Made by a program: the position numbers and the translations under genes. This document shows positions 1 to 52,233 of a stretch of 52,233 nt of DNA, in pieces. Where the stretch lies: positions 1 to 52,233 of the IMG/VR virus record IMGVR_UViG_3300042429_000905; one strand, given 5' to 3'. The first letter of the stretch is position 1. Every line of letters begins with the position of its first letter. This stretch comes from a virus (lineage: Duplodnaviria > Caudoviricetes). The notes below the pieces were generated by a model. The model had not been told where the DNA came from. It did not search any database and worked only from the letters and a program-made list of their open reading frames with translations.

Positions 1-142
1 TGCTGCCGGTCGCGGTGCTGCCGGTCGCGGTGCTGCCGGTCGCGGTGCTGCCGGTCGCGGTGCTGCCGGTCGCGGTGCTGCCGGTCGCGGTGCTGCCGGT
101 CGCGGTGCTGCCGGTCGCGGTGCTGCCGGTCGCGGTGCTGCC
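1..142. repeat. Perfect tandem repeat, 15-bp unit TGCTGCCGGTCGCGG, 9 copies plus 7 nt, running off the window edge
   Basis: Read directly; no spacers between units. Confidence 0.97.
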
Positions 143-146
143 AAGC

Positions 147-180
147 AAAAAAAATCCCCCCGCCGTTTAAAGCGGGGGGA
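147..180 (-). terminator. Rho-independent terminator for the leftward early genes
   Basis: Stem TCCCCCCGC/GCGGGGGGA (155-163/172-180) with A8 at 147-154, which is a U-tract on the minus strand, just past the stop at 193. Confidence 0.8.
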
Positions 181-192
181 AATTTTCCCTTA

Positions 193-288
193 TTAAATGG
201 GCATAGTGTGCATGTAGATGGCAAAAATTAGAGCGGCAAAAAATGCCTTTCCGATATATTCCAGTAAATCAACAGGCTGATTTTCCAT
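193..288 (-). CDS. Small membrane peptide, 31 aa (MENQPVDLLEYIGKAFFAALIFAIYMHTMPI)
   Basis: ATG at 288 just after the upstream gene stop; one hydrophobic helix. Confidence 0.45.
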   Translation of the reverse strand: MENQPVDLLEYIGKAFFAALIFAIYMHTMPI

Positions 289-295
289 GGGATTT

Positions 296-1054
296 TTAGT
301 TGGACGCTGCTTTAATGGCGCGGGATTTTTTGGATCCATGAGGATTAATCCATATAGATGGGAGGCGGGATTTTGACAGCCCGGCGCACAATTTGCATTG
401 CGCACATGTCATTCCCTTTGCATCGGAGAGGCATTCCATGGCAGATTCCGGTTTAGTAGGGGAAACGTGAAAGGTCCGGAAGCCTAAGCCGTTCGCCAGA
501 ACACGGCTGTTTTCCGTTTCCGTGGATGCCATGAAATAATGAGCGTACTCTTTCGCCAGCGGGTTTTCCTGCCAGTCGTGAAAGTAACCCGTCCACCCAT
601 TAGACACCTCTGCAATTGCCCTTACTTTTGAGAGCGGAAGGAGCGTAGGATTGCCATACGCTCCGAATCTAATTTTCCTGCCAGCGAAAATTTCCTGATA
701 CTGGAAAGGGAAAATTTCGGGGTAAATTCCCCGGTGAAAACCGTTCCAAACCATCAAAGGAGCGTTGCCAGTATTTACGTAGCAGCCGTTCCCAGCGGCG
801 AAAACGCATCCCCGGCAAATGGTGGACGCGTCCAGCCCCGTCTTTACCCCTTTGACAGGGTCAATGTCCACCAACAAAAACCAGATTTGTACCATATCCC
901 CCGTCTTAGGGTTATTGGTTTTCATCGTTGCAATAACGACATATTTCTGCCCGCCCACGGTCCCACGGTGGATGACAAAACCACGGGGGATTTTTTTGGC
1001 GCGTGGGCGGGATTTTTTGATTTTCACGGGAGCGGTGGAGATAATTTTTTTCAT
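296..1054 (-). CDS. Gp88-like Cys-rich phage protein, possibly Fe-S or radical-SAM-related
   Basis: Motifs NPKTGDM, ICRGC..CYV, IRFGAYGNP, WTGYFH, MAS, TCAQCKLC and terminal PHG. Confidence 0.65.
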   Translation of the reverse strand: MKKIISTAPVKIKKSRPRAKKIPRGFVIHRGTVGGQKYVVIATMKTNNPKTGDMVQIWFLLVDIDPVKGVKTGLDASTICRGCVFAAGNGCYVNTGNAPLMVWNGFHRGIYPEIFPFQYQEIFAGRKIRFGAYGNPTLLPLSKVRAIAEVSNGWTGYFHDWQENPLAKEYAHYFMASTETENSRVLANGLGFRTFHVSPTKPESAMECLSDAKGMTCAQCKLCAGLSKSRLPSIWINPHGSKKSRAIKAASN

Positions 1055-1099
1055 GATGTATTTTTTTTTAGTTGGGAGTTTAGGGGGGGGGGGAATTAA

Positions 1100-1306
1100 T
1101 TAGGCGACGATTCCGGTTTCTTTCCAGCTTGCGAAAGTGACTGGAATTTCATCCGCCGTTATCGGGCGGGTGATCACTTCCCACGACACGCCGTGGTCCC
1201 ACTCATTTAAAACGTTGACGACGTGAGGGGCGCGGGACGATTCCACCGCGAAAGCGGTGGACCAGTCACGGGATTGACCGACAAGGGAAAAGAGGGGCGT
1301 TTTCAT
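1100..1306 (-). CDS. Hypothetical early protein, 68 aa
   Basis: ORF directly downstream of the promoter copy at 1338-1398. Confidence 0.6.
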   Translation of the reverse strand: MKTPLFSLVGQSRDWSTAFAVESSRAPHVVNVLNEWDHGVSWEVITRPITADEIPVTFASWKETGIVA

Positions 1307-1337
1307 TTTTTTTTATTTTTGGTTGGAGTTGAGCGGT

Positions 1338-1398
1338 ATAATGAGCGCGGAATGGGCAATTGTCAAATTACTTTTTTACTACGCTGGAAACTATTTTC
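1338..1398 (-). promoter_or_regulatory. Sigma70-like early promoter, copy 1
   Basis: Minus strand TTGACA-17 nt-CATTAT, with an A-rich upstream block (37-bp repeat at 1362-1398). Confidence 0.7.
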
Positions 1399-1525
1399 TG
1401 ACGTAATAAAAGCGGGAGGAAAGGCGGGCAATCGGGCGGGATATTACGAGCGGCAAACCCGGCACCATTGCCAGGCTGAAAAGGATATCGGAAAGACGGC
1501 GGAGGGGGTGACGTTTGAATTCCAT
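1391..1525 (-). CDS. Hypothetical peptide, 44 aa (MEFKRHPLRRL...)
   Basis: ATG at 1525 preceded by an A-run, downstream of promoter copy 2. Confidence 0.45.
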   Translation of the reverse strand: MEFKRHPLRRLSDILFSLAMVPGLPLVISRPIARLSSRFYYVRK

Positions 1526-1551
1526 TTTTTTTAAGGTATAGGTTGAGCGGC

Positions 1552-1612
1552 ATGATAAGCTTGCAACGTGCATTAGTCAAATTACTTTTTTACTACGCTG
1601 GAAACTATTTTC
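1552..1612 (-). promoter_or_regulatory. Sigma70-like early promoter, copy 2
   Basis: Minus strand TTGACT-17 nt-TATCAT; 1576-1612 is identical to 1362-1398. Confidence 0.75.
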
Positions 1613-1659
1613 CGGAATTTTCCTTTTGACGTGTTCCGGTTTAGTGGATTGATTCCACT

Positions 1660-1863
1660 ATGCCGGACGAAACTTCACCCATTAAACAACGGCGAAAGCG
1701 CCGCATTGACGAAACGTCGATTCAACATAGCCACCGAGTAATTGCGAAAGCTATCGGCGCTCACGTCCGGACCGTTCAAAACTGGCACTATGAAGGGCGG
1801 TTAAGGTATCGTATTTTGATGTATCTACTGGAACAAAATGGACTTGAAGGAGAAGGAAAATGA
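1660..1863 (+). CDS. Small helix-turn-helix DNA-binding protein
   Basis: SHRVIAKAIGAHVRTVQNW HTH pattern; divergent from the early promoters. Confidence 0.65.
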   Translation: MPDETSPIKQRRKRRIDETSIQHSHRVIAKAIGAHVRTVQNWHYEGRLRYRILMYLLEQNGLEGEGK

Positions 1864-2276
1864 GCGTTGCCATCCACAACTTTTCAAGGCTTCGCGCCCT
1901 TGCCCTAGGTCCGGGGATAATCGATTTCTGCAACAGAACCGCTCCGGATTTAATGAGACGATACGATAAAGCGGCTAGTCAATTCGACACGCTGCAAAGT
2001 GAACTTGAAAAAGAGTTGAACGACTTACGAGACGAGTTGCACGAGGGAACGCGGAGTGAAGCGCTCGCCGCCGCGCTTGTTATGAGCGAAAGACTAATGG
2101 GTCTACTTGAGAAGCAAATAGCTGCCCAGCACAAATTAACCGGAGGGGGAGCAGCTGCGGTATGGGTTGGAATGGCGAGACTACCGTCCGAAAACGGACA
2201 GGCTGAGGAAACGTTAGAGCGGGACGTAACGCCCCGCCGTAGACTAGGAAGCGGCGTGCAAGTAATCGACGCATAA
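1860..2276 (+). CDS. Coiled-coil protein, possible terminase small subunit
   Basis: ATGA overlap with the HTH gene; helical core and flexible tail ending VIDA; the function is an inference. Confidence 0.35.
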   Translation: MSVAIHNFSRLRALALGPGIIDFCNRTAPDLMRRYDKAASQFDTLQSELEKELNDLRDELHEGTRSEALAAALVMSERLMGLLEKQIAAQHKLTGGGAAAVWVGMARLPSENGQAEETLERDVTPRRRLGSGVQVIDA

Positions 2277-2683
2277 GTTGTTATACCATAATTACCATAA
2301 TGCGTTTTACATGACGGTCATTGTCGGAAGTTAATGCGTTGCCATTCCCCCCATGGGAAAGCCTGACAATTGGCAAGGGTGAAAGGTGAAGGGTGAAGGG
2401 TGAAGGTTCCGCCCGGCATAGCTTAGGCGATGGGTACGTAAAGAGGGGCGGGGGGACCTGCATTAGGGTCCCATACGAGCGAACGCAGCGAAGCTGTCGG
2501 GTTGCAGTTTCAGACCGGGGCCTTGGTTTCTATCCAGATTGACCACGCACCCAGATTAATTTTCCAACCCCCAATTTCATCTTCCTAACATATCACCTTA
2601 CTAACATATGCACTGAAACGCCCTCCCCCGTAATAGTTTTTTACCCGTAATTCCAGACATCCTAACATATGCATCCAGACACG

Positions 2684-2719
2684 AAAAAACCGCCACCGGG
2701 TAGTCCGGAAGCGGCTTTT
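2684..2719. terminator. Probable bidirectional terminator hairpin
   Basis: A6-CCGC..CCGG-loop-CCGG..GCGG-CTTTT, next to the stop at 2729. Confidence 0.5.
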
Positions 2720-2728
2720 CAGATCGTC

Positions 2729-2938
2729 CTAACAGATGAATACCAGCAGACCGGTGACTTCGTCCTCGTTGTAAAGACCCCACGGGTTGCCATTCTCTCC
2801 GTGGCGCTCGCGCTGCTCCCGCCCGTCTGCGGAGTGGTGGACGCGCAGGCCGTTGTCCCCGATGAACGCGTTGCAGCACTGGCAGTCTGCGGTGTGCCTG
2901 ACCGAGTCGCCAAGTGGAATTACGTGGATGATTCTCAT
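2729..2938 (-). CDS. Small His/Cys phage protein (MRIIHVIPLGD..H..CQC..VHHSADGRE)
   Basis: Putative metal-binding pattern; ATGA overlap with the upstream gene. Confidence 0.6.
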   Translation of the reverse strand: MRIIHVIPLGDSVRHTADCQCCNAFIGDNGLRVHHSADGREQRERHGENGNPWGLYNEDEVTGLLVFIC

Positions 2939-3192
2939 GGATTTGAATCTCCTTCCAGTTCTGCCAATCTCAAACAACGCTCCTGTGAGAGGCTGAATTT
3001 AAACTCGCACGCGCAGACTGGGGCTTCCTCCCGGGCTTTCTGGAGGGCGAGCCACTCCTTGGTGCGGCGGATAAAACCGATCCCGTCCTCGTTGACGACA
3101 GGTGGGCGGTCGTAGAACGAGTTCGGGATGCTGTCATCCCACCCGTCGTAGGGGTCCAAGCCCCAGTGGGGGTCGTCAAATAATTCATACAT
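2935..3192 (-). CDS. Hypothetical protein, 85 aa
   Basis: ORF coupled to the next gene. Confidence 0.5.
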   Translation of the reverse strand: MYELFDDPHWGLDPYDGWDDSIPNSFYDRPPVVNEDGIGFIRRTKEWLALQKAREEAPVCACEFKFSLSQERCLRLAELEGDSNP

Positions 3193-3233
3193 AAAAGTTG
3201 CGGTTTGGTTAATTTAGATGATTCCTGAAATTC

Positions 3234-3506
3234 ATGGACCACTTCACATTCTCCTGCGAGAGATGCCATCGTGACTTCGAGCCGGACCCCTCCATGGTCC
3301 TGCCGGTCACATGGACGAAGCTGGAACTTGACGAGGCCGACGACGACATGGAGGACTACCTCACGCCGGAAGAACTGGCGGAGGCGTCGGTGGAGGACTT
3401 GGCGGGACTGGGGTTGACGCTGGCCGACCGGGACGCGCTACTCGCGGGAGTAGAGGTCCAAGTCGGTGCGCGGATCGTCTGTAGGAGTTGCCAGTCTGAG
3501 ATGTGA
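3234..3506 (+). CDS. Acidic protein with two CxxC pairs, putative zinc ribbon
   Basis: CERC...CRSC; fills the gap between minus-strand genes. Confidence 0.55.
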   Translation: MDHFTFSCERCHRDFEPDPSMVLPVTWTKLELDEADDDMEDYLTPEELAEASVEDLAGLGLTLADRDALLAGVEVQVGARIVCRSCQSEM

Positions 3507-3508
3507 CG

Positions 3509-3610
3509 CTACCGGTCTTTGACTTCCCAGTAGGTCATGAGCAGGATGCAGGCGACGATGGTGCCGACCATCATGGAGAGGAGGCAGGTGGCGATGTCGG
3601 TTGTAGTCAT
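3509..3610 (-). CDS. Small membrane peptide, 33 aa (MTTTDIATCLLSMMVGTIVACILLMTYWEVKDR), below the ORF-track cutoff
   Basis: ATGA overlap at 3607-3610; hydrophobic helix. Confidence 0.5.
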   Translation of the reverse strand: MTTTDIATCLLSMMVGTIVACILLMTYWEVKDR

Positions 3611-3861
3611 GGTTTTGTGGTTGGTAATTGTGACTGATACTGGGCGACGCGCTCTCCCATGAGGCCTTCGCCGCTGGGGTCTTGGTCGTTGAGGATGGCT
3701 CGCCAGTAATCGGACGCCAGATCGGACAGAAGGATCTCGGCGTGGGCGAGGCGCTCCGCGACATCATCAAATGCTACCCAGTCGCCGTCGTCGCGCCGTT
3801 CCATTTCGCCAAGCGTGGAGCCACCTTGGTCGAAGCGGTGAATCGGGTCGTATCTCTTCAT
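3607..3861 (-). CDS. Hypothetical protein (MKRYDP..M..DDGDWV.FDD)
   Basis: Common small phage protein pattern; ATGA overlaps at both ends. Confidence 0.65.
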   Translation of the reverse strand: MKRYDPIHRFDQGGSTLGEMERRDDGDWVAFDDVAERLAHAEILLSDLASDYWRAILNDQDPSGEGLMGERVAQYQSQLPTTKP

Positions 3862-4187
3862 GGTTTTGGCTGGTCGGTTTTGCATTTGGCCAAGAAACGA
3901 TGCAGGAAGTTAAAGGAGTTTTCAGCGCGAGTCCCCCATTCGTCTTCTTTTCCGTTAGCCCAATTCACGCAGTCGTTTATTGCGGCGACGGCTTCGTCCC
4001 GCTCGCGCCTCAGAACGCACATGGGCCTGACGCAGGCATTGTGGCAGCTATGAATGCCGCGTGACCACTGGTTTTGATTGGCCGCGTTAAGCTCGCGCTC
4101 AAGCTGGCGGCAGAGGCTGAAAGCCCACTCGTCGTGCAAGCCTTCGGACCTTGCCTCACGTTCGTCTGTTCTTGGGGTGTCGCTCAT
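3858..4187 (-). CDS. Hypothetical protein (MSDTPRTD..RQLERELN type)
   Basis: Typical phage early protein N-terminus; coupled by ATGA. Confidence 0.7.
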   Translation of the reverse strand: MSDTPRTDEREARSEGLHDEWAFSLCRQLERELNAANQNQWSRGIHSCHNACVRPMCVLRRERDEAVAAINDCVNWANGKEDEWGTRAENSFNFLHRFLAKCKTDQPKP

Positions 4188-4369
4188 GGTTTAGGGCAGT
4201 GTCTGGTTTCGTCTTTGGGCCGGATGTAGAGGTCTTTCCGTGGGACGATAATCGCCACAGGGTCGCCGTCTGGGCGGAACGCCGCGCCGAACGAGTCCGA
4301 CCAATGGGTGCCGGTCATCCCGTATCTGATCCACGGGTAGGATTTGCCTACGTAGATGGCGCGTTTCAT
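4184..4369 (-). CDS. Hypothetical protein, 61 aa
   Basis: ATGA overlaps at both ends. Confidence 0.6.
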   Translation of the reverse strand: MKRAIYVGKSYPWIRYGMTGTHWSDSFGAAFRPDGDPVAIIVPRKDLYIRPKDETRHCPKP

Positions 4370-4677
4370 GGCTTGCTGCCCTCCAGTGCTTCCCGGCAGA
4401 TGTTGGCCACTACCAGTTCGATGGTGGTGTCGTCGATCAAACGGAGGGTGTCTTCGAGGGCTTTGACCCGGTCGCTAAGGTCAGCGGGGACGGGCAGCGC
4501 GGAGTACAGGGATTTGGCGGCGTCCTGCATGACGTGCATCGCCTCGGCGACGCCGGTGCGACCGGGATCGTCCTCGGGCATGTTGCTCAGTTGCGAGCTA
4601 AGTTCGGCAATGGTGAACTGGAGGGCGCAACCGGCAGCAGCAACGGCTTCGCGGGGGATAGACAGGTCGGTGTTCAT
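4366..4677 (-). CDS. Hypothetical helical protein (start MNTDLSIP)
   Basis: ATGA overlaps at both ends. Confidence 0.6.
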   Translation of the reverse strand: MNTDLSIPREAVAAAGCALQFTIAELSSQLSNMPEDDPGRTGVAEAMHVMQDAAKSLYSALPVPADLSDRVKALEDTLRLIDDTTIELVVANICREALEGSKP

Positions 4678-5108
4678 GGTTGGAGGGCTTCTACTTGTTC
4701 TCGGGTGAGTCCGGTGAGTTCCAGCACTTCCCCCCACTTGGCTCCCGATTTACGCATGGCAAGGGCGAGTCGGAGATCCGACAGAAGTGCGGCAAGGACG
4801 GCGAGTTCTGCGGTGGTGGGTTTGGAGGGGTAGAGGTTCTCGCGGGGTTTGCGTGGGGCCGCTGATGCGGTCCGGGTGACTGGGTTCAGACGGACGACGG
4901 CCTTGCGGCTGATGGTGTCGCCAGCACCGCATCCGCAGGAGTTGGACCTGCCGGACCGGAGGTTGGCCCCTTTACACAGTTTGACCACGCCACAGATGCA
5001 CTTGACCTCCCAGTAGTTGTTGCCTTTGACGGAGACTGGGGTGGCGCTGGTCGTGGTGTAAAACCCGAACTGGGTTCCCTTGGGGATCATGACGGGGGCG
5101 CAACTCAT
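4674..5108 (-). CDS. Protein with the Cys-rich N-terminal domain of phage HNH endonucleases but no nuclease domain; possible C-terminal HTH
   Basis: GTQFG..WEVKCICG..NLRSGRSNSCGC; C-terminal GAKWGEVLELTGLTREQV. Confidence 0.6.
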   Translation of the reverse strand: MSCAPVMIPKGTQFGFYTTTSATPVSVKGNNYWEVKCICGVVKLCKGANLRSGRSNSCGCGAGDTISRKAVVRLNPVTRTASAAPRKPRENLYPSKPTTAELAVLAALLSDLRLALAMRKSGAKWGEVLELTGLTREQVEALQP

Positions 5109-5641
5109 GGTGTGATGGGTTCTTTGACGCGGATGTCGGGGAAGAGGCGTGCGCGGTCGGCATAGAATGCCGGGTGCTGCGTGGGTGCGTCCCAGCAACG
5201 CTGCTCGCGGTCGTAGACCTCGAACGGCAGGTTCTGCTCGGCGATGTCCGCCAGCCTGCGGAGGCGGTCGGTGGGTGACCAGCAGGAGTTCCGTGCTGCA
5301 ACGTCGTCAAGGGTGACGGTGCGGGCGCTCATCCACGCGTCGAAGGTCTCCGAAACGACCGGGGGCGGGACTACCACGGGCTTGGTGGCGAGTTCACCGG
5401 CACAGGCGAGGTAACCAGCCCCGTCCACGTAGGAGTCGGCGTGAGAGGGGTTGTGCTGAAGGCGGGCGATCTTCATGAGGGCCAGCAGGGTGCCGACCTG
5501 CGGACCATCGAGTGGGACTCCGAGGTAGGTGGACCAGTAGGAGGCGATGACGGAGAAGGAGTCCTCGGGAGGACCATAGGTGTTGTTGCGGTCCTGCGTG
5601 ACGCAGGCGGATGCAGCGGATAGGATGTCAGAACGGGTCAT
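5105..5641 (-). CDS. DUF6378-like protein (dNTP pyrophosphohydrolase-like helical fold)
   Basis: DRNNTYGPPEDSF..IA.YWS.YL..MKIAR..DSYVDGAGY. Confidence 0.8.
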   Translation of the reverse strand: MTRSDILSAASACVTQDRNNTYGPPEDSFSVIASYWSTYLGVPLDGPQVGTLLALMKIARLQHNPSHADSYVDGAGYLACAGELATKPVVVPPPVVSETFDAWMSARTVTLDDVAARNSCWSPTDRLRRLADIAEQNLPFEVYDREQRCWDAPTQHPAFYADRARLFPDIRVKEPITP

Positions 5642-5650
5642 GAGAAAGTC

Positions 5651-5678
5651 ACTATGAACAGGGTTGTCGAGGTGTCAA
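5651..5678 (-). promoter_or_regulatory. Putative promoter of the 5641-3509 operon
   Basis: TTGACA-16 nt-CATAGT, 10 nt upstream of the ATG. Confidence 0.5.
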
Positions 5679-5699
5679 GTTGGTTTTGGTGGTTTTTTA

Positions 5700-6240
5700 A
5701 AGAAAGTTAAAATCCAAATGGGCGACTTAAAACGGTTTTGGATATGTTAAGATGGATTTTAGTGGGACTTAAAATTGGCTCGGCGGACGGTTTTACGGCA
5801 GGTGAGGCACAAAATGGACTTAAATTTAACTTTTGGACTTAAAATCAAATTATGGTAATTAAAATCTATGAGAAATCGCGTCGCCAAACATACGAAATAT
5901 GTTTCTCTCCGGACAGAAATGTGAAAATCCGTTCATTTCCACTACTAGGTACTATCGGCGCGTCACCGCCGACCGACAGGGTAACCAAGTTGTAAAATCT
6001 GAATTTCCCCGTAGAACGCCAAAAAAAATCCTAAAATTAAGCTAAAATTACTCAATTACTACTACTACTATATACTCAAATCTATAGGGAAAAATAGAAA
6101 TTCGTGATTGTAAGTAATGACGAGAAATTTTCTATATCCCCGCTGCGTTCAAAAGCACTATGTAGTAGCAGTGTACCTAGTACCTCCCGTAATTTTTAAT
6201 TTAAAATCCGGCTCCGCGTCGGGGGAATGGAGGAGCCTCT
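5700..6240. other. AT-rich non-coding region, candidate replication origin
   Basis: GACTTAAA at 5724, 5766, 5817 and 5836; ACT triplet runs; lies upstream of the primase-helicase. Confidence 0.45.
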
Positions 6241-6254
6241 CCGGAAAAAACATG

Positions 6255-6283
6255 TTGACGCCCAAACGCTCAGGGGGTAAACA
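6255..6283 (+). promoter_or_regulatory. Putative promoter for the primase-helicase
   Basis: TTGACG-17 nt-TAAACA. Confidence 0.4.
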
Positions 6284-6342
6284 GAACGCGGGCCAGTCCT
6301 CGCGAAAGGATCTGGCCCGCTGAAGTCCTGCACACTCTGTTT

Positions 6343-8898
6343 ATGCAAAACTCTGTCGAATCCCCTACCCCACCACCTTCCGCTGGTCAAGTCCGTTATT
6401 TTGGCGGACCGGACATCACCTCCGGCCTTGAGCTTCTGCCGCCCCGCAACTTCGGGGAGCTTTTCCGCTCATACTTCCTCAGTCCCGCCACGCTGAAGAT
6501 CGACCGGACCGCGTTTCTCCTGCTGACCAAACCGGAGCAGGCGCTTCTCAAGCGACAGCGCTACATCGTGGCAGGCACGGCGACGGGACCCGGCCCCCGC
6601 ACCCAAGACCGGATGCCGTTCTGCTCCCTCGTGATCGTGGACGTGGACGTGCATGAGGACGCCCGCCACTTCATCGACGAGGAAAGCGCCCTCCCCCGGC
6701 TGCTGCCCTACAATTTCATCCTGTACCGCACGCTGTCCTCCGCACCCGGAGCAGCGCGGGTCCGGGTCATCATCGACGCGCAGCCCTTCCCCTCCGCCGA
6801 CTACCCCAAGGCTGTCCGCTACGTCTGCGCCAGCCTCGGCATCGCCGCCAACCCGGAGAGTCTCCGTTGGGGCCAGCCGATGTTCATCCCCACTGCCTGC
6901 AACGACGATCCGAACCCCCTGATCTGCTACAACCTCGAACGTGGCCCCCTCCCCCACGATGCTTTCCGTGACTACGAGATCCCGGCAAACGTGGCCTCCC
7001 CGGAGACGGCGTTCGTTAAGGTCGTCTCCGAAGAGCCACCACTGGTGGACATCGAACTGGAAGACATTGAGGAGATGCTGCGCCACATCGACCCGGATAC
7101 CAGCTACGAGGAGTGGTTCCGCATCCTGTGCGCCATCCGGCACCAATGTGGGCAGGGGAACAAGGACTACGACGACGCCGGATTCGCCATTTTCAACGAT
7201 TGGAGCAGCCAAGGGGTGAAATACACCTCAGAACAGGACCTACGAGCCAAATGGCGCTCGTTCAGACCCTCTCCCAAGGCGGGGAGCCCAGTCACCACCC
7301 TCCGGACGCTCCTGAGGCTCGCCAAGGCCGCAGGATGGGGCAAGGCGCACGGCGCTCTCAAGACCTTGACCACGTTTCAGGACGAAATTGCCGCTGAGGA
7401 GGACACCGACGCTCTGATCAACCGCTATCCCGGCCTGATCGCCGAGGCCAGCCACCTGACCCTGCCCGACACCGAGGTCCTCGTGGTGGCCGTGGCATCC
7501 CGCTTGGCCAAGTTGGGGGTCAAACTGGGCGTCCCCACCGTCCGCAAGGCCGTCGCCGCAGCCAAACGCATCGCTGCGGAGGCGTACGGGAGCGAGGGGG
7601 GCACCGTCCCCTCGTGGGCGGCAGGATGGACCTTTTTGGCCACCGAGAACAGATTCGTCCACAGCCACAAAGGCACCGTCTACCCGGTGGAGGGATTCAC
7701 AGGGGCGTTCAAAATGCTGGTCGAACCCGACGAGGAGGGCAAACGGGACCGACCGGCGGACCTTGTCCTCTCCATCCCCTCATTTCCACGGGTGGACGGG
7801 TTCAGATACCGCCCCGACCGGGGTGACGAGCGAATCATCACCGAGGACGGCGACAACTTCATCAACAGCTATCGCGCCACCGGCGCGGACGCGGATAAAT
7901 CCACCTCCAAGGAAGCCGGAGACCTGATTGAATTTCACACGGGGTCCAACTTCCCCGGCGACGAGGTATGCCAGAAGCTGCTCATCAGCTTCCTCGCCCA
8001 CATCGTGCAGTTCCCCGGCAAGAAGATCAAATGGGCGGTCTTCATGCAAGGAGTGGAGGGGTCTGGGAAGGGCGTTTACATGGACATGATGGAGGCGGTT
8101 CTCGGCAGTTCAAACTACGTCGCGGTAGGGGATGACGCCATCGAAAGCAAGTTCAACGAGTGGGCTGCGGACAAGCAACTGATCTTTTACGACGAGGTAA
8201 TCCAAGGCAACATGAAGCAGGACCGGATGAACAACTTGAAGGCCAAGATCACCAATCCGGGGCTGACCATTGCGCAGAAGAACAAGGACACCCGCACCAT
8301 TCCAAACACCGCCAACGACTTTTTCGCATCCAATTCCGCCAGCGGCATTCGGATCGACGACAATGACCGGAGGTACTTCATTCTCCAGTCCATCTTTCAG
8401 ACCAAAAAGGACATCACCGCGTTCAAAGCGGCCAACCCCGGTCACTTCACCCAGATGTTCCGGTTGAAGGACGAGTTGGCCGGGGGTGCCAAACACTACC
8501 TGCTGAACTACCCCATCCACCCCACGTTCAACCCCAATGGTGAGGCACCCCTCACCTCCGCCCGAAGCAACGTCGTCAATGCCGGGAGGTCGGACATCGA
8601 GTGGACCATCCAAGAAATCATCGACGAAGGCAACGCATCCATAGTGTTTCCGGACATCATCTCGTCTAGCGCGTTGCAGGCAGAACTCCGGGCGAGGGGA
8701 GAGAAGCAGCACAACGTCAGGGCGGTCTCAATGGCGCTCCGCAAGATGGGGTTCACCAACGTCGGTCAGCACGGAGTTGGCCACAACCGCCACTCTCTGT
8801 GGGTTACCGACGACTTGGTGGGTGCCAGCTACGGGGGGATCATCAAAGAGCGGCAGCTTATCCGCGACCTCCTCGAAGGCGACACCGACCTGCTTTGA
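6343..8898 (+). CDS. DNA primase-helicase (primase domain, PriCT-2, DUF5906/SF3-type ATPase)
   Basis: VDVD; PriCT-2 pattern YEEWFRI..F.DWS.QG.KY..KW.SF; Walker A GVEGSGKG; FNEW..LIFYDE; DRRYF. Confidence 0.9.
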   Translation: MQNSVESPTPPPSAGQVRYFGGPDITSGLELLPPRNFGELFRSYFLSPATLKIDRTAFLLLTKPEQALLKRQRYIVAGTATGPGPRTQDRMPFCSLVIVDVDVHEDARHFIDEESALPRLLPYNFILYRTLSSAPGAARVRVIIDAQPFPSADYPKAVRYVCASLGIAANPESLRWGQPMFIPTACNDDPNPLICYNLERGPLPHDAFRDYEIPANVASPETAFVKVVSEEPPLVDIELEDIEEMLRHIDPDTSYEEWFRILCAIRHQCGQGNKDYDDAGFAIFNDWSSQGVKYTSEQDLRAKWRSFRPSPKAGSPVTTLRTLLRLAKAAGWGKAHGALKTLTTFQDEIAAEEDTDALINRYPGLIAEASHLTLPDTEVLVVAVASRLAKLGVKLGVPTVRKAVAAAKRIAAEAYGSEGGTVPSWAAGWTFLATENRFVHSHKGTVYPVEGFTGAFKMLVEPDEEGKRDRPADLVLSIPSFPRVDGFRYRPDRGDERIITEDGDNFINSYRATGADADKSTSKEAGDLIEFHTGSNFPGDEVCQKLLISFLAHIVQFPGKKIKWAVFMQGVEGSGKGVYMDMMEAVLGSSNYVAVGDDAIESKFNEWAADKQLIFYDEVIQGNMKQDRMNNLKAKITNPGLTIAQKNKDTRTIPNTANDFFASNSASGIRIDDNDRRYFILQSIFQTKKDITAFKAANPGHFTQMFRLKDELAGGAKHYLLNYPIHPTFNPNGEAPLTSARSNVVNAGRSDIEWTIQEIIDEGNASIVFPDIISSSALQAELRARGEKQHNVRAVSMALRKMGFTNVGQHGVGHNRHSLWVTDDLVGASYGGIIKERQLIRDLLEGDTDLL

Positions 8899-8948
8899 CA
8901 AGTTTTGCACCTTGACAACGCCACAACCCCACACTACATCGCGGAACT

Positions 8949-9320
8949 ATGACAAAAGAAAACGCACATTTATATCTCCCGCTTGTCCAAGCTCTTGCCG
9001 ACGGAAAAACGATTGAGATTCTTGCCAACAGAAAGGGCCGTGAAGATTGGGAAGAAGTACTTGACTTTACTTGTTCCTGCCCTCCTAGCACATACCGCAT
9101 CAAACCCGGGCCAGTAACTGTGCCGCTGGGGCCGGAGGATGTGCCGCCGGGGAGCGTGATCAGGGGTATCGGATTTTCCGAATGGTGGATGGTAACAAGC
9201 GTCGCAAAAATCCAGATTTACTGTGGGGAAAGAACTTGGTCAACCTACGAGTCTCTTCAGAAAAATTGTGAGATCAAACGCCCCGGCGAGGACTGGATGC
9301 CCTGTCACAAACCAGCCTGA
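8949..9320 (+). CDS. Hypothetical protein
   Basis: QALADGKTIE..YRIKP pattern common in phage proteins; promoter-like TTGACA at 8912. Confidence 0.7.
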   Translation: MTKENAHLYLPLVQALADGKTIEILANRKGREDWEEVLDFTCSCPPSTYRIKPGPVTVPLGPEDVPPGSVIRGIGFSEWWMVTSVAKIQIYCGERTWSTYESLQKNCEIKRPGEDWMPCHKPA

Positions 9321-9333
9321 ACCGCCGAAAACC

Positions 9334-9966
9334 ATGCGAAACGTCAACTGTCCCAAGACCAAAATCTTCATCCGTGCCGACGCGTTTGGCGGACCAGCCG
9401 ACCGTTATGAGCCCGCGTGGCTCGTCTCCGTCCGCGCCATGCGCAACAGACCCTTCGCTTTTCAGGCGTGGATTGAGAAGTATGCCGCCTGCTACGATAA
9501 GATCCCGCCTCAGTGTGTCTACTGGTACGAGCCCGAGGACGACCATAAACCGCTGCCGCTGCACAAAGTGCAGATGTGGGAGTGCCTCTCCGGGAGCATC
9601 GAGGTCTGGCGCAAGGACCAACTCACTGACGTGCCGGTCATCGTCAACCTCGGCAAGGGAATGCCCCCGATTCGCGGCCACTACTGGTTCACCGTTGACT
9701 TCATGCCCGAGGGACAGGCACAGGGCATCCTTGACGTTGGCGACTCGGAACTGCTAGAGGAGCACAAGGAGGGAAACGTGATCAAGCTCGAAAACGGGCA
9801 GATTGCGATCTACCCCAACAACCGCATCAAATGGCTCCCGGTCTCACTCACCGGCAAGGACGCCGCCGCTGCCATTCCCGACTGGGACGTCGCCACCAAC
9901 GCGCAGTGGGACGAGTGGTGGATGGACTCCGACGAGATCCTCGGCGACTCGAAATGGGCCTACTGA
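9334..9966 (+). CDS. Conserved phage protein (start MRNVNCPK)
   Basis: QMWECLS..YWFTVD..EHK..LENGQIAIYPNNR. Confidence 0.75.
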   Translation: MRNVNCPKTKIFIRADAFGGPADRYEPAWLVSVRAMRNRPFAFQAWIEKYAACYDKIPPQCVYWYEPEDDHKPLPLHKVQMWECLSGSIEVWRKDQLTDVPVIVNLGKGMPPIRGHYWFTVDFMPEGQAQGILDVGDSELLEEHKEGNVIKLENGQIAIYPNNRIKWLPVSLTGKDAAAAIPDWDVATNAQWDEWWMDSDEILGDSKWAY

Positions 9967-10038
9967 AAAGATTTTCTGAAATACTTCTTTACAACACCAC
10001 AACCCCGCTACAAGGTAACCTCATCACCAACTAAAACA

Positions 10039-10698
10039 ATGACTGAACTCGAACAAACACTCGCTGACACGATCCTGATCCAAGCCAACAATCTGTCCCA
10101 CGATACCAAAGTGGTCCTCCGGATGACTCAGGCGTACCAGACCCTTCAGGACGCCGTCGCCACCCGCGTCCGCTCCGTCAACTACCATAACGCATACGTC
10201 AAGCTGCAAAGCCAGTCGACGCCACTCTGGGGCTGCGGAGACGCCGAACCGAGCGTCTGCACCACGCCACTCTGGGTTTGCCCGGAAGAAGAGGCACCAG
10301 CACCGCCCGAGACTGCGGTTACCGACGCCAAACCCAAGCGGACTCGCCGGACCAAGGAGCAGATCGCCGCCGACGAGGCCGCTGCCGCTGCGGCAACCGC
10401 CGAGGTCGCCTCGGAGCCCGCTTCCGCGACCGAGGAGCCAGTTGCCGAGCTTGATTCGCTCGACGATGACCTCGCCGACGAGCCAGAACCCGAAGTGCCC
10501 ACCATCACGCGGGGACAGGTCCAAGAACTGTTCACACACAAGCTCAAGGTCATCGGGGCTGGCGGAGTAGCCCCCGTCAATGCCTTCAAGGGCAAGGTGC
10601 GTGAACTCCTCGCCAAGTACGAAGCCCCCGGCGGTGTCTCCACCGTCCCCGACGCGAACCTCGTGGCGTTCCACGCCGAGTTGGCCAACCTCGCATAA
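10039..10698 (+). CDS. Hypothetical protein typical of the gene upstream of DUF2800
   Basis: KPKRTRRTKEQI, acidic Ala/Pro linker, C-terminal VRELLAKY..VS.V helical domain. Confidence 0.75.
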   Translation: MTELEQTLADTILIQANNLSHDTKVVLRMTQAYQTLQDAVATRVRSVNYHNAYVKLQSQSTPLWGCGDAEPSVCTTPLWVCPEEEAPAPPETAVTDAKPKRTRRTKEQIAADEAAAAAATAEVASEPASATEEPVAELDSLDDDLADEPEPEVPTITRGQVQELFTHKLKVIGAGGVAPVNAFKGKVRELLAKYEAPGGVSTVPDANLVAFHAELANLA

Positions 10699-10708
10699 AC
10701 AATTTCCG

Positions 10709-10850
10709 GGCTGTCGCTTCCCTTAATAACCAAAACCTGGGCAGGTAGCGGTGGGGACAGCGGCAGTCGCGGACCAATCTGGGGGTGGTAGCCGGTGAGC
10801 CTCCCGAGTAGGACTGGACAACCGAAAGCCCAGGACACCCTGCCACCCCC
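10709..10850 (+). ncRNA. Candidate structured RNA with two stem domains
   Basis: 10709-10722 pairs with 10754-10768; 10781-10791 pairs with 10840-10850 and encloses a 3-way junction; G-U wobbles favour the + strand. Confidence 0.4.
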
Positions 10851-10864
10851 TCCCTTTTTCCAAC

Positions 10865-11065
10865 ATGGACATCCAAGCCGCCATTTACGCGTCTATCTGC
10901 TACTTAACTGCGGTCTTCTGCGCCTTCGTTGTCGGTCAAAATTCAGCCCTTAACAAGGCCAACCGCATCCTCGCCCAGCGCCGTGAGAAATGGCTGCGGG
11001 TGATGGCGCGGCAAGACACCGTCCTCGGCGAAGCCGTTATCGACACCACCAAACCAATTTTATAA
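10865..11065 (+). CDS. Small membrane protein, 66 aa
   Basis: N-terminal TM helix; ends 1 nt before the next ATG. Confidence 0.6.
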   Translation: MDIQAAIYASICYLTAVFCAFVVGQNSALNKANRILAQRREKWLRVMARQDTVLGEAVIDTTKPIL

Positions 11066-11066
11066 C

Positions 11067-12290
11067 ATGCCGCCCTCCACCCACTCAAAGCTTTCTCCCT
11101 CTTCCGCCTCGTGCTGGTCAAAATGTACGGCGTCCATCGCGTTCACCGAAGCCTGCCGCCAGTCCCCTGACCCAGCCATCCGCAAGGTGGTGGCCAACGC
11201 CGAGCGTGGTAGCATCTACGCCGACGAGGGTACTCAAGCCCACGACTACGCCGAGCAGATCCTCCTTGGCAAGCTGAAGGAGAAGGACCTGCCCAAGGAT
11301 TTCGCTCCCGTCCTCGACTACACCCGGCTCTGCCAGACTCTGGCCAACCGCTGGGAGGGTCAAGTCCTCGTGGAGACCAAAGTGCCGCTGTTCTACTTCC
11401 CACAGGACACCGGGACCGTCGATCACGCCATCATCAGCCCCGAGATGATCTGCGTCACCGACCTCAAATACGGCATCGGAGTCCCCGTTGAGGCCGAGCA
11501 TAACGAGCAGTTGGCGATCTACGCCTACAGCCTGATTCTCAACCACCCCACTACTTTCCCTGACTCCACCCCCGTGGAGATCCGCATCTGCCAGCCCCGC
11601 TACACTGGCGGCGAGACCGAGAAGCTCTGGCAGCTTACTATCGGCGAGCTTCGCGCCAGCATCAGCCACGTCACCGCTGCTGCGGACGTCATTCTCAACG
11701 GCCCCGAGGCCGCACTCGACTTCGCCCCAGACTTCAAGACCTGCCGGTGGTGCAAGGCCAAGGAAGTCTGCCACGTCAGGGCCGCAGAGCCGCTGGCCCG
11801 GATCGACCCCAAGCTGCTCGACGCCTTCGAGTGCGAATTGGAACTGGTGGATACCATCGACATCCCGGTGCTGGCCACCCTCACGCAGCAGCAGATCCTC
11901 GGCATCCACCAACGGTCCGAGGAGTTGATCGGCCTGATCGAAGGCTGCGCCAAGTACCTCCACCAGCAGGCCATGGAGGGCAATCCCGTCAGAGGCACCA
12001 AGCTCGTGGAAGGCCGTCAAGGCAACCGCGCTTGGGCCGACGAGGAGTCCGCCGTCAAGGCCGTCAAGGGACTGCTTTCCGAGGACCAGCTTTTCACCCG
12101 CAAACTCGTCTCACCAACTCAGGTTGCAAAGTTGCTTAAAGACTGCAAGGTTCCGAAAGAAATCCTTACGGCGGTAGATGCTTTAACAGTTAGGGCAAAC
12201 GGAAAGCCAGTTTTGGCCCTTTCCGGAGACAAGCGCCCAGCCATTCCCGCCCCAACCGAAGGATTCACCACCACCGATGATCAAGATTGA
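11067..12290 (+). CDS. DUF2800 Cas4-like PD-(D/E)XK exonuclease
   Basis: HSKLSPSSA..W..C, EGTQAH, GTVD, DLKYG.G..V.AE.NEQL.IYA, CRWCKA..C. Confidence 0.9.
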   Translation: MPPSTHSKLSPSSASCWSKCTASIAFTEACRQSPDPAIRKVVANAERGSIYADEGTQAHDYAEQILLGKLKEKDLPKDFAPVLDYTRLCQTLANRWEGQVLVETKVPLFYFPQDTGTVDHAIISPEMICVTDLKYGIGVPVEAEHNEQLAIYAYSLILNHPTTFPDSTPVEIRICQPRYTGGETEKLWQLTIGELRASISHVTAAADVILNGPEAALDFAPDFKTCRWCKAKEVCHVRAAEPLARIDPKLLDAFECELELVDTIDIPVLATLTQQQILGIHQRSEELIGLIEGCAKYLHQQAMEGNPVRGTKLVEGRQGNRAWADEESAVKAVKGLLSEDQLFTRKLVSPTQVAKLLKDCKVPKEILTAVDALTVRANGKPVLALSGDKRPAIPAPTEGFTTTDDQD

Positions 12291-12504
12291 ACGGCAAATA
12301 AAACCACCCACCCGCATCCACGTCCGCCGCAAGCTCATGTTTGACGCCCTGCAAATCGGGGAGACCCTGTTTGAACCCGGCGACGGACTGAACCTCAAAG
12401 CCTACACTTCGCGCTACCAGAAGAACTCCAGTTTCAAAACCTTCATCACTTGGTTGAATGAAGAGGCTGGCGTCAAAGGGCGCTTTGTCCAACGGACCAC
12501 CTAA
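12277..12504 (+). CDS. Hypothetical small protein
   Basis: FDALQIGETLF pattern, similar to the 38771-39103 product. Confidence 0.6.
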   Translation: MIKIERQIKPPTRIHVRRKLMFDALQIGETLFEPGDGLNLKAYTSRYQKNSSFKTFITWLNEEAGVKGRFVQRTT

Positions 12505-12526
12505 ACTTTCCAGCACACGCTGAAAA

Positions 12527-12555
12527 CCTCCTGCCGGTGAGGAACCCAACCGGCA
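12527..12555 (+). promoter_or_regulatory. Predicted H-type RNA pseudoknot in the SSB leader
   Basis: S1 CCTC/GAGG, S2 TGCCGGT/ACCGGCA, loops of 1, 0 and 6 nt. Confidence 0.55.
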
Positions 12556-12571
12556 AAAATAAATAACTCAG

Positions 12572-13168
12572 ATGAATACTACACTCACATTGAAAAACGT
12601 CCGTCTCGCCTTCAGCGACAGCCTGACCGAGGCCAAAGCCATCCAAGGGGGCAAACCCCGCTACGGCTGCACCCTCATCATTGAGGATGACGCCACCCTG
12701 AAGGAAGTGGAAGCGGCCATCAAGGCCATCGCCACGGCAGAGTTCAAAGGCAATGTCCCTCCCGGCAAGGACAGCGCCCTGCGCGACGGCAACCTGAATA
12801 CCAACAAGGAAGATGAGGTCTACAAAGGCTTCGAGAACAAGTGGTTCTTGAGCGCCAACCGCGCTGACTCCCTTGGTGCCCCGCTCATCCTCGACAACAA
12901 GCGTGATCCCTCCACCGGGAAACCGCGTGTCATCACCGACAAGACGGACATCAAGTACCCCGAGGCCGGAGACTACGTCAACGCCCGCATCAACCTGTTC
13001 TCATTGAACGGGAAAAGTGATAGGAAAGCCAATCCGGCCTACGGCAAGAAGATCTGCTGCGGACTGGAGGTAATTCAGTTTGCCGCCAAGGGCGAACCCT
13101 TTGGTGCCAGCAAGCCTACCGCCGACGGCTTCGACGCCGAGGACGAGGACATGGACGACCTCTCCTAA
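12572..13168 (+). CDS. ssb: DUF2815 single-stranded DNA-binding protein (T7 gp2.5-like)
   Basis: LKNVRLAF, KPRYG.TL, LRDG, G.YVNA, GLE.IQF..GEPFG, acidic tail. Confidence 0.9.
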   Translation: MNTTLTLKNVRLAFSDSLTEAKAIQGGKPRYGCTLIIEDDATLKEVEAAIKAIATAEFKGNVPPGKDSALRDGNLNTNKEDEVYKGFENKWFLSANRADSLGAPLILDNKRDPSTGKPRVITDKTDIKYPEAGDYVNARINLFSLNGKSDRKANPAYGKKICCGLEVIQFAAKGEPFGASKPTADGFDAEDEDMDDLS

Positions 13169-13223
13169 GCATCAGATCCCGGCACCGCAGCGGTCTCTGC
13201 GGTAATTTTAACCAGATAACAAA

Positions 13224-13439
13224 ATGAGCGACAACATTGACTACGCCCTGAGAGACTTGGAGGAGTACTTTGACTCTTTCCCGGAAACGGCCATCTCAAT
13301 CATCTTCGGTTTCCACGACGATGACGATGACGAAACCGGCTCCTACGTGTTCGCCGCCGGGAAGCGCCGGTTTCCCAGTGCGCCCACCATGTCCGGGGCC
13401 ATCCTCAATGCACACGCAGAACTTTTCTCAGCTAACTAA
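13224..13439 (+). CDS. Hypothetical acidic protein
   Basis: ORF with an A-rich start context. Confidence 0.55.
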   Translation: MSDNIDYALRDLEEYFDSFPETAISIIFGFHDDDDDETGSYVFAAGKRRFPSAPTMSGAILNAHAELFSAN

Positions 13440-13443
13440 ATAT

Positions 13444-13647
13444 ATGAATCCAGAACAACGACGCAAACGGGCCGCAGAACTCGCGGACGAGATCAATTCC
13501 AACCACCTGCTTCAGGACGACCTCCGGTTCCTGCTGACGGACCTGACGATGGCACGGATGTCCACGGCGGACAACGAGCGGGAGCGCACGATGCGACGCT
13601 CGCACGACATCAACCCGACCACCCCACGCCCCCAGTTCTCCTACTGA
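13444..13647 (+). CDS. Hypothetical protein (start MNPEQRRK)
   Basis: Fills the gap and ends 1 nt before the polymerase ATG. Confidence 0.55.
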   Translation: MNPEQRRKRAAELADEINSNHLLQDDLRFLLTDLTMARMSTADNERERTMRRSHDINPTTPRPQFSY

Positions 13648-13648
13648 C

Positions 13649-16600
13649 ATGAGCGTGTTCCATTGCGACTTTGAAACTTTTGGGAGCGAGGACCTCAAGT
13701 CCTACGGCGCGTTCAAATACGCCTCGGGCGAGGACACCGAGATCGTCCTCTGCGCGATCTGCAAGGACAACGGTCCGGTCGAGATCTGGGACCGCTACGC
13801 TAAGGACAACACCGCAGCCCTCATGCTGCTCAGAGAAGCCTGCGTCTCCGGAGGCATTATTGCGTCTCACAATGTGGGTTTTGAAATAGCAATTTCGGCA
13901 TACCAGTGGCAGCGGACTTTCAAATTCAAGCAGCCAGCCTTGACCCAGTGGCGATGCACCGCCGCCATGGCCCGAGTGGCAGGCATCCCCTACTCCTTGG
14001 AGAAAGCCGCCGAGTTCCTCAAACTGGCAGACCAGAAGGACAAGGTGGGCTCCGCGCTGATCAGGATCTTCAGCATCCCCGACAGCAAGACCGGCAAGCG
14101 GCGCTTCCCGACCGACCCCGGCACCGTCACCGTAGCAGGCGAGAAGCTGACCTACCCGCAGGCGTGGGCCAAGTTCAGCGATTACTGCCGCAAGGACGTG
14201 GAGGTTGAGCGCGGCATCCACAGCAAGCTCAAGTCCCTCGAACTGGAGGGGTTCCTGCTCGACAGCTTCCAACTGGATTTGCGGATGAACTGCACCGGCA
14301 TCCCGATCAACGTCCCGGCGGTGATCGAAGCGGAGAAGCTGGTGGACGCGTTCAACTTGACCGCTGGGGAGGAGTTCCGGGAGATCACCGGCTACAACTC
14401 CGGCCAGACGGCCAAGGTGCTGGCGTGGCTCAAGGAGCGCGGCTACCCCGGCGACGACATGAGAGCCACCACCGTCAGCCGCATCCTCACCGGCGAGGTC
14501 GAGGACGAAGACGGCGAGTCTACCGGAGAGACCGTGCAGCCCGAGTGGGCCGCGATGACTACCGAGGCCGTCAAGGCGCTCAAGCTGCGAGCCCTCCTCT
14601 CCTTCGCTGCGCTGAAGAAGCTACCCACCATGCGCGGGGCCGTCTGCCCGGACAACAAAGTCCGGGGGGCGCTCCTCTGGTACGGAGCCTCGCGCACGGG
14701 AAGGCATTCCGGGAAGATCATTCAGATCCAGAACTTCCGCCGCCCGTCCATCGACAACACCCACGAGTGCTACGACCTGATCCGCAGCGGTTGCGCCGAC
14801 CCCGAGTTGCTGGAGTTGGCCTACGGGAGTCCCTTGGAGGCCATCGCCTCCTGCATCCGGCACTTCATCCACCCCGCCGACGGCCAGTTCCTCGACATCG
14901 ACTTGGCACAGATCGAAGCGCGGGTGGTGGCGTGGCTCTCTGGCCATGATGAGTTGCTCCAGTCCTTCCGTGACGGCAAGGACCTCTACAAGACCACGGC
15001 GTCGCTGGTGTTCGGCGTCCCATACGACAAGGTAGACAAAGAGTTAAGATTTCTCGGCAAGACGTTAGCACTAGCATGTAATTATGCCGGGGGCTACCGC
15101 GCCTTTGCCACCATGGCCAAGAACTTCGGGACCGAGGTGCCCAAGAAGAAGGCCAAAGAGGTGGTCAAGCTTTACCGCTCCGCCAACAAGGCCATCACCG
15201 GCTTCTGGAGCGCCATGCAGGACGCCGCCGTTGCGGCCATCGAGGCCCCCGGAACATGGCAGGTCGTCAACGACAAGATCCGGTTCGGTTGTCACCGCAA
15301 GCTCGGCTACCTGAACATGGTGATGGAGCTTCCCTCCGGTCGCCGGTTGAACTACCCTCTGCCCGAGGTCACCACCGTCTACAAATACGGCAAGAAGGTC
15401 GTGGACGCCGACGGCGAGGAGGACACCGAGTGGATGCCTATCGACAAATGGCGGGCGCTCAACTCAGACGGCACCGTCCGCGAAGGCATCTGGGCGTCCA
15501 GCGAGATCAGCTACCACGGTCCGATTACACAGGCGATGTGGGGCCGAGTCCGGACCTCGGGCGGAGTGTTAGTGGAGAACTGTCTTGGCCACGAGACCGA
15601 AGTTCTGACAGAGGATGGGTGGGTAGTCATAACTGGCATAAAAAACCAGCGGGTTTTTGACGGAGTTGAATTTGTCAGTCATAAAGGCTTGCGCTCAATC
15701 GACAAAGGTGCCACCATTGACTTCGACGGACTGGAAATTACTCCTGACCACCTGATTCTGACAGCGGAAGGCTGGTCCCCGTCAGAGAACACAAATTATG
15801 AAAAAGCCTACGAATGCTGCAACTCGCTATGTCGGGAGAATTTACGGGAACCTCACGGTGCTGGAGAGGCACGACTGCCCGGACGGGAAACACTGGAGAT
15901 GGAGAGCATCGTGCAAGTGTGGAGGGGAGAGGCTGATGCACGAGACGGACATGGGTCCGACGACGAAGGCAAAGTTCTGTTCCAAGAACTGCCCATTTCT
16001 GTCATCATACATCAGCAAGAACAGGACATCGCACGGAATGTCCCGTCACCCAGCATACGCAGTGTGGAGAAGTATGACGGACAGGTGCAAACTTCCGACA
16101 CACCAAGCGTGGCACAACTACGGGGCCAGAGGGATAACAGTGTGCAAGCGGTGGGCGGACTTTACGAAGTTCTGGGAGGACATGGGGGCGACCTACGTTC
16201 ACGGGTTGGACTTGGACAGAGAGAACAACAATGGGAACTACACCCCCAAGAATTGCAGGTGGACTACCAGGCGGATCAACACCAGAAACCGTCGGAAGTC
16301 TGTTTACGTGGAATCCCCTTGGGGGAGGATCAATCTGGCCGAGGCAGTGGAGAAATCGGGGATAGGTCACACCACGCTGCTTTACCGGTTGTCGAGGGGG
16401 ATCACAGATTCAGATCTGTTGTTTGTGAAGCCAAACGTGAAACACAAGTTTACGACATCATCAGTTGTGGTCCGAGGAGAAGGTTCGTCGTCCGAGGGAA
16501 AAAGAAAAAGGCGCTGATCGTCCACAACTGCTGCCAAGCCACTGCTGCGGATTTCCTCACCCACGGCGTCCTGAACGCTGAGAAACACGGATACGAGCCT

Positions 16601-16756
16601 TGCTTCGTGGTCCACGATCAGTTGATCTGCAACCACCACCCCGAGCGCGGCAACACCATGGAGGAACTGACCAGCCTGTTCTGCGCCATACCCTCGTGGG
16701 CACCCGGATTCCCTCTTGAAGCCGCCGGAGCCATTACCCCATACTACACCAAATGA
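13649..16756 (+). CDS. polA: Family A DNA polymerase with 3'-5' exonuclease, intein-containing precursor (1035 aa; 719 aa after splicing)
   Basis: Exo DFET, HNVGFE, YCRKD; RTGRHS; motif A DLAQIEARV; motif B KTLALACNY; EN|CCQATAAD; motif C VHDQ. Confidence 0.95.
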   Translation: MSVFHCDFETFGSEDLKSYGAFKYASGEDTEIVLCAICKDNGPVEIWDRYAKDNTAALMLLREACVSGGIIASHNVGFEIAISAYQWQRTFKFKQPALTQWRCTAAMARVAGIPYSLEKAAEFLKLADQKDKVGSALIRIFSIPDSKTGKRRFPTDPGTVTVAGEKLTYPQAWAKFSDYCRKDVEVERGIHSKLKSLELEGFLLDSFQLDLRMNCTGIPINVPAVIEAEKLVDAFNLTAGEEFREITGYNSGQTAKVLAWLKERGYPGDDMRATTVSRILTGEVEDEDGESTGETVQPEWAAMTTEAVKALKLRALLSFAALKKLPTMRGAVCPDNKVRGALLWYGASRTGRHSGKIIQIQNFRRPSIDNTHECYDLIRSGCADPELLELAYGSPLEAIASCIRHFIHPADGQFLDIDLAQIEARVVAWLSGHDELLQSFRDGKDLYKTTASLVFGVPYDKVDKELRFLGKTLALACNYAGGYRAFATMAKNFGTEVPKKKAKEVVKLYRSANKAITGFWSAMQDAAVAAIEAPGTWQVVNDKIRFGCHRKLGYLNMVMELPSGRRLNYPLPEVTTVYKYGKKVVDADGEEDTEWMPIDKWRALNSDGTVREGIWASSEISYHGPITQAMWGRVRTSGGVLVENCLGHETEVLTEDGWVVITGIKNQRVFDGVEFVSHKGLRSIDKGATIDFDGLEITPDHLILTAEGWSPSENTNYEKAYECCNSLCRENLREPHGAGEARLPGRETLEMESIVQVWRGEADARDGHGSDDEGKVLFQELPISVIIHQQEQDIARNVPSPSIRSVEKYDGQVQTSDTPSVAQLRGQRDNSVQAVGGLYEVLGGHGGDLRSRVGLGQREQQWELHPQELQVDYQADQHQKPSEVCLRGIPLGEDQSGRGSGEIGDRSHHAALPVVEGDHRFRSVVCEAKRETQVYDIISCGPRRRFVVRGKKKKALIVHNCCQATAADFLTHGVLNAEKHGYEPCFVVHDQLICNHHPERGNTMEELTSLFCAIPSWAPGFPLEAAGAITPYYTK
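15581..16528 (+). mobile_element. Intein in the DNA polymerase (residues 645-960, 316 aa)
   Basis: Block A CLGHETEVLTEDGW, block B ITPDHLILT, block F VYDI, block G IVHN followed by +1 Cys; removing it restores VEN-CCQATAAD. Confidence 0.93.
15798..16517 (+). CDS. HNH homing endonuclease nested in the intein in the +1 frame
   Basis: GRIYGNLTVL..CKCG; HGMS..Y.VW.SM..RC..YGARGITVC.RW..F..DMG..LDRENNNGNY.P.NCRW.T..N.RN; C-terminal HTH-like segment; A-rich start context ACACAAATT-ATG. Confidence 0.88.
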   Translation: MKKPTNAATRYVGRIYGNLTVLERHDCPDGKHWRWRASCKCGGERLMHETDMGPTTKAKFCSKNCPFLSSYISKNRTSHGMSRHPAYAVWRSMTDRCKLPTHQAWHNYGARGITVCKRWADFTKFWEDMGATYVHGLDLDRENNNGNYTPKNCRWTTRRINTRNRRKSVYVESPWGRINLAEAVEKSGIGHTTLLYRLSRGITDSDLLFVKPNVKHKFTTSSVVVRGEGSSSEGKRKRR

Positions 16757-16875
16757 CCAAACTGTAAGCCGTGCAGAGCATTGCGGGAGGGGGTTTACTT
16801 GTTGTCCTCCTAGAACTGCGCGTCCGGGGCAGCGCGTCCGCCATCCACGGAGCCCCACCCAACTACCTAACAACT

Positions 16876-17295
16876 ATGAACGCATCCGAACTAAACGAAC
16901 GCTCCATCTATCTTCGCCGTCTTGCCGACCAGATCGACAACCTCGCGCTGGACCAAATCGCCATCGACAACCGACGCAGCGAGTTGCTGCAAGACTTGAG
17001 CCGGTTTGTGCCGACGACGGTCAACAAGCCAACCGAGAAACTGGAAAGTGCTCCCGATGAGCCTAGAAAATCCTTCAGCTTTGTAAGCTACGTCAGCCCG
17101 GAGTCGGTAACGTGTACCGCCATCATGAAGCAGTTCAAAGCCAAGCATCCGGCACCAATACATCGCCGCAGCATCGTGACGGACGTTGACGCCAACTCCA
17201 TCAGCTTCTACCTTTCCAGCCTCAAGCGTCACGGCCTGATAAATAACCCCACCCGTGGATTCTGGACGTTGACCGAGAAAGGAATCAAGGCGTGA
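16876..17295 (+). CDS. Coiled coil plus Mrr N-terminal-like winged helix
   Basis: ISFYLSSLKRHGLINNPTRGFWTLTEKG. Confidence 0.6.
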   Translation: MNASELNERSIYLRRLADQIDNLALDQIAIDNRRSELLQDLSRFVPTTVNKPTEKLESAPDEPRKSFSFVSYVSPESVTCTAIMKQFKAKHPAPIHRRSIVTDVDANSISFYLSSLKRHGLINNPTRGFWTLTEKGIKA

Positions 17296-17567
17296 GAGAG
17301 GCAACACTGGAAAAAGCTCTCTGCGACTATGCGCGGAAGAAGGGGTATCTGGGCTACAAATTCGTCAGCCCCCAGCATAAAGGAGTCCCGGACCGGATCT
17401 TCATCTCCCCCAGCGGACAAGTAGTTTTCATTGAGGTCAAAGCTCCCGGTAAAAAACCGACGGAGTTGCAGTACCGCGAGATCAAAAAGCTGCTGGCCCA
17501 AGGCGTCCCTGCCTACTACTGCGATAGTCTGGCCACCGGGATGATTCTTCTGGAGGCACACAAATGA
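17292..17567 (+). CDS. VRR-NUC nuclease
   Basis: E..LE, KFVSP..GVPDRI..FIEVKAPGKKPT.LQ. Confidence 0.92.
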   Translation: MREATLEKALCDYARKKGYLGYKFVSPQHKGVPDRIFISPSGQVVFIEVKAPGKKPTELQYREIKKLLAQGVPAYYCDSLATGMILLEAHK

Positions 17568-18916
17568 AACTTCCCCCCCTGCCTCAGCAGATTTGCATGA
17601 CCCAGTTCATCCTCGACCACCACGAGGCCGCGATTGACGCAGGCATGGGTCTTGGAAAAACGAGGGCCACTCTAGACGCCATTGACTTCCTCATTAACGA
17701 CTGTGCTATCACGGGAGCGCTTATCGTCAGCCCTCTGTGGGTGTCGATTTTGACGTGGCCCGCCGAGATCGCCCGGTGGACGCCCCATCTGCGGTATGTC
17801 AGCCTGCGCACCGAGGAGGGCATGAAAGCATGGAGGGAAGGCACTGCGGACATCTACCTCATCAACTTTGAGATGTTGCAAACCTTCGAGAAAAACGGGC
17901 TTTTAAAACGCAAGTCGATTGCAGCAGACATGCTGGTCATCGACGAAATCAGCAAGTTTCGGGACCCTTCCTCCAAACGAGCCAAAGTAGTGAAGACCCA
18001 CAGGCACCATTTCCGACGGTGCGTAGGACTCACCGGAACACCGGTCCCCAATTCTCACCTCGACCTGTGGGGTCAGTACCGCGTCATGGATGGAGGCGTC
18101 CGGCTGGGCACGGCGTTCAGCAGGTTTCGCAGCAGGTTCTTTGAGTCGGACTATATGGGGTACTCCTTCACGGTACGTCCGGGGGCCAAGGAAATGATCG
18201 AGCAATCCATCGCTGACATCACGCTCGTGATGCGCTCCGAGGACTATCTCAACATTCCGCCCACCACGATTGTGGACGTGGACGTGGCCATCCCGGACGC
18301 CGCCCGCAAAGTCTACAAAACGCTGGAGAAGGAGTTACTGGCCGAGGTCTCCGACAAGGAAGTGGTGGCATTGTCCGCCGCCACTCTTGTGACCAAACTT
18401 CGACAAGTCACGTCGGGGGCGGTAATTTCCGAAGACGGGGTGGTATGGGTTCACGACGCCAAGGTGGATGCACTCAAGAAACTGCACAAGGACCTAAAGC
18501 AGCGCCCTCTCCTCGTGGCGACCAACTACATCCACGAGCGCGACCGCATCCTCGCCGCCATTCCGTGCGCCCAAGAGTTCGACGCCAAACGGCTGGACGA
18601 CTGGAACGCGGGCAAAATCCCAATGTGGGTGGTTCACGTCAACTCGGTGTCGCACGGCCTCCAGATGCAGGGCACCTGCTGCGAGATCGCGTGGTTCAGT
18701 TTGAACTACTCCAACGAGATTTTCATGCAACTCAATGCGCGCGTGGCGAGGACGGGACAAACCCGGCCAACCACAGTTTACCGCCTGATGGTGCCCGATT
18801 CGGTGGACTGGGCCATGGCGGATGTGTTGGAGTCAAAGAATCTCAACGAACAAGGAATGCTCAAGAATCTCGTCGCCAACGTGAAAATGCTTGCGCAATC
18901 ACGCGAGTCCGCGTAA
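17564..18916 (+). CDS. SNF2-like SF2 helicase
   Basis: MGLGKT, IDEIS, GLTGTP, SHGLQMQ, Q.NARVARTGQ. Confidence 0.92.
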   Translation: MKLPPLPQQICMTQFILDHHEAAIDAGMGLGKTRATLDAIDFLINDCAITGALIVSPLWVSILTWPAEIARWTPHLRYVSLRTEEGMKAWREGTADIYLINFEMLQTFEKNGLLKRKSIAADMLVIDEISKFRDPSSKRAKVVKTHRHHFRRCVGLTGTPVPNSHLDLWGQYRVMDGGVRLGTAFSRFRSRFFESDYMGYSFTVRPGAKEMIEQSIADITLVMRSEDYLNIPPTTIVDVDVAIPDAARKVYKTLEKELLAEVSDKEVVALSAATLVTKLRQVTSGAVISEDGVVWVHDAKVDALKKLHKDLKQRPLLVATNYIHERDRILAAIPCAQEFDAKRLDDWNAGKIPMWVVHVNSVSHGLQMQGTCCEIAWFSLNYSNEIFMQLNARVARTGQTRPTTVYRLMVPDSVDWAMADVLESKNLNEQGMLKNLVANVKMLAQSRESA

Positions 18917-18946
18917 ACTGGAAGCTCGGATTGTTGACATAGTTGG

Positions 18947-18978
18947 CCGTCCACCGGGTCACTCCGGTGGGCGGTTTT
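18947..18978 (+). terminator. Terminator at the end of the replication module
   Basis: CCGTCCACCGG/CCGGTGGGCGG stem followed by TTTT. Confidence 0.6.
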
Positions 18979-19124
18979 AACGAAAACCAAAGGCCCGTTT
19001 GCTACATCGCCCGTTACATTGCCCGCTGCATTGGCTTGATCAGAACGGCTGCTCGCTTTTCAGGGGCGAGCAGCCGTTTTTCGTCATTGCGCCAGCAAGG
19101 ATTTACCCGTAGAATCCCCCGGTC

Positions 19125-20312
19125 ATGGCCTGCACTTCCTGCTCCTCCTCTTCTCCTGTCGTCTCTTACACGTCGTCCGGATGTGGCGCGGCGCTCGGAA
19201 CCACCGTCTCCTGCGTGATGCCTCGACGGGTCAGCACCCCCTCGGTAACCCCGGTGGCGTTCACATGGATTCCCTCCATGATTCAAGCCGAATCGGGCAA
19301 AGCAGTCATCGCCAACGGTGAAGACTTCAATGTCCTTGACTGCTCCTACGACGGCCCCGTTGTTTTCGATTCCGCTTCCGGCAAGATCTACGTCGGCACC
19401 AGCAGCGCCTCGACCGTGGTGGCCGACAACTTCGCCTGCGAGACGTCCACCCTCTACGGGTTCCCAGTCTATGCGCTTGACCCCGGTTGCCGGGAAGTCG
19501 GAGCCAACCCGGACCGCAACATGGCGGTCGTCCGCCCAGTGGAGAGCACCACCGGCATCCTTTTCGGTCACCGCCATACCTGCTCCTCCAACACCGCGAT
19601 GTCCGAGGAGATCAGCCCGGTGGAGATCGTTCCGGGACCCATGCCTGCCATGTTCCCGGACGACGTGAGTCTGCTCGCCTACCGCGTTGTCCCCTCGACT
19701 GACTCTTGCGCCCCGCAAACCGTCGAGTATTTCAACCACGACGGGGTGCCAGTGGTCGAGGAAGCCGTACTGGCCGACTTGGAGCAGACCAGAGCAGGTC
19801 TGGCGGACACCGCCACGGACAACTTCGGGTTTGCCATGTGGGACAAGATCAGCGGCAAATGGAAGCTCAAGCGCCTGACCAAAGCGTCTTTCCTCGATAT
19901 GATCACGGAGAACTCCGAGGCTATTCCGACGTTCACCCACTTAATTTCGCGAATCACGATGTATTTTCGCGCCAACACTGCGGCGCAAGGGTTTACCACC
20001 GTTCTCACTAATTACAACCTGACATCGGTAGTAGGGTACGACGCCAAGTACAGTTCCGTGCTAATCAGCGTCGAGTTGGCTAGTTCTGGAGGAACCCGGT
20101 CTACGCTGTACGAAATCAAAATCGGCGACCAGCAGTACGCGCTGATCGGAAGCGGTTCAACGGTGGGAGTGGACCGAGTCACCAACCAAGTGGTGGTGCC
20201 TATCCCGGCCAGCAAGCAGATCAAGATTGAGGCTACAGAGATTACCCCTAGTGTTACTGGAACTTACGGGTCCACCACCATATCGGTACTTCTGGACGCT
20301 TTCGTTATCTAA
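19125..20312 (+). CDS. Virion or tail protein with a Cys-rich N-terminal half
   Basis: First gene of the structural block; 9 Cys in the first ~200 aa; beta-rich, lower-GC C-terminal domain. Confidence 0.6.
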   Translation: MACTSCSSSSPVVSYTSSGCGAALGTTVSCVMPRRVSTPSVTPVAFTWIPSMIQAESGKAVIANGEDFNVLDCSYDGPVVFDSASGKIYVGTSSASTVVADNFACETSTLYGFPVYALDPGCREVGANPDRNMAVVRPVESTTGILFGHRHTCSSNTAMSEEISPVEIVPGPMPAMFPDDVSLLAYRVVPSTDSCAPQTVEYFNHDGVPVVEEAVLADLEQTRAGLADTATDNFGFAMWDKISGKWKLKRLTKASFLDMITENSEAIPTFTHLISRITMYFRANTAAQGFTTVLTNYNLTSVVGYDAKYSSVLISVELASSGGTRSTLYEIKIGDQQYALIGSGSTVGVDRVTNQVVVPIPASKQIKIEATEITPSVTGTYGSTTISVLLDAFVI

Positions 20313-20313
20313 T

Positions 20314-22098
20314 ATGTCTGCTGACCCCCTGTCCATCGCGCTGCCGTCTGTTGGAATTTTCCAAGACGACTCCATTGCGCTTTTCAGCCAGGAGGCCCGT
20401 TCGGCGGGGATCAGCTTCATCTACAGCACGACCAACCTCCACATCCGCGAGCGCCGGTTCCAGACCCGCTCGACGTGGGTGGAGTACGCCTGCACCAGCG
20501 CCCCCGAGGAGTGGTCGGCCACCAACACCCAAGGAGCCATCGCCTACGACCCCCGGATCGGCAGCACCTCGCAACTGCGTCCGACCGGCGAGACAGGCAT
20601 CATCGAGTCCGCCGCCGGGAAACTTTACCGAATCACTCCGGAAGCCAACACCTTCAAGGTGGAGGACATCTCCGACGGATACGAAGGCCGCGCACCCATG
20701 CGGCTGGCGTGGCTTGCCCAAGCGGCCAACTACGTCATCCGCACCGACGGCGTGAGCAACACGCAGATCTGGGACGGTGTCCAGACACTTACCTCTACCG
20801 GATACAACTCCAACGCTCCGGCGTCCTCACGACTCCCCAACTTTGCGGGACCGGTGCTCTACAGCGACCGCATCTGGATCGTCAACCGTGGCAACGAACT
20901 CATCGCCGGTGACCACATCCACCGGCTGAACTTGACCGGGAACACCGACCTGCTCCTTACTAGCGACCAATCTTATGATCTGACATCTGTTAGCTTCCCT
21001 GCGCCGCAGGAGATGGGAGACATCGTCAGCCTGCACATGGTCACCTCCGCCCGTGGCGGCGGACTGGCATCGCAGGCGGAGATCGTGGCAGGCACCCAAG
21101 GCCCCGGCATGTGGGGCGTGCTCGCCGGAACTCCCAGAGCCCAGTGGGCTACCACCTCGATGCGCCGCGTCGTCCACGAGAGTGTCGGCCCCACCGGTCC
21201 CTACGCCGCGTGGCCGGGGAAGGACGAACTCCTGATGCGGACCGCCGAGGGGATCACCTCGCTCAAGTACGTCACCCAAGAGGGTGCCCAGCCGGGTAAC
21301 CCCCACGTCAACCTCGGTCAGGAGATCAAGCCCCTGCTCGACCGCGACCCGCAGGACCTCCTGCTGTTCACCTCGCTGCACGTCGCGTCCCGGCAGCAGC
21401 GTCTTGCCTGCACCGTCTACCCGGTCACCGACGGTCCCAACCGCTGGCACCGGGGCTACGTCACCGCCGCCCTCGCGCCCGGTCGCACCCGCTCGCCCGA
21501 GGCCATGGTCTGGGAAGGCATCACCACCCTGCCCGCCGCCATGGGGGAGGTCATCCAGTTCGTCGAGGTCCGCGACACCGGCACCAAGACCCGCATCTTC
21601 GCCATCCTGCGCAAAGCAGACGGCACCAAGGGACTCGCCGAGTGGACCAGCCAGTGGGGCGACGACATCCTCGCCGACGGCACCCCGGTCCAGATCCCTT
21701 GGCAGATCCTGACCCGCCGCCTTTCACGTGGGGGCGAGTATAACCCATCTTCTTGGGGCGATGTCTATTTGTCCCTCACAGACATCCGCGATAAAGTAGG
21801 CGTAGAAATCTATGCACGCTCGAATGGTAAGGACCCGTTCAAGCAGGTGTACAGCAACACCTTCACCAACACCACTTGGGAGACCAGCGGATACGCTGAT
21901 GCGGAGCCGCTTACCCTTGGTTCCATCTTCCGGGATTTCAAATCCCCGTGGATTCAAATTCTGATCAAAGGCACCGGCAGCGCAGTCGTCGATCTTGCTA
22001 TCGGCGGACTCGGTAGCGGCAAGTCCGGCACCTCCCCACCCAACTCTTGTCTGCAAGGGAATCTCCTTTGCCAATACGACCCTTTCATGCGAGCATAA
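20314..22098 (+). CDS. Probable tail nozzle / DNA stabilization protein (P22 gp10 or T7 gp12-like)
   Basis: 594 aa, beta-propeller-like composition, position before adaptor and ejection genes. Confidence 0.6.
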   Translation: MSADPLSIALPSVGIFQDDSIALFSQEARSAGISFIYSTTNLHIRERRFQTRSTWVEYACTSAPEEWSATNTQGAIAYDPRIGSTSQLRPTGETGIIESAAGKLYRITPEANTFKVEDISDGYEGRAPMRLAWLAQAANYVIRTDGVSNTQIWDGVQTLTSTGYNSNAPASSRLPNFAGPVLYSDRIWIVNRGNELIAGDHIHRLNLTGNTDLLLTSDQSYDLTSVSFPAPQEMGDIVSLHMVTSARGGGLASQAEIVAGTQGPGMWGVLAGTPRAQWATTSMRRVVHESVGPTGPYAAWPGKDELLMRTAEGITSLKYVTQEGAQPGNPHVNLGQEIKPLLDRDPQDLLLFTSLHVASRQQRLACTVYPVTDGPNRWHRGYVTAALAPGRTRSPEAMVWEGITTLPAAMGEVIQFVEVRDTGTKTRIFAILRKADGTKGLAEWTSQWGDDILADGTPVQIPWQILTRRLSRGGEYNPSSWGDVYLSLTDIRDKVGVEIYARSNGKDPFKQVYSNTFTNTTWETSGYADAEPLTLGSIFRDFKSPWIQILIKGTGSAVVDLAIGGLGSGKSGTSPPNSCLQGNLLCQYDPFMRA

Positions 22099-22102
22099 TC
22101 AT

Positions 22103-22630
22103 ATGGCAGTCAATCAGGATTCCGAAACCTCCGGCGTACCGGTGCGTGTTTACTTCACGCCCCAGGCTTCGGCCTGTCTGCCACCGTCCTTGATGGATGC
22201 GTTCATCCGCGCCAACTGGAGGGTGGACATCCCCGCCACGACCACCACGTCGTCCGGGACCATCCGCGCTTCCACCTTGCAAGACAACATCACCAGCATC
22301 GACTCCGAGGGTGCCGTCTACACCCCCGGCATCGTCAAGGTGGAGTTGCAGGAGCAGTCCATTACGCTGACCACCACTACCGGTCCTGGCGTGCCGGTCG
22401 AGGTTGCTTTCGAGGCCCCCGGCGTGTCCGACCTCCAGAACGCCTTGCGCAACATCGACTGGACCCTCGAACCGCCCGAGGCCCCGGTCAACATCGGCCC
22501 CGCCCGGTTGGTCGGCCAGCAGATCCGCTACAGCATCTACCGCATCGCCACCACCGACACCGATCCCTTCGACGAGATCATCGTCCGGGGCAGCGGTCGC
22601 CTCTTCGTCATCCCCTCCCCACCCACATGA
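22103..22630 (+). CDS. Hypothetical structural protein (start MAVNQDSE)
   Basis: Operon position; ATGA overlap with the next gene. Confidence 0.65.
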   Translation: MAVNQDSETSGVPVRVYFTPQASACLPPSLMDAFIRANWRVDIPATTTTSSGTIRASTLQDNITSIDSEGAVYTPGIVKVELQEQSITLTTTTGPGVPVEVAFEAPGVSDLQNALRNIDWTLEPPEAPVNIGPARLVGQQIRYSIYRIATTDTDPFDEIIVRGSGRLFVIPSPPT

Positions 22631-23655
22631 CCCCAGCGCCCCTCTCCAAAGTCATCCGGGTGGTCGCCAAAGCCACCAGTAAGGACCCCGTTGCCAACCG
22701 CGATGAGATCGTGGACCTGATCAACGGGACTCTCGACATGCTCTACCGCACCGAGTCGTTGGTGTGGCTCTACTTCAAGTCCGACGGCTGCGCGATCACC
22801 GAGACGTTCACCGAGAACTGCCGCAACGGGGCGTTCACCTGCTTCACCGCCGTGGTGATGCCCGCGCAGTTGCAGAACATCCGCGAACTCCGCGCCGACG
22901 CTTACAAATACGAGATCACCGCCAAGCGGGTGGCCACCGACTTCGCCTTGGGCCGGGACTACCTGACCGGAAGCGACTACCCGCTCGTCCGGGGCTGCGA
23001 ACTCAAAGCCGAACACCTTCCTCCCCGGTTGCTGTCCCGCGACATCCCGAGCAACGACTCGCGGGTGGTCACGTTCCGGTCCGACAGTCAGGAAGACTGC
23101 GGCAAGCTGATCGGCGTCAAGTACTACGACCTGAACAACCGCGAGCAGCGGATCGACATCGTGCTCGGACCGGGCCGCGTCTCCACCGGGACCTCGGTCG
23201 GCGAGTTCGTGGAGATCGTCTTCCCCGAACGCTGTGGGTGGATCACCGTCGAGACCGACAACGGCACTGAGTTGGGGCGATACCATCCCTCCATCCTGAC
23301 TCCGGTCCACGAGTGGTTCCGGCTCCAAGGCACCTTGCCCGGACGCAAGATCCACTACTACGGCCTGCGCGAGCCCATGCCGCTGGTGTTTGATACCGAC
23401 CTCGCGCCGTTCTCCGACAACACCCTCTGGCGGTTGGCGCTCAAAGCGTACGAGCACGTCGATACCCTCGAACTGACCGCAGGGCAGCAGCAGGGGCTCA
23501 ACCGGATCTACGCGTCACTGGCCGCTGTCACCGCCGCCGACCAGCGCAACGACAACATGAATTTTAACACGCTCCTCATGCCGGAGTCCGGGCGGACCAT
23601 GCTGTCCACCGGAAGGGCCATGATGAGGAGAACCCGCCGCTATGTCCGATACTGA
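22627..23655 (+). CDS. Probable head-tail adaptor / tail tubular protein
   Basis: Helical ends with a beta core, 6 Cys; assignment mostly from context. Confidence 0.5.
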   Translation: MTPAPLSKVIRVVAKATSKDPVANRDEIVDLINGTLDMLYRTESLVWLYFKSDGCAITETFTENCRNGAFTCFTAVVMPAQLQNIRELRADAYKYEITAKRVATDFALGRDYLTGSDYPLVRGCELKAEHLPPRLLSRDIPSNDSRVVTFRSDSQEDCGKLIGVKYYDLNNREQRIDIVLGPGRVSTGTSVGEFVEIVFPERCGWITVETDNGTELGRYHPSILTPVHEWFRLQGTLPGRKIHYYGLREPMPLVFDTDLAPFSDNTLWRLALKAYEHVDTLELTAGQQQGLNRIYASLAAVTAADQRNDNMNFNTLLMPESGRTMLSTGRAMMRRTRRYVRY

Positions 23656-24097
23656 CTTAACCGAGGCCATCGAAGCCTTCGGGGCTTCAGGACTAGACCT
23701 CTCCCCACAGGAGTTGGTGGACCATGTCGAGCACCAGATGGTGACCCACTACCCGTTGACGGAGAACCCGGTCACCCACGCGTTTACTCCGGGGATGTAC
23801 TGCCGGACCATGTACATGGCGGGAGGGACGCTTGCTACGTCGAAAATCCACAATCAGGAGCACCAGTACGTCATCGTCAGCGGGTCATTATCCGTATGGA
23901 CAAAGGAGACCGGTGCCGTTACCATTCACGCACCGTTCCACGGCATCACCAAACCGGGAACCCGCCGTGTTGTGTACGCCCACACCGACGTGTGCTGGCT
24001 TACTTTCCACCCCACTGACGAAACCGACTTGGCCGTTATCGAAGATCAAATTATCATGAAGCACACCAACATTTTGCTGGAAGGGAGTCCGTCATGA
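23642..24097 (+). CDS. Cupin-like phage protein
   Basis: HAFTPGMYCRTM..G.L.TSKIH..H..SG..KPGTRR..AHTD..W.TFH. Confidence 0.75.
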   Translation: MSDTDLTEAIEAFGASGLDLSPQELVDHVEHQMVTHYPLTENPVTHAFTPGMYCRTMYMAGGTLATSKIHNQEHQYVIVSGSLSVWTKETGAVTIHAPFHGITKPGTRRVVYAHTDVCWLTFHPTDETDLAVIEDQIIMKHTNILLEGSPS

Positions 24098-25194
24098 CTT
24101 GGGTAGGAGTTGCCGTAAGTGTGGGCGGAGGCGTAGTTAGCTCCGCAATGTCTGCCGGTTCTGCCAACAAGCGTGCCAACGCCGCGTCCAAAGGACTCGA
24201 CGAAGCCGTGGCCTACGCCCGCGCCAACCCTTCCGCGTTTGGCGAGAAGCTCGACTGGTCAGGTGTCGATTACAGTCCGATGTTCAAGTCCGATCCCGGA
24301 TATGGCAACATCGCGGGCAGCACCATCGCAGGGAACCAGCGCAATCTTCCGGCGAACTTGAACCTGATGCGGGAGACCAATCAGGCCATCACTAGGGACT
24401 CGATGGACCGGATCAACACCCTGTATCCGGGGTTTGCTGCCGCAGTGGGCCAGCAGTCGCAGAACACGCAGAACTTCCTGCGCGGTCAACTCCCCATGGA
24501 GGACCAGAACATGATCACTTCCCGGCGCACCGAGGCTCAGTCCCTCGGCGGCGGGAATGCCAACGCCCAGCAGGTCGCTGCCGACCTCGGACTCGCTCGC
24601 ATGGACCTGATGAACCAAGGGCAGGCGGGAATGAACAATCTCGTCAACATGTTCAATGCGGTCGATCCGGTAAACCGCCGGGTGAACCCGCAGTCCATGT
24701 TCGTGGACGTCGGTCAGGCCATCAGCAACTCCATTGCGGAGAACCAGTTTGGGGCTCAATTTGCCCAGTCTGAGCGCAACGCCGAGTTGGCGTTCGGGAT
24801 GCAGCCCGATCCGCAGAAGGCCGGACTGCTGAACCTCATCGCTGGACGAGGCGGTCTGCAAGCGGCTAACCAGCCGACCAGTGTCGCCGGTGCCGCCCTC
24901 ACAGGTGGTATCAATGCAGGCATTGCAGGGTACACACGGCAGGCGGACCAGCAAGCGCTCCAGAACCTGTTGCAGCCACAAGCTCCTCCGATGGGCTACC
25001 AGCAGGCGGTGACCAGCTTTGGTGCTCCGTCGGCGGCGGTGAACGGATTCCGCAACCTCTCCGGCGGCTACGACATCACCGGCGGACAAGCACCCGGTGT
25101 GGCAGGACAGGGGGCGCTGTCCACTAGTTTTGTGGGACCTCCAGATTACAGGTATACCCAAGCCAGCAATAAACCTTGGCCCAAAGTCTCTTAA
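24094..25194 (+). CDS. Internal virion / DNA ejection protein
   Basis: MTWVGVAVSVGGGVVSS N-terminus, rich in Gly, Ala, Gln and Asn. Confidence 0.7.
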   Translation: MTWVGVAVSVGGGVVSSAMSAGSANKRANAASKGLDEAVAYARANPSAFGEKLDWSGVDYSPMFKSDPGYGNIAGSTIAGNQRNLPANLNLMRETNQAITRDSMDRINTLYPGFAAAVGQQSQNTQNFLRGQLPMEDQNMITSRRTEAQSLGGGNANAQQVAADLGLARMDLMNQGQAGMNNLVNMFNAVDPVNRRVNPQSMFVDVGQAISNSIAENQFGAQFAQSERNAELAFGMQPDPQKAGLLNLIAGRGGLQAANQPTSVAGAALTGGINAGIAGYTRQADQQALQNLLQPQAPPMGYQQAVTSFGAPSAAVNGFRNLSGGYDITGGQAPGVAGQGALSTSFVGPPDYRYTQASNKPWPKVS

Positions 25195-25198
25195 CATC

Positions 25199-27346
25199 AT
25201 GGCTGTTACTCCAGATCCCGTCGGCGCATATAACCAGTCTTTCCAGACGGCGGACACCTCCCGCCGCGACTACGAGCGTCTTGAGATGCAGCGCCAGTTG
25301 CAAGCTGAGGCTGCGATCCAGCGTGCCCGCGAGCAGAAGGCGAGCGACTTCAAGATGATGATGGAGGCGATTGGTCGCCGGGACGATCTGAAGCAGCGGG
25401 TTTTCGAGAACGACATCAGAACCAAGCAGCTTGCCAACGACACCGTGACGGCGCAGGCGAACGCCTACCGCGCCCGCAACCCGATTTCCCGCAGCGGGCA
25501 GGGCTTACGCGAATTTTCTCTTTCAGGGGTTCCGCAACCTGCCATTCCGGGAGATGGCACTACGTCATCTACGGTTCCGCCTATGGGGGAAGGAAGCGTA
25601 AATGCGAGTGGCTCATCAGCAAATGGTGCGGAGGCCGATTTACCGATGACAGCCGGAGTTAACACCAATTTTCTGATCCCATTTACTGTTCCGCCGACTG
25701 CTGCGTCCGGTACTGTTCCTGATCTGCTCCCCGGAGAACTGATGTTGCCTCCGCAAGCGCCGACGGACAACACCCCGCCCGCCACCCCGCCTAGCTCTCC
25801 CGGCCTTTTGCCGGTCAGCACCCCTGCTTTTACACCGACTCCCTCTGCGCTCAACGCGGGGCTGATGCCGCGCACTGTTGCGCTTGCTCCTACTGCGGTT
25901 CCAGCAATGGACGTCCCAAATACCGCTCCTGCTACGAGTCCGCAGGCCATGCCACAGCTTCCAGCCGCGTCTACTACCGCGCCCGCCGTGTCCGCACCTG
26001 TGCCGCGACGCAACGATTTGATGGGGTACATGCTGAATAGAACCGACCCTTACACCGACAGAATTGACATTCCACGCGTTGCGCAGATGCCGGAAGTCCC
26101 AGTGTTTGGCCAAGCCGACATCGCCGCCGAAGGACGCGATCAATTAAACAAACTGGCCGAGTTTCAAGCGCAGGCACAAGTGGGGGCCACTTTAGCTTCC
26201 AGAAATGTCGATAAAGCAACTCGAGAGCTAATGTCCGGAGAATTAACCCCGAACGGCGTTCAAGAGGCACAGAAATATATTGCACAGCAAACACTCGCCG
26301 CCACGCAGGCTTCCCGCGCAGATGCAAAAGCAGGCCAGCAAATAGCCCAAAACGAGGAAGTTTTAAAAGGGATTGAATTGCGTCAAGGTGCCCTTAACCG
26401 CTTGGGTAACCTCAACGGCGTGCTGCCAATAGGGGATCGCAGGCAAATCTACCAAGAAGCGTCAGACCCCAGAATGGCGCAGTTGGCAGAGCAGAAAATC
26501 GCCGTCCTTACCGAGTACGACGCCTTTCGGCAGCTTAATGGGATCACCAATGCCAGCCGTGGATACAGCACGGCAGAGCAAGTGGTGCGGGCAAAACGAG
26601 AACTCGATTCGCCCGATGCCATCAAGGACCGCAAATTGGTTGAGGACTCCCAAGCATATCAAGCTGACATCAAAGCACGTCCTGATATGGATGAGCAAAC
26701 AAAAGCGGATTTTGAATTGGAAATCAGAAAAGCTAACCCCGCACAGACAAGGCAGAACCGGCTTATTACCCGACTCAACGACGCGCTTAAAGCCGACAGG
26801 CTACCGACGAGGCCACCAGCAACAGCGGCTGTCAAACCGGAAGACATCAGGGTAAACCCTGCTACCGGAACTGCCGCCGCGCCCGGAATCGACCGCAGCG
26901 GGGGCAGAGACATTCTGAGCAATCAGCAGAAAGTCGATCAAGCCAACCAAACTGCTAGGAACGAATACTGGGGGGCAAACACCGCCGACGTCGCCCGGCA
27001 AGTCTTCATGGACGGTGGCAGGGACGAAGAAGGCAACATCGTTCCGCCGTTCAGCATCGCGCTTTTGGAGAAGATTGCAGAAGGCAAAACCAGTGGGCCA
27101 GGTTTCAGGGGTGGACAAGCAGGCGCACCCCAGTACGCGGACACCATCGTCAAACAAAATCTCTCCAACTGGACGCCGACTAAAGGCGACCGTGTCAACT
27201 GGGGTCGGGAAACGCAGCCCACCGCGCAAGACTTCCTCAAAATTGCAGCCCGAGATAGATTAGACAAAATCAAGGCGGGCGCGGTTGCAAACGGGCCTCT
27301 CTCCCCCGAGAAGAAGAAAGAAGCAGAACAATTTCCTATAAAATGA
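25199..27346 (+). CDS. Internal virion / ejection protein, 715 aa
   Basis: Coiled coils with a long Pro/Ala/Thr linker; lies between ejection genes. Confidence 0.65.
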   Translation: MAVTPDPVGAYNQSFQTADTSRRDYERLEMQRQLQAEAAIQRAREQKASDFKMMMEAIGRRDDLKQRVFENDIRTKQLANDTVTAQANAYRARNPISRSGQGLREFSLSGVPQPAIPGDGTTSSTVPPMGEGSVNASGSSANGAEADLPMTAGVNTNFLIPFTVPPTAASGTVPDLLPGELMLPPQAPTDNTPPATPPSSPGLLPVSTPAFTPTPSALNAGLMPRTVALAPTAVPAMDVPNTAPATSPQAMPQLPAASTTAPAVSAPVPRRNDLMGYMLNRTDPYTDRIDIPRVAQMPEVPVFGQADIAAEGRDQLNKLAEFQAQAQVGATLASRNVDKATRELMSGELTPNGVQEAQKYIAQQTLAATQASRADAKAGQQIAQNEEVLKGIELRQGALNRLGNLNGVLPIGDRRQIYQEASDPRMAQLAEQKIAVLTEYDAFRQLNGITNASRGYSTAEQVVRAKRELDSPDAIKDRKLVEDSQAYQADIKARPDMDEQTKADFELEIRKANPAQTRQNRLITRLNDALKADRLPTRPPATAAVKPEDIRVNPATGTAAAPGIDRSGGRDILSNQQKVDQANQTARNEYWGANTADVARQVFMDGGRDEEGNIVPPFSIALLEKIAEGKTSGPGFRGGQAGAPQYADTIVKQNLSNWTPTKGDRVNWGRETQPTAQDFLKIAARDRLDKIKAGAVANGPLSPEKKKEAEQFPIK

Positions 27347-30300
27347 ACTGGTCCGAAGTCATAGAAAAACCCGGGTTCTCCGATCTTAGCACTTCCCAGC
27401 AGGACATTGTTCGGCAGCGGTGGGTGGATGAGGTCTACATGCCGCAGGCTGTCAAAGCCGGGTGGAATGAATCGGACATGTCCGCGCTGCGACAAGAACA
27501 AATTTCCAACTACGACAACGGCCAAGGGTACATCTCGTCCTTCGCCAGCGCCGCCGGACGTGGCGCGGCCTCCACCTTCACCTCCGCCGTGCAAGGTGTC
27601 GGTGCCCTCACCGGCAGCGAAGCCATTGAGCAAGCTGCCCGCGAGATGGACACGGCGGTCACGGAGAACCTGACGGTCAACCCGTCCATGGGGAAGACCA
27701 ACTTCACCGGCAACGTGCTTGGCAACGTGGCCGGGTTCCTCGCGCCCGGTATGGCAGGGATGAGGATCGGCAGAGCACTGGGTGCCGGGGCCGAGTTGGT
27801 AGGCGGAACTGCCGCCGAGGTCGCCGCCCAAACTGCCGCCCGAGCCGCCAGCGCCCAGTTGGGCGGGCGAATCGCCGCCAACACCACCATGCTTGCCTCG
27901 GGCGCAGGCAGCGGGGCGCAACAGGCCGACCGATACGGCATCGAAGGTCCGGAGCGCATGGGCATGGTCCTTGGTAACGCGGCCACCGAGATGCTTTCTG
28001 AGAACATCTTCGGCCTTGGTTCTGAGTTGAACACGATGAGCAGGCTCGCCGGACTTGGCGGACTTGGGGCAAACGCGGCAAGAAGGACCGGCGGGTTCCT
28101 CGCCGACGTGGGAGAGAACACGGTGGAAGAAATTGCTGCCAACGTGGGGTCCAACCTCGTCGCTTCAACCTTCGCTCCAGAAGGAGTGCAGACCCCCGGA
28201 ATACTTGAGAACAACGTCGAAGCAGGAGCTGGTGGTGCCATTGGCGGCGCGTTCTTCGGCGGCATCAACCTGATGCGTCCCCTTCCGCCCGTTGCTCCGA
28301 GACCTTCCGAGGCCATCAGCGCTGGGGTGGCCCAGCAAGCGGCAGCGGCTAACGATCCTGAAGCTGCGGCTGCACATCCGGGAGCCAAGTTCCAACCTAC
28401 CCCTGCTCCGCAAGTTCCGGGGGCTATTGCGTTTGATCCTACCATCGCTGACCCGTTGGCACCTGCTGCCGGGGCGCTACCTCCGCCACCCGGATTTGCA
28501 GAGACAACTCCTGCGGAGGCATTTCCAGCAGCCTTGCCGCAAGGGTTACCTGCGGCGGCGGCAGTTCCGGGAGCCGTGCCAGAAGCATTTCCTGCGGCGG
28601 AGACGCTACCCGCAGCGCCCGCTGGGGCACTACCTGCGGCAGAGGCGCTTCCCGAGTTGGACATCTCGCTTCAGGCGGGCGCGTACACGGGGGATCTGCT
28701 GCAAGGAAAAGAAGTCATAGGGGAGGGTTCCGAATCCACAGTTTACAGGGACGGAGACTCGGTCATCAAAGTGTCCGAGCCCTACAACGATAACTCAGAA
28801 GAAACATTCCAAGCGCGGGTGGACCGCGCAATGGACATTGATAATTTGATAGGGGATGGAACCTTGTCAGTCGAAGGATTTTACCGGTCGAAGAACGGCA
28901 CAAAAAACCCAGTGTTCCGCCAAACTTTTGCGGAAGGTCGGCCAGCTACCCGTGAGGAGATACAGGCATACATGGAGTCCCGTGGGTTCCAAGTTAAAGA
29001 AGCTGGAACTACCACGGACACGTTTGTAAAAGTATCCGATGGTGTGGAAATCACCGCATCCGATTTAGACGGAGCCAACGTGGTGGTAGGGACTGACGGC
29101 AAATTCCACGTAATTGACGCCGACTTGGTTCGGAGACCTGCACCAACCCAAACTGCGCCTGTGACGGCACCAGCGGGTGCGGTGCCGCCCGTCGGCGAGC
29201 CCCTCGTGGCAGGGCGTTTTACGGGAGTCACCGAAGCCCCTCCCACAGAGCTGTTCCACTCGGGAGAACTTCCTGAAGGGCTGGATAGCATCGACCCAAT
29301 GCGGACGACCGGAGCAAAACAAGGCAAACGTGGAAGAGACTTCGGTGGGTTCTACGCAGGGCCAGCCGAAACCGCCGCCAAATACAAAGGACCGAAAAAC
29401 CGGCTGGCTATTGCTCCGGGAGCGCGGGCCATGCGGGTCGCAGCCAGAGGAGCCATCGAAAGGCTCAGTCTCAAAGACCGGCAGGATCTCCTTGACCAAG
29501 GCGTGGACATTATTTCAGGCATCGACATCAGGGGTCTCCCTGAGTCCGTGATCCTTAACAAAGACGTGATCCTGTCGGTTGAGTTGGACACGCAAACGGC
29601 ACCAGCGGCGACACCTGTGACAGCACCAGCGGGTGCGGTCCCTCCCATGACGGAGCAGGCACCGCCCGTCGCGCCGCAAACGCCTGCGGTCCCGCCAGCG
29701 GCTCCAGCAGTGGCGTCACAAGGAGCCACCCCCAGCGACCTGATCGACCAGACTGGCAGGCTGACTGTCGAGGGTGCGCAGAGCATGATCGAGGCGATCC
29801 AATCGCTCGGCCTTACCACCGCTCCGTTCGTCATCAACAACACCGGAGTGGCTCCCGGCGTCATCGCCCCTCCTGTCGCAGGATCGACCACCCCGGTGGA
29901 CGGTAAGCCTGTCGTCTTTTTGAACCAAGAAAGGATGACTCTGGACACGCCGCTCCACGAGACGACCCATCTGCTCACCCCCACTTTATTTGCCGAGCAG
30001 CGGGCGCTTTACGATGTAGGAGCCGCGCTGCTGGCCGACTCCCCTTTGCGTCAGGCCATCGTCAACCGGTATGTCACCGAGGCTGGCATGACCATGACCG
30101 ACGAGCAGATCACCGAGGAGGCAATGGTGACCGGGTTGGCCAACAACGGAGCCGAGTGGCTCAGAGCCTACGCGGGCAACGCCAAAATGACACGGGCCAT
30201 CAAGGAGTTCCTCGCCAAGGTGCGCGAGTGGTTCGACGACCTGATGTACTCCAAGGGGTTTAACCCCAACATGAGTCTTGAACAGTTCTACAAGAAGGTG

Positions 30301-33300
30301 AACCGGCAGATTCTGGCTGGGAAGCTGCAACAGCGGGCGACGAACGCGCCGGTGCAGGCAATGTCACTGGCGGACATCGAGAAGCTGAAAAGCCCGACTG
30401 GCATCCCACTGGCGGCGTTTGCGTCCAGATACGCCAAGGACATCAAGCCAGCGGACAAAACCTTGGCAGATGCGGATCGGATCGCTTCCGAGAAGCTGAA
30501 CGAAGTAAACCAAAATCCGGGTTCGCTCCTTCCGACCGCAACCGCACAAGGGGTCAGGGAGTACCACACCCGCATTCTGATCCAGCCTGATGGTAAAACT
30601 TACGACCCCAACAACCTCAACCATGCGGATGCCACTCCGGAAGTACTAGCCATCTATCAAATGCGGCAGAACGGTTCCGCTGCGGCAATGGAGCAGCAGG
30701 AAGCGGACAGAGTAAATCAGATACGGCAGGACGACCTCAAGAAACTGACGGATTACCTGAAGGAAAACACGGATTACTCCCCATCCGAGGCGATGGTAAT
30801 GGTTCTCGCCGCCAGCAAATACGGAGTCAGGTCCAAGAAGACGGACGACGTGGTGACTTTTACCGCCGTGGAGATTACGGACAAAAACCAAGTGATGGTC
30901 CCGGTGGTAGACGGGACGATGGTCCCGCGCCTGCGCGATAAGATGGCCACTGGGATGTCCATGAAGAAAGCCTTGGAGGCTGCTTACACGGACGCCATGG
31001 ACGCTCAAGTCCAAGCCAACCGCGACAACAGGTACGAGGGACTGGTAAAATTCAGACAAAGTCAGAATTACGAGGACGCCGTGGCGCTGAACAAAGCCTG
31101 CGCCGGAACGCCATGGTGTACGGGAGCTTCTACCACCACGGCGGAGACCCACATCAACGGCGGAGACTTCTACGTGTATTTTGAGGGTGGCATTGCTCAA
31201 GTAGCGTTCCGTATGGACGGGAACGACAAACTGGCAGAGCCTCCACGGGGAAATTATGAAGGCCAAGCTCTTAACGAGCGGCAGGCAGAGATTGCAGATA
31301 AAGTTTTGCGCGGCGGGGAGATACCCGGAGGACAAGGATTTTTATCGGACAGGGACTTTATCAGCAAGGTCAAGAACGACCTTGCGGGTATGACCGACGA
31401 CGAAGTGTTTATGGGAATGTTCGCCAGCCGAAAGTCTGAAAACGGATATGGTCCAAACGCACGTAAATTCCCGGAATCGGTAAAAATCGCATTGGAAGGG
31501 CAATACAACCTCCGAGATCTTCGCGCAAAAGGGTACTACATGTTGAGCGACGACTACCCATCAACAGCGGTAGCTGTTTACAGTTTAATGGGACGACGTA
31601 CATTTTACCCAAATCTACGGCTTGTTGCACTGGACGTGTCCAACAACGAAGGGGAGCTAAACTTGCCCGCGCTTACAACGGTCGGAGGAAATGTATCTGG
31701 CAACGTAGGGGATATTAAGTTTCCCAATCTAATCACAATTGGCGGGGGGATGTCGTCCAACAAAGGGAGCATAAACCTACCCGCGCTTACCACAATTGGC
31801 GGAGAGGTGTCCAGCAACGAAAAAGACATAAACCTACCCGCGCTTACCACGGTCGGCAAGAGCGTGTGGTTTAACAAAGGGGACATTAACCTACCTGCCC
31901 TTACCACGATTGGTGCGTCTGCATCCTTTAACAATGGAGATTTAAATTTTCCAGAGCTAACTAAGGTTAGCGGATCTGTGTCTAACAACGCAGGTAATCT
32001 TAACTTCCCTACGCTGACCACGGTGGGCGGGGAAGTGGCTCGCAACACAAAAGATCTAAACTTTACTGCGCTTACCACTGTTGCAGGGGGCGTGTCCATT
32101 AACTATGGAGATCTGAACTTTCCTGCGCTTATCACTGTCGGAGATTCTGTAAACGACAACAATGGAAATCTGAATTTTCCAAAGTTAACCACAATTAGGG
32201 TGGACGTGTCCAGAAATACAAAAGATCTAAACTTCCCTGCGCTTACCACTGTCGGAGGGGATGTAGCCCACAACAGCGGCATTATCTTTCCCGCGCTGGC
32301 CACGGTTGGTGGGGGAGTTTACCGCAATAGTTGGAACCTTGACTTCCCCTCGCTGACCACGGTTGGTGAGGGCGTTTACAACAACGACGGAAACCTGAAC
32401 TTCCTTGCGCTTACAACGATTGGCGGAAACTTAACCAGCAACTTAGGAGAACTAAATTTTCCTTCGCTCACCACAGTTGGCGAAAAAATATCTCGCAACG
32501 TAAACGACCTTAATTTACCTAAGCTAACGACGGTCGGTACGGATGTGTCTAACAACGAAGGAAGTCTTAACTTCCCTGCACTTACCACGGTTGGCGGGTC
32601 AGTGTATCGCAACGAAAAAAATCTTAATTTCCCCAAGTTAACAAAGGTTGGTGCGGATGTATCCAGCAACACAGGGGATCTTAACATGCCCGTTCTTGCC
32701 ACAGTCGGCGGGATCGTGTCCAGAAACACCGGGGACCTTAACATGCCCCTGCTGGAGACGGAACCCGTTTTCACCGGTAAGTACGCCGAACAAACCGGCG
32801 CGTCGCAGGCTCCCGACACCCGCTTCTCCCTCGCCCCCGCCACTCCGACACCTCAGTCTGCGCGGCACGCAGCACTGGAAGCCAAGCACAACGACGGGAC
32901 CATCACCCCGGCGGAGACGGCGGAGGCGCAAGCTCTGGTGGACGAGGTGGCAAAAGCTGCCGGGTTTATAACTGGATTAAACCATTTTAGTAAATCTACT
33001 GGGTTTACCACTTTTGAACCCAAGAAAGCGCTTCACATCGGTCATCACTTCGGTCCTCTGCATCAAGCTGCGGCTATTGAAAGGCAAGTGACACGCGACG
33101 GCAGACAGGGCAAAATGTTTAACGTCGCACTAAGCGTCAAGAATCCACTCAGAGTAGCCGATGGAGGCGATTCGGTGTACAAGTCATCCGAAATAGAATT
33201 CAACGGGGTGACTTATTACAACCAAGGATGGGGGTATAACGTAGCGGACGCGCTTCAAGCAGCAGGTAAAACAAAAGCTGCCAAAGAGGTCGTGCAAATC

Positions 33301-36300
33301 ACCAAAAAGGTGAAATTCAACCCGCCAGTCATGGAGTCGGACGGCGACATGGAAGCGTCCGCAGAAATTAGGAAAGTCCTTCTGCGGGAAGGATTTGACT
33401 CGGTGGTTTATGAAAACATCGCGGAGGGGTCTTCGTCACCTTCAGATTTTTTCAAAATCGAAGCATCAGCCGGAATTCAGCCAACTGCTGCCCTGACCGG
33501 AAAGCCGCCTGAAGGAGTTGTTGTAAAAAAAGACGAGAATGGGGCATGGAACGCATTCAAGGGCGACAAATCGCAGTACGGAAGCCAAGCCAAAAGGACG
33601 AAGGAAGACGTCATACGGATGGCCGAACTTAATGAAATGGAGGATTCTGGAGTCAAGATACTTGAAGATTCAATCGCCGTACTTACTGCTGAACAGGTCA
33701 AATCCGCCGACCCCTTCACCGGCGTCCCGCTCGATCAGCGGTTTAACACCACATCCCCGGACATCCGTTTCTCCCTCGCCCCCGCCGCACCCAATCTTGT
33801 TAGTGTTTACAGAGGAGGAGCATCAAGGTCATCGACGTCTCCGATGGCGTATTATACGACCAGCCCCGACTACGCCAAGACTTACGGAGAAGATGTCGGA
33901 GAAAAGGTAATCGACGATAAGCGCGTATTAGATTTGACCGGGTTAGACACCCGCAGCGTTACGCTGTCATATCTCGTAAAGGAACTTCGCAAAGGTGGCG
34001 TAGAAGTTAGTTCCAGCGATTTCAAACAAGAAGGTGACTACCCACTGTGGTCTCATTTCCAGAGCGTCAGGCAAGGCGACTTTCTTGAAAAACTTAAAGC
34101 CGCCGGGTTTAACGGAGTAAAGTTTATGGAGTACGGCCCTCCGTCTGGGGAGTACGGAGCGCAACAAAAAGCAGAAGCGTACCTGTTGGATAAAGCTGAC
34201 ATTGCCACTCCAGACATCCGCTTCTCCCTCGCCCCCGCCGTCACCAAGCCTTCCAACGTGGCTCGCAACCAAGCGGGCACGCGGGTGCGCGTGCTGATGG
34301 AAAACCAGACCTACGAGGGGCAGACCATGGACGATGCCAGAGACCAAGCGCTCTCGCTTTACAACGACAACGTGGACAAGGGTTTTACAGTGGCCCAGCA
34401 CATGGCGTTCATTCAGGACTTGCGGACCAACGCCGGACGCAAGTACCAAGACATGACCTACGGCGCTTACGGCGGCATGTACGTGAGGGATTTGATGGAC
34501 GAGTCCACCAACCCTGAGACTGACCCAATGTCCCAAGCGTTCGCCAAGCGCGAGGCCGACCGGGTCGCCGCCATGATGGCAGAAGAAGCCGCCATTGGTG
34601 GTCGTCAAGCCAAGGCGTTTGACCTCTACGACCGCATTGCCAACACCCCCGCGATGACGGTGCGGCAGTACGAGCAACTGCTGCCCTTCGACGGCAAGCA
34701 GAACGTCAAGAACGACTTCGACAAAGCCGCCACGACCGTCAGAGAGGAGATGGAGGGTCTAGGCAACGAGGCGATCAACACCGCCCCCGAGGACGCCATG
34801 ACGTCCATGCTCGGCCAGCGGGTAGCCGCCGTGGTGAGGGGGGAAGAAACCTCCAACGTCGGCGAGGTGGTCCTCGACGAGGTCAAACCTGCCGAGACGA
34901 TGGAGGATCTCCCGGCGTGGTTTTTGGAGGGGCAAGCTACCCTCGGAGCAGAACTGAGCGCCGACATCGACGAAATCACTACTTTACTCGCGTTTAAAGC
35001 CTACCTGAAACGCAAGGACGGGACTTACTCGCTCACCCCGGAGGAGCGCAGCGCCCAACTTGCGGCCATGATCAAACAGATGGAGGACAGCGGTCAGACC
35101 GTTGCCGACGCCGTCGCCGCCACCGACAAGCGCCTCGCCGAGTTGACCGGCAAGTTCAAAAAGCCTCAACCAAAAGCCAAACCGAAAGCTGCACCGATCC
35201 CGAAAGAGGCTCCTCCCGAGGGGGAAATCCAAGACATCGTCGCCGCCCGGATCAACCGCTTGCTCGACAAGATCGTCAAGCCATCCACCAGTCCCGCCAA
35301 AACCCGGACGGACAAAGAGATCCTTGTGGACGCCATCGTCTCCACCATGATGTCCAAGGCTGGGCTCCCCGCCGACCTCAAAGCTGGCGGCGACAACGTC
35401 ACCCTCGCCTTCGGCCTCGTGGTGGCCAACCCGCAACTGGCAGCGCAGTCGGTGCAGGCCGTTTACGACCTGCTCCAGTCTGATCCTGCATCTGCCAACA
35501 TCACCAGTTCCGACAAGATCCGTGGGTTCATGCAGATGCTGACCGGCCAGTCGTTCGCCGACGGCAAAGCCTACGGCGAGAAGCAACTCAACACGGTGCT
35601 GAAGAACGAACTGAAGCGCCTCAAGATCAGCGTCAACGACGTGGCCATGGACGCCGCTCTGACCGGCAAGACGGTCGAGCAACTGGAAGCCTCGCTGCGT
35701 GATCCTAGCCGCGAACTGAGCAAGGTCCTTTCCCCCGACGCCCTCAACAAGGTCGTGGCCGCAGTGACCGGAGAGTTCCGCAAGAGCGCTGCCGAACGGG
35801 CTGACGGGATTCGCAGCCAGCAGGCGCAGGCCCGCGCCCTTCAGGACATGATCGACGAGAAGAACATGGTCATCGCCGACTTCAAAGCCGCCCGTGCTAA
35901 GAAAAAGAAGGCTGCGGAAGACGCCAAAAAGAAGACCAAGGAGTATGAGGACCTCTGGACACGGCTCAAAAACGGAGAGGACAAAGCTGCCATCCGGCAA
36001 GCCGAGAGCCAAGTCCGTGCCGCGCAGGCTGCGGACATGAAAGCGGAAGCCGACTGGGTAGCCCACCAGTCCGCTGAATCTGAAGCAATCAGCATGGAGG
36101 CGCAACGCTCGTCCCGCGATTTGATGGAGCAACAGAATAAACTCAATGCCACGGACCGCAAATTCCGGCTCGCAATTAACCGCAAAAACCGCAAGGCGAT
36201 GCGCCGCAAGCTGGCCAAGCGTGGCGGGTTTATGATTCCTCTCGACCAATCCGAGGCCGAGGAACTGCTCGACCAGAAGCCCAAGACCGTACTGCAATAC

Positions 36301-38814
36301 CTCGCCCGCGAGTATGGATTCAGCCTTGCAGACATCATCGGCATGGCCCGCGATCAGGACCGCCAGACCACCCTCGAAGCGAAGGTCGGCAATCTCGCTC
36401 AAGCCCTCGGCCTGACTAAAGAGCAGGCCGACAAATTCATGGGGCCGGTCATTGCCGAGGCGATGAAGTACATCTCCGAAGCCCGTAAAAAAGAGGTGTC
36501 CCAGCGCATCAACCGGGTGCTCACGCCTGTCATCGGCAAGAAGAAGACGCAGAAGACCGAGGCCGAGAAGCTCATCAAGCTGGCAGAGATGGGGGGCCTG
36601 ACTGCGGACAACGTGGAGAAACTGCTGCTCAACAGCAAGGACGCCAAGGAGTTCACTGATGAGTTCCGGCAGGAGTTGATCGACCTGATCGCCCAAGCCA
36701 ATGACCCTCACCTGACAGAGGAGACCAGGGACATCATGAAAGGGAAGTTCCTCGACGCGATTTCCGCCGCCCGTGGAATCACCGCCCTCGGCTTGCTGGG
36801 AGAATGGACCATGTCCAACATCTTCATGAGCATCCTATCGACGTTCAAAGTGAACTTCATCTGGGGGTTCATCAAGGCTGCGAGCGACAGTGGTATCTTC
36901 ATCACAATTTCTGGTCCGGCAGCGGCCCGAGCCGACGCTATCGCCAAGGGAGTGACTCCGGCCCCCAGCCTCGCTGTCGCCAAAGTTCTCTTCCGGCAGT
37001 GGCTTCGCGGCTACGCCGTCAACATGCAGCATAACGCCTCCTTCATGTGGTCTGAGGGCAGGGCCAAGGACGAGAGTGACTACACCTCCCAGTTTGCCAA
37101 CACCGGGATGGAACTGTTGTCGCGCATCAAAGACGCGCAGATCCTGTGGTCCAAGGACGGCAAAGCGCTGCCACAGAGCGCACAGAAAGTCGTCAAGGCC
37201 ATGGCGGCGTTCGGCAAATACACCCGCCGGACCATGGTGGCATCTGACTTGCTCAACCGGACCTCCGCCTACGAAATGTCCAAGGTCCTCGAAGCCGTCA
37301 AGGTGATGCAGGCCAAGGGCGGAGCGGCCAGTACGGCCACCATCCAGCGGGAGATTGACGACGCACTTTACGGCGGCAGTTTCAAGGATGCCTTCGCCAA
37401 GGCTAACAAGCAGGCCGACGACGAGATCGCCGAGAAGAGACTAGGCACGCCTGAGCGTGGCATCCGCGTGGGGCGGATCATGGACGAGATGCTGGGCAAG
37501 AACCTCGGGTTGAACACAAAGCAGATGCAGGAAGTCTTGGAGGACGCCCGCGAGAACGCCAAACGCTGGTCGCTCGCCAACCAGACCGAAGGTATTTTCG
37601 GGGAGGTCAGCAACCTGATGCTGGCGGCTACCCGGAAAATTCCTGCCCTGAAGTTCCTCTTGCCCGCCATCCGGATGCCTATTGCGGCGTTTTCGCAGAC
37701 GCTTGATTGGATGCCTTACGGATTCCTCCGTCTCTACGCCATCAACAAAAATAACAACGAGACCGAGAGCTTTACCAATTATCTCTTAAACAGTAAGAAT
37801 GAGTACGGCAACTGGAACAAGCCCGTGGGCGGAGTCCCTGCCTACCGGAAGACCGACCTCATGGCCAAGGCGTCCATTGGATCGCTGATTATGCTCGGGC
37901 TGTTTATCAAAACGGCTATTAGCTTTGACGAGGACGAGGACGAGGCTGAGTTTTACATCACGGGATTGGGTCCGTCCGATCCAGCGGAGAACAAGGCATG
38001 GCGGGAGAAGGGCAATGCACCGTTCACCTTCCGCTTTAACGGCGGCACCGGCTTCCGCTTCCAAGAGTCCCCGTTCTACGGGATGCTGGCCCCCATCGCC
38101 GCATGGTCCGACGCCAACCGCTACGGCAAACCCGGCGAGGCCGAGTCCGACCGCATAGCCTACGCGATTGGCAAGACGGTCTCGGGCTTCCAAGAAGCGG
38201 TGGTCATGAAGAACCTCTCTGACATTCTGGCGGGTGGCTCGTCCTACTCTGCGGACGGTCAGTTGCGCAACTGGTCCAAAGCCAGTTCCCGGCTGGCGTC
38301 CAACGTCCTGATGCCTCGCCTTGGCGGTGAGATCAACACCATCCTCTACGGACCGCAGGACCAGAAAGCCCTCGGCTGGGGAGGTCGGGCGCTGGCCAAC
38401 GTGCCGTTCGTCCCGTCCTTCAATAACAAACCCGCACAGGATTTCCTCGGGCGCGAGATCCACACCAAGCGGGAAGGGATGCTCGGAGAGATCTATCCGG
38501 CGCTGGCCCACCGGGTTATCGCCCCGTCACTCGACGATCCTATCCTGAACTTCGTCGCCAAGATGAGCCCCAACTTCCTCGCCACCACCCGGCGCTTCAA
38601 AGACGGCACGCGGGTGATGGACAATTACGAGTTCGTCCGCAAATGGAACGCCGCCGCCGGGGTCAAGATCCGCGAGTACCTCACCCCTGAGCGGATGGCG
38701 TCTTACGAGCGGAAGCTGGCCAAGGACAAGCCAGATGCCCAGACCGAGTTTAACGTCGAGATCAACAAGATCAGGACTGCGGCGCTTCGGAAGTTTTCCG
38801 AGGTGCAGTTTTAG
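27343..38814 (+). CDS. Giant polyvalent internal virion protein, 3823 aa (kinase-like, three ART-like, zincin, WCT domain, LRR-like solenoid, helical C-terminus)
   Basis: IGEGSESTVY..VIKV..DLDGAN..VIDAD; LFHSG..GFY; HETTH..EE; GTPWCT; FPALTTVGG repeats; HHFG..KNPL..GFDSVVYEN.AEG; VYRG..YYTTS..YA. Confidence 0.85.
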   Translation: MNWSEVIEKPGFSDLSTSQQDIVRQRWVDEVYMPQAVKAGWNESDMSALRQEQISNYDNGQGYISSFASAAGRGAASTFTSAVQGVGALTGSEAIEQAAREMDTAVTENLTVNPSMGKTNFTGNVLGNVAGFLAPGMAGMRIGRALGAGAELVGGTAAEVAAQTAARAASAQLGGRIAANTTMLASGAGSGAQQADRYGIEGPERMGMVLGNAATEMLSENIFGLGSELNTMSRLAGLGGLGANAARRTGGFLADVGENTVEEIAANVGSNLVASTFAPEGVQTPGILENNVEAGAGGAIGGAFFGGINLMRPLPPVAPRPSEAISAGVAQQAAAANDPEAAAAHPGAKFQPTPAPQVPGAIAFDPTIADPLAPAAGALPPPPGFAETTPAEAFPAALPQGLPAAAAVPGAVPEAFPAAETLPAAPAGALPAAEALPELDISLQAGAYTGDLLQGKEVIGEGSESTVYRDGDSVIKVSEPYNDNSEETFQARVDRAMDIDNLIGDGTLSVEGFYRSKNGTKNPVFRQTFAEGRPATREEIQAYMESRGFQVKEAGTTTDTFVKVSDGVEITASDLDGANVVVGTDGKFHVIDADLVRRPAPTQTAPVTAPAGAVPPVGEPLVAGRFTGVTEAPPTELFHSGELPEGLDSIDPMRTTGAKQGKRGRDFGGFYAGPAETAAKYKGPKNRLAIAPGARAMRVAARGAIERLSLKDRQDLLDQGVDIISGIDIRGLPESVILNKDVILSVELDTQTAPAATPVTAPAGAVPPMTEQAPPVAPQTPAVPPAAPAVASQGATPSDLIDQTGRLTVEGAQSMIEAIQSLGLTTAPFVINNTGVAPGVIAPPVAGSTTPVDGKPVVFLNQERMTLDTPLHETTHLLTPTLFAEQRALYDVGAALLADSPLRQAIVNRYVTEAGMTMTDEQITEEAMVTGLANNGAEWLRAYAGNAKMTRAIKEFLAKVREWFDDLMYSKGFNPNMSLEQFYKKVNRQILAGKLQQRATNAPVQAMSLADIEKLKSPTGIPLAAFASRYAKDIKPADKTLADADRIASEKLNEVNQNPGSLLPTATAQGVREYHTRILIQPDGKTYDPNNLNHADATPEVLAIYQMRQNGSAAAMEQQEADRVNQIRQDDLKKLTDYLKENTDYSPSEAMVMVLAASKYGVRSKKTDDVVTFTAVEITDKNQVMVPVVDGTMVPRLRDKMATGMSMKKALEAAYTDAMDAQVQANRDNRYEGLVKFRQSQNYEDAVALNKACAGTPWCTGASTTTAETHINGGDFYVYFEGGIAQVAFRMDGNDKLAEPPRGNYEGQALNERQAEIADKVLRGGEIPGGQGFLSDRDFISKVKNDLAGMTDDEVFMGMFASRKSENGYGPNARKFPESVKIALEGQYNLRDLRAKGYYMLSDDYPSTAVAVYSLMGRRTFYPNLRLVALDVSNNEGELNLPALTTVGGNVSGNVGDIKFPNLITIGGGMSSNKGSINLPALTTIGGEVSSNEKDINLPALTTVGKSVWFNKGDINLPALTTIGASASFNNGDLNFPELTKVSGSVSNNAGNLNFPTLTTVGGEVARNTKDLNFTALTTVAGGVSINYGDLNFPALITVGDSVNDNNGNLNFPKLTTIRVDVSRNTKDLNFPALTTVGGDVAHNSGIIFPALATVGGGVYRNSWNLDFPSLTTVGEGVYNNDGNLNFLALTTIGGNLTSNLGELNFPSLTTVGEKISRNVNDLNLPKLTTVGTDVSNNEGSLNFPALTTVGGSVYRNEKNLNFPKLTKVGADVSSNTGDLNMPVLATVGGIVSRNTGDLNMPLLETEPVFTGKYAEQTGASQAPDTRFSLAPATPTPQSARHAALEAKHNDGTITPAETAEAQALVDEVAKAAGFITGLNHFSKSTGFTTFEPKKALHIGHHFGPLHQAAAIERQVTRDGRQGKMFNVALSVKNPLRVADGGDSVYKSSEIEFNGVTYYNQGWGYNVADALQAAGKTKAAKEVVQITKKVKFNPPVMESDGDMEASAEIRKVLLREGFDSVVYENIAEGSSSPSDFFKIEASAGIQPTAALTGKPPEGVVVKKDENGAWNAFKGDKSQYGSQAKRTKEDVIRMAELNEMEDSGVKILEDSIAVLTAEQVKSADPFTGVPLDQRFNTTSPDIRFSLAPAAPNLVSVYRGGASRSSTSPMAYYTTSPDYAKTYGEDVGEKVIDDKRVLDLTGLDTRSVTLSYLVKELRKGGVEVSSSDFKQEGDYPLWSHFQSVRQGDFLEKLKAAGFNGVKFMEYGPPSGEYGAQQKAEAYLLDKADIATPDIRFSLAPAVTKPSNVARNQAGTRVRVLMENQTYEGQTMDDARDQALSLYNDNVDKGFTVAQHMAFIQDLRTNAGRKYQDMTYGAYGGMYVRDLMDESTNPETDPMSQAFAKREADRVAAMMAEEAAIGGRQAKAFDLYDRIANTPAMTVRQYEQLLPFDGKQNVKNDFDKAATTVREEMEGLGNEAINTAPEDAMTSMLGQRVAAVVRGEETSNVGEVVLDEVKPAETMEDLPAWFLEGQATLGAELSADIDEITTLLAFKAYLKRKDGTYSLTPEERSAQLAAMIKQMEDSGQTVADAVAATDKRLAELTGKFKKPQPKAKPKAAPIPKEAPPEGEIQDIVAARINRLLDKIVKPSTSPAKTRTDKEILVDAIVSTMMSKAGLPADLKAGGDNVTLAFGLVVANPQLAAQSVQAVYDLLQSDPASANITSSDKIRGFMQMLTGQSFADGKAYGEKQLNTVLKNELKRLKISVNDVAMDAALTGKTVEQLEASLRDPSRELSKVLSPDALNKVVAAVTGEFRKSAAERADGIRSQQAQARALQDMIDEKNMVIADFKAARAKKKKAAEDAKKKTKEYEDLWTRLKNGEDKAAIRQAESQVRAAQAADMKAEADWVAHQSAESEAISMEAQRSSRDLMEQQNKLNATDRKFRLAINRKNRKAMRRKLAKRGGFMIPLDQSEAEELLDQKPKTVLQYLAREYGFSLADIIGMARDQDRQTTLEAKVGNLAQALGLTKEQADKFMGPVIAEAMKYISEARKKEVSQRINRVLTPVIGKKKTQKTEAEKLIKLAEMGGLTADNVEKLLLNSKDAKEFTDEFRQELIDLIAQANDPHLTEETRDIMKGKFLDAISAARGITALGLLGEWTMSNIFMSILSTFKVNFIWGFIKAASDSGIFITISGPAAARADAIAKGVTPAPSLAVAKVLFRQWLRGYAVNMQHNASFMWSEGRAKDESDYTSQFANTGMELLSRIKDAQILWSKDGKALPQSAQKVVKAMAAFGKYTRRTMVASDLLNRTSAYEMSKVLEAVKVMQAKGGAASTATIQREIDDALYGGSFKDAFAKANKQADDEIAEKRLGTPERGIRVGRIMDEMLGKNLGLNTKQMQEVLEDARENAKRWSLANQTEGIFGEVSNLMLAATRKIPALKFLLPAIRMPIAAFSQTLDWMPYGFLRLYAINKNNNETESFTNYLLNSKNEYGNWNKPVGGVPAYRKTDLMAKASIGSLIMLGLFIKTAISFDEDEDEAEFYITGLGPSDPAENKAWREKGNAPFTFRFNGGTGFRFQESPFYGMLAPIAAWSDANRYGKPGEAESDRIAYAIGKTVSGFQEAVVMKNLSDILAGGSSYSADGQLRNWSKASSRLASNVLMPRLGGEINTILYGPQDQKALGWGGRALANVPFVPSFNNKPAQDFLGREIHTKREGMLGEIYPALAHRVIAPSLDDPILNFVAKMSPNFLATTRRFKDGTRVMDNYEFVRKWNAAAGVKIREYLTPERMASYERKLAKDKPDAQTEFNVEINKIRTAALRKFSEVQF
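31606..32754 (+). repeat. 20 tandem ~19-aa (57-nt) LRR-like coding repeats, consensus FPALTTVGGxVxxNxGDLN
   Basis: Counted in the translation. Confidence 0.9.
32812..34239 (+). repeat. Three 30-nt linker repeats (PD(T/I)RFSLAPA) at 32812, 33757 and 34210
   Basis: Invariant TTCTCCCTCGCCCCCGCC in all three copies, in frame. Confidence 0.92.
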
Positions 38815-39103
38815 GCGGCTTGGCCTTCTTCGGCCCGCGCTTGGTCACCTCTCGCGGCGTGACACGCTCGGCTCCCATCGCCCATCCGACCACCAGCCCG
38901 GCGTCGGTGTGGGAGATGGTGAGCGGGTCGCCGTGGAGGCGTCGCCACCGTGAGACGGCAAACTTGACCTTGGCGAGGTCATTTGCTGCGTATGGTGGCT
39001 CAATGCACTCGCCCTCCACGAGCATCTCAAACGGGTACTTGCGGTTCCCCCGGTAATTAGCGGGAGGGCAGTAGACGTATCCGGGTTTGGTGGTGCGGGT
39101 CAT
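38771..39103 (-). CDS. Small basic protein (RKYPFEMLVEGE type), possibly DNA-binding
   Basis: ATGA overlap with the scaffold gene. Confidence 0.6.
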   Translation of the reverse strand: MTRTTKPGYVYCPPANYRGNRKYPFEMLVEGECIEPPYAANDLAKVKFAVSRWRRLHGDPLTISHTDAGLVVGWAMGAERVTPREVTKRGPKKAKPPKTAPRKTSEAPQS

Positions 39104-40473
39104 TGTTTCAGAAGGTGAGCGTATTTACCGTAAGCCCCGAACTCACTGTCCTGACGGACAGGATCGCCGACGCCATCTCCGGAGCCGACGGCACCCGGTT
39201 CGGACTGCATCCGCGTGCGCGAGGCTTCCTCTTCCAGCGCGGCCAGTTTCTTTTTCAGGTCGGCGATCTCGGAGTGCTGTTTTAGCACCAAGGATTTCAA
39301 CACGGGTGCCAGCGGAGCGTTGACGGCACGCTGACCGATCCGGTGCAAGTGAGCCTGCGCCGTCTTGTTGCGGGACTCCAGATCAGACTCGACCAAATCC
39401 AACTGCGGACGGTAGTGTCCGTTCAGGGCGGCTTCGGCCTCCATGTTGGCGTTGAGTTCTTGGAGGAGTTCGGGGTGGGACTCCATCAACTCCATCACCT
39501 TTAGGTTCTGGTTCCCCGGAGTCTTAGCCAGCGCGGCTTTCAAGGTGTCGCCGGTCACGCCGACGCCGGTGTCCTTGAACAGCTTGCGGGTGGTATCGGC
39601 GCGGGATTGGACCACCGAGGAGAACGACTCGCGTTTGTTCTCAATGGCCGCAGCCTGCACGCTGCCGACCTGCTGGCGGGCTGCGATGAAGGGCCGGACC
39701 GATGCCTTCAGGTGTTTGTACACCGGATGGCGGGTTGACAAAACTGGGTACTCCACCCCGTCGATCTCCTTCAAGTCAAAGTTACCGGAAGGGACGCCAA
39801 GCTGGCTGGCGATATTGCTCAAGGCGACGTGCTGGATTTCAGCGCGGCGGGCGGCGTTGATGCCGCTGTTGAACTCAGCCTTCTCCCAGTGGTCCAACAT
39901 GCTGCGAACGACCGAGGACTTCTCAGGCGTCAGGGATGCTGGCTCGAACCGCAGATCCGGCTCGTCGGCATCCGGGTTGCTGATGTCCACGGGGAACAGC
40001 GCCTGCGTGGCCGTCTCAAAGTTAGCCTGCGCGGCCTTTACTTCCGGCAGTTCGTAAACAAGGTCCGGGCTGAAGGCGTCGGCTTCGTTCTTCCACGCCT
40101 CCTCCAGTTCCTTGGCGCGTGCCGCCCGCTGCTCGGCGAGCGTCCGGGTCTCCACCAGTTGGTTCTCCAGTTCTGGCAGCTTGGACTTCAGCGGTTCATG
40201 CTCGGCATAAAGCTCCTCGTACTTCTGCTTCCACTCTTTCTCGGCCAGACGCTTGCGGACGTGCTCCTTGTGAGGGGGTTCAGCGGCAGGGACGGGCGCT
40301 TCGGCCTTGGGAGTTTCTCCCGGCATGGCGGGAGCATCGGCAGGTGGCGGAGTGTCGCCGGAGATGTCCACCCCAAGCTGCGAAGCCAAGGCAGAGTAGT
40401 CACGTTCAACGGGTGGAGGAGAATCTCCGTTGGAGAGTTCCGGTTCAGGGGGGAGTTCGGTATCGAGTGCCAT
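39100..40473 (-). CDS. Probable capsid scaffolding protein
   Basis: Acidic Pro-rich N-terminus, long coiled coils, downstream of the portal. Confidence 0.6.
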   Translation of the reverse strand: MALDTELPPEPELSNGDSPPPVERDYSALASQLGVDISGDTPPPADAPAMPGETPKAEAPVPAAEPPHKEHVRKRLAEKEWKQKYEELYAEHEPLKSKLPELENQLVETRTLAEQRAARAKELEEAWKNEADAFSPDLVYELPEVKAAQANFETATQALFPVDISNPDADEPDLRFEPASLTPEKSSVVRSMLDHWEKAEFNSGINAARRAEIQHVALSNIASQLGVPSGNFDLKEIDGVEYPVLSTRHPVYKHLKASVRPFIAARQQVGSVQAAAIENKRESFSSVVQSRADTTRKLFKDTGVGVTGDTLKAALAKTPGNQNLKVMELMESHPELLQELNANMEAEAALNGHYRPQLDLVESDLESRNKTAQAHLHRIGQRAVNAPLAPVLKSLVLKQHSEIADLKKKLAALEEEASRTRMQSEPGAVGSGDGVGDPVRQDSEFGAYGKYAHLLKQ

Positions 40474-40476
40474 AAA

Positions 40477-40743
40477 TTAGACGGGTGCGTAACCTGAGCG
40501 GAGTTCAGGCTCCTTGGAAGCTGCCTGAAGCGAGGAGGTAACGATGCCCTCAATCTGCGCCAATGCCTTCAGCATCTCGCCGTCGGTCGGGTTGTTCAGG
40601 CGGAAGTAAGCCGCCAGCCGCAGTGTGTAGACACACAGTGGACGTCGGAATTCCGGCTTGAGGGACAGGAGGAACATCTCCGGACTCGCCACAAAGGCGT
40701 CCTCAGAGATTAGCGGGGGCAAAGGCGGCGTTGTCGGCGTCAT
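40477..40743 (-). CDS. Small helical protein between portal and scaffold
   Basis: Typical podovirus gene position. Confidence 0.6.
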   Translation of the reverse strand: MTPTTPPLPPLISEDAFVASPEMFLLSLKPEFRRPLCVYTLRLAAYFRLNNPTDGEMLKALAQIEGIVTSSLQAASKEPELRSGYAPV

Positions 40744-43105
40744 TCAGGTCAATTTCCATGTCCTGATACATCTTGGCCCGCTGAGTGGCAAGCGTTTTCT
40801 GCTGCGCGTCCATTGCTCGCTCGGTGTTCGCCATGCTGCGCATCTTCATCATGTCATCAATCTCTTTGTGCTTCCACTTGTTCGCTCCGTCTTGTTGCAA
40901 GCGTTGCTGATTGGCCATCTTGATCTGCGCATCCATCTTCTCCTTCTCGGTCATGGCACCCTCTTGTTGAGGCTGTTGCACCGGCACCGACTGGATGGCT
41001 TGACCCATCTGCTGGATCTGCTCCATGGCCGGTTTGGCAAGCTGCTCAGGCAGACGCTGGACGTGGGCGGCGGCGTAGGCCAGCACCGCCATGACGCCGA
41101 CGACCTCGGACGGGGAGACGATCCCTGCGGAGGTGGCGGCTTTGATGTGACCCTGCGCGACTTCCGACGCGATCTTGGAGTGAAGCATCGGATCGTCCAT
41201 CGGTTGAGGAGGCAAAGGTTGGCCGGTGACAAACGCAGCGGTGACGGCGTACATCGCGTTCTTCTGTTGCGACTGATCCTGCTCCTCCTGCGGAGTGGTG
41301 AGTTGCTCGGCGACCACGTCGCCCAAGGTTGCCCGCAGAATCTCCTTGGCCAAAAAAGGCAGGATGGAAGGCATCACTGGACCCACGGTCTGCATCAACC
41401 CGGTGTTGACGGCGATGGACTGCTGGCGGGTCAACGATCCTGCCAAGCGCCGCGCCTTGAACTTCCATCGGTCGGCGTCCCACTCGTCCTCGTGGATGCC
41501 ATACTCCATCTTCAGGATCATGCGCAGCCGCGCCGCGTCTTGATAACAAGGGAACTCACGTTTTTGTTTCGGCCAGTGGCGGCACAGGGTGGTGGCTACC
41601 ATCTCGATGTACTTGTCGAGCGTCAGCAGCCAGTTCAGGCTGCGGCGGGACGAGGTGATCTGCTTGCCTGCCAACTCGGCCTGCGCCTGCGCGGCGAACT
41701 CCTGCTGTGTCCCGCCGAACGTGCCGGTGGCGTTGGCCGTGGAGTCGGCGGAGACGCTGTTGTCCAGCATCCGGATGGCACCCATGGCGGCGTTCATGCC
41801 AGTCATGGAGTTGTTCTTCTCCATCGGCCTGATCCCGTCCGGGAACGCCTGTCCGCTGCGGAGCCCACCCCGCTGGAGTTGGTCCATGTACTCCTGCCCG
41901 ACACCAGGCTTGACCGCCCACGTCACTTGGTTGGCGAAGGACAGACCGCCAATCAAGTCGGTTAGCAAACCCTCCATCACCGCGAGCTTGGGCATGGCAG
42001 TCTTGCCGGTGCCACGGACTTCCCGCAGTTTCTGGTCGCCGCTGATGGCGGCGTCGTCCACATGGAGGATCAGACACTCCTCCACCGAGCGGAACAATGA
42101 CGGCATGAAGAAGATGAGGCGTTCGTTGCGGTCGCTGGCTTCCTTCTGCTCGCCTGTCTTGCTGCGGCGCTTGGCCTCAAAGCGGTCGAGTGCCGTCTCG
42201 TTATCGTAGCCGCCGACCCGCAAGGACTTCAGGCGCATGTTGTACTCGATCTTCTCCTCCACGGCCATTTCGCCTCCGAAACGGCTGACGCAGTAAAGGT
42301 CAATCTCCTCGTGGCCACCGTAACGAGGGTCGTTCTTGGTCAGGTTTCCGTTCTTTCTGAAATACCAGTAAACATCTACCGGCTCGGCAAAGCAGTCAGT
42401 GGAGGCGTCAATCGCAAGCCACGCGTCTGGATCGTAGTCGCTCATCCACTCCTCGGTGTTGCGCTCGCCGTACTTCTCCGCCTCAGAGGCCATGATCCAC
42501 AGCTTGAGCTTCTCCAGTCCTTCCTTCTGCCAGCCGTACTTGCCACTGGAGGCTACCTTGAGCCGCTCCTCGATGTCACGCAGGCTGATCTTCTCCGCGA
42601 ACGCCCACTCCCGGAACTCTCCGTCCAACACGTCGATCCCGGCGTCCTTGGGGTGGATCAAGCGGCCCGACTTGGGGAAGCACTCGTTGGGAGACTTGCG
42701 GAACAGATAGGCCCGCCCAGTCACAGTCGAGCGTCCGGCGGCGTTTTGCAAAATAGGCATGACGCGGGACATCACCGCTGCGTTCAGTGCGGCGTTGAAC
42801 TGCGTCTGCACCTGCATGGTGCGGGCAGGCATCTTGACCGCTGGCTGGTTCAGGAAGCAGTGGAAGACACCGGGCTCCATCAACAGCGGGTCCAGCAGAA
42901 CCCCCATCTCCTTGCTCATGAATGCCTGCGCGTATCCCAGCGGGACGATGTCGTCTTCGCAGGTGTCGTCGTCCGAAGGGGGAGGACCACCATTGGCGTA
43001 GGCTTCGATCTTTCGCTCCAGATCCCACGAGGGGAACAGTTCGCGGCGGAATTTATCTACGGAGGTGACGATCTTGTCCGCGTCGATCTGCTGGAGTTTT
43101 GTCAT
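40703..43105 (-). CDS. Portal protein (P22-like, 800 aa)
   Basis: Size, DDPMLH.K motif, Gln-rich C-terminal coiled coil, context; ATGA overlap with the upstream gene. Confidence 0.7.
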   Translation of the reverse strand: MTKLQQIDADKIVTSVDKFRRELFPSWDLERKIEAYANGGPPPSDDDTCEDDIVPLGYAQAFMSKEMGVLLDPLLMEPGVFHCFLNQPAVKMPARTMQVQTQFNAALNAAVMSRVMPILQNAAGRSTVTGRAYLFRKSPNECFPKSGRLIHPKDAGIDVLDGEFREWAFAEKISLRDIEERLKVASSGKYGWQKEGLEKLKLWIMASEAEKYGERNTEEWMSDYDPDAWLAIDASTDCFAEPVDVYWYFRKNGNLTKNDPRYGGHEEIDLYCVSRFGGEMAVEEKIEYNMRLKSLRVGGYDNETALDRFEAKRRSKTGEQKEASDRNERLIFFMPSLFRSVEECLILHVDDAAISGDQKLREVRGTGKTAMPKLAVMEGLLTDLIGGLSFANQVTWAVKPGVGQEYMDQLQRGGLRSGQAFPDGIRPMEKNNSMTGMNAAMGAIRMLDNSVSADSTANATGTFGGTQQEFAAQAQAELAGKQITSSRRSLNWLLTLDKYIEMVATTLCRHWPKQKREFPCYQDAARLRMILKMEYGIHEDEWDADRWKFKARRLAGSLTRQQSIAVNTGLMQTVGPVMPSILPFLAKEILRATLGDVVAEQLTTPQEEQDQSQQKNAMYAVTAAFVTGQPLPPQPMDDPMLHSKIASEVAQGHIKAATSAGIVSPSEVVGVMAVLAYAAAHVQRLPEQLAKPAMEQIQQMGQAIQSVPVQQPQQEGAMTEKEKMDAQIKMANQQRLQQDGANKWKHKEIDDMMKMRSMANTERAMDAQQKTLATQRAKMYQDMEIDLNDADNAAFAPANL

Positions 43106-43725
43106 GTGGGGAGTGTCCAATTAAATTTTGCAGCCACAATGGCGAACGGCGTGGGCGACTTGCCATCCCGCGTCTCGTTGTGGATGTCCACCAGCCAGTG
43201 TCTGGCTTGTTGTAAAGTAAGGGAAGCAGGCAGCGGGCTGTTCATCAAGGCTACTGACCAATGGGACGCGCAGACGATACAACCGTCAGGCCCGTTAATC
43301 AAGGTTGTGAGGTTGCTTATAATATCGGCCAGTGCCGCTCGTGCATCCACGTCGCTCAAACCGTTATACAGCGCCCGGTTGGCAGACTCCCACGCCTCGC
43401 GTGCCCACGGCAGAATTGCCTTTGGAGCGCCGCTCTGGAAGCCTTTGCAAAGGCGAGGTTGCGGCGAGCACCACTGCTCGATGGAGATCATTTTGATTTC
43501 ATCGGTCAACGCGTTGGAAGTCATCCCGTTGGCAGCGAGGAAGTCAATCATCGACTGCCACGCCGCCTTGGCGTTCTTGGGGCGGTACGGGTGCATCGCC
43601 CAAATGCCGGAGAGATGCTGGGCAGACTCTGGCAGGACGAGAATCTTCCACCCTGATTCCGGGGCAGCAAGTACCGCTCCCCGCAATACGAAGTCGTTCA
43701 TTTTACACACTGCTAATACGCACAT
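43102..43725 (-). CDS. Erv1/ALR-like FAD-dependent sulfhydryl oxidase (start at 43725 or 43701)
   Basis: W...AW, CIVCASHW, P, WLVDIHN.T..GK match the Erv signature W..CxxC..H..W...HN.VN..GK. Confidence 0.72.
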   Translation of the reverse strand: MCVLAVCKMNDFVLRGAVLAAPESGWKILVLPESAQHLSGIWAMHPYRPKNAKAAWQSMIDFLAANGMTSNALTDEIKMISIEQWCSPQPRLCKGFQSGAPKAILPWAREAWESANRALYNGLSDVDARAALADIISNLTTLINGPDGCIVCASHWSVALMNSPLPASLTLQQARHWLVDIHNETRDGKSPTPFAIVAAKFNWTLPT

Positions 43726-43727
43726 AA

Positions 43728-44393
43728 TTAATTAAACGCCAAAATGTTGAGAGCAGAGTCTGCGGCCTTTTTTGCCGCAGTTTTAGCCGCGATGTATTTT
43801 TTGCGGCCATCCATCATTTTTGCAAGGGACTCCGCAGAAATCGGGCGTCCAGCCCTCACCTTACTCATTTTTGCACGAGTTTCATCTGAACAAACACGCC
43901 CTGCGCTGGAGGCCCCTATTTTCAGGCGCGTCTCCAACGAAGCTGTTTTTCCTGTATTAGCATTCTTAATTTTCATTCGCGTTTCCAGAGTGTGGGTACT
44001 CCCTATTTTTGCCGCACTCATTTTTTCACGCGTTTCTGCGGACGCCACTTTACCGGTGGAGGCTAAACTCATCCGCTTACGTGTTTCCAGAGTGCGCTTT
44101 GTTCGCCCCAACACGCCCCCTCCGTCTTTGTTCAGAAGGTTCGCTCCCAGAAATCTGAGATACATAATCAAGAAAATCTCTTCTTCCTCCCATTCCGCGA
44201 TGGGGGTTTCGCTGAGAACCTCCATTTCGGGTTTCAATCCGCGTGATTTTAGGTCGCTAATCCACGCCGCTTTTTCCACGTTGTCCGTTTTACAGCAGTG
44301 TTCGTTGAAACGCTGTTTCGGATTATTCGTCGCGCCAACCCAACGGACAAGCCCCGTGCTCGGATCTGATAAAAGATAAATGAATTTGTCCAT
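43728..44393 (-). CDS. Free-standing GIY-YIG homing endonuclease with NUMOD3 repeats
   Basis: FIYLLSDP..RWVGAT..RF.EH, E..E, LLN..GG; five ETRxK(M/I)-type repeats; lower GC than neighbours. Confidence 0.88.
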   Translation of the reverse strand: MDKFIYLLSDPSTGLVRWVGATNNPKQRFNEHCCKTDNVEKAAWISDLKSRGLKPEMEVLSETPIAEWEEEEIFLIMYLRFLGANLLNKDGGGVLGRTKRTLETRKRMSLASTGKVASAETREKMSAAKIGSTHTLETRMKIKNANTGKTASLETRLKIGASSAGRVCSDETRAKMSKVRAGRPISAESLAKMMDGRKKYIAAKTAAKKAADSALNILAFN

Positions 44394-44400
44394 CTCCGGC

Positions 44401-44429
44401 ACTATCCCACAAGTTCTTGACAAGTGCAA
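44401..44429 (-). promoter_or_regulatory. Putative promoter for the leftward head operon
   Basis: TTGCAC-17 nt-GATAGT, 8 nt upstream of the GIY-YIG ATG. Confidence 0.4.
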
Positions 44430-44593
44430 CCTTTGTGACGACTGTGCATCAAGCACTGTAAAGGACACTTCGTGCAGGTCTTTGGAAAACATCAGGTGTA
44501 AAGCGGGAACCCTGGCCGCAAAGCAGATGGCACGACGTGCCTCTTTCCCATTGCTCAACACAGAGCCACCACAATATACCCACTACAAATACC

Positions 44594-46615
44594 ATGGCCA
44601 CTATCAATATCGGTCCAGGAGGCGTCGCTATTTCAGCCGCCGACTCCTGCTCCAGCAATGACCTCCTCGCCTCCCAAGGCAACCCCCTCGGCGCTCTGAT
44701 TGAGTCCGTTGAGGTGCAGCAGATCACCGGCATTAAGCGGATGATGTATCCCTCTCTCGCAGAGTCGATTGATCGTCACATGCCGATGCGTCCTTCCAGT
44801 GCCACCCGAATCAACGGTGTCACCGAGTACCACACCGCTGTCGGTTACGACGGTCTGCTCAACCTTGGTGGGTTGATCGACATCACCCCCGGTTCCGGCG
44901 ACTACACCAACACGGTGAGCCTGCTCAACTCCGATGGGACCCGCCGCAACAAGGGAATCACCTCCGACGCCAACACCAACGCCGAAGCCTGTAACCCTGC
45001 CATTGATGGTGCGGTGCCAAACCTCGGGCGTGAAGGCTACGGTCGTCGTGCTTACACCCGCCGCCTGCCGATCCCTCCGATCTGTTTTGGTGACTGGACT
45101 CACGGCAAAGAAGAGTTCTACGCCCACTTCACCGCCATTCACGACTCCGTGAAGAACGGTTTGATGGCGCAGTTCGCTGCTGACCAATACCGCTGGCAGA
45201 TCAGCAAGGCCCGCTTCAACGCAGCCCCGATCCAAGTCGCCCAAGGCAGTGGCAAGGCCAAGCTCCCCGTGAGCGGAGACCTCTACACCGCCGCCAACTT
45301 TGGCCGGATGCCCCAGCACTGGGGTTCTGCTGACTGGATGGCCGGAATGCTCCGTGAGTCCGAGATCGACCCCCGCGAGAACCTGCGCGTCGAACTGCCT
45401 GCTTCCATCTTTGTGAAGTACAAGGAACAGCTTGCCTCCATCGTCGGAGTCAACTTCTACGAAGGTGCCGGTAACATCACCCGCGCCCTCAACGCCTTCG
45501 ACGTCAGCATCCAGAACGAGACCCTGATCTACCAAGACAAGGTCACTGGCCGCAAGATCACCTTCGTCGCCACGGACAAGCCCGTGTACGTCGAAGTGGA
45601 AGACACCGGCACCGCTGGCGGTCAATGGCAGTTCCAAGAGCCTTGGATCTGGCGCAACTCCGAGACCTCCGGTCAGATCATGCCCCGGCACAATCCGAAG
45701 TATGGGGTCGCTTGCAGCGTGCCTAACAAGGTGCTTGCCGCTATCGTCTCCGTGTCTGCCGATGGTGCCACTCCTTTCTACAAGGAGCCCCTCCCCGGCA
45801 ACAACCCGGCGGCTGGCCTGCGTGCCCTGATCCAGAAGTATGGTGCCACCGGCGAACGCCCAGTGAACACCAACCTCGCGGAGATCTACCCAAGCTCCAT
45901 CACCACCACCATCCTGACCGGCGCTGAGTTCCAACTCTACGTCGCCAGCGTGCAGAACCAACGCTACCGCGATGCAGGCTGGGGTTGCGACGTGATGAGC
46001 AACATCAAAAACACCTGGATGGGTGGTTTTGCCGAGATCAGCGCCGTATTTGGTGAGCGTCGTCCCCGTGAGGTCGTCAACTTCATGTTGAAGGTTCCTC
46101 AAGTCGATTACTGCTACGACTTGGCCGTGGATTGCGCCGACACCCCTGACATCCCTGCTGCTCTCGACTTCGAGCCAGCCACAGCGGAAGTTGGTAAACA
46201 AGAGGTGCCGATCCCTGCTCCTGTTGCTGCGGTTCCTGAAGCGGCTGGTAAAGTGATCGTGATTGGCCAGTCCACCACGATCCTTGCTGACTGCAACAAC
46301 CTCCGCACCGTGAGCATTCCGTTCCGCCGGATCGGTGGAACCGCTGGTGCCATCAGCATCACCATCGCCGGTACCCCAAGCACCCACGCGAACACCCTGC
46401 CTACCACGGTGTCCTTCGCGGACGGCGTGACCGAAGCAGTGGCCACGTTCACCATCGACGCCTGGCAGGCCACGGACGCGACTTCCGAGTCGTTCGTCCT
46501 GACCTTCAGCGGTGCCTCCCTCGATGCGGGCTCCTACACCACCCGGACCATCCGCATCCGCGCCAACACCACCTGCTCGCTCGACGAGACGGCTGGCGAC
46601 TGCGCTTCCTGCTAA
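44594..46615 (+). CDS. Major capsid protein with a C-terminal Calx-beta/Ig-like domain, 673 aa
   Basis: Strongly biased codons, strong terminator behind it, adjacent to the head genes; RRIGGTAGAISI..TVSFADG..ESFVLTFS Calx-beta pattern. Confidence 0.7.
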   Translation: MATINIGPGGVAISAADSCSSNDLLASQGNPLGALIESVEVQQITGIKRMMYPSLAESIDRHMPMRPSSATRINGVTEYHTAVGYDGLLNLGGLIDITPGSGDYTNTVSLLNSDGTRRNKGITSDANTNAEACNPAIDGAVPNLGREGYGRRAYTRRLPIPPICFGDWTHGKEEFYAHFTAIHDSVKNGLMAQFAADQYRWQISKARFNAAPIQVAQGSGKAKLPVSGDLYTAANFGRMPQHWGSADWMAGMLRESEIDPRENLRVELPASIFVKYKEQLASIVGVNFYEGAGNITRALNAFDVSIQNETLIYQDKVTGRKITFVATDKPVYVEVEDTGTAGGQWQFQEPWIWRNSETSGQIMPRHNPKYGVACSVPNKVLAAIVSVSADGATPFYKEPLPGNNPAAGLRALIQKYGATGERPVNTNLAEIYPSSITTTILTGAEFQLYVASVQNQRYRDAGWGCDVMSNIKNTWMGGFAEISAVFGERRPREVVNFMLKVPQVDYCYDLAVDCADTPDIPAALDFEPATAEVGKQEVPIPAPVAAVPEAAGKVIVIGQSTTILADCNNLRTVSIPFRRIGGTAGAISITIAGTPSTHANTLPTTVSFADGVTEAVATFTIDAWQATDATSESFVLTFSGASLDAGSYTTRTIRIRANTTCSLDETAGDCASC

Positions 46616-46633
46616 GATCGGAAACCCCACATT

Positions 46634-46664
46634 GCCGGGGGAGGGTAACCTCCCCCGGCTTTCT
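46634..46664 (+). terminator. Terminator after the capsid gene
   Basis: 11-bp stem GCCGGGGGAGG/CCTCCCCCGGC, GTAA loop, then TTTCT. Confidence 0.8.
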
Positions 46665-46667
46665 CCG

Positions 46668-47042
46668 ATGAAAGCACTCCTTTTTTCCCTGTTCATGCTT
46701 CCGGCCTGCACTGTCAGGCCCGTTATCCGTTCCGGCGACCAACTGGTTCTGCTCGGCGGTTCAATTTTCTCAAAGTCGTCTGGCGAGACCGCCAGCTACT
46801 CCGGCCCTCTGGGCAATCTCTCCTACACCGACACGGCCAAGGACGAGACCATCATCCCCGGCAAGGTCGTCAACTACTGGGGTGTCAAAGCCGCAACCGA
46901 AGCTGCTACCTCCATGTGGCGCACATCCGAAAGCACCACCCGCATTCTGGCCAAGGAGGAGACCTCGCGGGCCGCGACGTCGTCCGCCGCAGAGGTGGAA
47001 AAACTCAAGATCCTCAACCCGGTTGAACCTGTTGCACCATGA
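46668..47042 (+). CDS. Lipoprotein
   Basis: MKALLFSLFMLPA-C lipobox. Confidence 0.7.
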   Translation: MKALLFSLFMLPACTVRPVIRSGDQLVLLGGSIFSKSSGETASYSGPLGNLSYTDTAKDETIIPGKVVNYWGVKAATEAATSMWRTSESTTRILAKEETSRAATSSAAEVEKLKILNPVEPVAP

Positions 47043-47302
47043 CTTTTGACGATACTGAAATCATCAAGACGGCGATAGGATGGGTTGCCACCATTGGCAC
47101 TACCTTGACCGGTGCTGTCACTTATTTATTTTTCCAAGTCGTCAACCTGAACCGCAAGGTTGGAAGGATGGAAGCAGAGATTCAGGAGTACAAAGCCGAC
47201 ATCGAGGAGTACAAGAACTGCCCGATCCCCCAGTGCTATTTCCGCGTCCGCAGACTTCAACGTGACCAAACCGAAACCATCCCCAACGGCATAAAAATAT
47301 GA
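47039..47302 (+). CDS. Single-TM coiled-coil protein, holin- or i-spanin-like
   Basis: TM helix, heptads, CPIPQC; in the lysis cluster. Confidence 0.55.
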   Translation: MTFDDTEIIKTAIGWVATIGTTLTGAVTYLFFQVVNLNRKVGRMEAEIQEYKADIEEYKNCPIPQCYFRVRRLQRDQTETIPNGIKI

Positions 47303-47667
47303 TCAACACCCCAGAACTCTCCGAAGTTGTCAACGCAGTCGCGCTCATCCTCCACGGGGTGAACGAGGCCAAGGCCGACGATGGCCGCATCTCCGTGCCA
47401 GAAGCGCTCTCGCTGTTTGCCGCTGCCATCCCCTCGGTGGCGCGTGCCGTCAGCGGGGCTCGCGGCATCCCCGACGAGTTGACCGGCATGACGCAGGACG
47501 ACATGGACTCGATGTACTTTGGGTTCCTCAAAACCCTCCAGTGGGACCCGACGGACGACACCCGCGACCGCTTCGCCGTCTGCTACGAGGTGGCGTCTTG
47601 TCTGATCATTTCTGGAATTAAGTGGAGGAATACCGTCAAGCCTCCTGTCGCCGAGGTCATCCCGTAA
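47299..47667 (+). CDS. Hypothetical protein (A.ADDGRIS..E type)
   Basis: ATGA-coupled ORF. Confidence 0.65.
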   Translation: MINTPELSEVVNAVALILHGVNEAKADDGRISVPEALSLFAAAIPSVARAVSGARGIPDELTGMTQDDMDSMYFGFLKTLQWDPTDDTRDRFAVCYEVASCLIISGIKWRNTVKPPVAEVIP

Positions 47668-47685
47668 CCCCTACGTGATTCCAGT

Positions 47686-47871
47686 ATGAGATTTTTACCC
47701 TTGCTGACCGCAGTTTTATTTGTGCTGCCTTCTTGCGCTTCTCGTGAAAAAGGGGTAATGCTCAATGGGCAGGAGACTCTCCTGCTGCCTTTTCCTGATG
47801 ATTTACAGCAGGCCGAGGACGCTTACCTGATCCGCCGCAGCCCAACCTTCGCCCCCCTCTGGAAACCATGA
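47686..47871 (+). CDS. Small lipoprotein, o-spanin-like
   Basis: MRFLPLLTAVLFVLPS-C lipobox. Confidence 0.6.
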   Translation: MRFLPLLTAVLFVLPSCASREKGVMLNGQETLLLPFPDDLQQAEDAYLIRRSPTFAPLWKP

Positions 47872-48167
47872 AAGACTTCCTAGCCAAACTCTTCAAACGG
47901 GAGTCACCTGTTTCTGCTTACCTGCGCGACCAGTTCTTCAAGCTGTCCATGGCAGACGGCAAACCGGGCCTCGGCCTCGGTGACTTGGAAGCCATCCTCG
48001 GTCGCGTCAAGAACGCCTCCGTCACCTTGCACACCAACCGGGAGAAGGCCGAGGCTGTCGCCTTGTGGGTCAACGCCAAGTTTGGCAACCAAGTGGCTCC
48101 GTGGGTCATCGTCCAACTCGTCCAGATCGGCTACCTCTTCGCCAAGGAAAAAGGCATCGTAAAATGA
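47868..48167 (+). CDS. Hypothetical protein
   Basis: ATGA overlaps at both ends. Confidence 0.6.
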   Translation: MKDFLAKLFKRESPVSAYLRDQFFKLSMADGKPGLGLGDLEAILGRVKNASVTLHTNREKAEAVALWVNAKFGNQVAPWVIVQLVQIGYLFAKEKGIVK

Positions 48168-48712
48168 GCACGTTTGAATTGCGCAAAAAGTTTCTCGCTA
48201 TTGCCCGCACCAACGTGGGCAAGGTAGAGACTAGCAAAAATCAAGCAAGCTGGATTAAGCCGTTGTGGACAGCCACCAATTACCCAGCAGGGTATGCGGA
48301 GCGCCAACCGTATTGTGCCGCCGGGATGGCGTGGGCGTTGCGCGAGTGGCTGAAAGACCCGGAAGTCTTGAAGGCTTTGAACCTCACCGCCGCGCAGGCG
48401 GAGAAGTGGCGGTGCAAGTCGGCCAGTTGCTTCCACGCCGACAACTCGTGGGAGACATGGGCGCGTCAGAACAGTCTGCTCCTGCCTAAGACCACGGTAG
48501 TCCTCCACGCCGGGGACTTGATCATTTACTCCTTCAGCCACATCGAGATGTACGTGGACGACCTCCCCGGCAACAAGTTCACGGCGATTGGCTACAACAC
48601 TGGGGGTGGACCGGTGTCACCCGACGGCACCGTGTCCCGCGACGGCGATGGCTGCTTCGAGAAGCCGCGCAGCCGCGCCAAGATCCGTTCCATCATCCGT
48701 ATGCTGCCATGA
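48164..48712 (+). CDS. Endolysin, CHAP/NlpC-P60 Cys-His peptidase
   Basis: PYCAAG..W; GDLIIYSFSHI; IGYNT. Confidence 0.75.
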   Translation: MSTFELRKKFLAIARTNVGKVETSKNQASWIKPLWTATNYPAGYAERQPYCAAGMAWALREWLKDPEVLKALNLTAAQAEKWRCKSASCFHADNSWETWARQNSLLLPKTTVVLHAGDLIIYSFSHIEMYVDDLPGNKFTAIGYNTGGGPVSPDGTVSRDGDGCFEKPRSRAKIRSIIRMLP

Positions 48713-48801
48713 CCGCGTACAAACTTTTACAGAAATACCTCTGCCTCCGCAAACGGCTCCGCCGTTTGAAGGAGCGGGTTGCTGCCCTCGAAACGACATG
48801 A
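48709..48801 (+). CDS. 30-aa coiled-coil peptide MTAYKLLQKYLCLRKRLRRLKERVAALETT, not in the ORF track
   Basis: ATGA overlaps at both ends; shares RVAALE with the next ORF. Confidence 0.55.
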   Translation: MTAYKLLQKYLCLRKRLRRLKERVAALETT

Positions 48802-48953
48802 GCCTCCTTACCGACCTGCTGTTGAATCTGCGCTGCCTCTGCCGGGGGACCGCCAGTTTGGAGGTGCGTGTCGCCGCCCTTGAAGCGTCGAGCCAACTGC
48901 TTTACAATGGTGTCGGTATAACCTACAACGGCACCCCAATCCAATACAACTAA
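48798..48953 (+). CDS. 51-aa fibre-associated peptide (MSLLTDLLLNLRCLC...)
   Basis: Paralogue of 50089-50253. Confidence 0.65.
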   Translation: MSLLTDLLLNLRCLCRGTASLEVRVAALEASSQLLYNGVGITYNGTPIQYN

Positions 48954-48957
48954 TTTT

Positions 48958-50073
48958 ATGCCAATCGACATCGGAGACATCCCAACCGGAACGCCACCAA
49001 CGACTGGCGAGAAGCTACAAATCCGCACCGCCATCGGCCTAGGCCAAACGGACGCGCCGACGTTCCTGGCGCAAACCCTGACCGGAGCTTTGACTGCTTC
49101 AGAAACAGGGGCGTCAAAAAACCCGGCGGTGGCTTTTCCAGTTTCTGGATCTTATGCTGTCGGTGTCTGGAGTCCGGCTCAATATACTATTCAGCTTGCA
49201 ATGGCCCCGGCTGGCACATTAACTAATACTACCGCCTACACTGGGTTGCAGTATGAAATGACTGCGGGAACACTAAGCTGGGGGGTTAGCTCACAAACCA
49301 TTAAGCTCGCCCGAGACGCAGACGGAATCCTAGCCCAGCGGAACGGGACAGCAGCGCAGGCGTTTCGGGTTTATAACACATTCCCCGGAACGACCGCAAA
49401 CGAGTGGTTTGAGATTGATTGGAAGACGACAGCAAACACCGTGCGGCTCTTTACCAACCAAGGCGGGACAGGTGGAGCAAGGGCCATGGACATTTCAGCC
49501 GGGGCGACTTTGTTCTTGGGTGCTGGGTCAAGTTCACCAATCCGAATGTATTCCGGTGGAGTTGAGCGTTGGCAGATTTCTGCTAATGGGCATTTGATGA
49601 GCGCGGGAGTGACAGACAACCTCTACGACATCGGCGCGAGTGGGGCGAATAGGCCGAGGGATGTTTATGCTGGCGGCAATGGTATTTTTGGGGGGGTAGT
49701 CTCAGCGGCATTTGGATTTAGAGCGCCAAGTAGTTCGCAAATTATTGCATCTTCAGATGGTATTTGGAGGCTTACAAATTCTAGTGTAAATGACTTTAAT
49801 CGCCTGCAATTTGGCAGCACCACAGACGCATTCCCCGCAATCGCCCGTGATGGCGCAGGCATTAAATTCACCGGAGCCGCAGCAGGCTCAACGTCTTGGA
49901 TCAAGGTGCCTCCGGTTGCCGTTGCCTCGCTTCCCTCCGCTGCAACTGCTGGCGTGGGTGCGAGGGCATTCGTCAATAACGCACTTAATCCGGTATTTGG
50001 AAATGCGGTTGTAGGTTCCGGGCTGTCCACAGTTCCGGTCTACAGCGACGGAACTAATTGGAACGTCGGCTAA
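48958..50073 (+). CDS. Tail fibre / receptor-binding protein 1
   Basis: Gly/Ala/Thr-rich beta repeats, DNLYDIGASGANRPRDVY, terminal VASLPSA..YSDGTNW. Confidence 0.8.
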   Translation: MPIDIGDIPTGTPPTTGEKLQIRTAIGLGQTDAPTFLAQTLTGALTASETGASKNPAVAFPVSGSYAVGVWSPAQYTIQLAMAPAGTLTNTTAYTGLQYEMTAGTLSWGVSSQTIKLARDADGILAQRNGTAAQAFRVYNTFPGTTANEWFEIDWKTTANTVRLFTNQGGTGGARAMDISAGATLFLGAGSSSPIRMYSGGVERWQISANGHLMSAGVTDNLYDIGASGANRPRDVYAGGNGIFGGVVSAAFGFRAPSSSQIIASSDGIWRLTNSSVNDFNRLQFGSTTDAFPAIARDGAGIKFTGAAAGSTSWIKVPPVAVASLPSAATAGVGARAFVNNALNPVFGNAVVGSGLSTVPVYSDGTNWNVG

Positions 50074-50088
50074 TTATTCTACACACCC

Positions 50089-50253
50089 ATGAGCCTCCTC
50101 ACCGACATCCTTGACCAGATGTGCTGCCTCGACAGCAAGCTGGACGCGCTGGAGGCGCGGCTTGACATCCTCGAAGATGTCTCTACGTACATCCAGTCAG
50201 ACGGTACCAACTACTTCCAGCCCGACGGTTCATCCCTTTACCTGATCCCATAA
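50089..50253 (+). CDS. 54-aa fibre-associated peptide (MSLLTDILDQMCCLDSKLDALEARL...), not in the ORF track
   Basis: Paralogue of 48798-48953, with the same TAATTTTATG junction to the fibre gene. Confidence 0.7.
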   Translation: MSLLTDILDQMCCLDSKLDALEARLDILEDVSTYIQSDGTNYFQPDGSSLYLIP

Positions 50254-50257
50254 TTTT

Positions 50258-51169
50258 ATGCCTGACTACACCGTAAAAGCCGATGTTGATTCGATGCTCC
50301 GTGCCGACAACGACGCAGGAATCCGCACCGCCATCGGCCTAGGCCAAACGGACGCGCCGACGTTCCTAGCGGCATCCCTGACCGGCCAATCGCTGACCGG
50401 GACGCAAGCGACGAGTCTGGTTGATCTGGCGACTACTTGGTTAAGCACGACCGGGACGCCTACTGCCATCAAGATGAACGTCATAGACACGGCAAATGTA
50501 CCTACTGCGTCTCTGCTGATGGACTTGCAGGTGGGTGGGGTGAGTAAGTTCAGCGTTCGTAAAGATGGGCTTGTTGCATTAACTTCTATCAATTTAGGTG
50601 GAGGCGCATACGGAGGAGACGCAAACTGGTTTTCGGTCGCTGGACTCAATTTATCAAGTTCTTCTTATCTAAGTTTTGGGGCTGCTGATATTCGCGTATA
50701 CCGAGACGCCGCCGGAATCCTAGCCCAGCGGAACGGGACAGCAGCGCAGACGTTCCGGGTTTATGATTCCTACGACACAGCAGGAACCAATTACGAGCGA
50801 GCGACGTTTGGATTCCCAACAGGCACCAACACGCTTCGGATCGGGACGGAGCAGGCCGGGACTGGAGCTTCGCAGCCGATTGATTTTGTGACTGGCGGGG
50901 TGGTGCGGATGACAATTCAATCAGGTGGCAATATTTCAATTCCTAATGGTCTTTTTGTAACTGGAAACATTGCTGTTGGCTATCTTTTAAAATTAACAGC
51001 ATTGACTGTGGCTACGTTGCCAGCAGCAGCATCAAATGCATTTCCATCATTGGTTGGAGTTAGTGACGCAACTATGACCGCCGCACTTGGTAAAGGGACC
51101 ACGGTTGTCGGAGGTGGCGCAAATAAGGTAATCGTCATGAGCGACGGAACCAACTGGGTTATCCTCTAA
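50258..51169 (+). CDS. Tail fibre / receptor-binding protein 2
   Basis: Shares IRTAIGLGQTDAPTFLA, GILAQRNGTAAQ.FRVY and SDGTNW with fibre 1. Confidence 0.8.
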   Translation: MPDYTVKADVDSMLRADNDAGIRTAIGLGQTDAPTFLAASLTGQSLTGTQATSLVDLATTWLSTTGTPTAIKMNVIDTANVPTASLLMDLQVGGVSKFSVRKDGLVALTSINLGGGAYGGDANWFSVAGLNLSSSSYLSFGAADIRVYRDAAGILAQRNGTAAQTFRVYDSYDTAGTNYERATFGFPTGTNTLRIGTEQAGTGASQPIDFVTGGVVRMTIQSGGNISIPNGLFVTGNIAVGYLLKLTALTVATLPAAASNAFPSLVGVSDATMTAALGKGTTVVGGGANKVIVMSDGTNWVIL

Positions 51170-51193
51170 GTCGCTAAATAACAATCCCCACAC

Positions 51194-51382
51194 ATGACCC
51201 CAACCTACAAACAAAACCTAGTCACCAGTCGCAACGCCAACCTCGCCGAGCAGCATGATCTGCGGGAGCGGCTTAAGCAGTTGGAATCCGAAGAGACGCA
51301 GCTCAAAGGAGCAATCGCCATCCTGACTCAGATCGATCAAGCCGAAGCCGACAAGGCCAAGGCTGAACAACCCACTACCTAA
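51194..51382 (+). CDS. Small coiled-coil protein, possible fibre chaperone
   Basis: Heptads ending LKGAIAIL. Confidence 0.65.
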   Translation: MTPTYKQNLVTSRNANLAEQHDLRERLKQLESEETQLKGAIAILTQIDQAEADKAKAEQPTT

Positions 51383-51388
51383 TAACAT

Positions 51389-51730
51389 ATGGCCACTATT
51401 ACCATCCCACTCGATACTCCGGCAGAACGTCCTGAAGTTCCGTCGAAAGTTTACAACGAAATCTACATCATGGACCTTGCCATCAGTGCGCGTTCCATGG
51501 GCGAACAAGATTCAATTTATGTTGAGTATGTCCCATTTGACCAAGCTACCGGCGACCGGCTTTTGTCTGATCGGCGGGAAGTGAGGCTTCCGTTTTGGGA
51601 GGCTGTGAATTTGATTCCTTCCGCTGCCGAAGCCTTTGCTGCCGTCGCGCTCTGCCTGCCGGACCTCATCGCCTATCAGGCGGAGAAGAATAAGCCGGTG
51701 GTTCCTGAGCCGGTGGTTCCTGCTGAGTAA
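51389..51730 (+). CDS. Hypothetical protein, possible fibre assembly factor
   Basis: Position after the fibres and before a terminator. Confidence 0.6.
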   Translation: MATITIPLDTPAERPEVPSKVYNEIYIMDLAISARSMGEQDSIYVEYVPFDQATGDRLLSDRREVRLPFWEAVNLIPSAAEAFAAVALCLPDLIAYQAEKNKPVVPEPVVPAE

Positions 51731-51737
51731 ACTAACG

Positions 51738-51768
51738 AGTGCCGCTGGAAACCCCAGCGGCACTTTTT
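51738..51768 (+). terminator. Rho-independent terminator
   Basis: AGTGCCGCTGG/CCAGCGGCACT stem followed by TTTT. Confidence 0.85.
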
Positions 51769-51875
51769 CTTGATACGCCGCAGGAGCAGGAAACAAAAAC
51801 CTAAATATTCCCTTTTTATTTTCCTGAAACGACGTACATTCCGTCAGATCATACAACCCTCCACACCTTACTACC

Positions 51876-52233
51876 ATGCCCCGCACTCTTTTGCCCCTCG
51901 ACGCTGATCCCAGCCAAGCCTACCTGAAAATCCACTCCGACGAGTTCGTCAACGAGACGTTTATCGTCCCGCTGTCCAGCGTGTCCATGGACATCGATAG
52001 CGGCGACCTCGCCTCCACGGACGACACCTACCAAGGTGCCGTGATCACTGGCTTCTCCGCCGGTGCCACCATCGCCCAATGGGAGTCTGTCTATCTCAGT
52101 GCTGCTGGGACTTGGCTCCTCGCTGACGCCGATGGCTCCGGCACCTTCCCTTCACGCGGCATCGCCGTCGCTGCTGGCAGTGTTGCCTTGGGTGAACTGG
52201 TCGTTCTCCGCGAAGGCAAAGCCCGCAACGACG
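51876..52233 (+). CDS. Structural protein, capsid decoration/cement-like, truncated by the window end
   Basis: Open to the end: MPRTLLPLDAD..AGATIAQWESVYLSAAGTWLLADAD..GIAV. Confidence 0.6.
   Translation, partial: MPRTLLPLDADPSQAYLKIHSDEFVNETFIVPLSSVSMDIDSGDLASTDDTYQGAVITGFSAGATIAQWESVYLSAAGTWLLADADGSGTFPSRGIAVAAGSVALGELVVLREGKARND

Follow-up and report, generated by a model that had tools for sequence, protein, structure and literature searches.

A probable homing intein in a phage family-A DNA polymerase, with an HNH-like endonuclease gene in the +1 reading frame

Where is the homing enzyme of an intein encoded when the intein frame itself holds no recognisable endonuclease? This question is raised by the polA gene of a lake virus of the Caudoviricetes (Duplodnaviria). 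The window is the whole stretch of DNA that was analysed, 52,233 nucleotides of the IMG/VR record IMGVR_UViG_3300042429_000905. Herein, the polymerase gene, its insert and the relatives of both were compared. The reading that we consider highly probable is that the insert is a mobile class-1 intein in a family-A PolA, and that its loop is filled by a gene for an HNH-like endonuclease, which is read in the +1 frame, made as a separate protein and acts in homing.

The polymerase gene and its intein

The PolA ORF is uninterrupted from 13649 to 16756 and encodes 1035 amino acids. The features of the locus are listed below.

13649 to 15580, + strand: PolA N-extein, ending in GGVLVEN; matches Pfam DNA_pol_A (E 1.3e-19) and PHROG phrog_17, DNA polymerase (E 3.6e-85)
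15581 to 16528, + strand: class-1 intein of 316 codons in the polymerase frame; splicing motifs, and a model that matches solved inteins
15581 to 15808, + strand: N-terminal splicing part of the intein, residues 1-76, with the C1 and TPDH blocks; beta-rich, within the intein-fold match
15809 to 16432, + strand: linker of the intein that is read through, residues 77-284; no fold is predicted, and the nuclease gene occupies this DNA
16433 to 16528, + strand: C-terminal splicing part of the intein, residues 285-316 (VYDI...VHN); invariant residues and block pLDDT
16529 to 16756, + strand: PolA C-extein, beginning with CCQATAADFL, stop codon included; PHROG phrog_7766, DNA polymerase, over residues 955-1035
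15798 to 16517, + strand: HNH-like, putative homing-endonuclease gene of 239 codons with its own ATG and TGA, +1 relative to PolA
15577 to 16532, no strand: stretch replaced by 8 letters in intein-free alleles (contig joints 15576>16533)

Intein position 1 is Cys (TGT, 15581-15583), which is invariant in 10 relatives, and position +1 after the intein is also Cys (TGC, 16529-16531). T54-x-x-H57, V290-Y-D292 and the terminal H315-N316 are present as well. The complete intein that a first-pass annotation had read inside PolA from C1, TxxH, VYDI, HN and Cys+1 is therefore found in the sequence. T54, H57, D292, H315 and N316 are invariant columns of the intein alignment A2, and V290, D292, G297, P298, F302, V303, H315 and N316 are invariant across 10 inteins. 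The insertion site is the conserved polymerase block YGGxLxEN/CxQA, in which the slash marks the insertion point. The G+C content is 0.50-0.56 in the intein versus 0.58-0.67 in the remainder of the polymerase gene. The insert in the polymerase frame had no match in Pfam, PHROGs or NCBIfam while the ORF stays open throughout, in agreement with the earlier description of a stop-free middle with no recognisable domain.

The predicted fold of the intein was compared with PDB representatives. The top 31 matches were all inteins or Hint domains, and the best was 6riy_A (Z 12.2, rmsd 2.5, 114 of 130 residues aligned). The means of pLDDT over ten-residue blocks of this model drop from 89 to 65 along residues 1-70 and are about 80-82 at residues 291-316. 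At residues 77-216 and 225-284 the pLDDT is below 50, with ten-residue block means mostly of 28-47. The model thus predicts that the two ends of the intein form a mini-intein fold of about 110 residues; for the approximately 208 codons that separate them it gives no fold.

A group I intron with a nested endonuclease was also considered as an alternative. A search of 15000-17200 against Rfam gave no match at E <= 1, and with the intein motifs and the open frame there is no need to invoke an intron.

As the window comes from a virus record assembled from a metagenome, two compensating indel errors could in principle have shifted an in-frame endonuclease domain out of frame. Such paired frameshift errors, which the first-pass annotation had wanted checked, were excluded by unitigs of 1016 nt from runs X3 and X4, two runs that are not marked as potential sources of the window. 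Over 15547-16562 these unitigs are identical to the window, with no indels listed. The same +1 layout was also found in genomes of isolate phages and in dozens of independent assemblies, and the codon-level avoidance of stops described below cannot come from errors. An assembly artefact is therefore extremely improbable.

Intein-free alleles were found in 4 of the 4 metagenome runs examined. In these contigs, 15576 is joined to 16533 across 8 other letters, in frame. A further intein-free allele in run X21 has the joint 15579>16533, with 15580-16532 replaced by 5 letters. The contigs of the intein-free alleles match the window exactly on both sides. Since all four runs hold an intein-free allele of the same phage, the element is polymorphic. 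By its motifs, its predicted fold and these intein-free alleles, the insert is a class-1 intein, and it presumably splices.

The junction encodes V-S or A-S in the intein-free alleles versus C-C in the intein-bearing allele. The precise deletion of the intein had been proposed as the substrate for cleavage; the natural empty alleles do not bear this out, as they differ from it at the junction. Because of this difference, the empty alleles could be resistant variants and not targets.

The protein encoded in the +1 frame

The ORF in the +1 frame starts with ATG at 15798 and ends with a stop codon at 16515-16517, 11 nt before the end of the intein. The protein matches five PHROG families named HNH endonuclease and one named restriction endonuclease, at E values from 2e-21 to 4e-45 (phrog_3377 E 3.7e-45, phrog_374 E 1e-43). 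A sixth HNH-named family is matched at 6e-5 only. The window nuclease had no match in Pfam, NCBIfam or PDB sequences, including the Endonuclease_7 and LAGLIDADG Pfam models, and HNH models had no match to its 11 relatives at E <= 10. The full +1 HNH gene claimed earlier is thus confirmed in its ORF, ATG and stop, and the word HNH is owed to the names of PHROG families, with no HNH match in Pfam or NCBIfam.

The identity of the nuclease is 41-47% to 9 of the 10 aligned relatives and 37% to the tenth. Alignment A1 of the nuclease, with 11 relatives, has 46 invariant columns. By eye, the conserved L-D/E-R-x-D/N-N block of this alignment shows no evident first His of the HNH motif. Helix-turn-helix Pfam families gave weak matches in 1-2 of the 11 relatives (best E 1.8e-4). 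The nuclease model has helices at residues 180-199, and the relatives L014 and L017 are without the C-terminal part that contains them. No relative was returned when the genome contigs were searched with the nuclease.

The model of the nuclease is moderately confident (pLDDT 69). Its best structural match is the HNH enzyme PacI, a weak match (Z 5.8, rmsd 3.6, 79 residues aligned) and the sole one in the VIA-align search over all PDB representatives. Foldseek of the model against the PDB gave nothing at E <= 0.001. The model contains a beta-beta-alpha unit at residues 138-163, with strands at 138-141 and 153-156 and a helix at 158-163, and the invariant N152 and N164 fall at this unit. In the ESM Atlas, the closest clusters consist of unnamed phage proteins. 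Of the Atlas clusters with a Pfam family, the nearest carry NUMOD1 or I-HmuI_NUMOD-like modules on 23-45% of their members. Such modules are typical of homing endonucleases.

It was considered whether the +1 protein is not a nuclease at all, being a DNA-binding or other accessory protein nested in the intein by chance. The missing Pfam and NCBIfam HNH match, the weakness of the structural match, the canonical catalytic His that is not evident and the unnamed nearest clusters would all agree with this. However, the six PHROG matches, the predicted beta-beta-alpha unit over two invariant Asn residues and the NUMOD-bearing clusters point to a homing nuclease. The position of the gene and its presence/absence polymorphism exactly at the intein borders also fit homing. 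An accessory protein is quite unlikely.

The fraction of A in the 20 nt ahead of the nuclease ATG is 0.40, compared with 0.15-0.55 at 16 other starts, so the A-rich start context described earlier is roughly right. The nuclease start is without a Shine-Dalgarno sequence, and the same holds for most genes of this phage. Searches of the + strand over 13300-17000 found no sigma-70-like promoter and no internal terminator, and the RNA structure near the nuclease start is unremarkable (z -1.35). The 24 runs listed include no RNA run. The start codon, ATG or GTG, lies 202 nt past the intein start in 9 of 13 loci, and the start in 9/13 loci is 7-10 nt past the purine-rich codons of the conserved Glu-Gly-Trp motif of the intein. 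In the window, the ATG is at +217, displaced by 15 nt from the usual +202, after a 27-nt insertion in the intein.

Selection on the two frames and spread among relatives

A codon of the nuclease frame was called at-risk if a T ending would create a stop in the polymerase frame. In the window, 0 of 74 at-risk codons end in T, compared with 35 of 177 other codons of the same ORF. The probability that the polymerase frame is open by chance is about 8e-8 from the T-ending codon use of the window ORF itself, and roughly 0.01 if the T3 use is taken as the lower value of the window extein, about 5-7.5%. In the 13 loci, 0 of 625 at-risk nuclease codons end in T versus 429 of 2246 others (Fisher p 1e-50). 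Two controls were included. The polymerase N-exteins have T endings in 313 of 1941 at-risk and 928 of 6429 other codons, and L008, the split relative with a free-standing nuclease gene, has them in 5 of 45 at-risk codons of that gene. These controls show that there is no intrinsic avoidance of T-ending at-risk codons.

The amino-acid level was compared on the same DNA. Identity was 55% in the nuclease frame versus 29% in the polymerase frame, with this order in 78/78 pairs. Among the relatives, the nucleotide diversity at nuclease codon positions 1, 2 and 3 was 0.37, 0.33 and 0.60. The dN/dS comparison of the two frames, as suggested in the first-pass annotation, was carried out on relatives. 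NG86 dN/dS was 0.16-0.22 in the nuclease frame versus 0.85-1.56 in the polymerase frame, from 7 pairs at 70-99.5% identity out of 325 pairs of 26 distinct sequences, all 7 within the subgroup L010, L026, L035, L036 and L038 and not among the closest relatives of the window, and such estimates are biased in overlapping genes. The data support the conclusion that both frames are under selection, but differently. The polymerase frame is kept stop-free, and purifying selection on amino acids is present only in the +1 frame. The earlier claim that both frames are kept open is upheld by the 0/625 count and by the purifying selection in the +1 frame.

The selection data also bear on whether the copy in the window is a relic, in which the intein splices and the +1 ORF is inactive or unexpressed, so that the element is immobile in this phage. 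The N-terminus and the displaced start of the window nuclease differ from the family, the context upstream of the start is weak, and the second Cys of the C-G-C motif of the family is not aligned in the window. However, the ORF is intact over 239 codons and carries all 46 A1 invariant residues (by construction of the alignment), and none of its 74 at-risk codons ends in T. Both alleles are present in all four runs, as expected of an element that is moving now or has moved recently. The other genes of the phage likewise have no Shine-Dalgarno sequence. A relic is therefore unlikely.

The layout is widespread. The nuclease lies +1 inside an open polymerase ORF in Shewanella phage SFCi1, APSE-1, APSE-2 and Caulobacter phage RW, in 12/13 IMG/VR loci and in 23/25 metagenome loci. 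Among the loci compared, none has the nuclease in the polymerase frame or in +2. The best-segment identity of the nuclease across these isolate phages and independent assemblies is 42-54%. Hosts named in the phage records of the family include Caulobacter vibrioides CB15 and Shewanella fidelis 3313. The protein closest to the intein of the window is P0001, with 43% over the intein. Within a span of five codons in one polymerase motif, the relatives use three different insertion points. The family also extends to SNF2 helicases, with 67 clusters of polymerases and helicases listed. Free-standing relatives of the nuclease are present in many phages.

Two relatives have another arrangement. L008, a locus whose contig is also that of L023, carries the nuclease as an independent gene that starts at an ATG of its own. 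In P0068, a metagenomic protein of 748 aa, PolA and the N-terminal intein part are fused in frame to the nuclease, whose stop codon closes the fusion. P0068 is known from one sequence only, on a 4.5-kb contig, and is without the C-terminal intein part; it could therefore be an error or a broken allele. A search of 346 candidates for in-frame fused forms returned P0068 only and no canonical in-frame intein, and this null result is weak evidence.

P0068 would be the natural example of programmed ribosomal frameshifting, by which the nuclease would be joined to the N-terminal intein half or a canonical intein-endonuclease rebuilt. The +1 open stretch of the window, which already begins 36 nt upstream of the ATG, would leave room for such an event. 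However, the polymerase frame would then not need to stay open, and it is stop-free in every contiguous locus. The common position of the start codon in 9/13 loci, the separate L008 gene and the doubtful status of P0068 also count against it. Frameshifting is very improbable.

Known systems and the proposed mechanism

The layout is already known in kind and is common to many phages; the nuclease family differs here from the described cases. The first-pass annotation had guessed that precedents exist in other phage inteins. This was borne out by the annotation of P45 and P46 in APSE-1 and by two preprints, of 2025 and 2026, that describe the kind. APSE-1 and APSE-2 share with the window the nuclease family (44.9% identity), the +1 position of the nested P46 in the open PolA ORF P45 (NC_000935.1) and the same C-terminal motif of the intein. 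In RefSeq, P46 of APSE-1 is labelled 'HNH endonuclease', overlapping P45. P46 is annotated from an internal ATG with 141 codons, and the open stretch there has 222 codons. The APSE intein is three codons upstream, in ...GGKS/CEN..., compared with ...EN/CCQ... in the window. A literature search on APSE gave no text on the arrangement of P46 within P45, only citations of van der Wilk et al. 1999, and a search on inteins with an HNH enzyme in another reading frame gave no match.

The inteins of the 2025 preprint likewise have an endonuclease gene between the splicing blocks, on the same strand and in another frame, and an in-frame middle that is unstructured in predicted models. Its authors propose that a free-standing endonuclease invaded the intein. 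The endonuclease described there is endonuclease VII-like (IPR004211) and in 'reading frame 3', whereas the nuclease of the window is of another family without a Pfam model and is +1. The proteins that carry the family of the window are family-A polymerases and SNF2 helicases, and the phages come from sources other than those in that preprint. The cyanobacterial dnaX intein (Phillips, DeSimone and Gogarten, bioRxiv 10.64898/2026.09.14.751524) shares frame-dependent selection, a disordered middle and the occurrence of intein-bearing and intein-free alleles in lake metagenomes. It differs in that the gene is bacterial, the enzyme is LAGLIDADG and the ORF is +2. As the endonuclease of the window is neither VII-like in frame 3 nor LAGLIDADG in +2, it appears, against the endonucleases described in these two preprints, to be a further member of the class and not a described family.

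Similarly, in the fractured genes of Dassa et al. 2009 (PMC2677866), the two halves of a split intein flank a free-standing-type endonuclease gene; the intein belongs to a replication enzyme, and the coding regions overlap over short lengths. L008 is organised in exactly this way. In the window, by comparison, PolA is unbroken and its frame spans the whole endonuclease gene; the enzymes of Dassa et al. are GIY-YIG and Vsr-like, not HNH-like. The ShiLan domain of a phage DNA methylase (Arsenault et al. 2025, PMC11855218) is also an overprinted HNH gene in a stop-free host frame. It has no intein splicing domain, and the insert stays in the host protein. Canonical inteins, with LAGLIDADG or HNH in frame (e.g. 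7qsu_A, 1dq3_A), share the splicing motifs, the fold and the same Hint loop with the window. Their endonuclease is within the intein polypeptide, whereas that of the window would be a separate translation product.

In the mechanism that we propose, residues 1-76 and 285-316 would form the mini-intein, and the nuclease gene would fill the loop where canonical inteins hold an in-frame endonuclease domain. Ribosomes translating the polymerase would read through the nuclease DNA and produce an unstructured linker of about 208 residues, which would leave the protein along with the intein at splicing. All that would be demanded of the polymerase frame within the linker is that it contain no stop codon. 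The nuclease is most probably produced separately, through internal initiation at ATG 15798 of the polymerase mRNA, and most probably it cleaves polymerase alleles without the intein in co-infecting phages. Repair of the cut alleles would then give them the intein with its nuclease gene, along with the neighbouring Cys codons (homing). As to origin, we infer that a free-standing nuclease gene invaded a mini-intein, which fits the free-standing relatives in many phages and the fractured L008.

This locus adds a large intein family to a recently recognised class, in which the homing enzyme is a separate overprinted gene. The members of the family reside in family-A polymerases, and their phages come from several sources. 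The locus supports the view that inteins gain their endonucleases when free-standing genes invade them. Side-by-side comparison is possible between forms of the family that are contiguous (window), split (L008) and fused (P0068). As regards annotation, gene callers will overlook the nuclease, and intein middles that look 'disordered' deserve a reading in the other frames as well. The lake metagenomes, in which intein-bearing and intein-free alleles coexist, are a natural system for following homing dynamics.

It is possible, though we hold it only tentatively, that the out-of-frame layout is a long-lived co-adapted design and not a transient accident. As part of this, the conserved intein codons may serve as the ribosome binding site of the nuclease, because of the short distance of the start from the purine-rich Glu-Gly-Trp codons. 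If so, ribosomes translating the polymerase may throttle nuclease initiation, and the nuclease dose would be tied to polymerase expression and not to splicing. Seen as a co-adapted design, the intein-plus-nuclease unit persisted while its nuclease diverged to about 45% identity, and it moved among the three points within five polymerase codons and into the SNF2 helicases.

The polymerase intein and its two reading frames

The window is a complete IMG/VR virus record (52,233 bp, CheckV 100%). Its replication module comprises a primase, an exonuclease, a Gp2.5-like SSB, the family-A DNA polymerase (PolA), a VRR-NUC-like endonuclease and an SNF2-type helicase. The ORF at 27343-38814 (+ strand; 3,823 codons, about 22% of the genome) had no PHROG match at E <= 1e-5, and the same was found for nine further large ORFs (16771-17292, the others within 19125-50070). 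The features of the polymerase locus are as follows.

13649-16756, + strand: PolA, a single ORF of 1035 aa (Pfam DNA_pol_A, E 1.3e-19; PHROG phrog_17, E 3.6e-85)
15581-16528, + strand: intein, PolA codons 645-960, with every class-1 hallmark present
15798-16517, + strand: nuclease ORF in the +1 frame, 239 aa, from ATG at 15798 to TGA at 16515-16517, 11 nt short of the intein end

All coordinates of the first-pass annotation were correct. The complete intein that it had described in PolA was found with all its motifs: Cys1, T54-P-D-H57, V290-Y-D292, H315-N316 and Cys at +1. The middle of the intein, claimed to hold no recognisable domain in the polymerase frame, indeed gave no family match in Pfam, PHROG or NCBIfam, and the PolA ORF is uninterrupted. 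The G+C content is 0.50-0.56 in the intein and 0.58-0.67 in the remainder of the PolA gene; at codons of the window without stop risk, T3 use amounts to 0.20 for the nuclease ORF against 0.075 for the extein. Both differences fit a foreign origin.

The polymerase-frame product was modelled with an alignment of 10 inteins, and the model is confident at its ends only. The pLDDT means of 10-residue blocks fall from 89 to 65 across residues 1-70 and are about 80-82 across 291-316, and pLDDT is below 50 at residues 77-216 and 225-284. The top 31 matches among 48,161 PDB representatives were all inteins or Hint domains, the best being the MchDnaB-1 mini-intein (6riy_A; Z 12.2, rmsd 2.5, 114 residues aligned). 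The confidence profile and these matches predict that the two ends form a complete mini-intein, joined by a middle linker for which no fold is predicted.

The +1 protein matched the PHROG "HNH endonuclease" families phrog_3377 (E 3.7e-45) and phrog_374 (E 1e-43). The earlier claim of a full HNH endonuclease thus stands for the ORF with its own ATG and stop and for the PHROG matches, but no Pfam or NCBIfam HNH model matched the window protein or its relatives, so that the "HNH" label rests on PHROG names. The model of the +1 protein is moderate (mean pLDDT 69), and Foldseek returned nothing significant for it. VIA-align against all PDB representatives gave as best match the HNH restriction enzyme PacI (Z 5.8, rmsd 3.6, 79 residues aligned over model residues 76-168), which is too weak to trust. 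A beta-beta-alpha unit at residues 138-163 of the model bears the invariant N152 and N164, and NUMOD-type modules occur in the nearest ESM Atlas clusters that bear Pfam families. Both fit the HNH label. The +1 protein is likely, but unproven, to be a nuclease.

Recurrence of the layout and selection in the two frames

The +1 protein was searched with tblastn against 50,697 phage records, and the best matches fell within annotated DNA polymerase genes: Shewanella phage SFCi1 (47% identity), four Caulobacter phages (46%) and eleven APSE records (45%). When SFCi1, APSE-1, APSE-2 and RW were translated, all four showed a nuclease-like open stretch in +1 relative to an uninterrupted polymerase ORF, and all four inserts end V-[YF]-D...C-G-P-R-x-R-F-V...V-H-N|C. 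The APSE-1 RefSeq record annotates P46, "HNH endonuclease", as overlapping P45, "DNA polymerase"; the arrangement is therefore already on record in APSE-1.

Loci of related intein and nuclease (labelled L) were collected from IMG/VR and metagenome contigs. The +1 layout was present in 12 of 13 IMG/VR loci (exception L008) and in 23 of 25 loci from JGI/ENA metagenome contigs, which partly duplicate the IMG/VR loci. The two metagenome exceptions are L023, which has the layout of L008, lies on a contig of equal length (48,377 bases) and is taken as one and the same contig, and L025, a 1.3-kb fragment in which the polymerase frame does not span the nuclease ORF. Among the IMG/VR and metagenome loci examined, none had the nuclease in frame or in +2.

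Searching 5.8 billion proteins with the polymerase-frame intein gave 67 clusters at E <= 1e-5. Most of them align across the whole insert, linker included, and the majority are PolA. About 15 of the 67 are SNF2-type helicases with a homologous intein (P0042, P0044, P0048-P0050, P0052, P0053, P0058, P0059 and P0063-P0067, with SNF2/helicase Pfam domains). At the protein level, the read-through linker is also aligned in most of these helicase clusters; P0042 aligns over the whole 316 residues, from C-I-A...T-P-D-H to V-Y-D-I...V-H-N.

For a stop to appear in the polymerase frame, a T-ending nuclease codon must be followed by a codon that begins with AA, AG or GA. Codons in that position (at-risk codons) were scored for a final T in 13 non-redundant loci (the window, L001-L003, L005, L006, L009, L010, L012-L014, L016 and L017), leaving out near-identical copies (L004, L007, L011, L015) and the split form L008, whose free-standing nuclease gene served as a control.

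Codons ending in T at at-risk and other positions
Sequence set; at-risk codons; other codons
Nuclease ORFs, 13 loci; 0/625; 429/2246
Window nuclease ORF alone; 0/74; 35/177
Polymerase N-exteins, same loci (control); 313/1941; 928/6429
L008 free-standing nuclease gene (control); 5/45; 45/170

The pooled Fisher test for stop avoidance gave p 1e-50 across the 13 loci. For single loci, the frame would stay open by chance with a probability of 5e-3 to 8e-8, the window having 8e-8. There was no intrinsic avoidance in the exteins (p 0.07), and in L008, where the polymerase no longer reads through, the avoidance is gone. These data indicate that the polymerase frame is held open purely through synonymous choices in the nuclease gene.

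Over 153 codon columns of the same aligned DNA, the nuclease frame had a mean pairwise amino-acid identity of 55% and the polymerase frame one of 29%, and all 78 pairs were more alike in the nuclease frame. Nucleotide diversity was 0.37 and 0.33 at the first and second positions of nuclease codons and 0.60 at the third, which indicates that the nuclease wobble position is the free one. A dN/dS comparison of both frames, proposed in the first-pass annotation, was made on 26 distinct sequences after four loci with identical nuclease-region DNA were left out. Only 7 of the 325 pairs lay within 70-99.5% nucleotide identity, all in the subgroup L010, L026, L035, L036 and L038, which are not the window's nearest relatives. 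For these pairs the nuclease frame had NG86 dN/dS values of 0.16-0.22 and the polymerase frame values of 0.85-1.56. Although dN/dS is biased in overlapping genes, the other selection tests point in the same direction.

Independent assemblies and intein-free alleles

The stretch is contained in 24 public runs, 23 labelled lake water and one industrial waste. Four of them (X3, X4, X9 and X21), none marked as a potential source of the window, were compared as Logan contigs, not raw reads. Single 1016-nt unitigs in X3 and X4 span 15547-16562 with 0 differences, and no insertions or deletions relative to the window were listed in any of the four runs. Paired frameshift errors, for which the first-pass annotation had suggested a check, are thereby excluded.

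A short contig in which 15576 is joined to 16533 via eight other letters also occurs in each of the four runs, and X21 has a second one joining 15579 to 16533 via five letters. Each joint removes exactly 948 nt net, and both are therefore in-frame, intein-free alleles. Hand translation gave V-E-N-V-S-Q-A and V-E-N-A-S-Q-A for the intein-free products, against V-E-N|intein|C-C-Q-A for the intein-bearing allele. The intein-free contig of X3, X4 and X9 is flanked by 30 letters on either side, and in the pieces listed for X3 and X4 these letters equal the window exactly; the two forms thus resemble the alternative branches of a single assembly bubble within one phage population. The word depths of the branches, as rough contig depths, are of the same order (14 vs 13.8 in X3; 25.4 vs 50 in X4). 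The natural empty site differs from a precise intein deletion in synonymous Glu and Asn codons and in two changed residues after the junction. One possibility is that flanking extein codons move together with the intein, which requires Cys at +1; the other is that the empty alleles represent diverged sites. The contigs cannot separate the two.

Also present in X21 (the industrial-waste run) are contigs from a diverged relative whose exteins carry numerous substitutions beside the intein, at 15346-15545 and 16579-16612 (14 listed differing places before the intein, 10 after). The lake-water runs are identical to the window over these intervals; the only differences in X4 and X9 lie at 16696 and 16758.

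The window intein with its nuclease is a real, selected and polymorphic element, and it is probably still mobile. The observation of the first-pass annotation holds, and its interpretation is supported.

Expression, precedents and variant forms

In 9 of 13 loci (L002, L003, L005, L006, L010, L012, L013, L014, L016), the intein start is followed at exactly 202 nt by an ATG or GTG. GAAGG- or GAGGG-like purines 7-10 nt before this start are codons of the intein's conserved Glu-Gly-Trp motif, which may double as the ribosome-binding site of the nuclease. An ATG 15 nt upstream is used in three loci. The window has a 27-nt insertion here, and its first start is ATG 15798 at +217, preceded by the A-rich leader noted earlier and no Shine-Dalgarno sequence. 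Most of 17 window gene starts, PolA included, also have no Shine-Dalgarno sequence, and their leaders are A/C-rich. This pattern suggests that Shine-Dalgarno pairing matters little in the host, and the missing sequence is no argument against nuclease translation. Neither an internal sigma-70-like promoter for the nuclease gene nor notable RNA structure at its start was seen, so the simplest reading would be that internal initiation on the polymerase mRNA yields the nuclease.

The general kind, an endonuclease out of frame in an intein, is already in print as preprints. Gosselin, Arsenault and Gogarten (2025 preprint) describe inteins of actinobacteriophages in which an endonuclease VII-like gene lies "in reading frame 3", and call such an arrangement previously unreported. 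Phillips, DeSimone and Gogarten (2026; 10.64898/2026.09.14.751524) describe a +2 LAGLIDADG gene in a cyanobacterial dnaX intein, with a disordered in-frame middle, frame-dependent dN/dS and alleles coexisting in lake metagenomes. Arsenault et al. 2025 (PMC11855218) describe a methylase that contains an HNH gene out of frame but no intein. No text on the present PolA intein family was found in a literature search that lay outside preprint supplements, and none on APSE P45/P46 as an intein with nested gene in a search excluding the 1999 APSE-1 paper. The present case is distinguished by a nuclease family that lacks a Pfam model, by its +1 frame and its host protein, a family-A polymerase, by three adjacent insertion sites and the helicase copies, and by alleles with and without the intein being seen directly within a single natural population.

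The three insertion points of this one intein-plus-nuclease unit lie within five codons of one polymerase block, with Cys at +1 in every case. The borders of L002, L003, L010, L013, L014, L017, L022, L035, L038 and L041 were contrasted with those of the window, L001, L005, L006, L009, L012 and L016.

...E-N|C-x-Q: window, SFCi1 and others
...G-G-K-x|C-E-N: APSE, RW and others
...G-G-K|C-V-E-N: L010 group

L008 is a "fractured" form with stops in the former polymerase frame, and is composed of three parts.

1405-3498: ORF of the PolA N-terminal part with the N-terminal intein half
3474-4121: separate nuclease gene, overlapping both neighbours
3983-4423: C-terminal intein half, ending V-S-N|C, with the PolA C-terminal part

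This arrangement is that of the fractured genes in Dassa et al. 2009 (PMC2677866), and the split form shows the read-through linker to be dispensable. In P0068 (748 aa, one 4.5-kb contig), the PolA N-terminal part and N-terminal intein half are fused in frame to the nuclease, and the protein ends at the nuclease stop; it may be a frameshift error or a real fused or broken allele. A second intein-like insert occurs upstream in L006/L007 (polymerase residue ~428) and L014/L015 (~767), with a W/Y-D-[IV]...G-x-x-x-R-F-T motif and then the end ...VHN|C.
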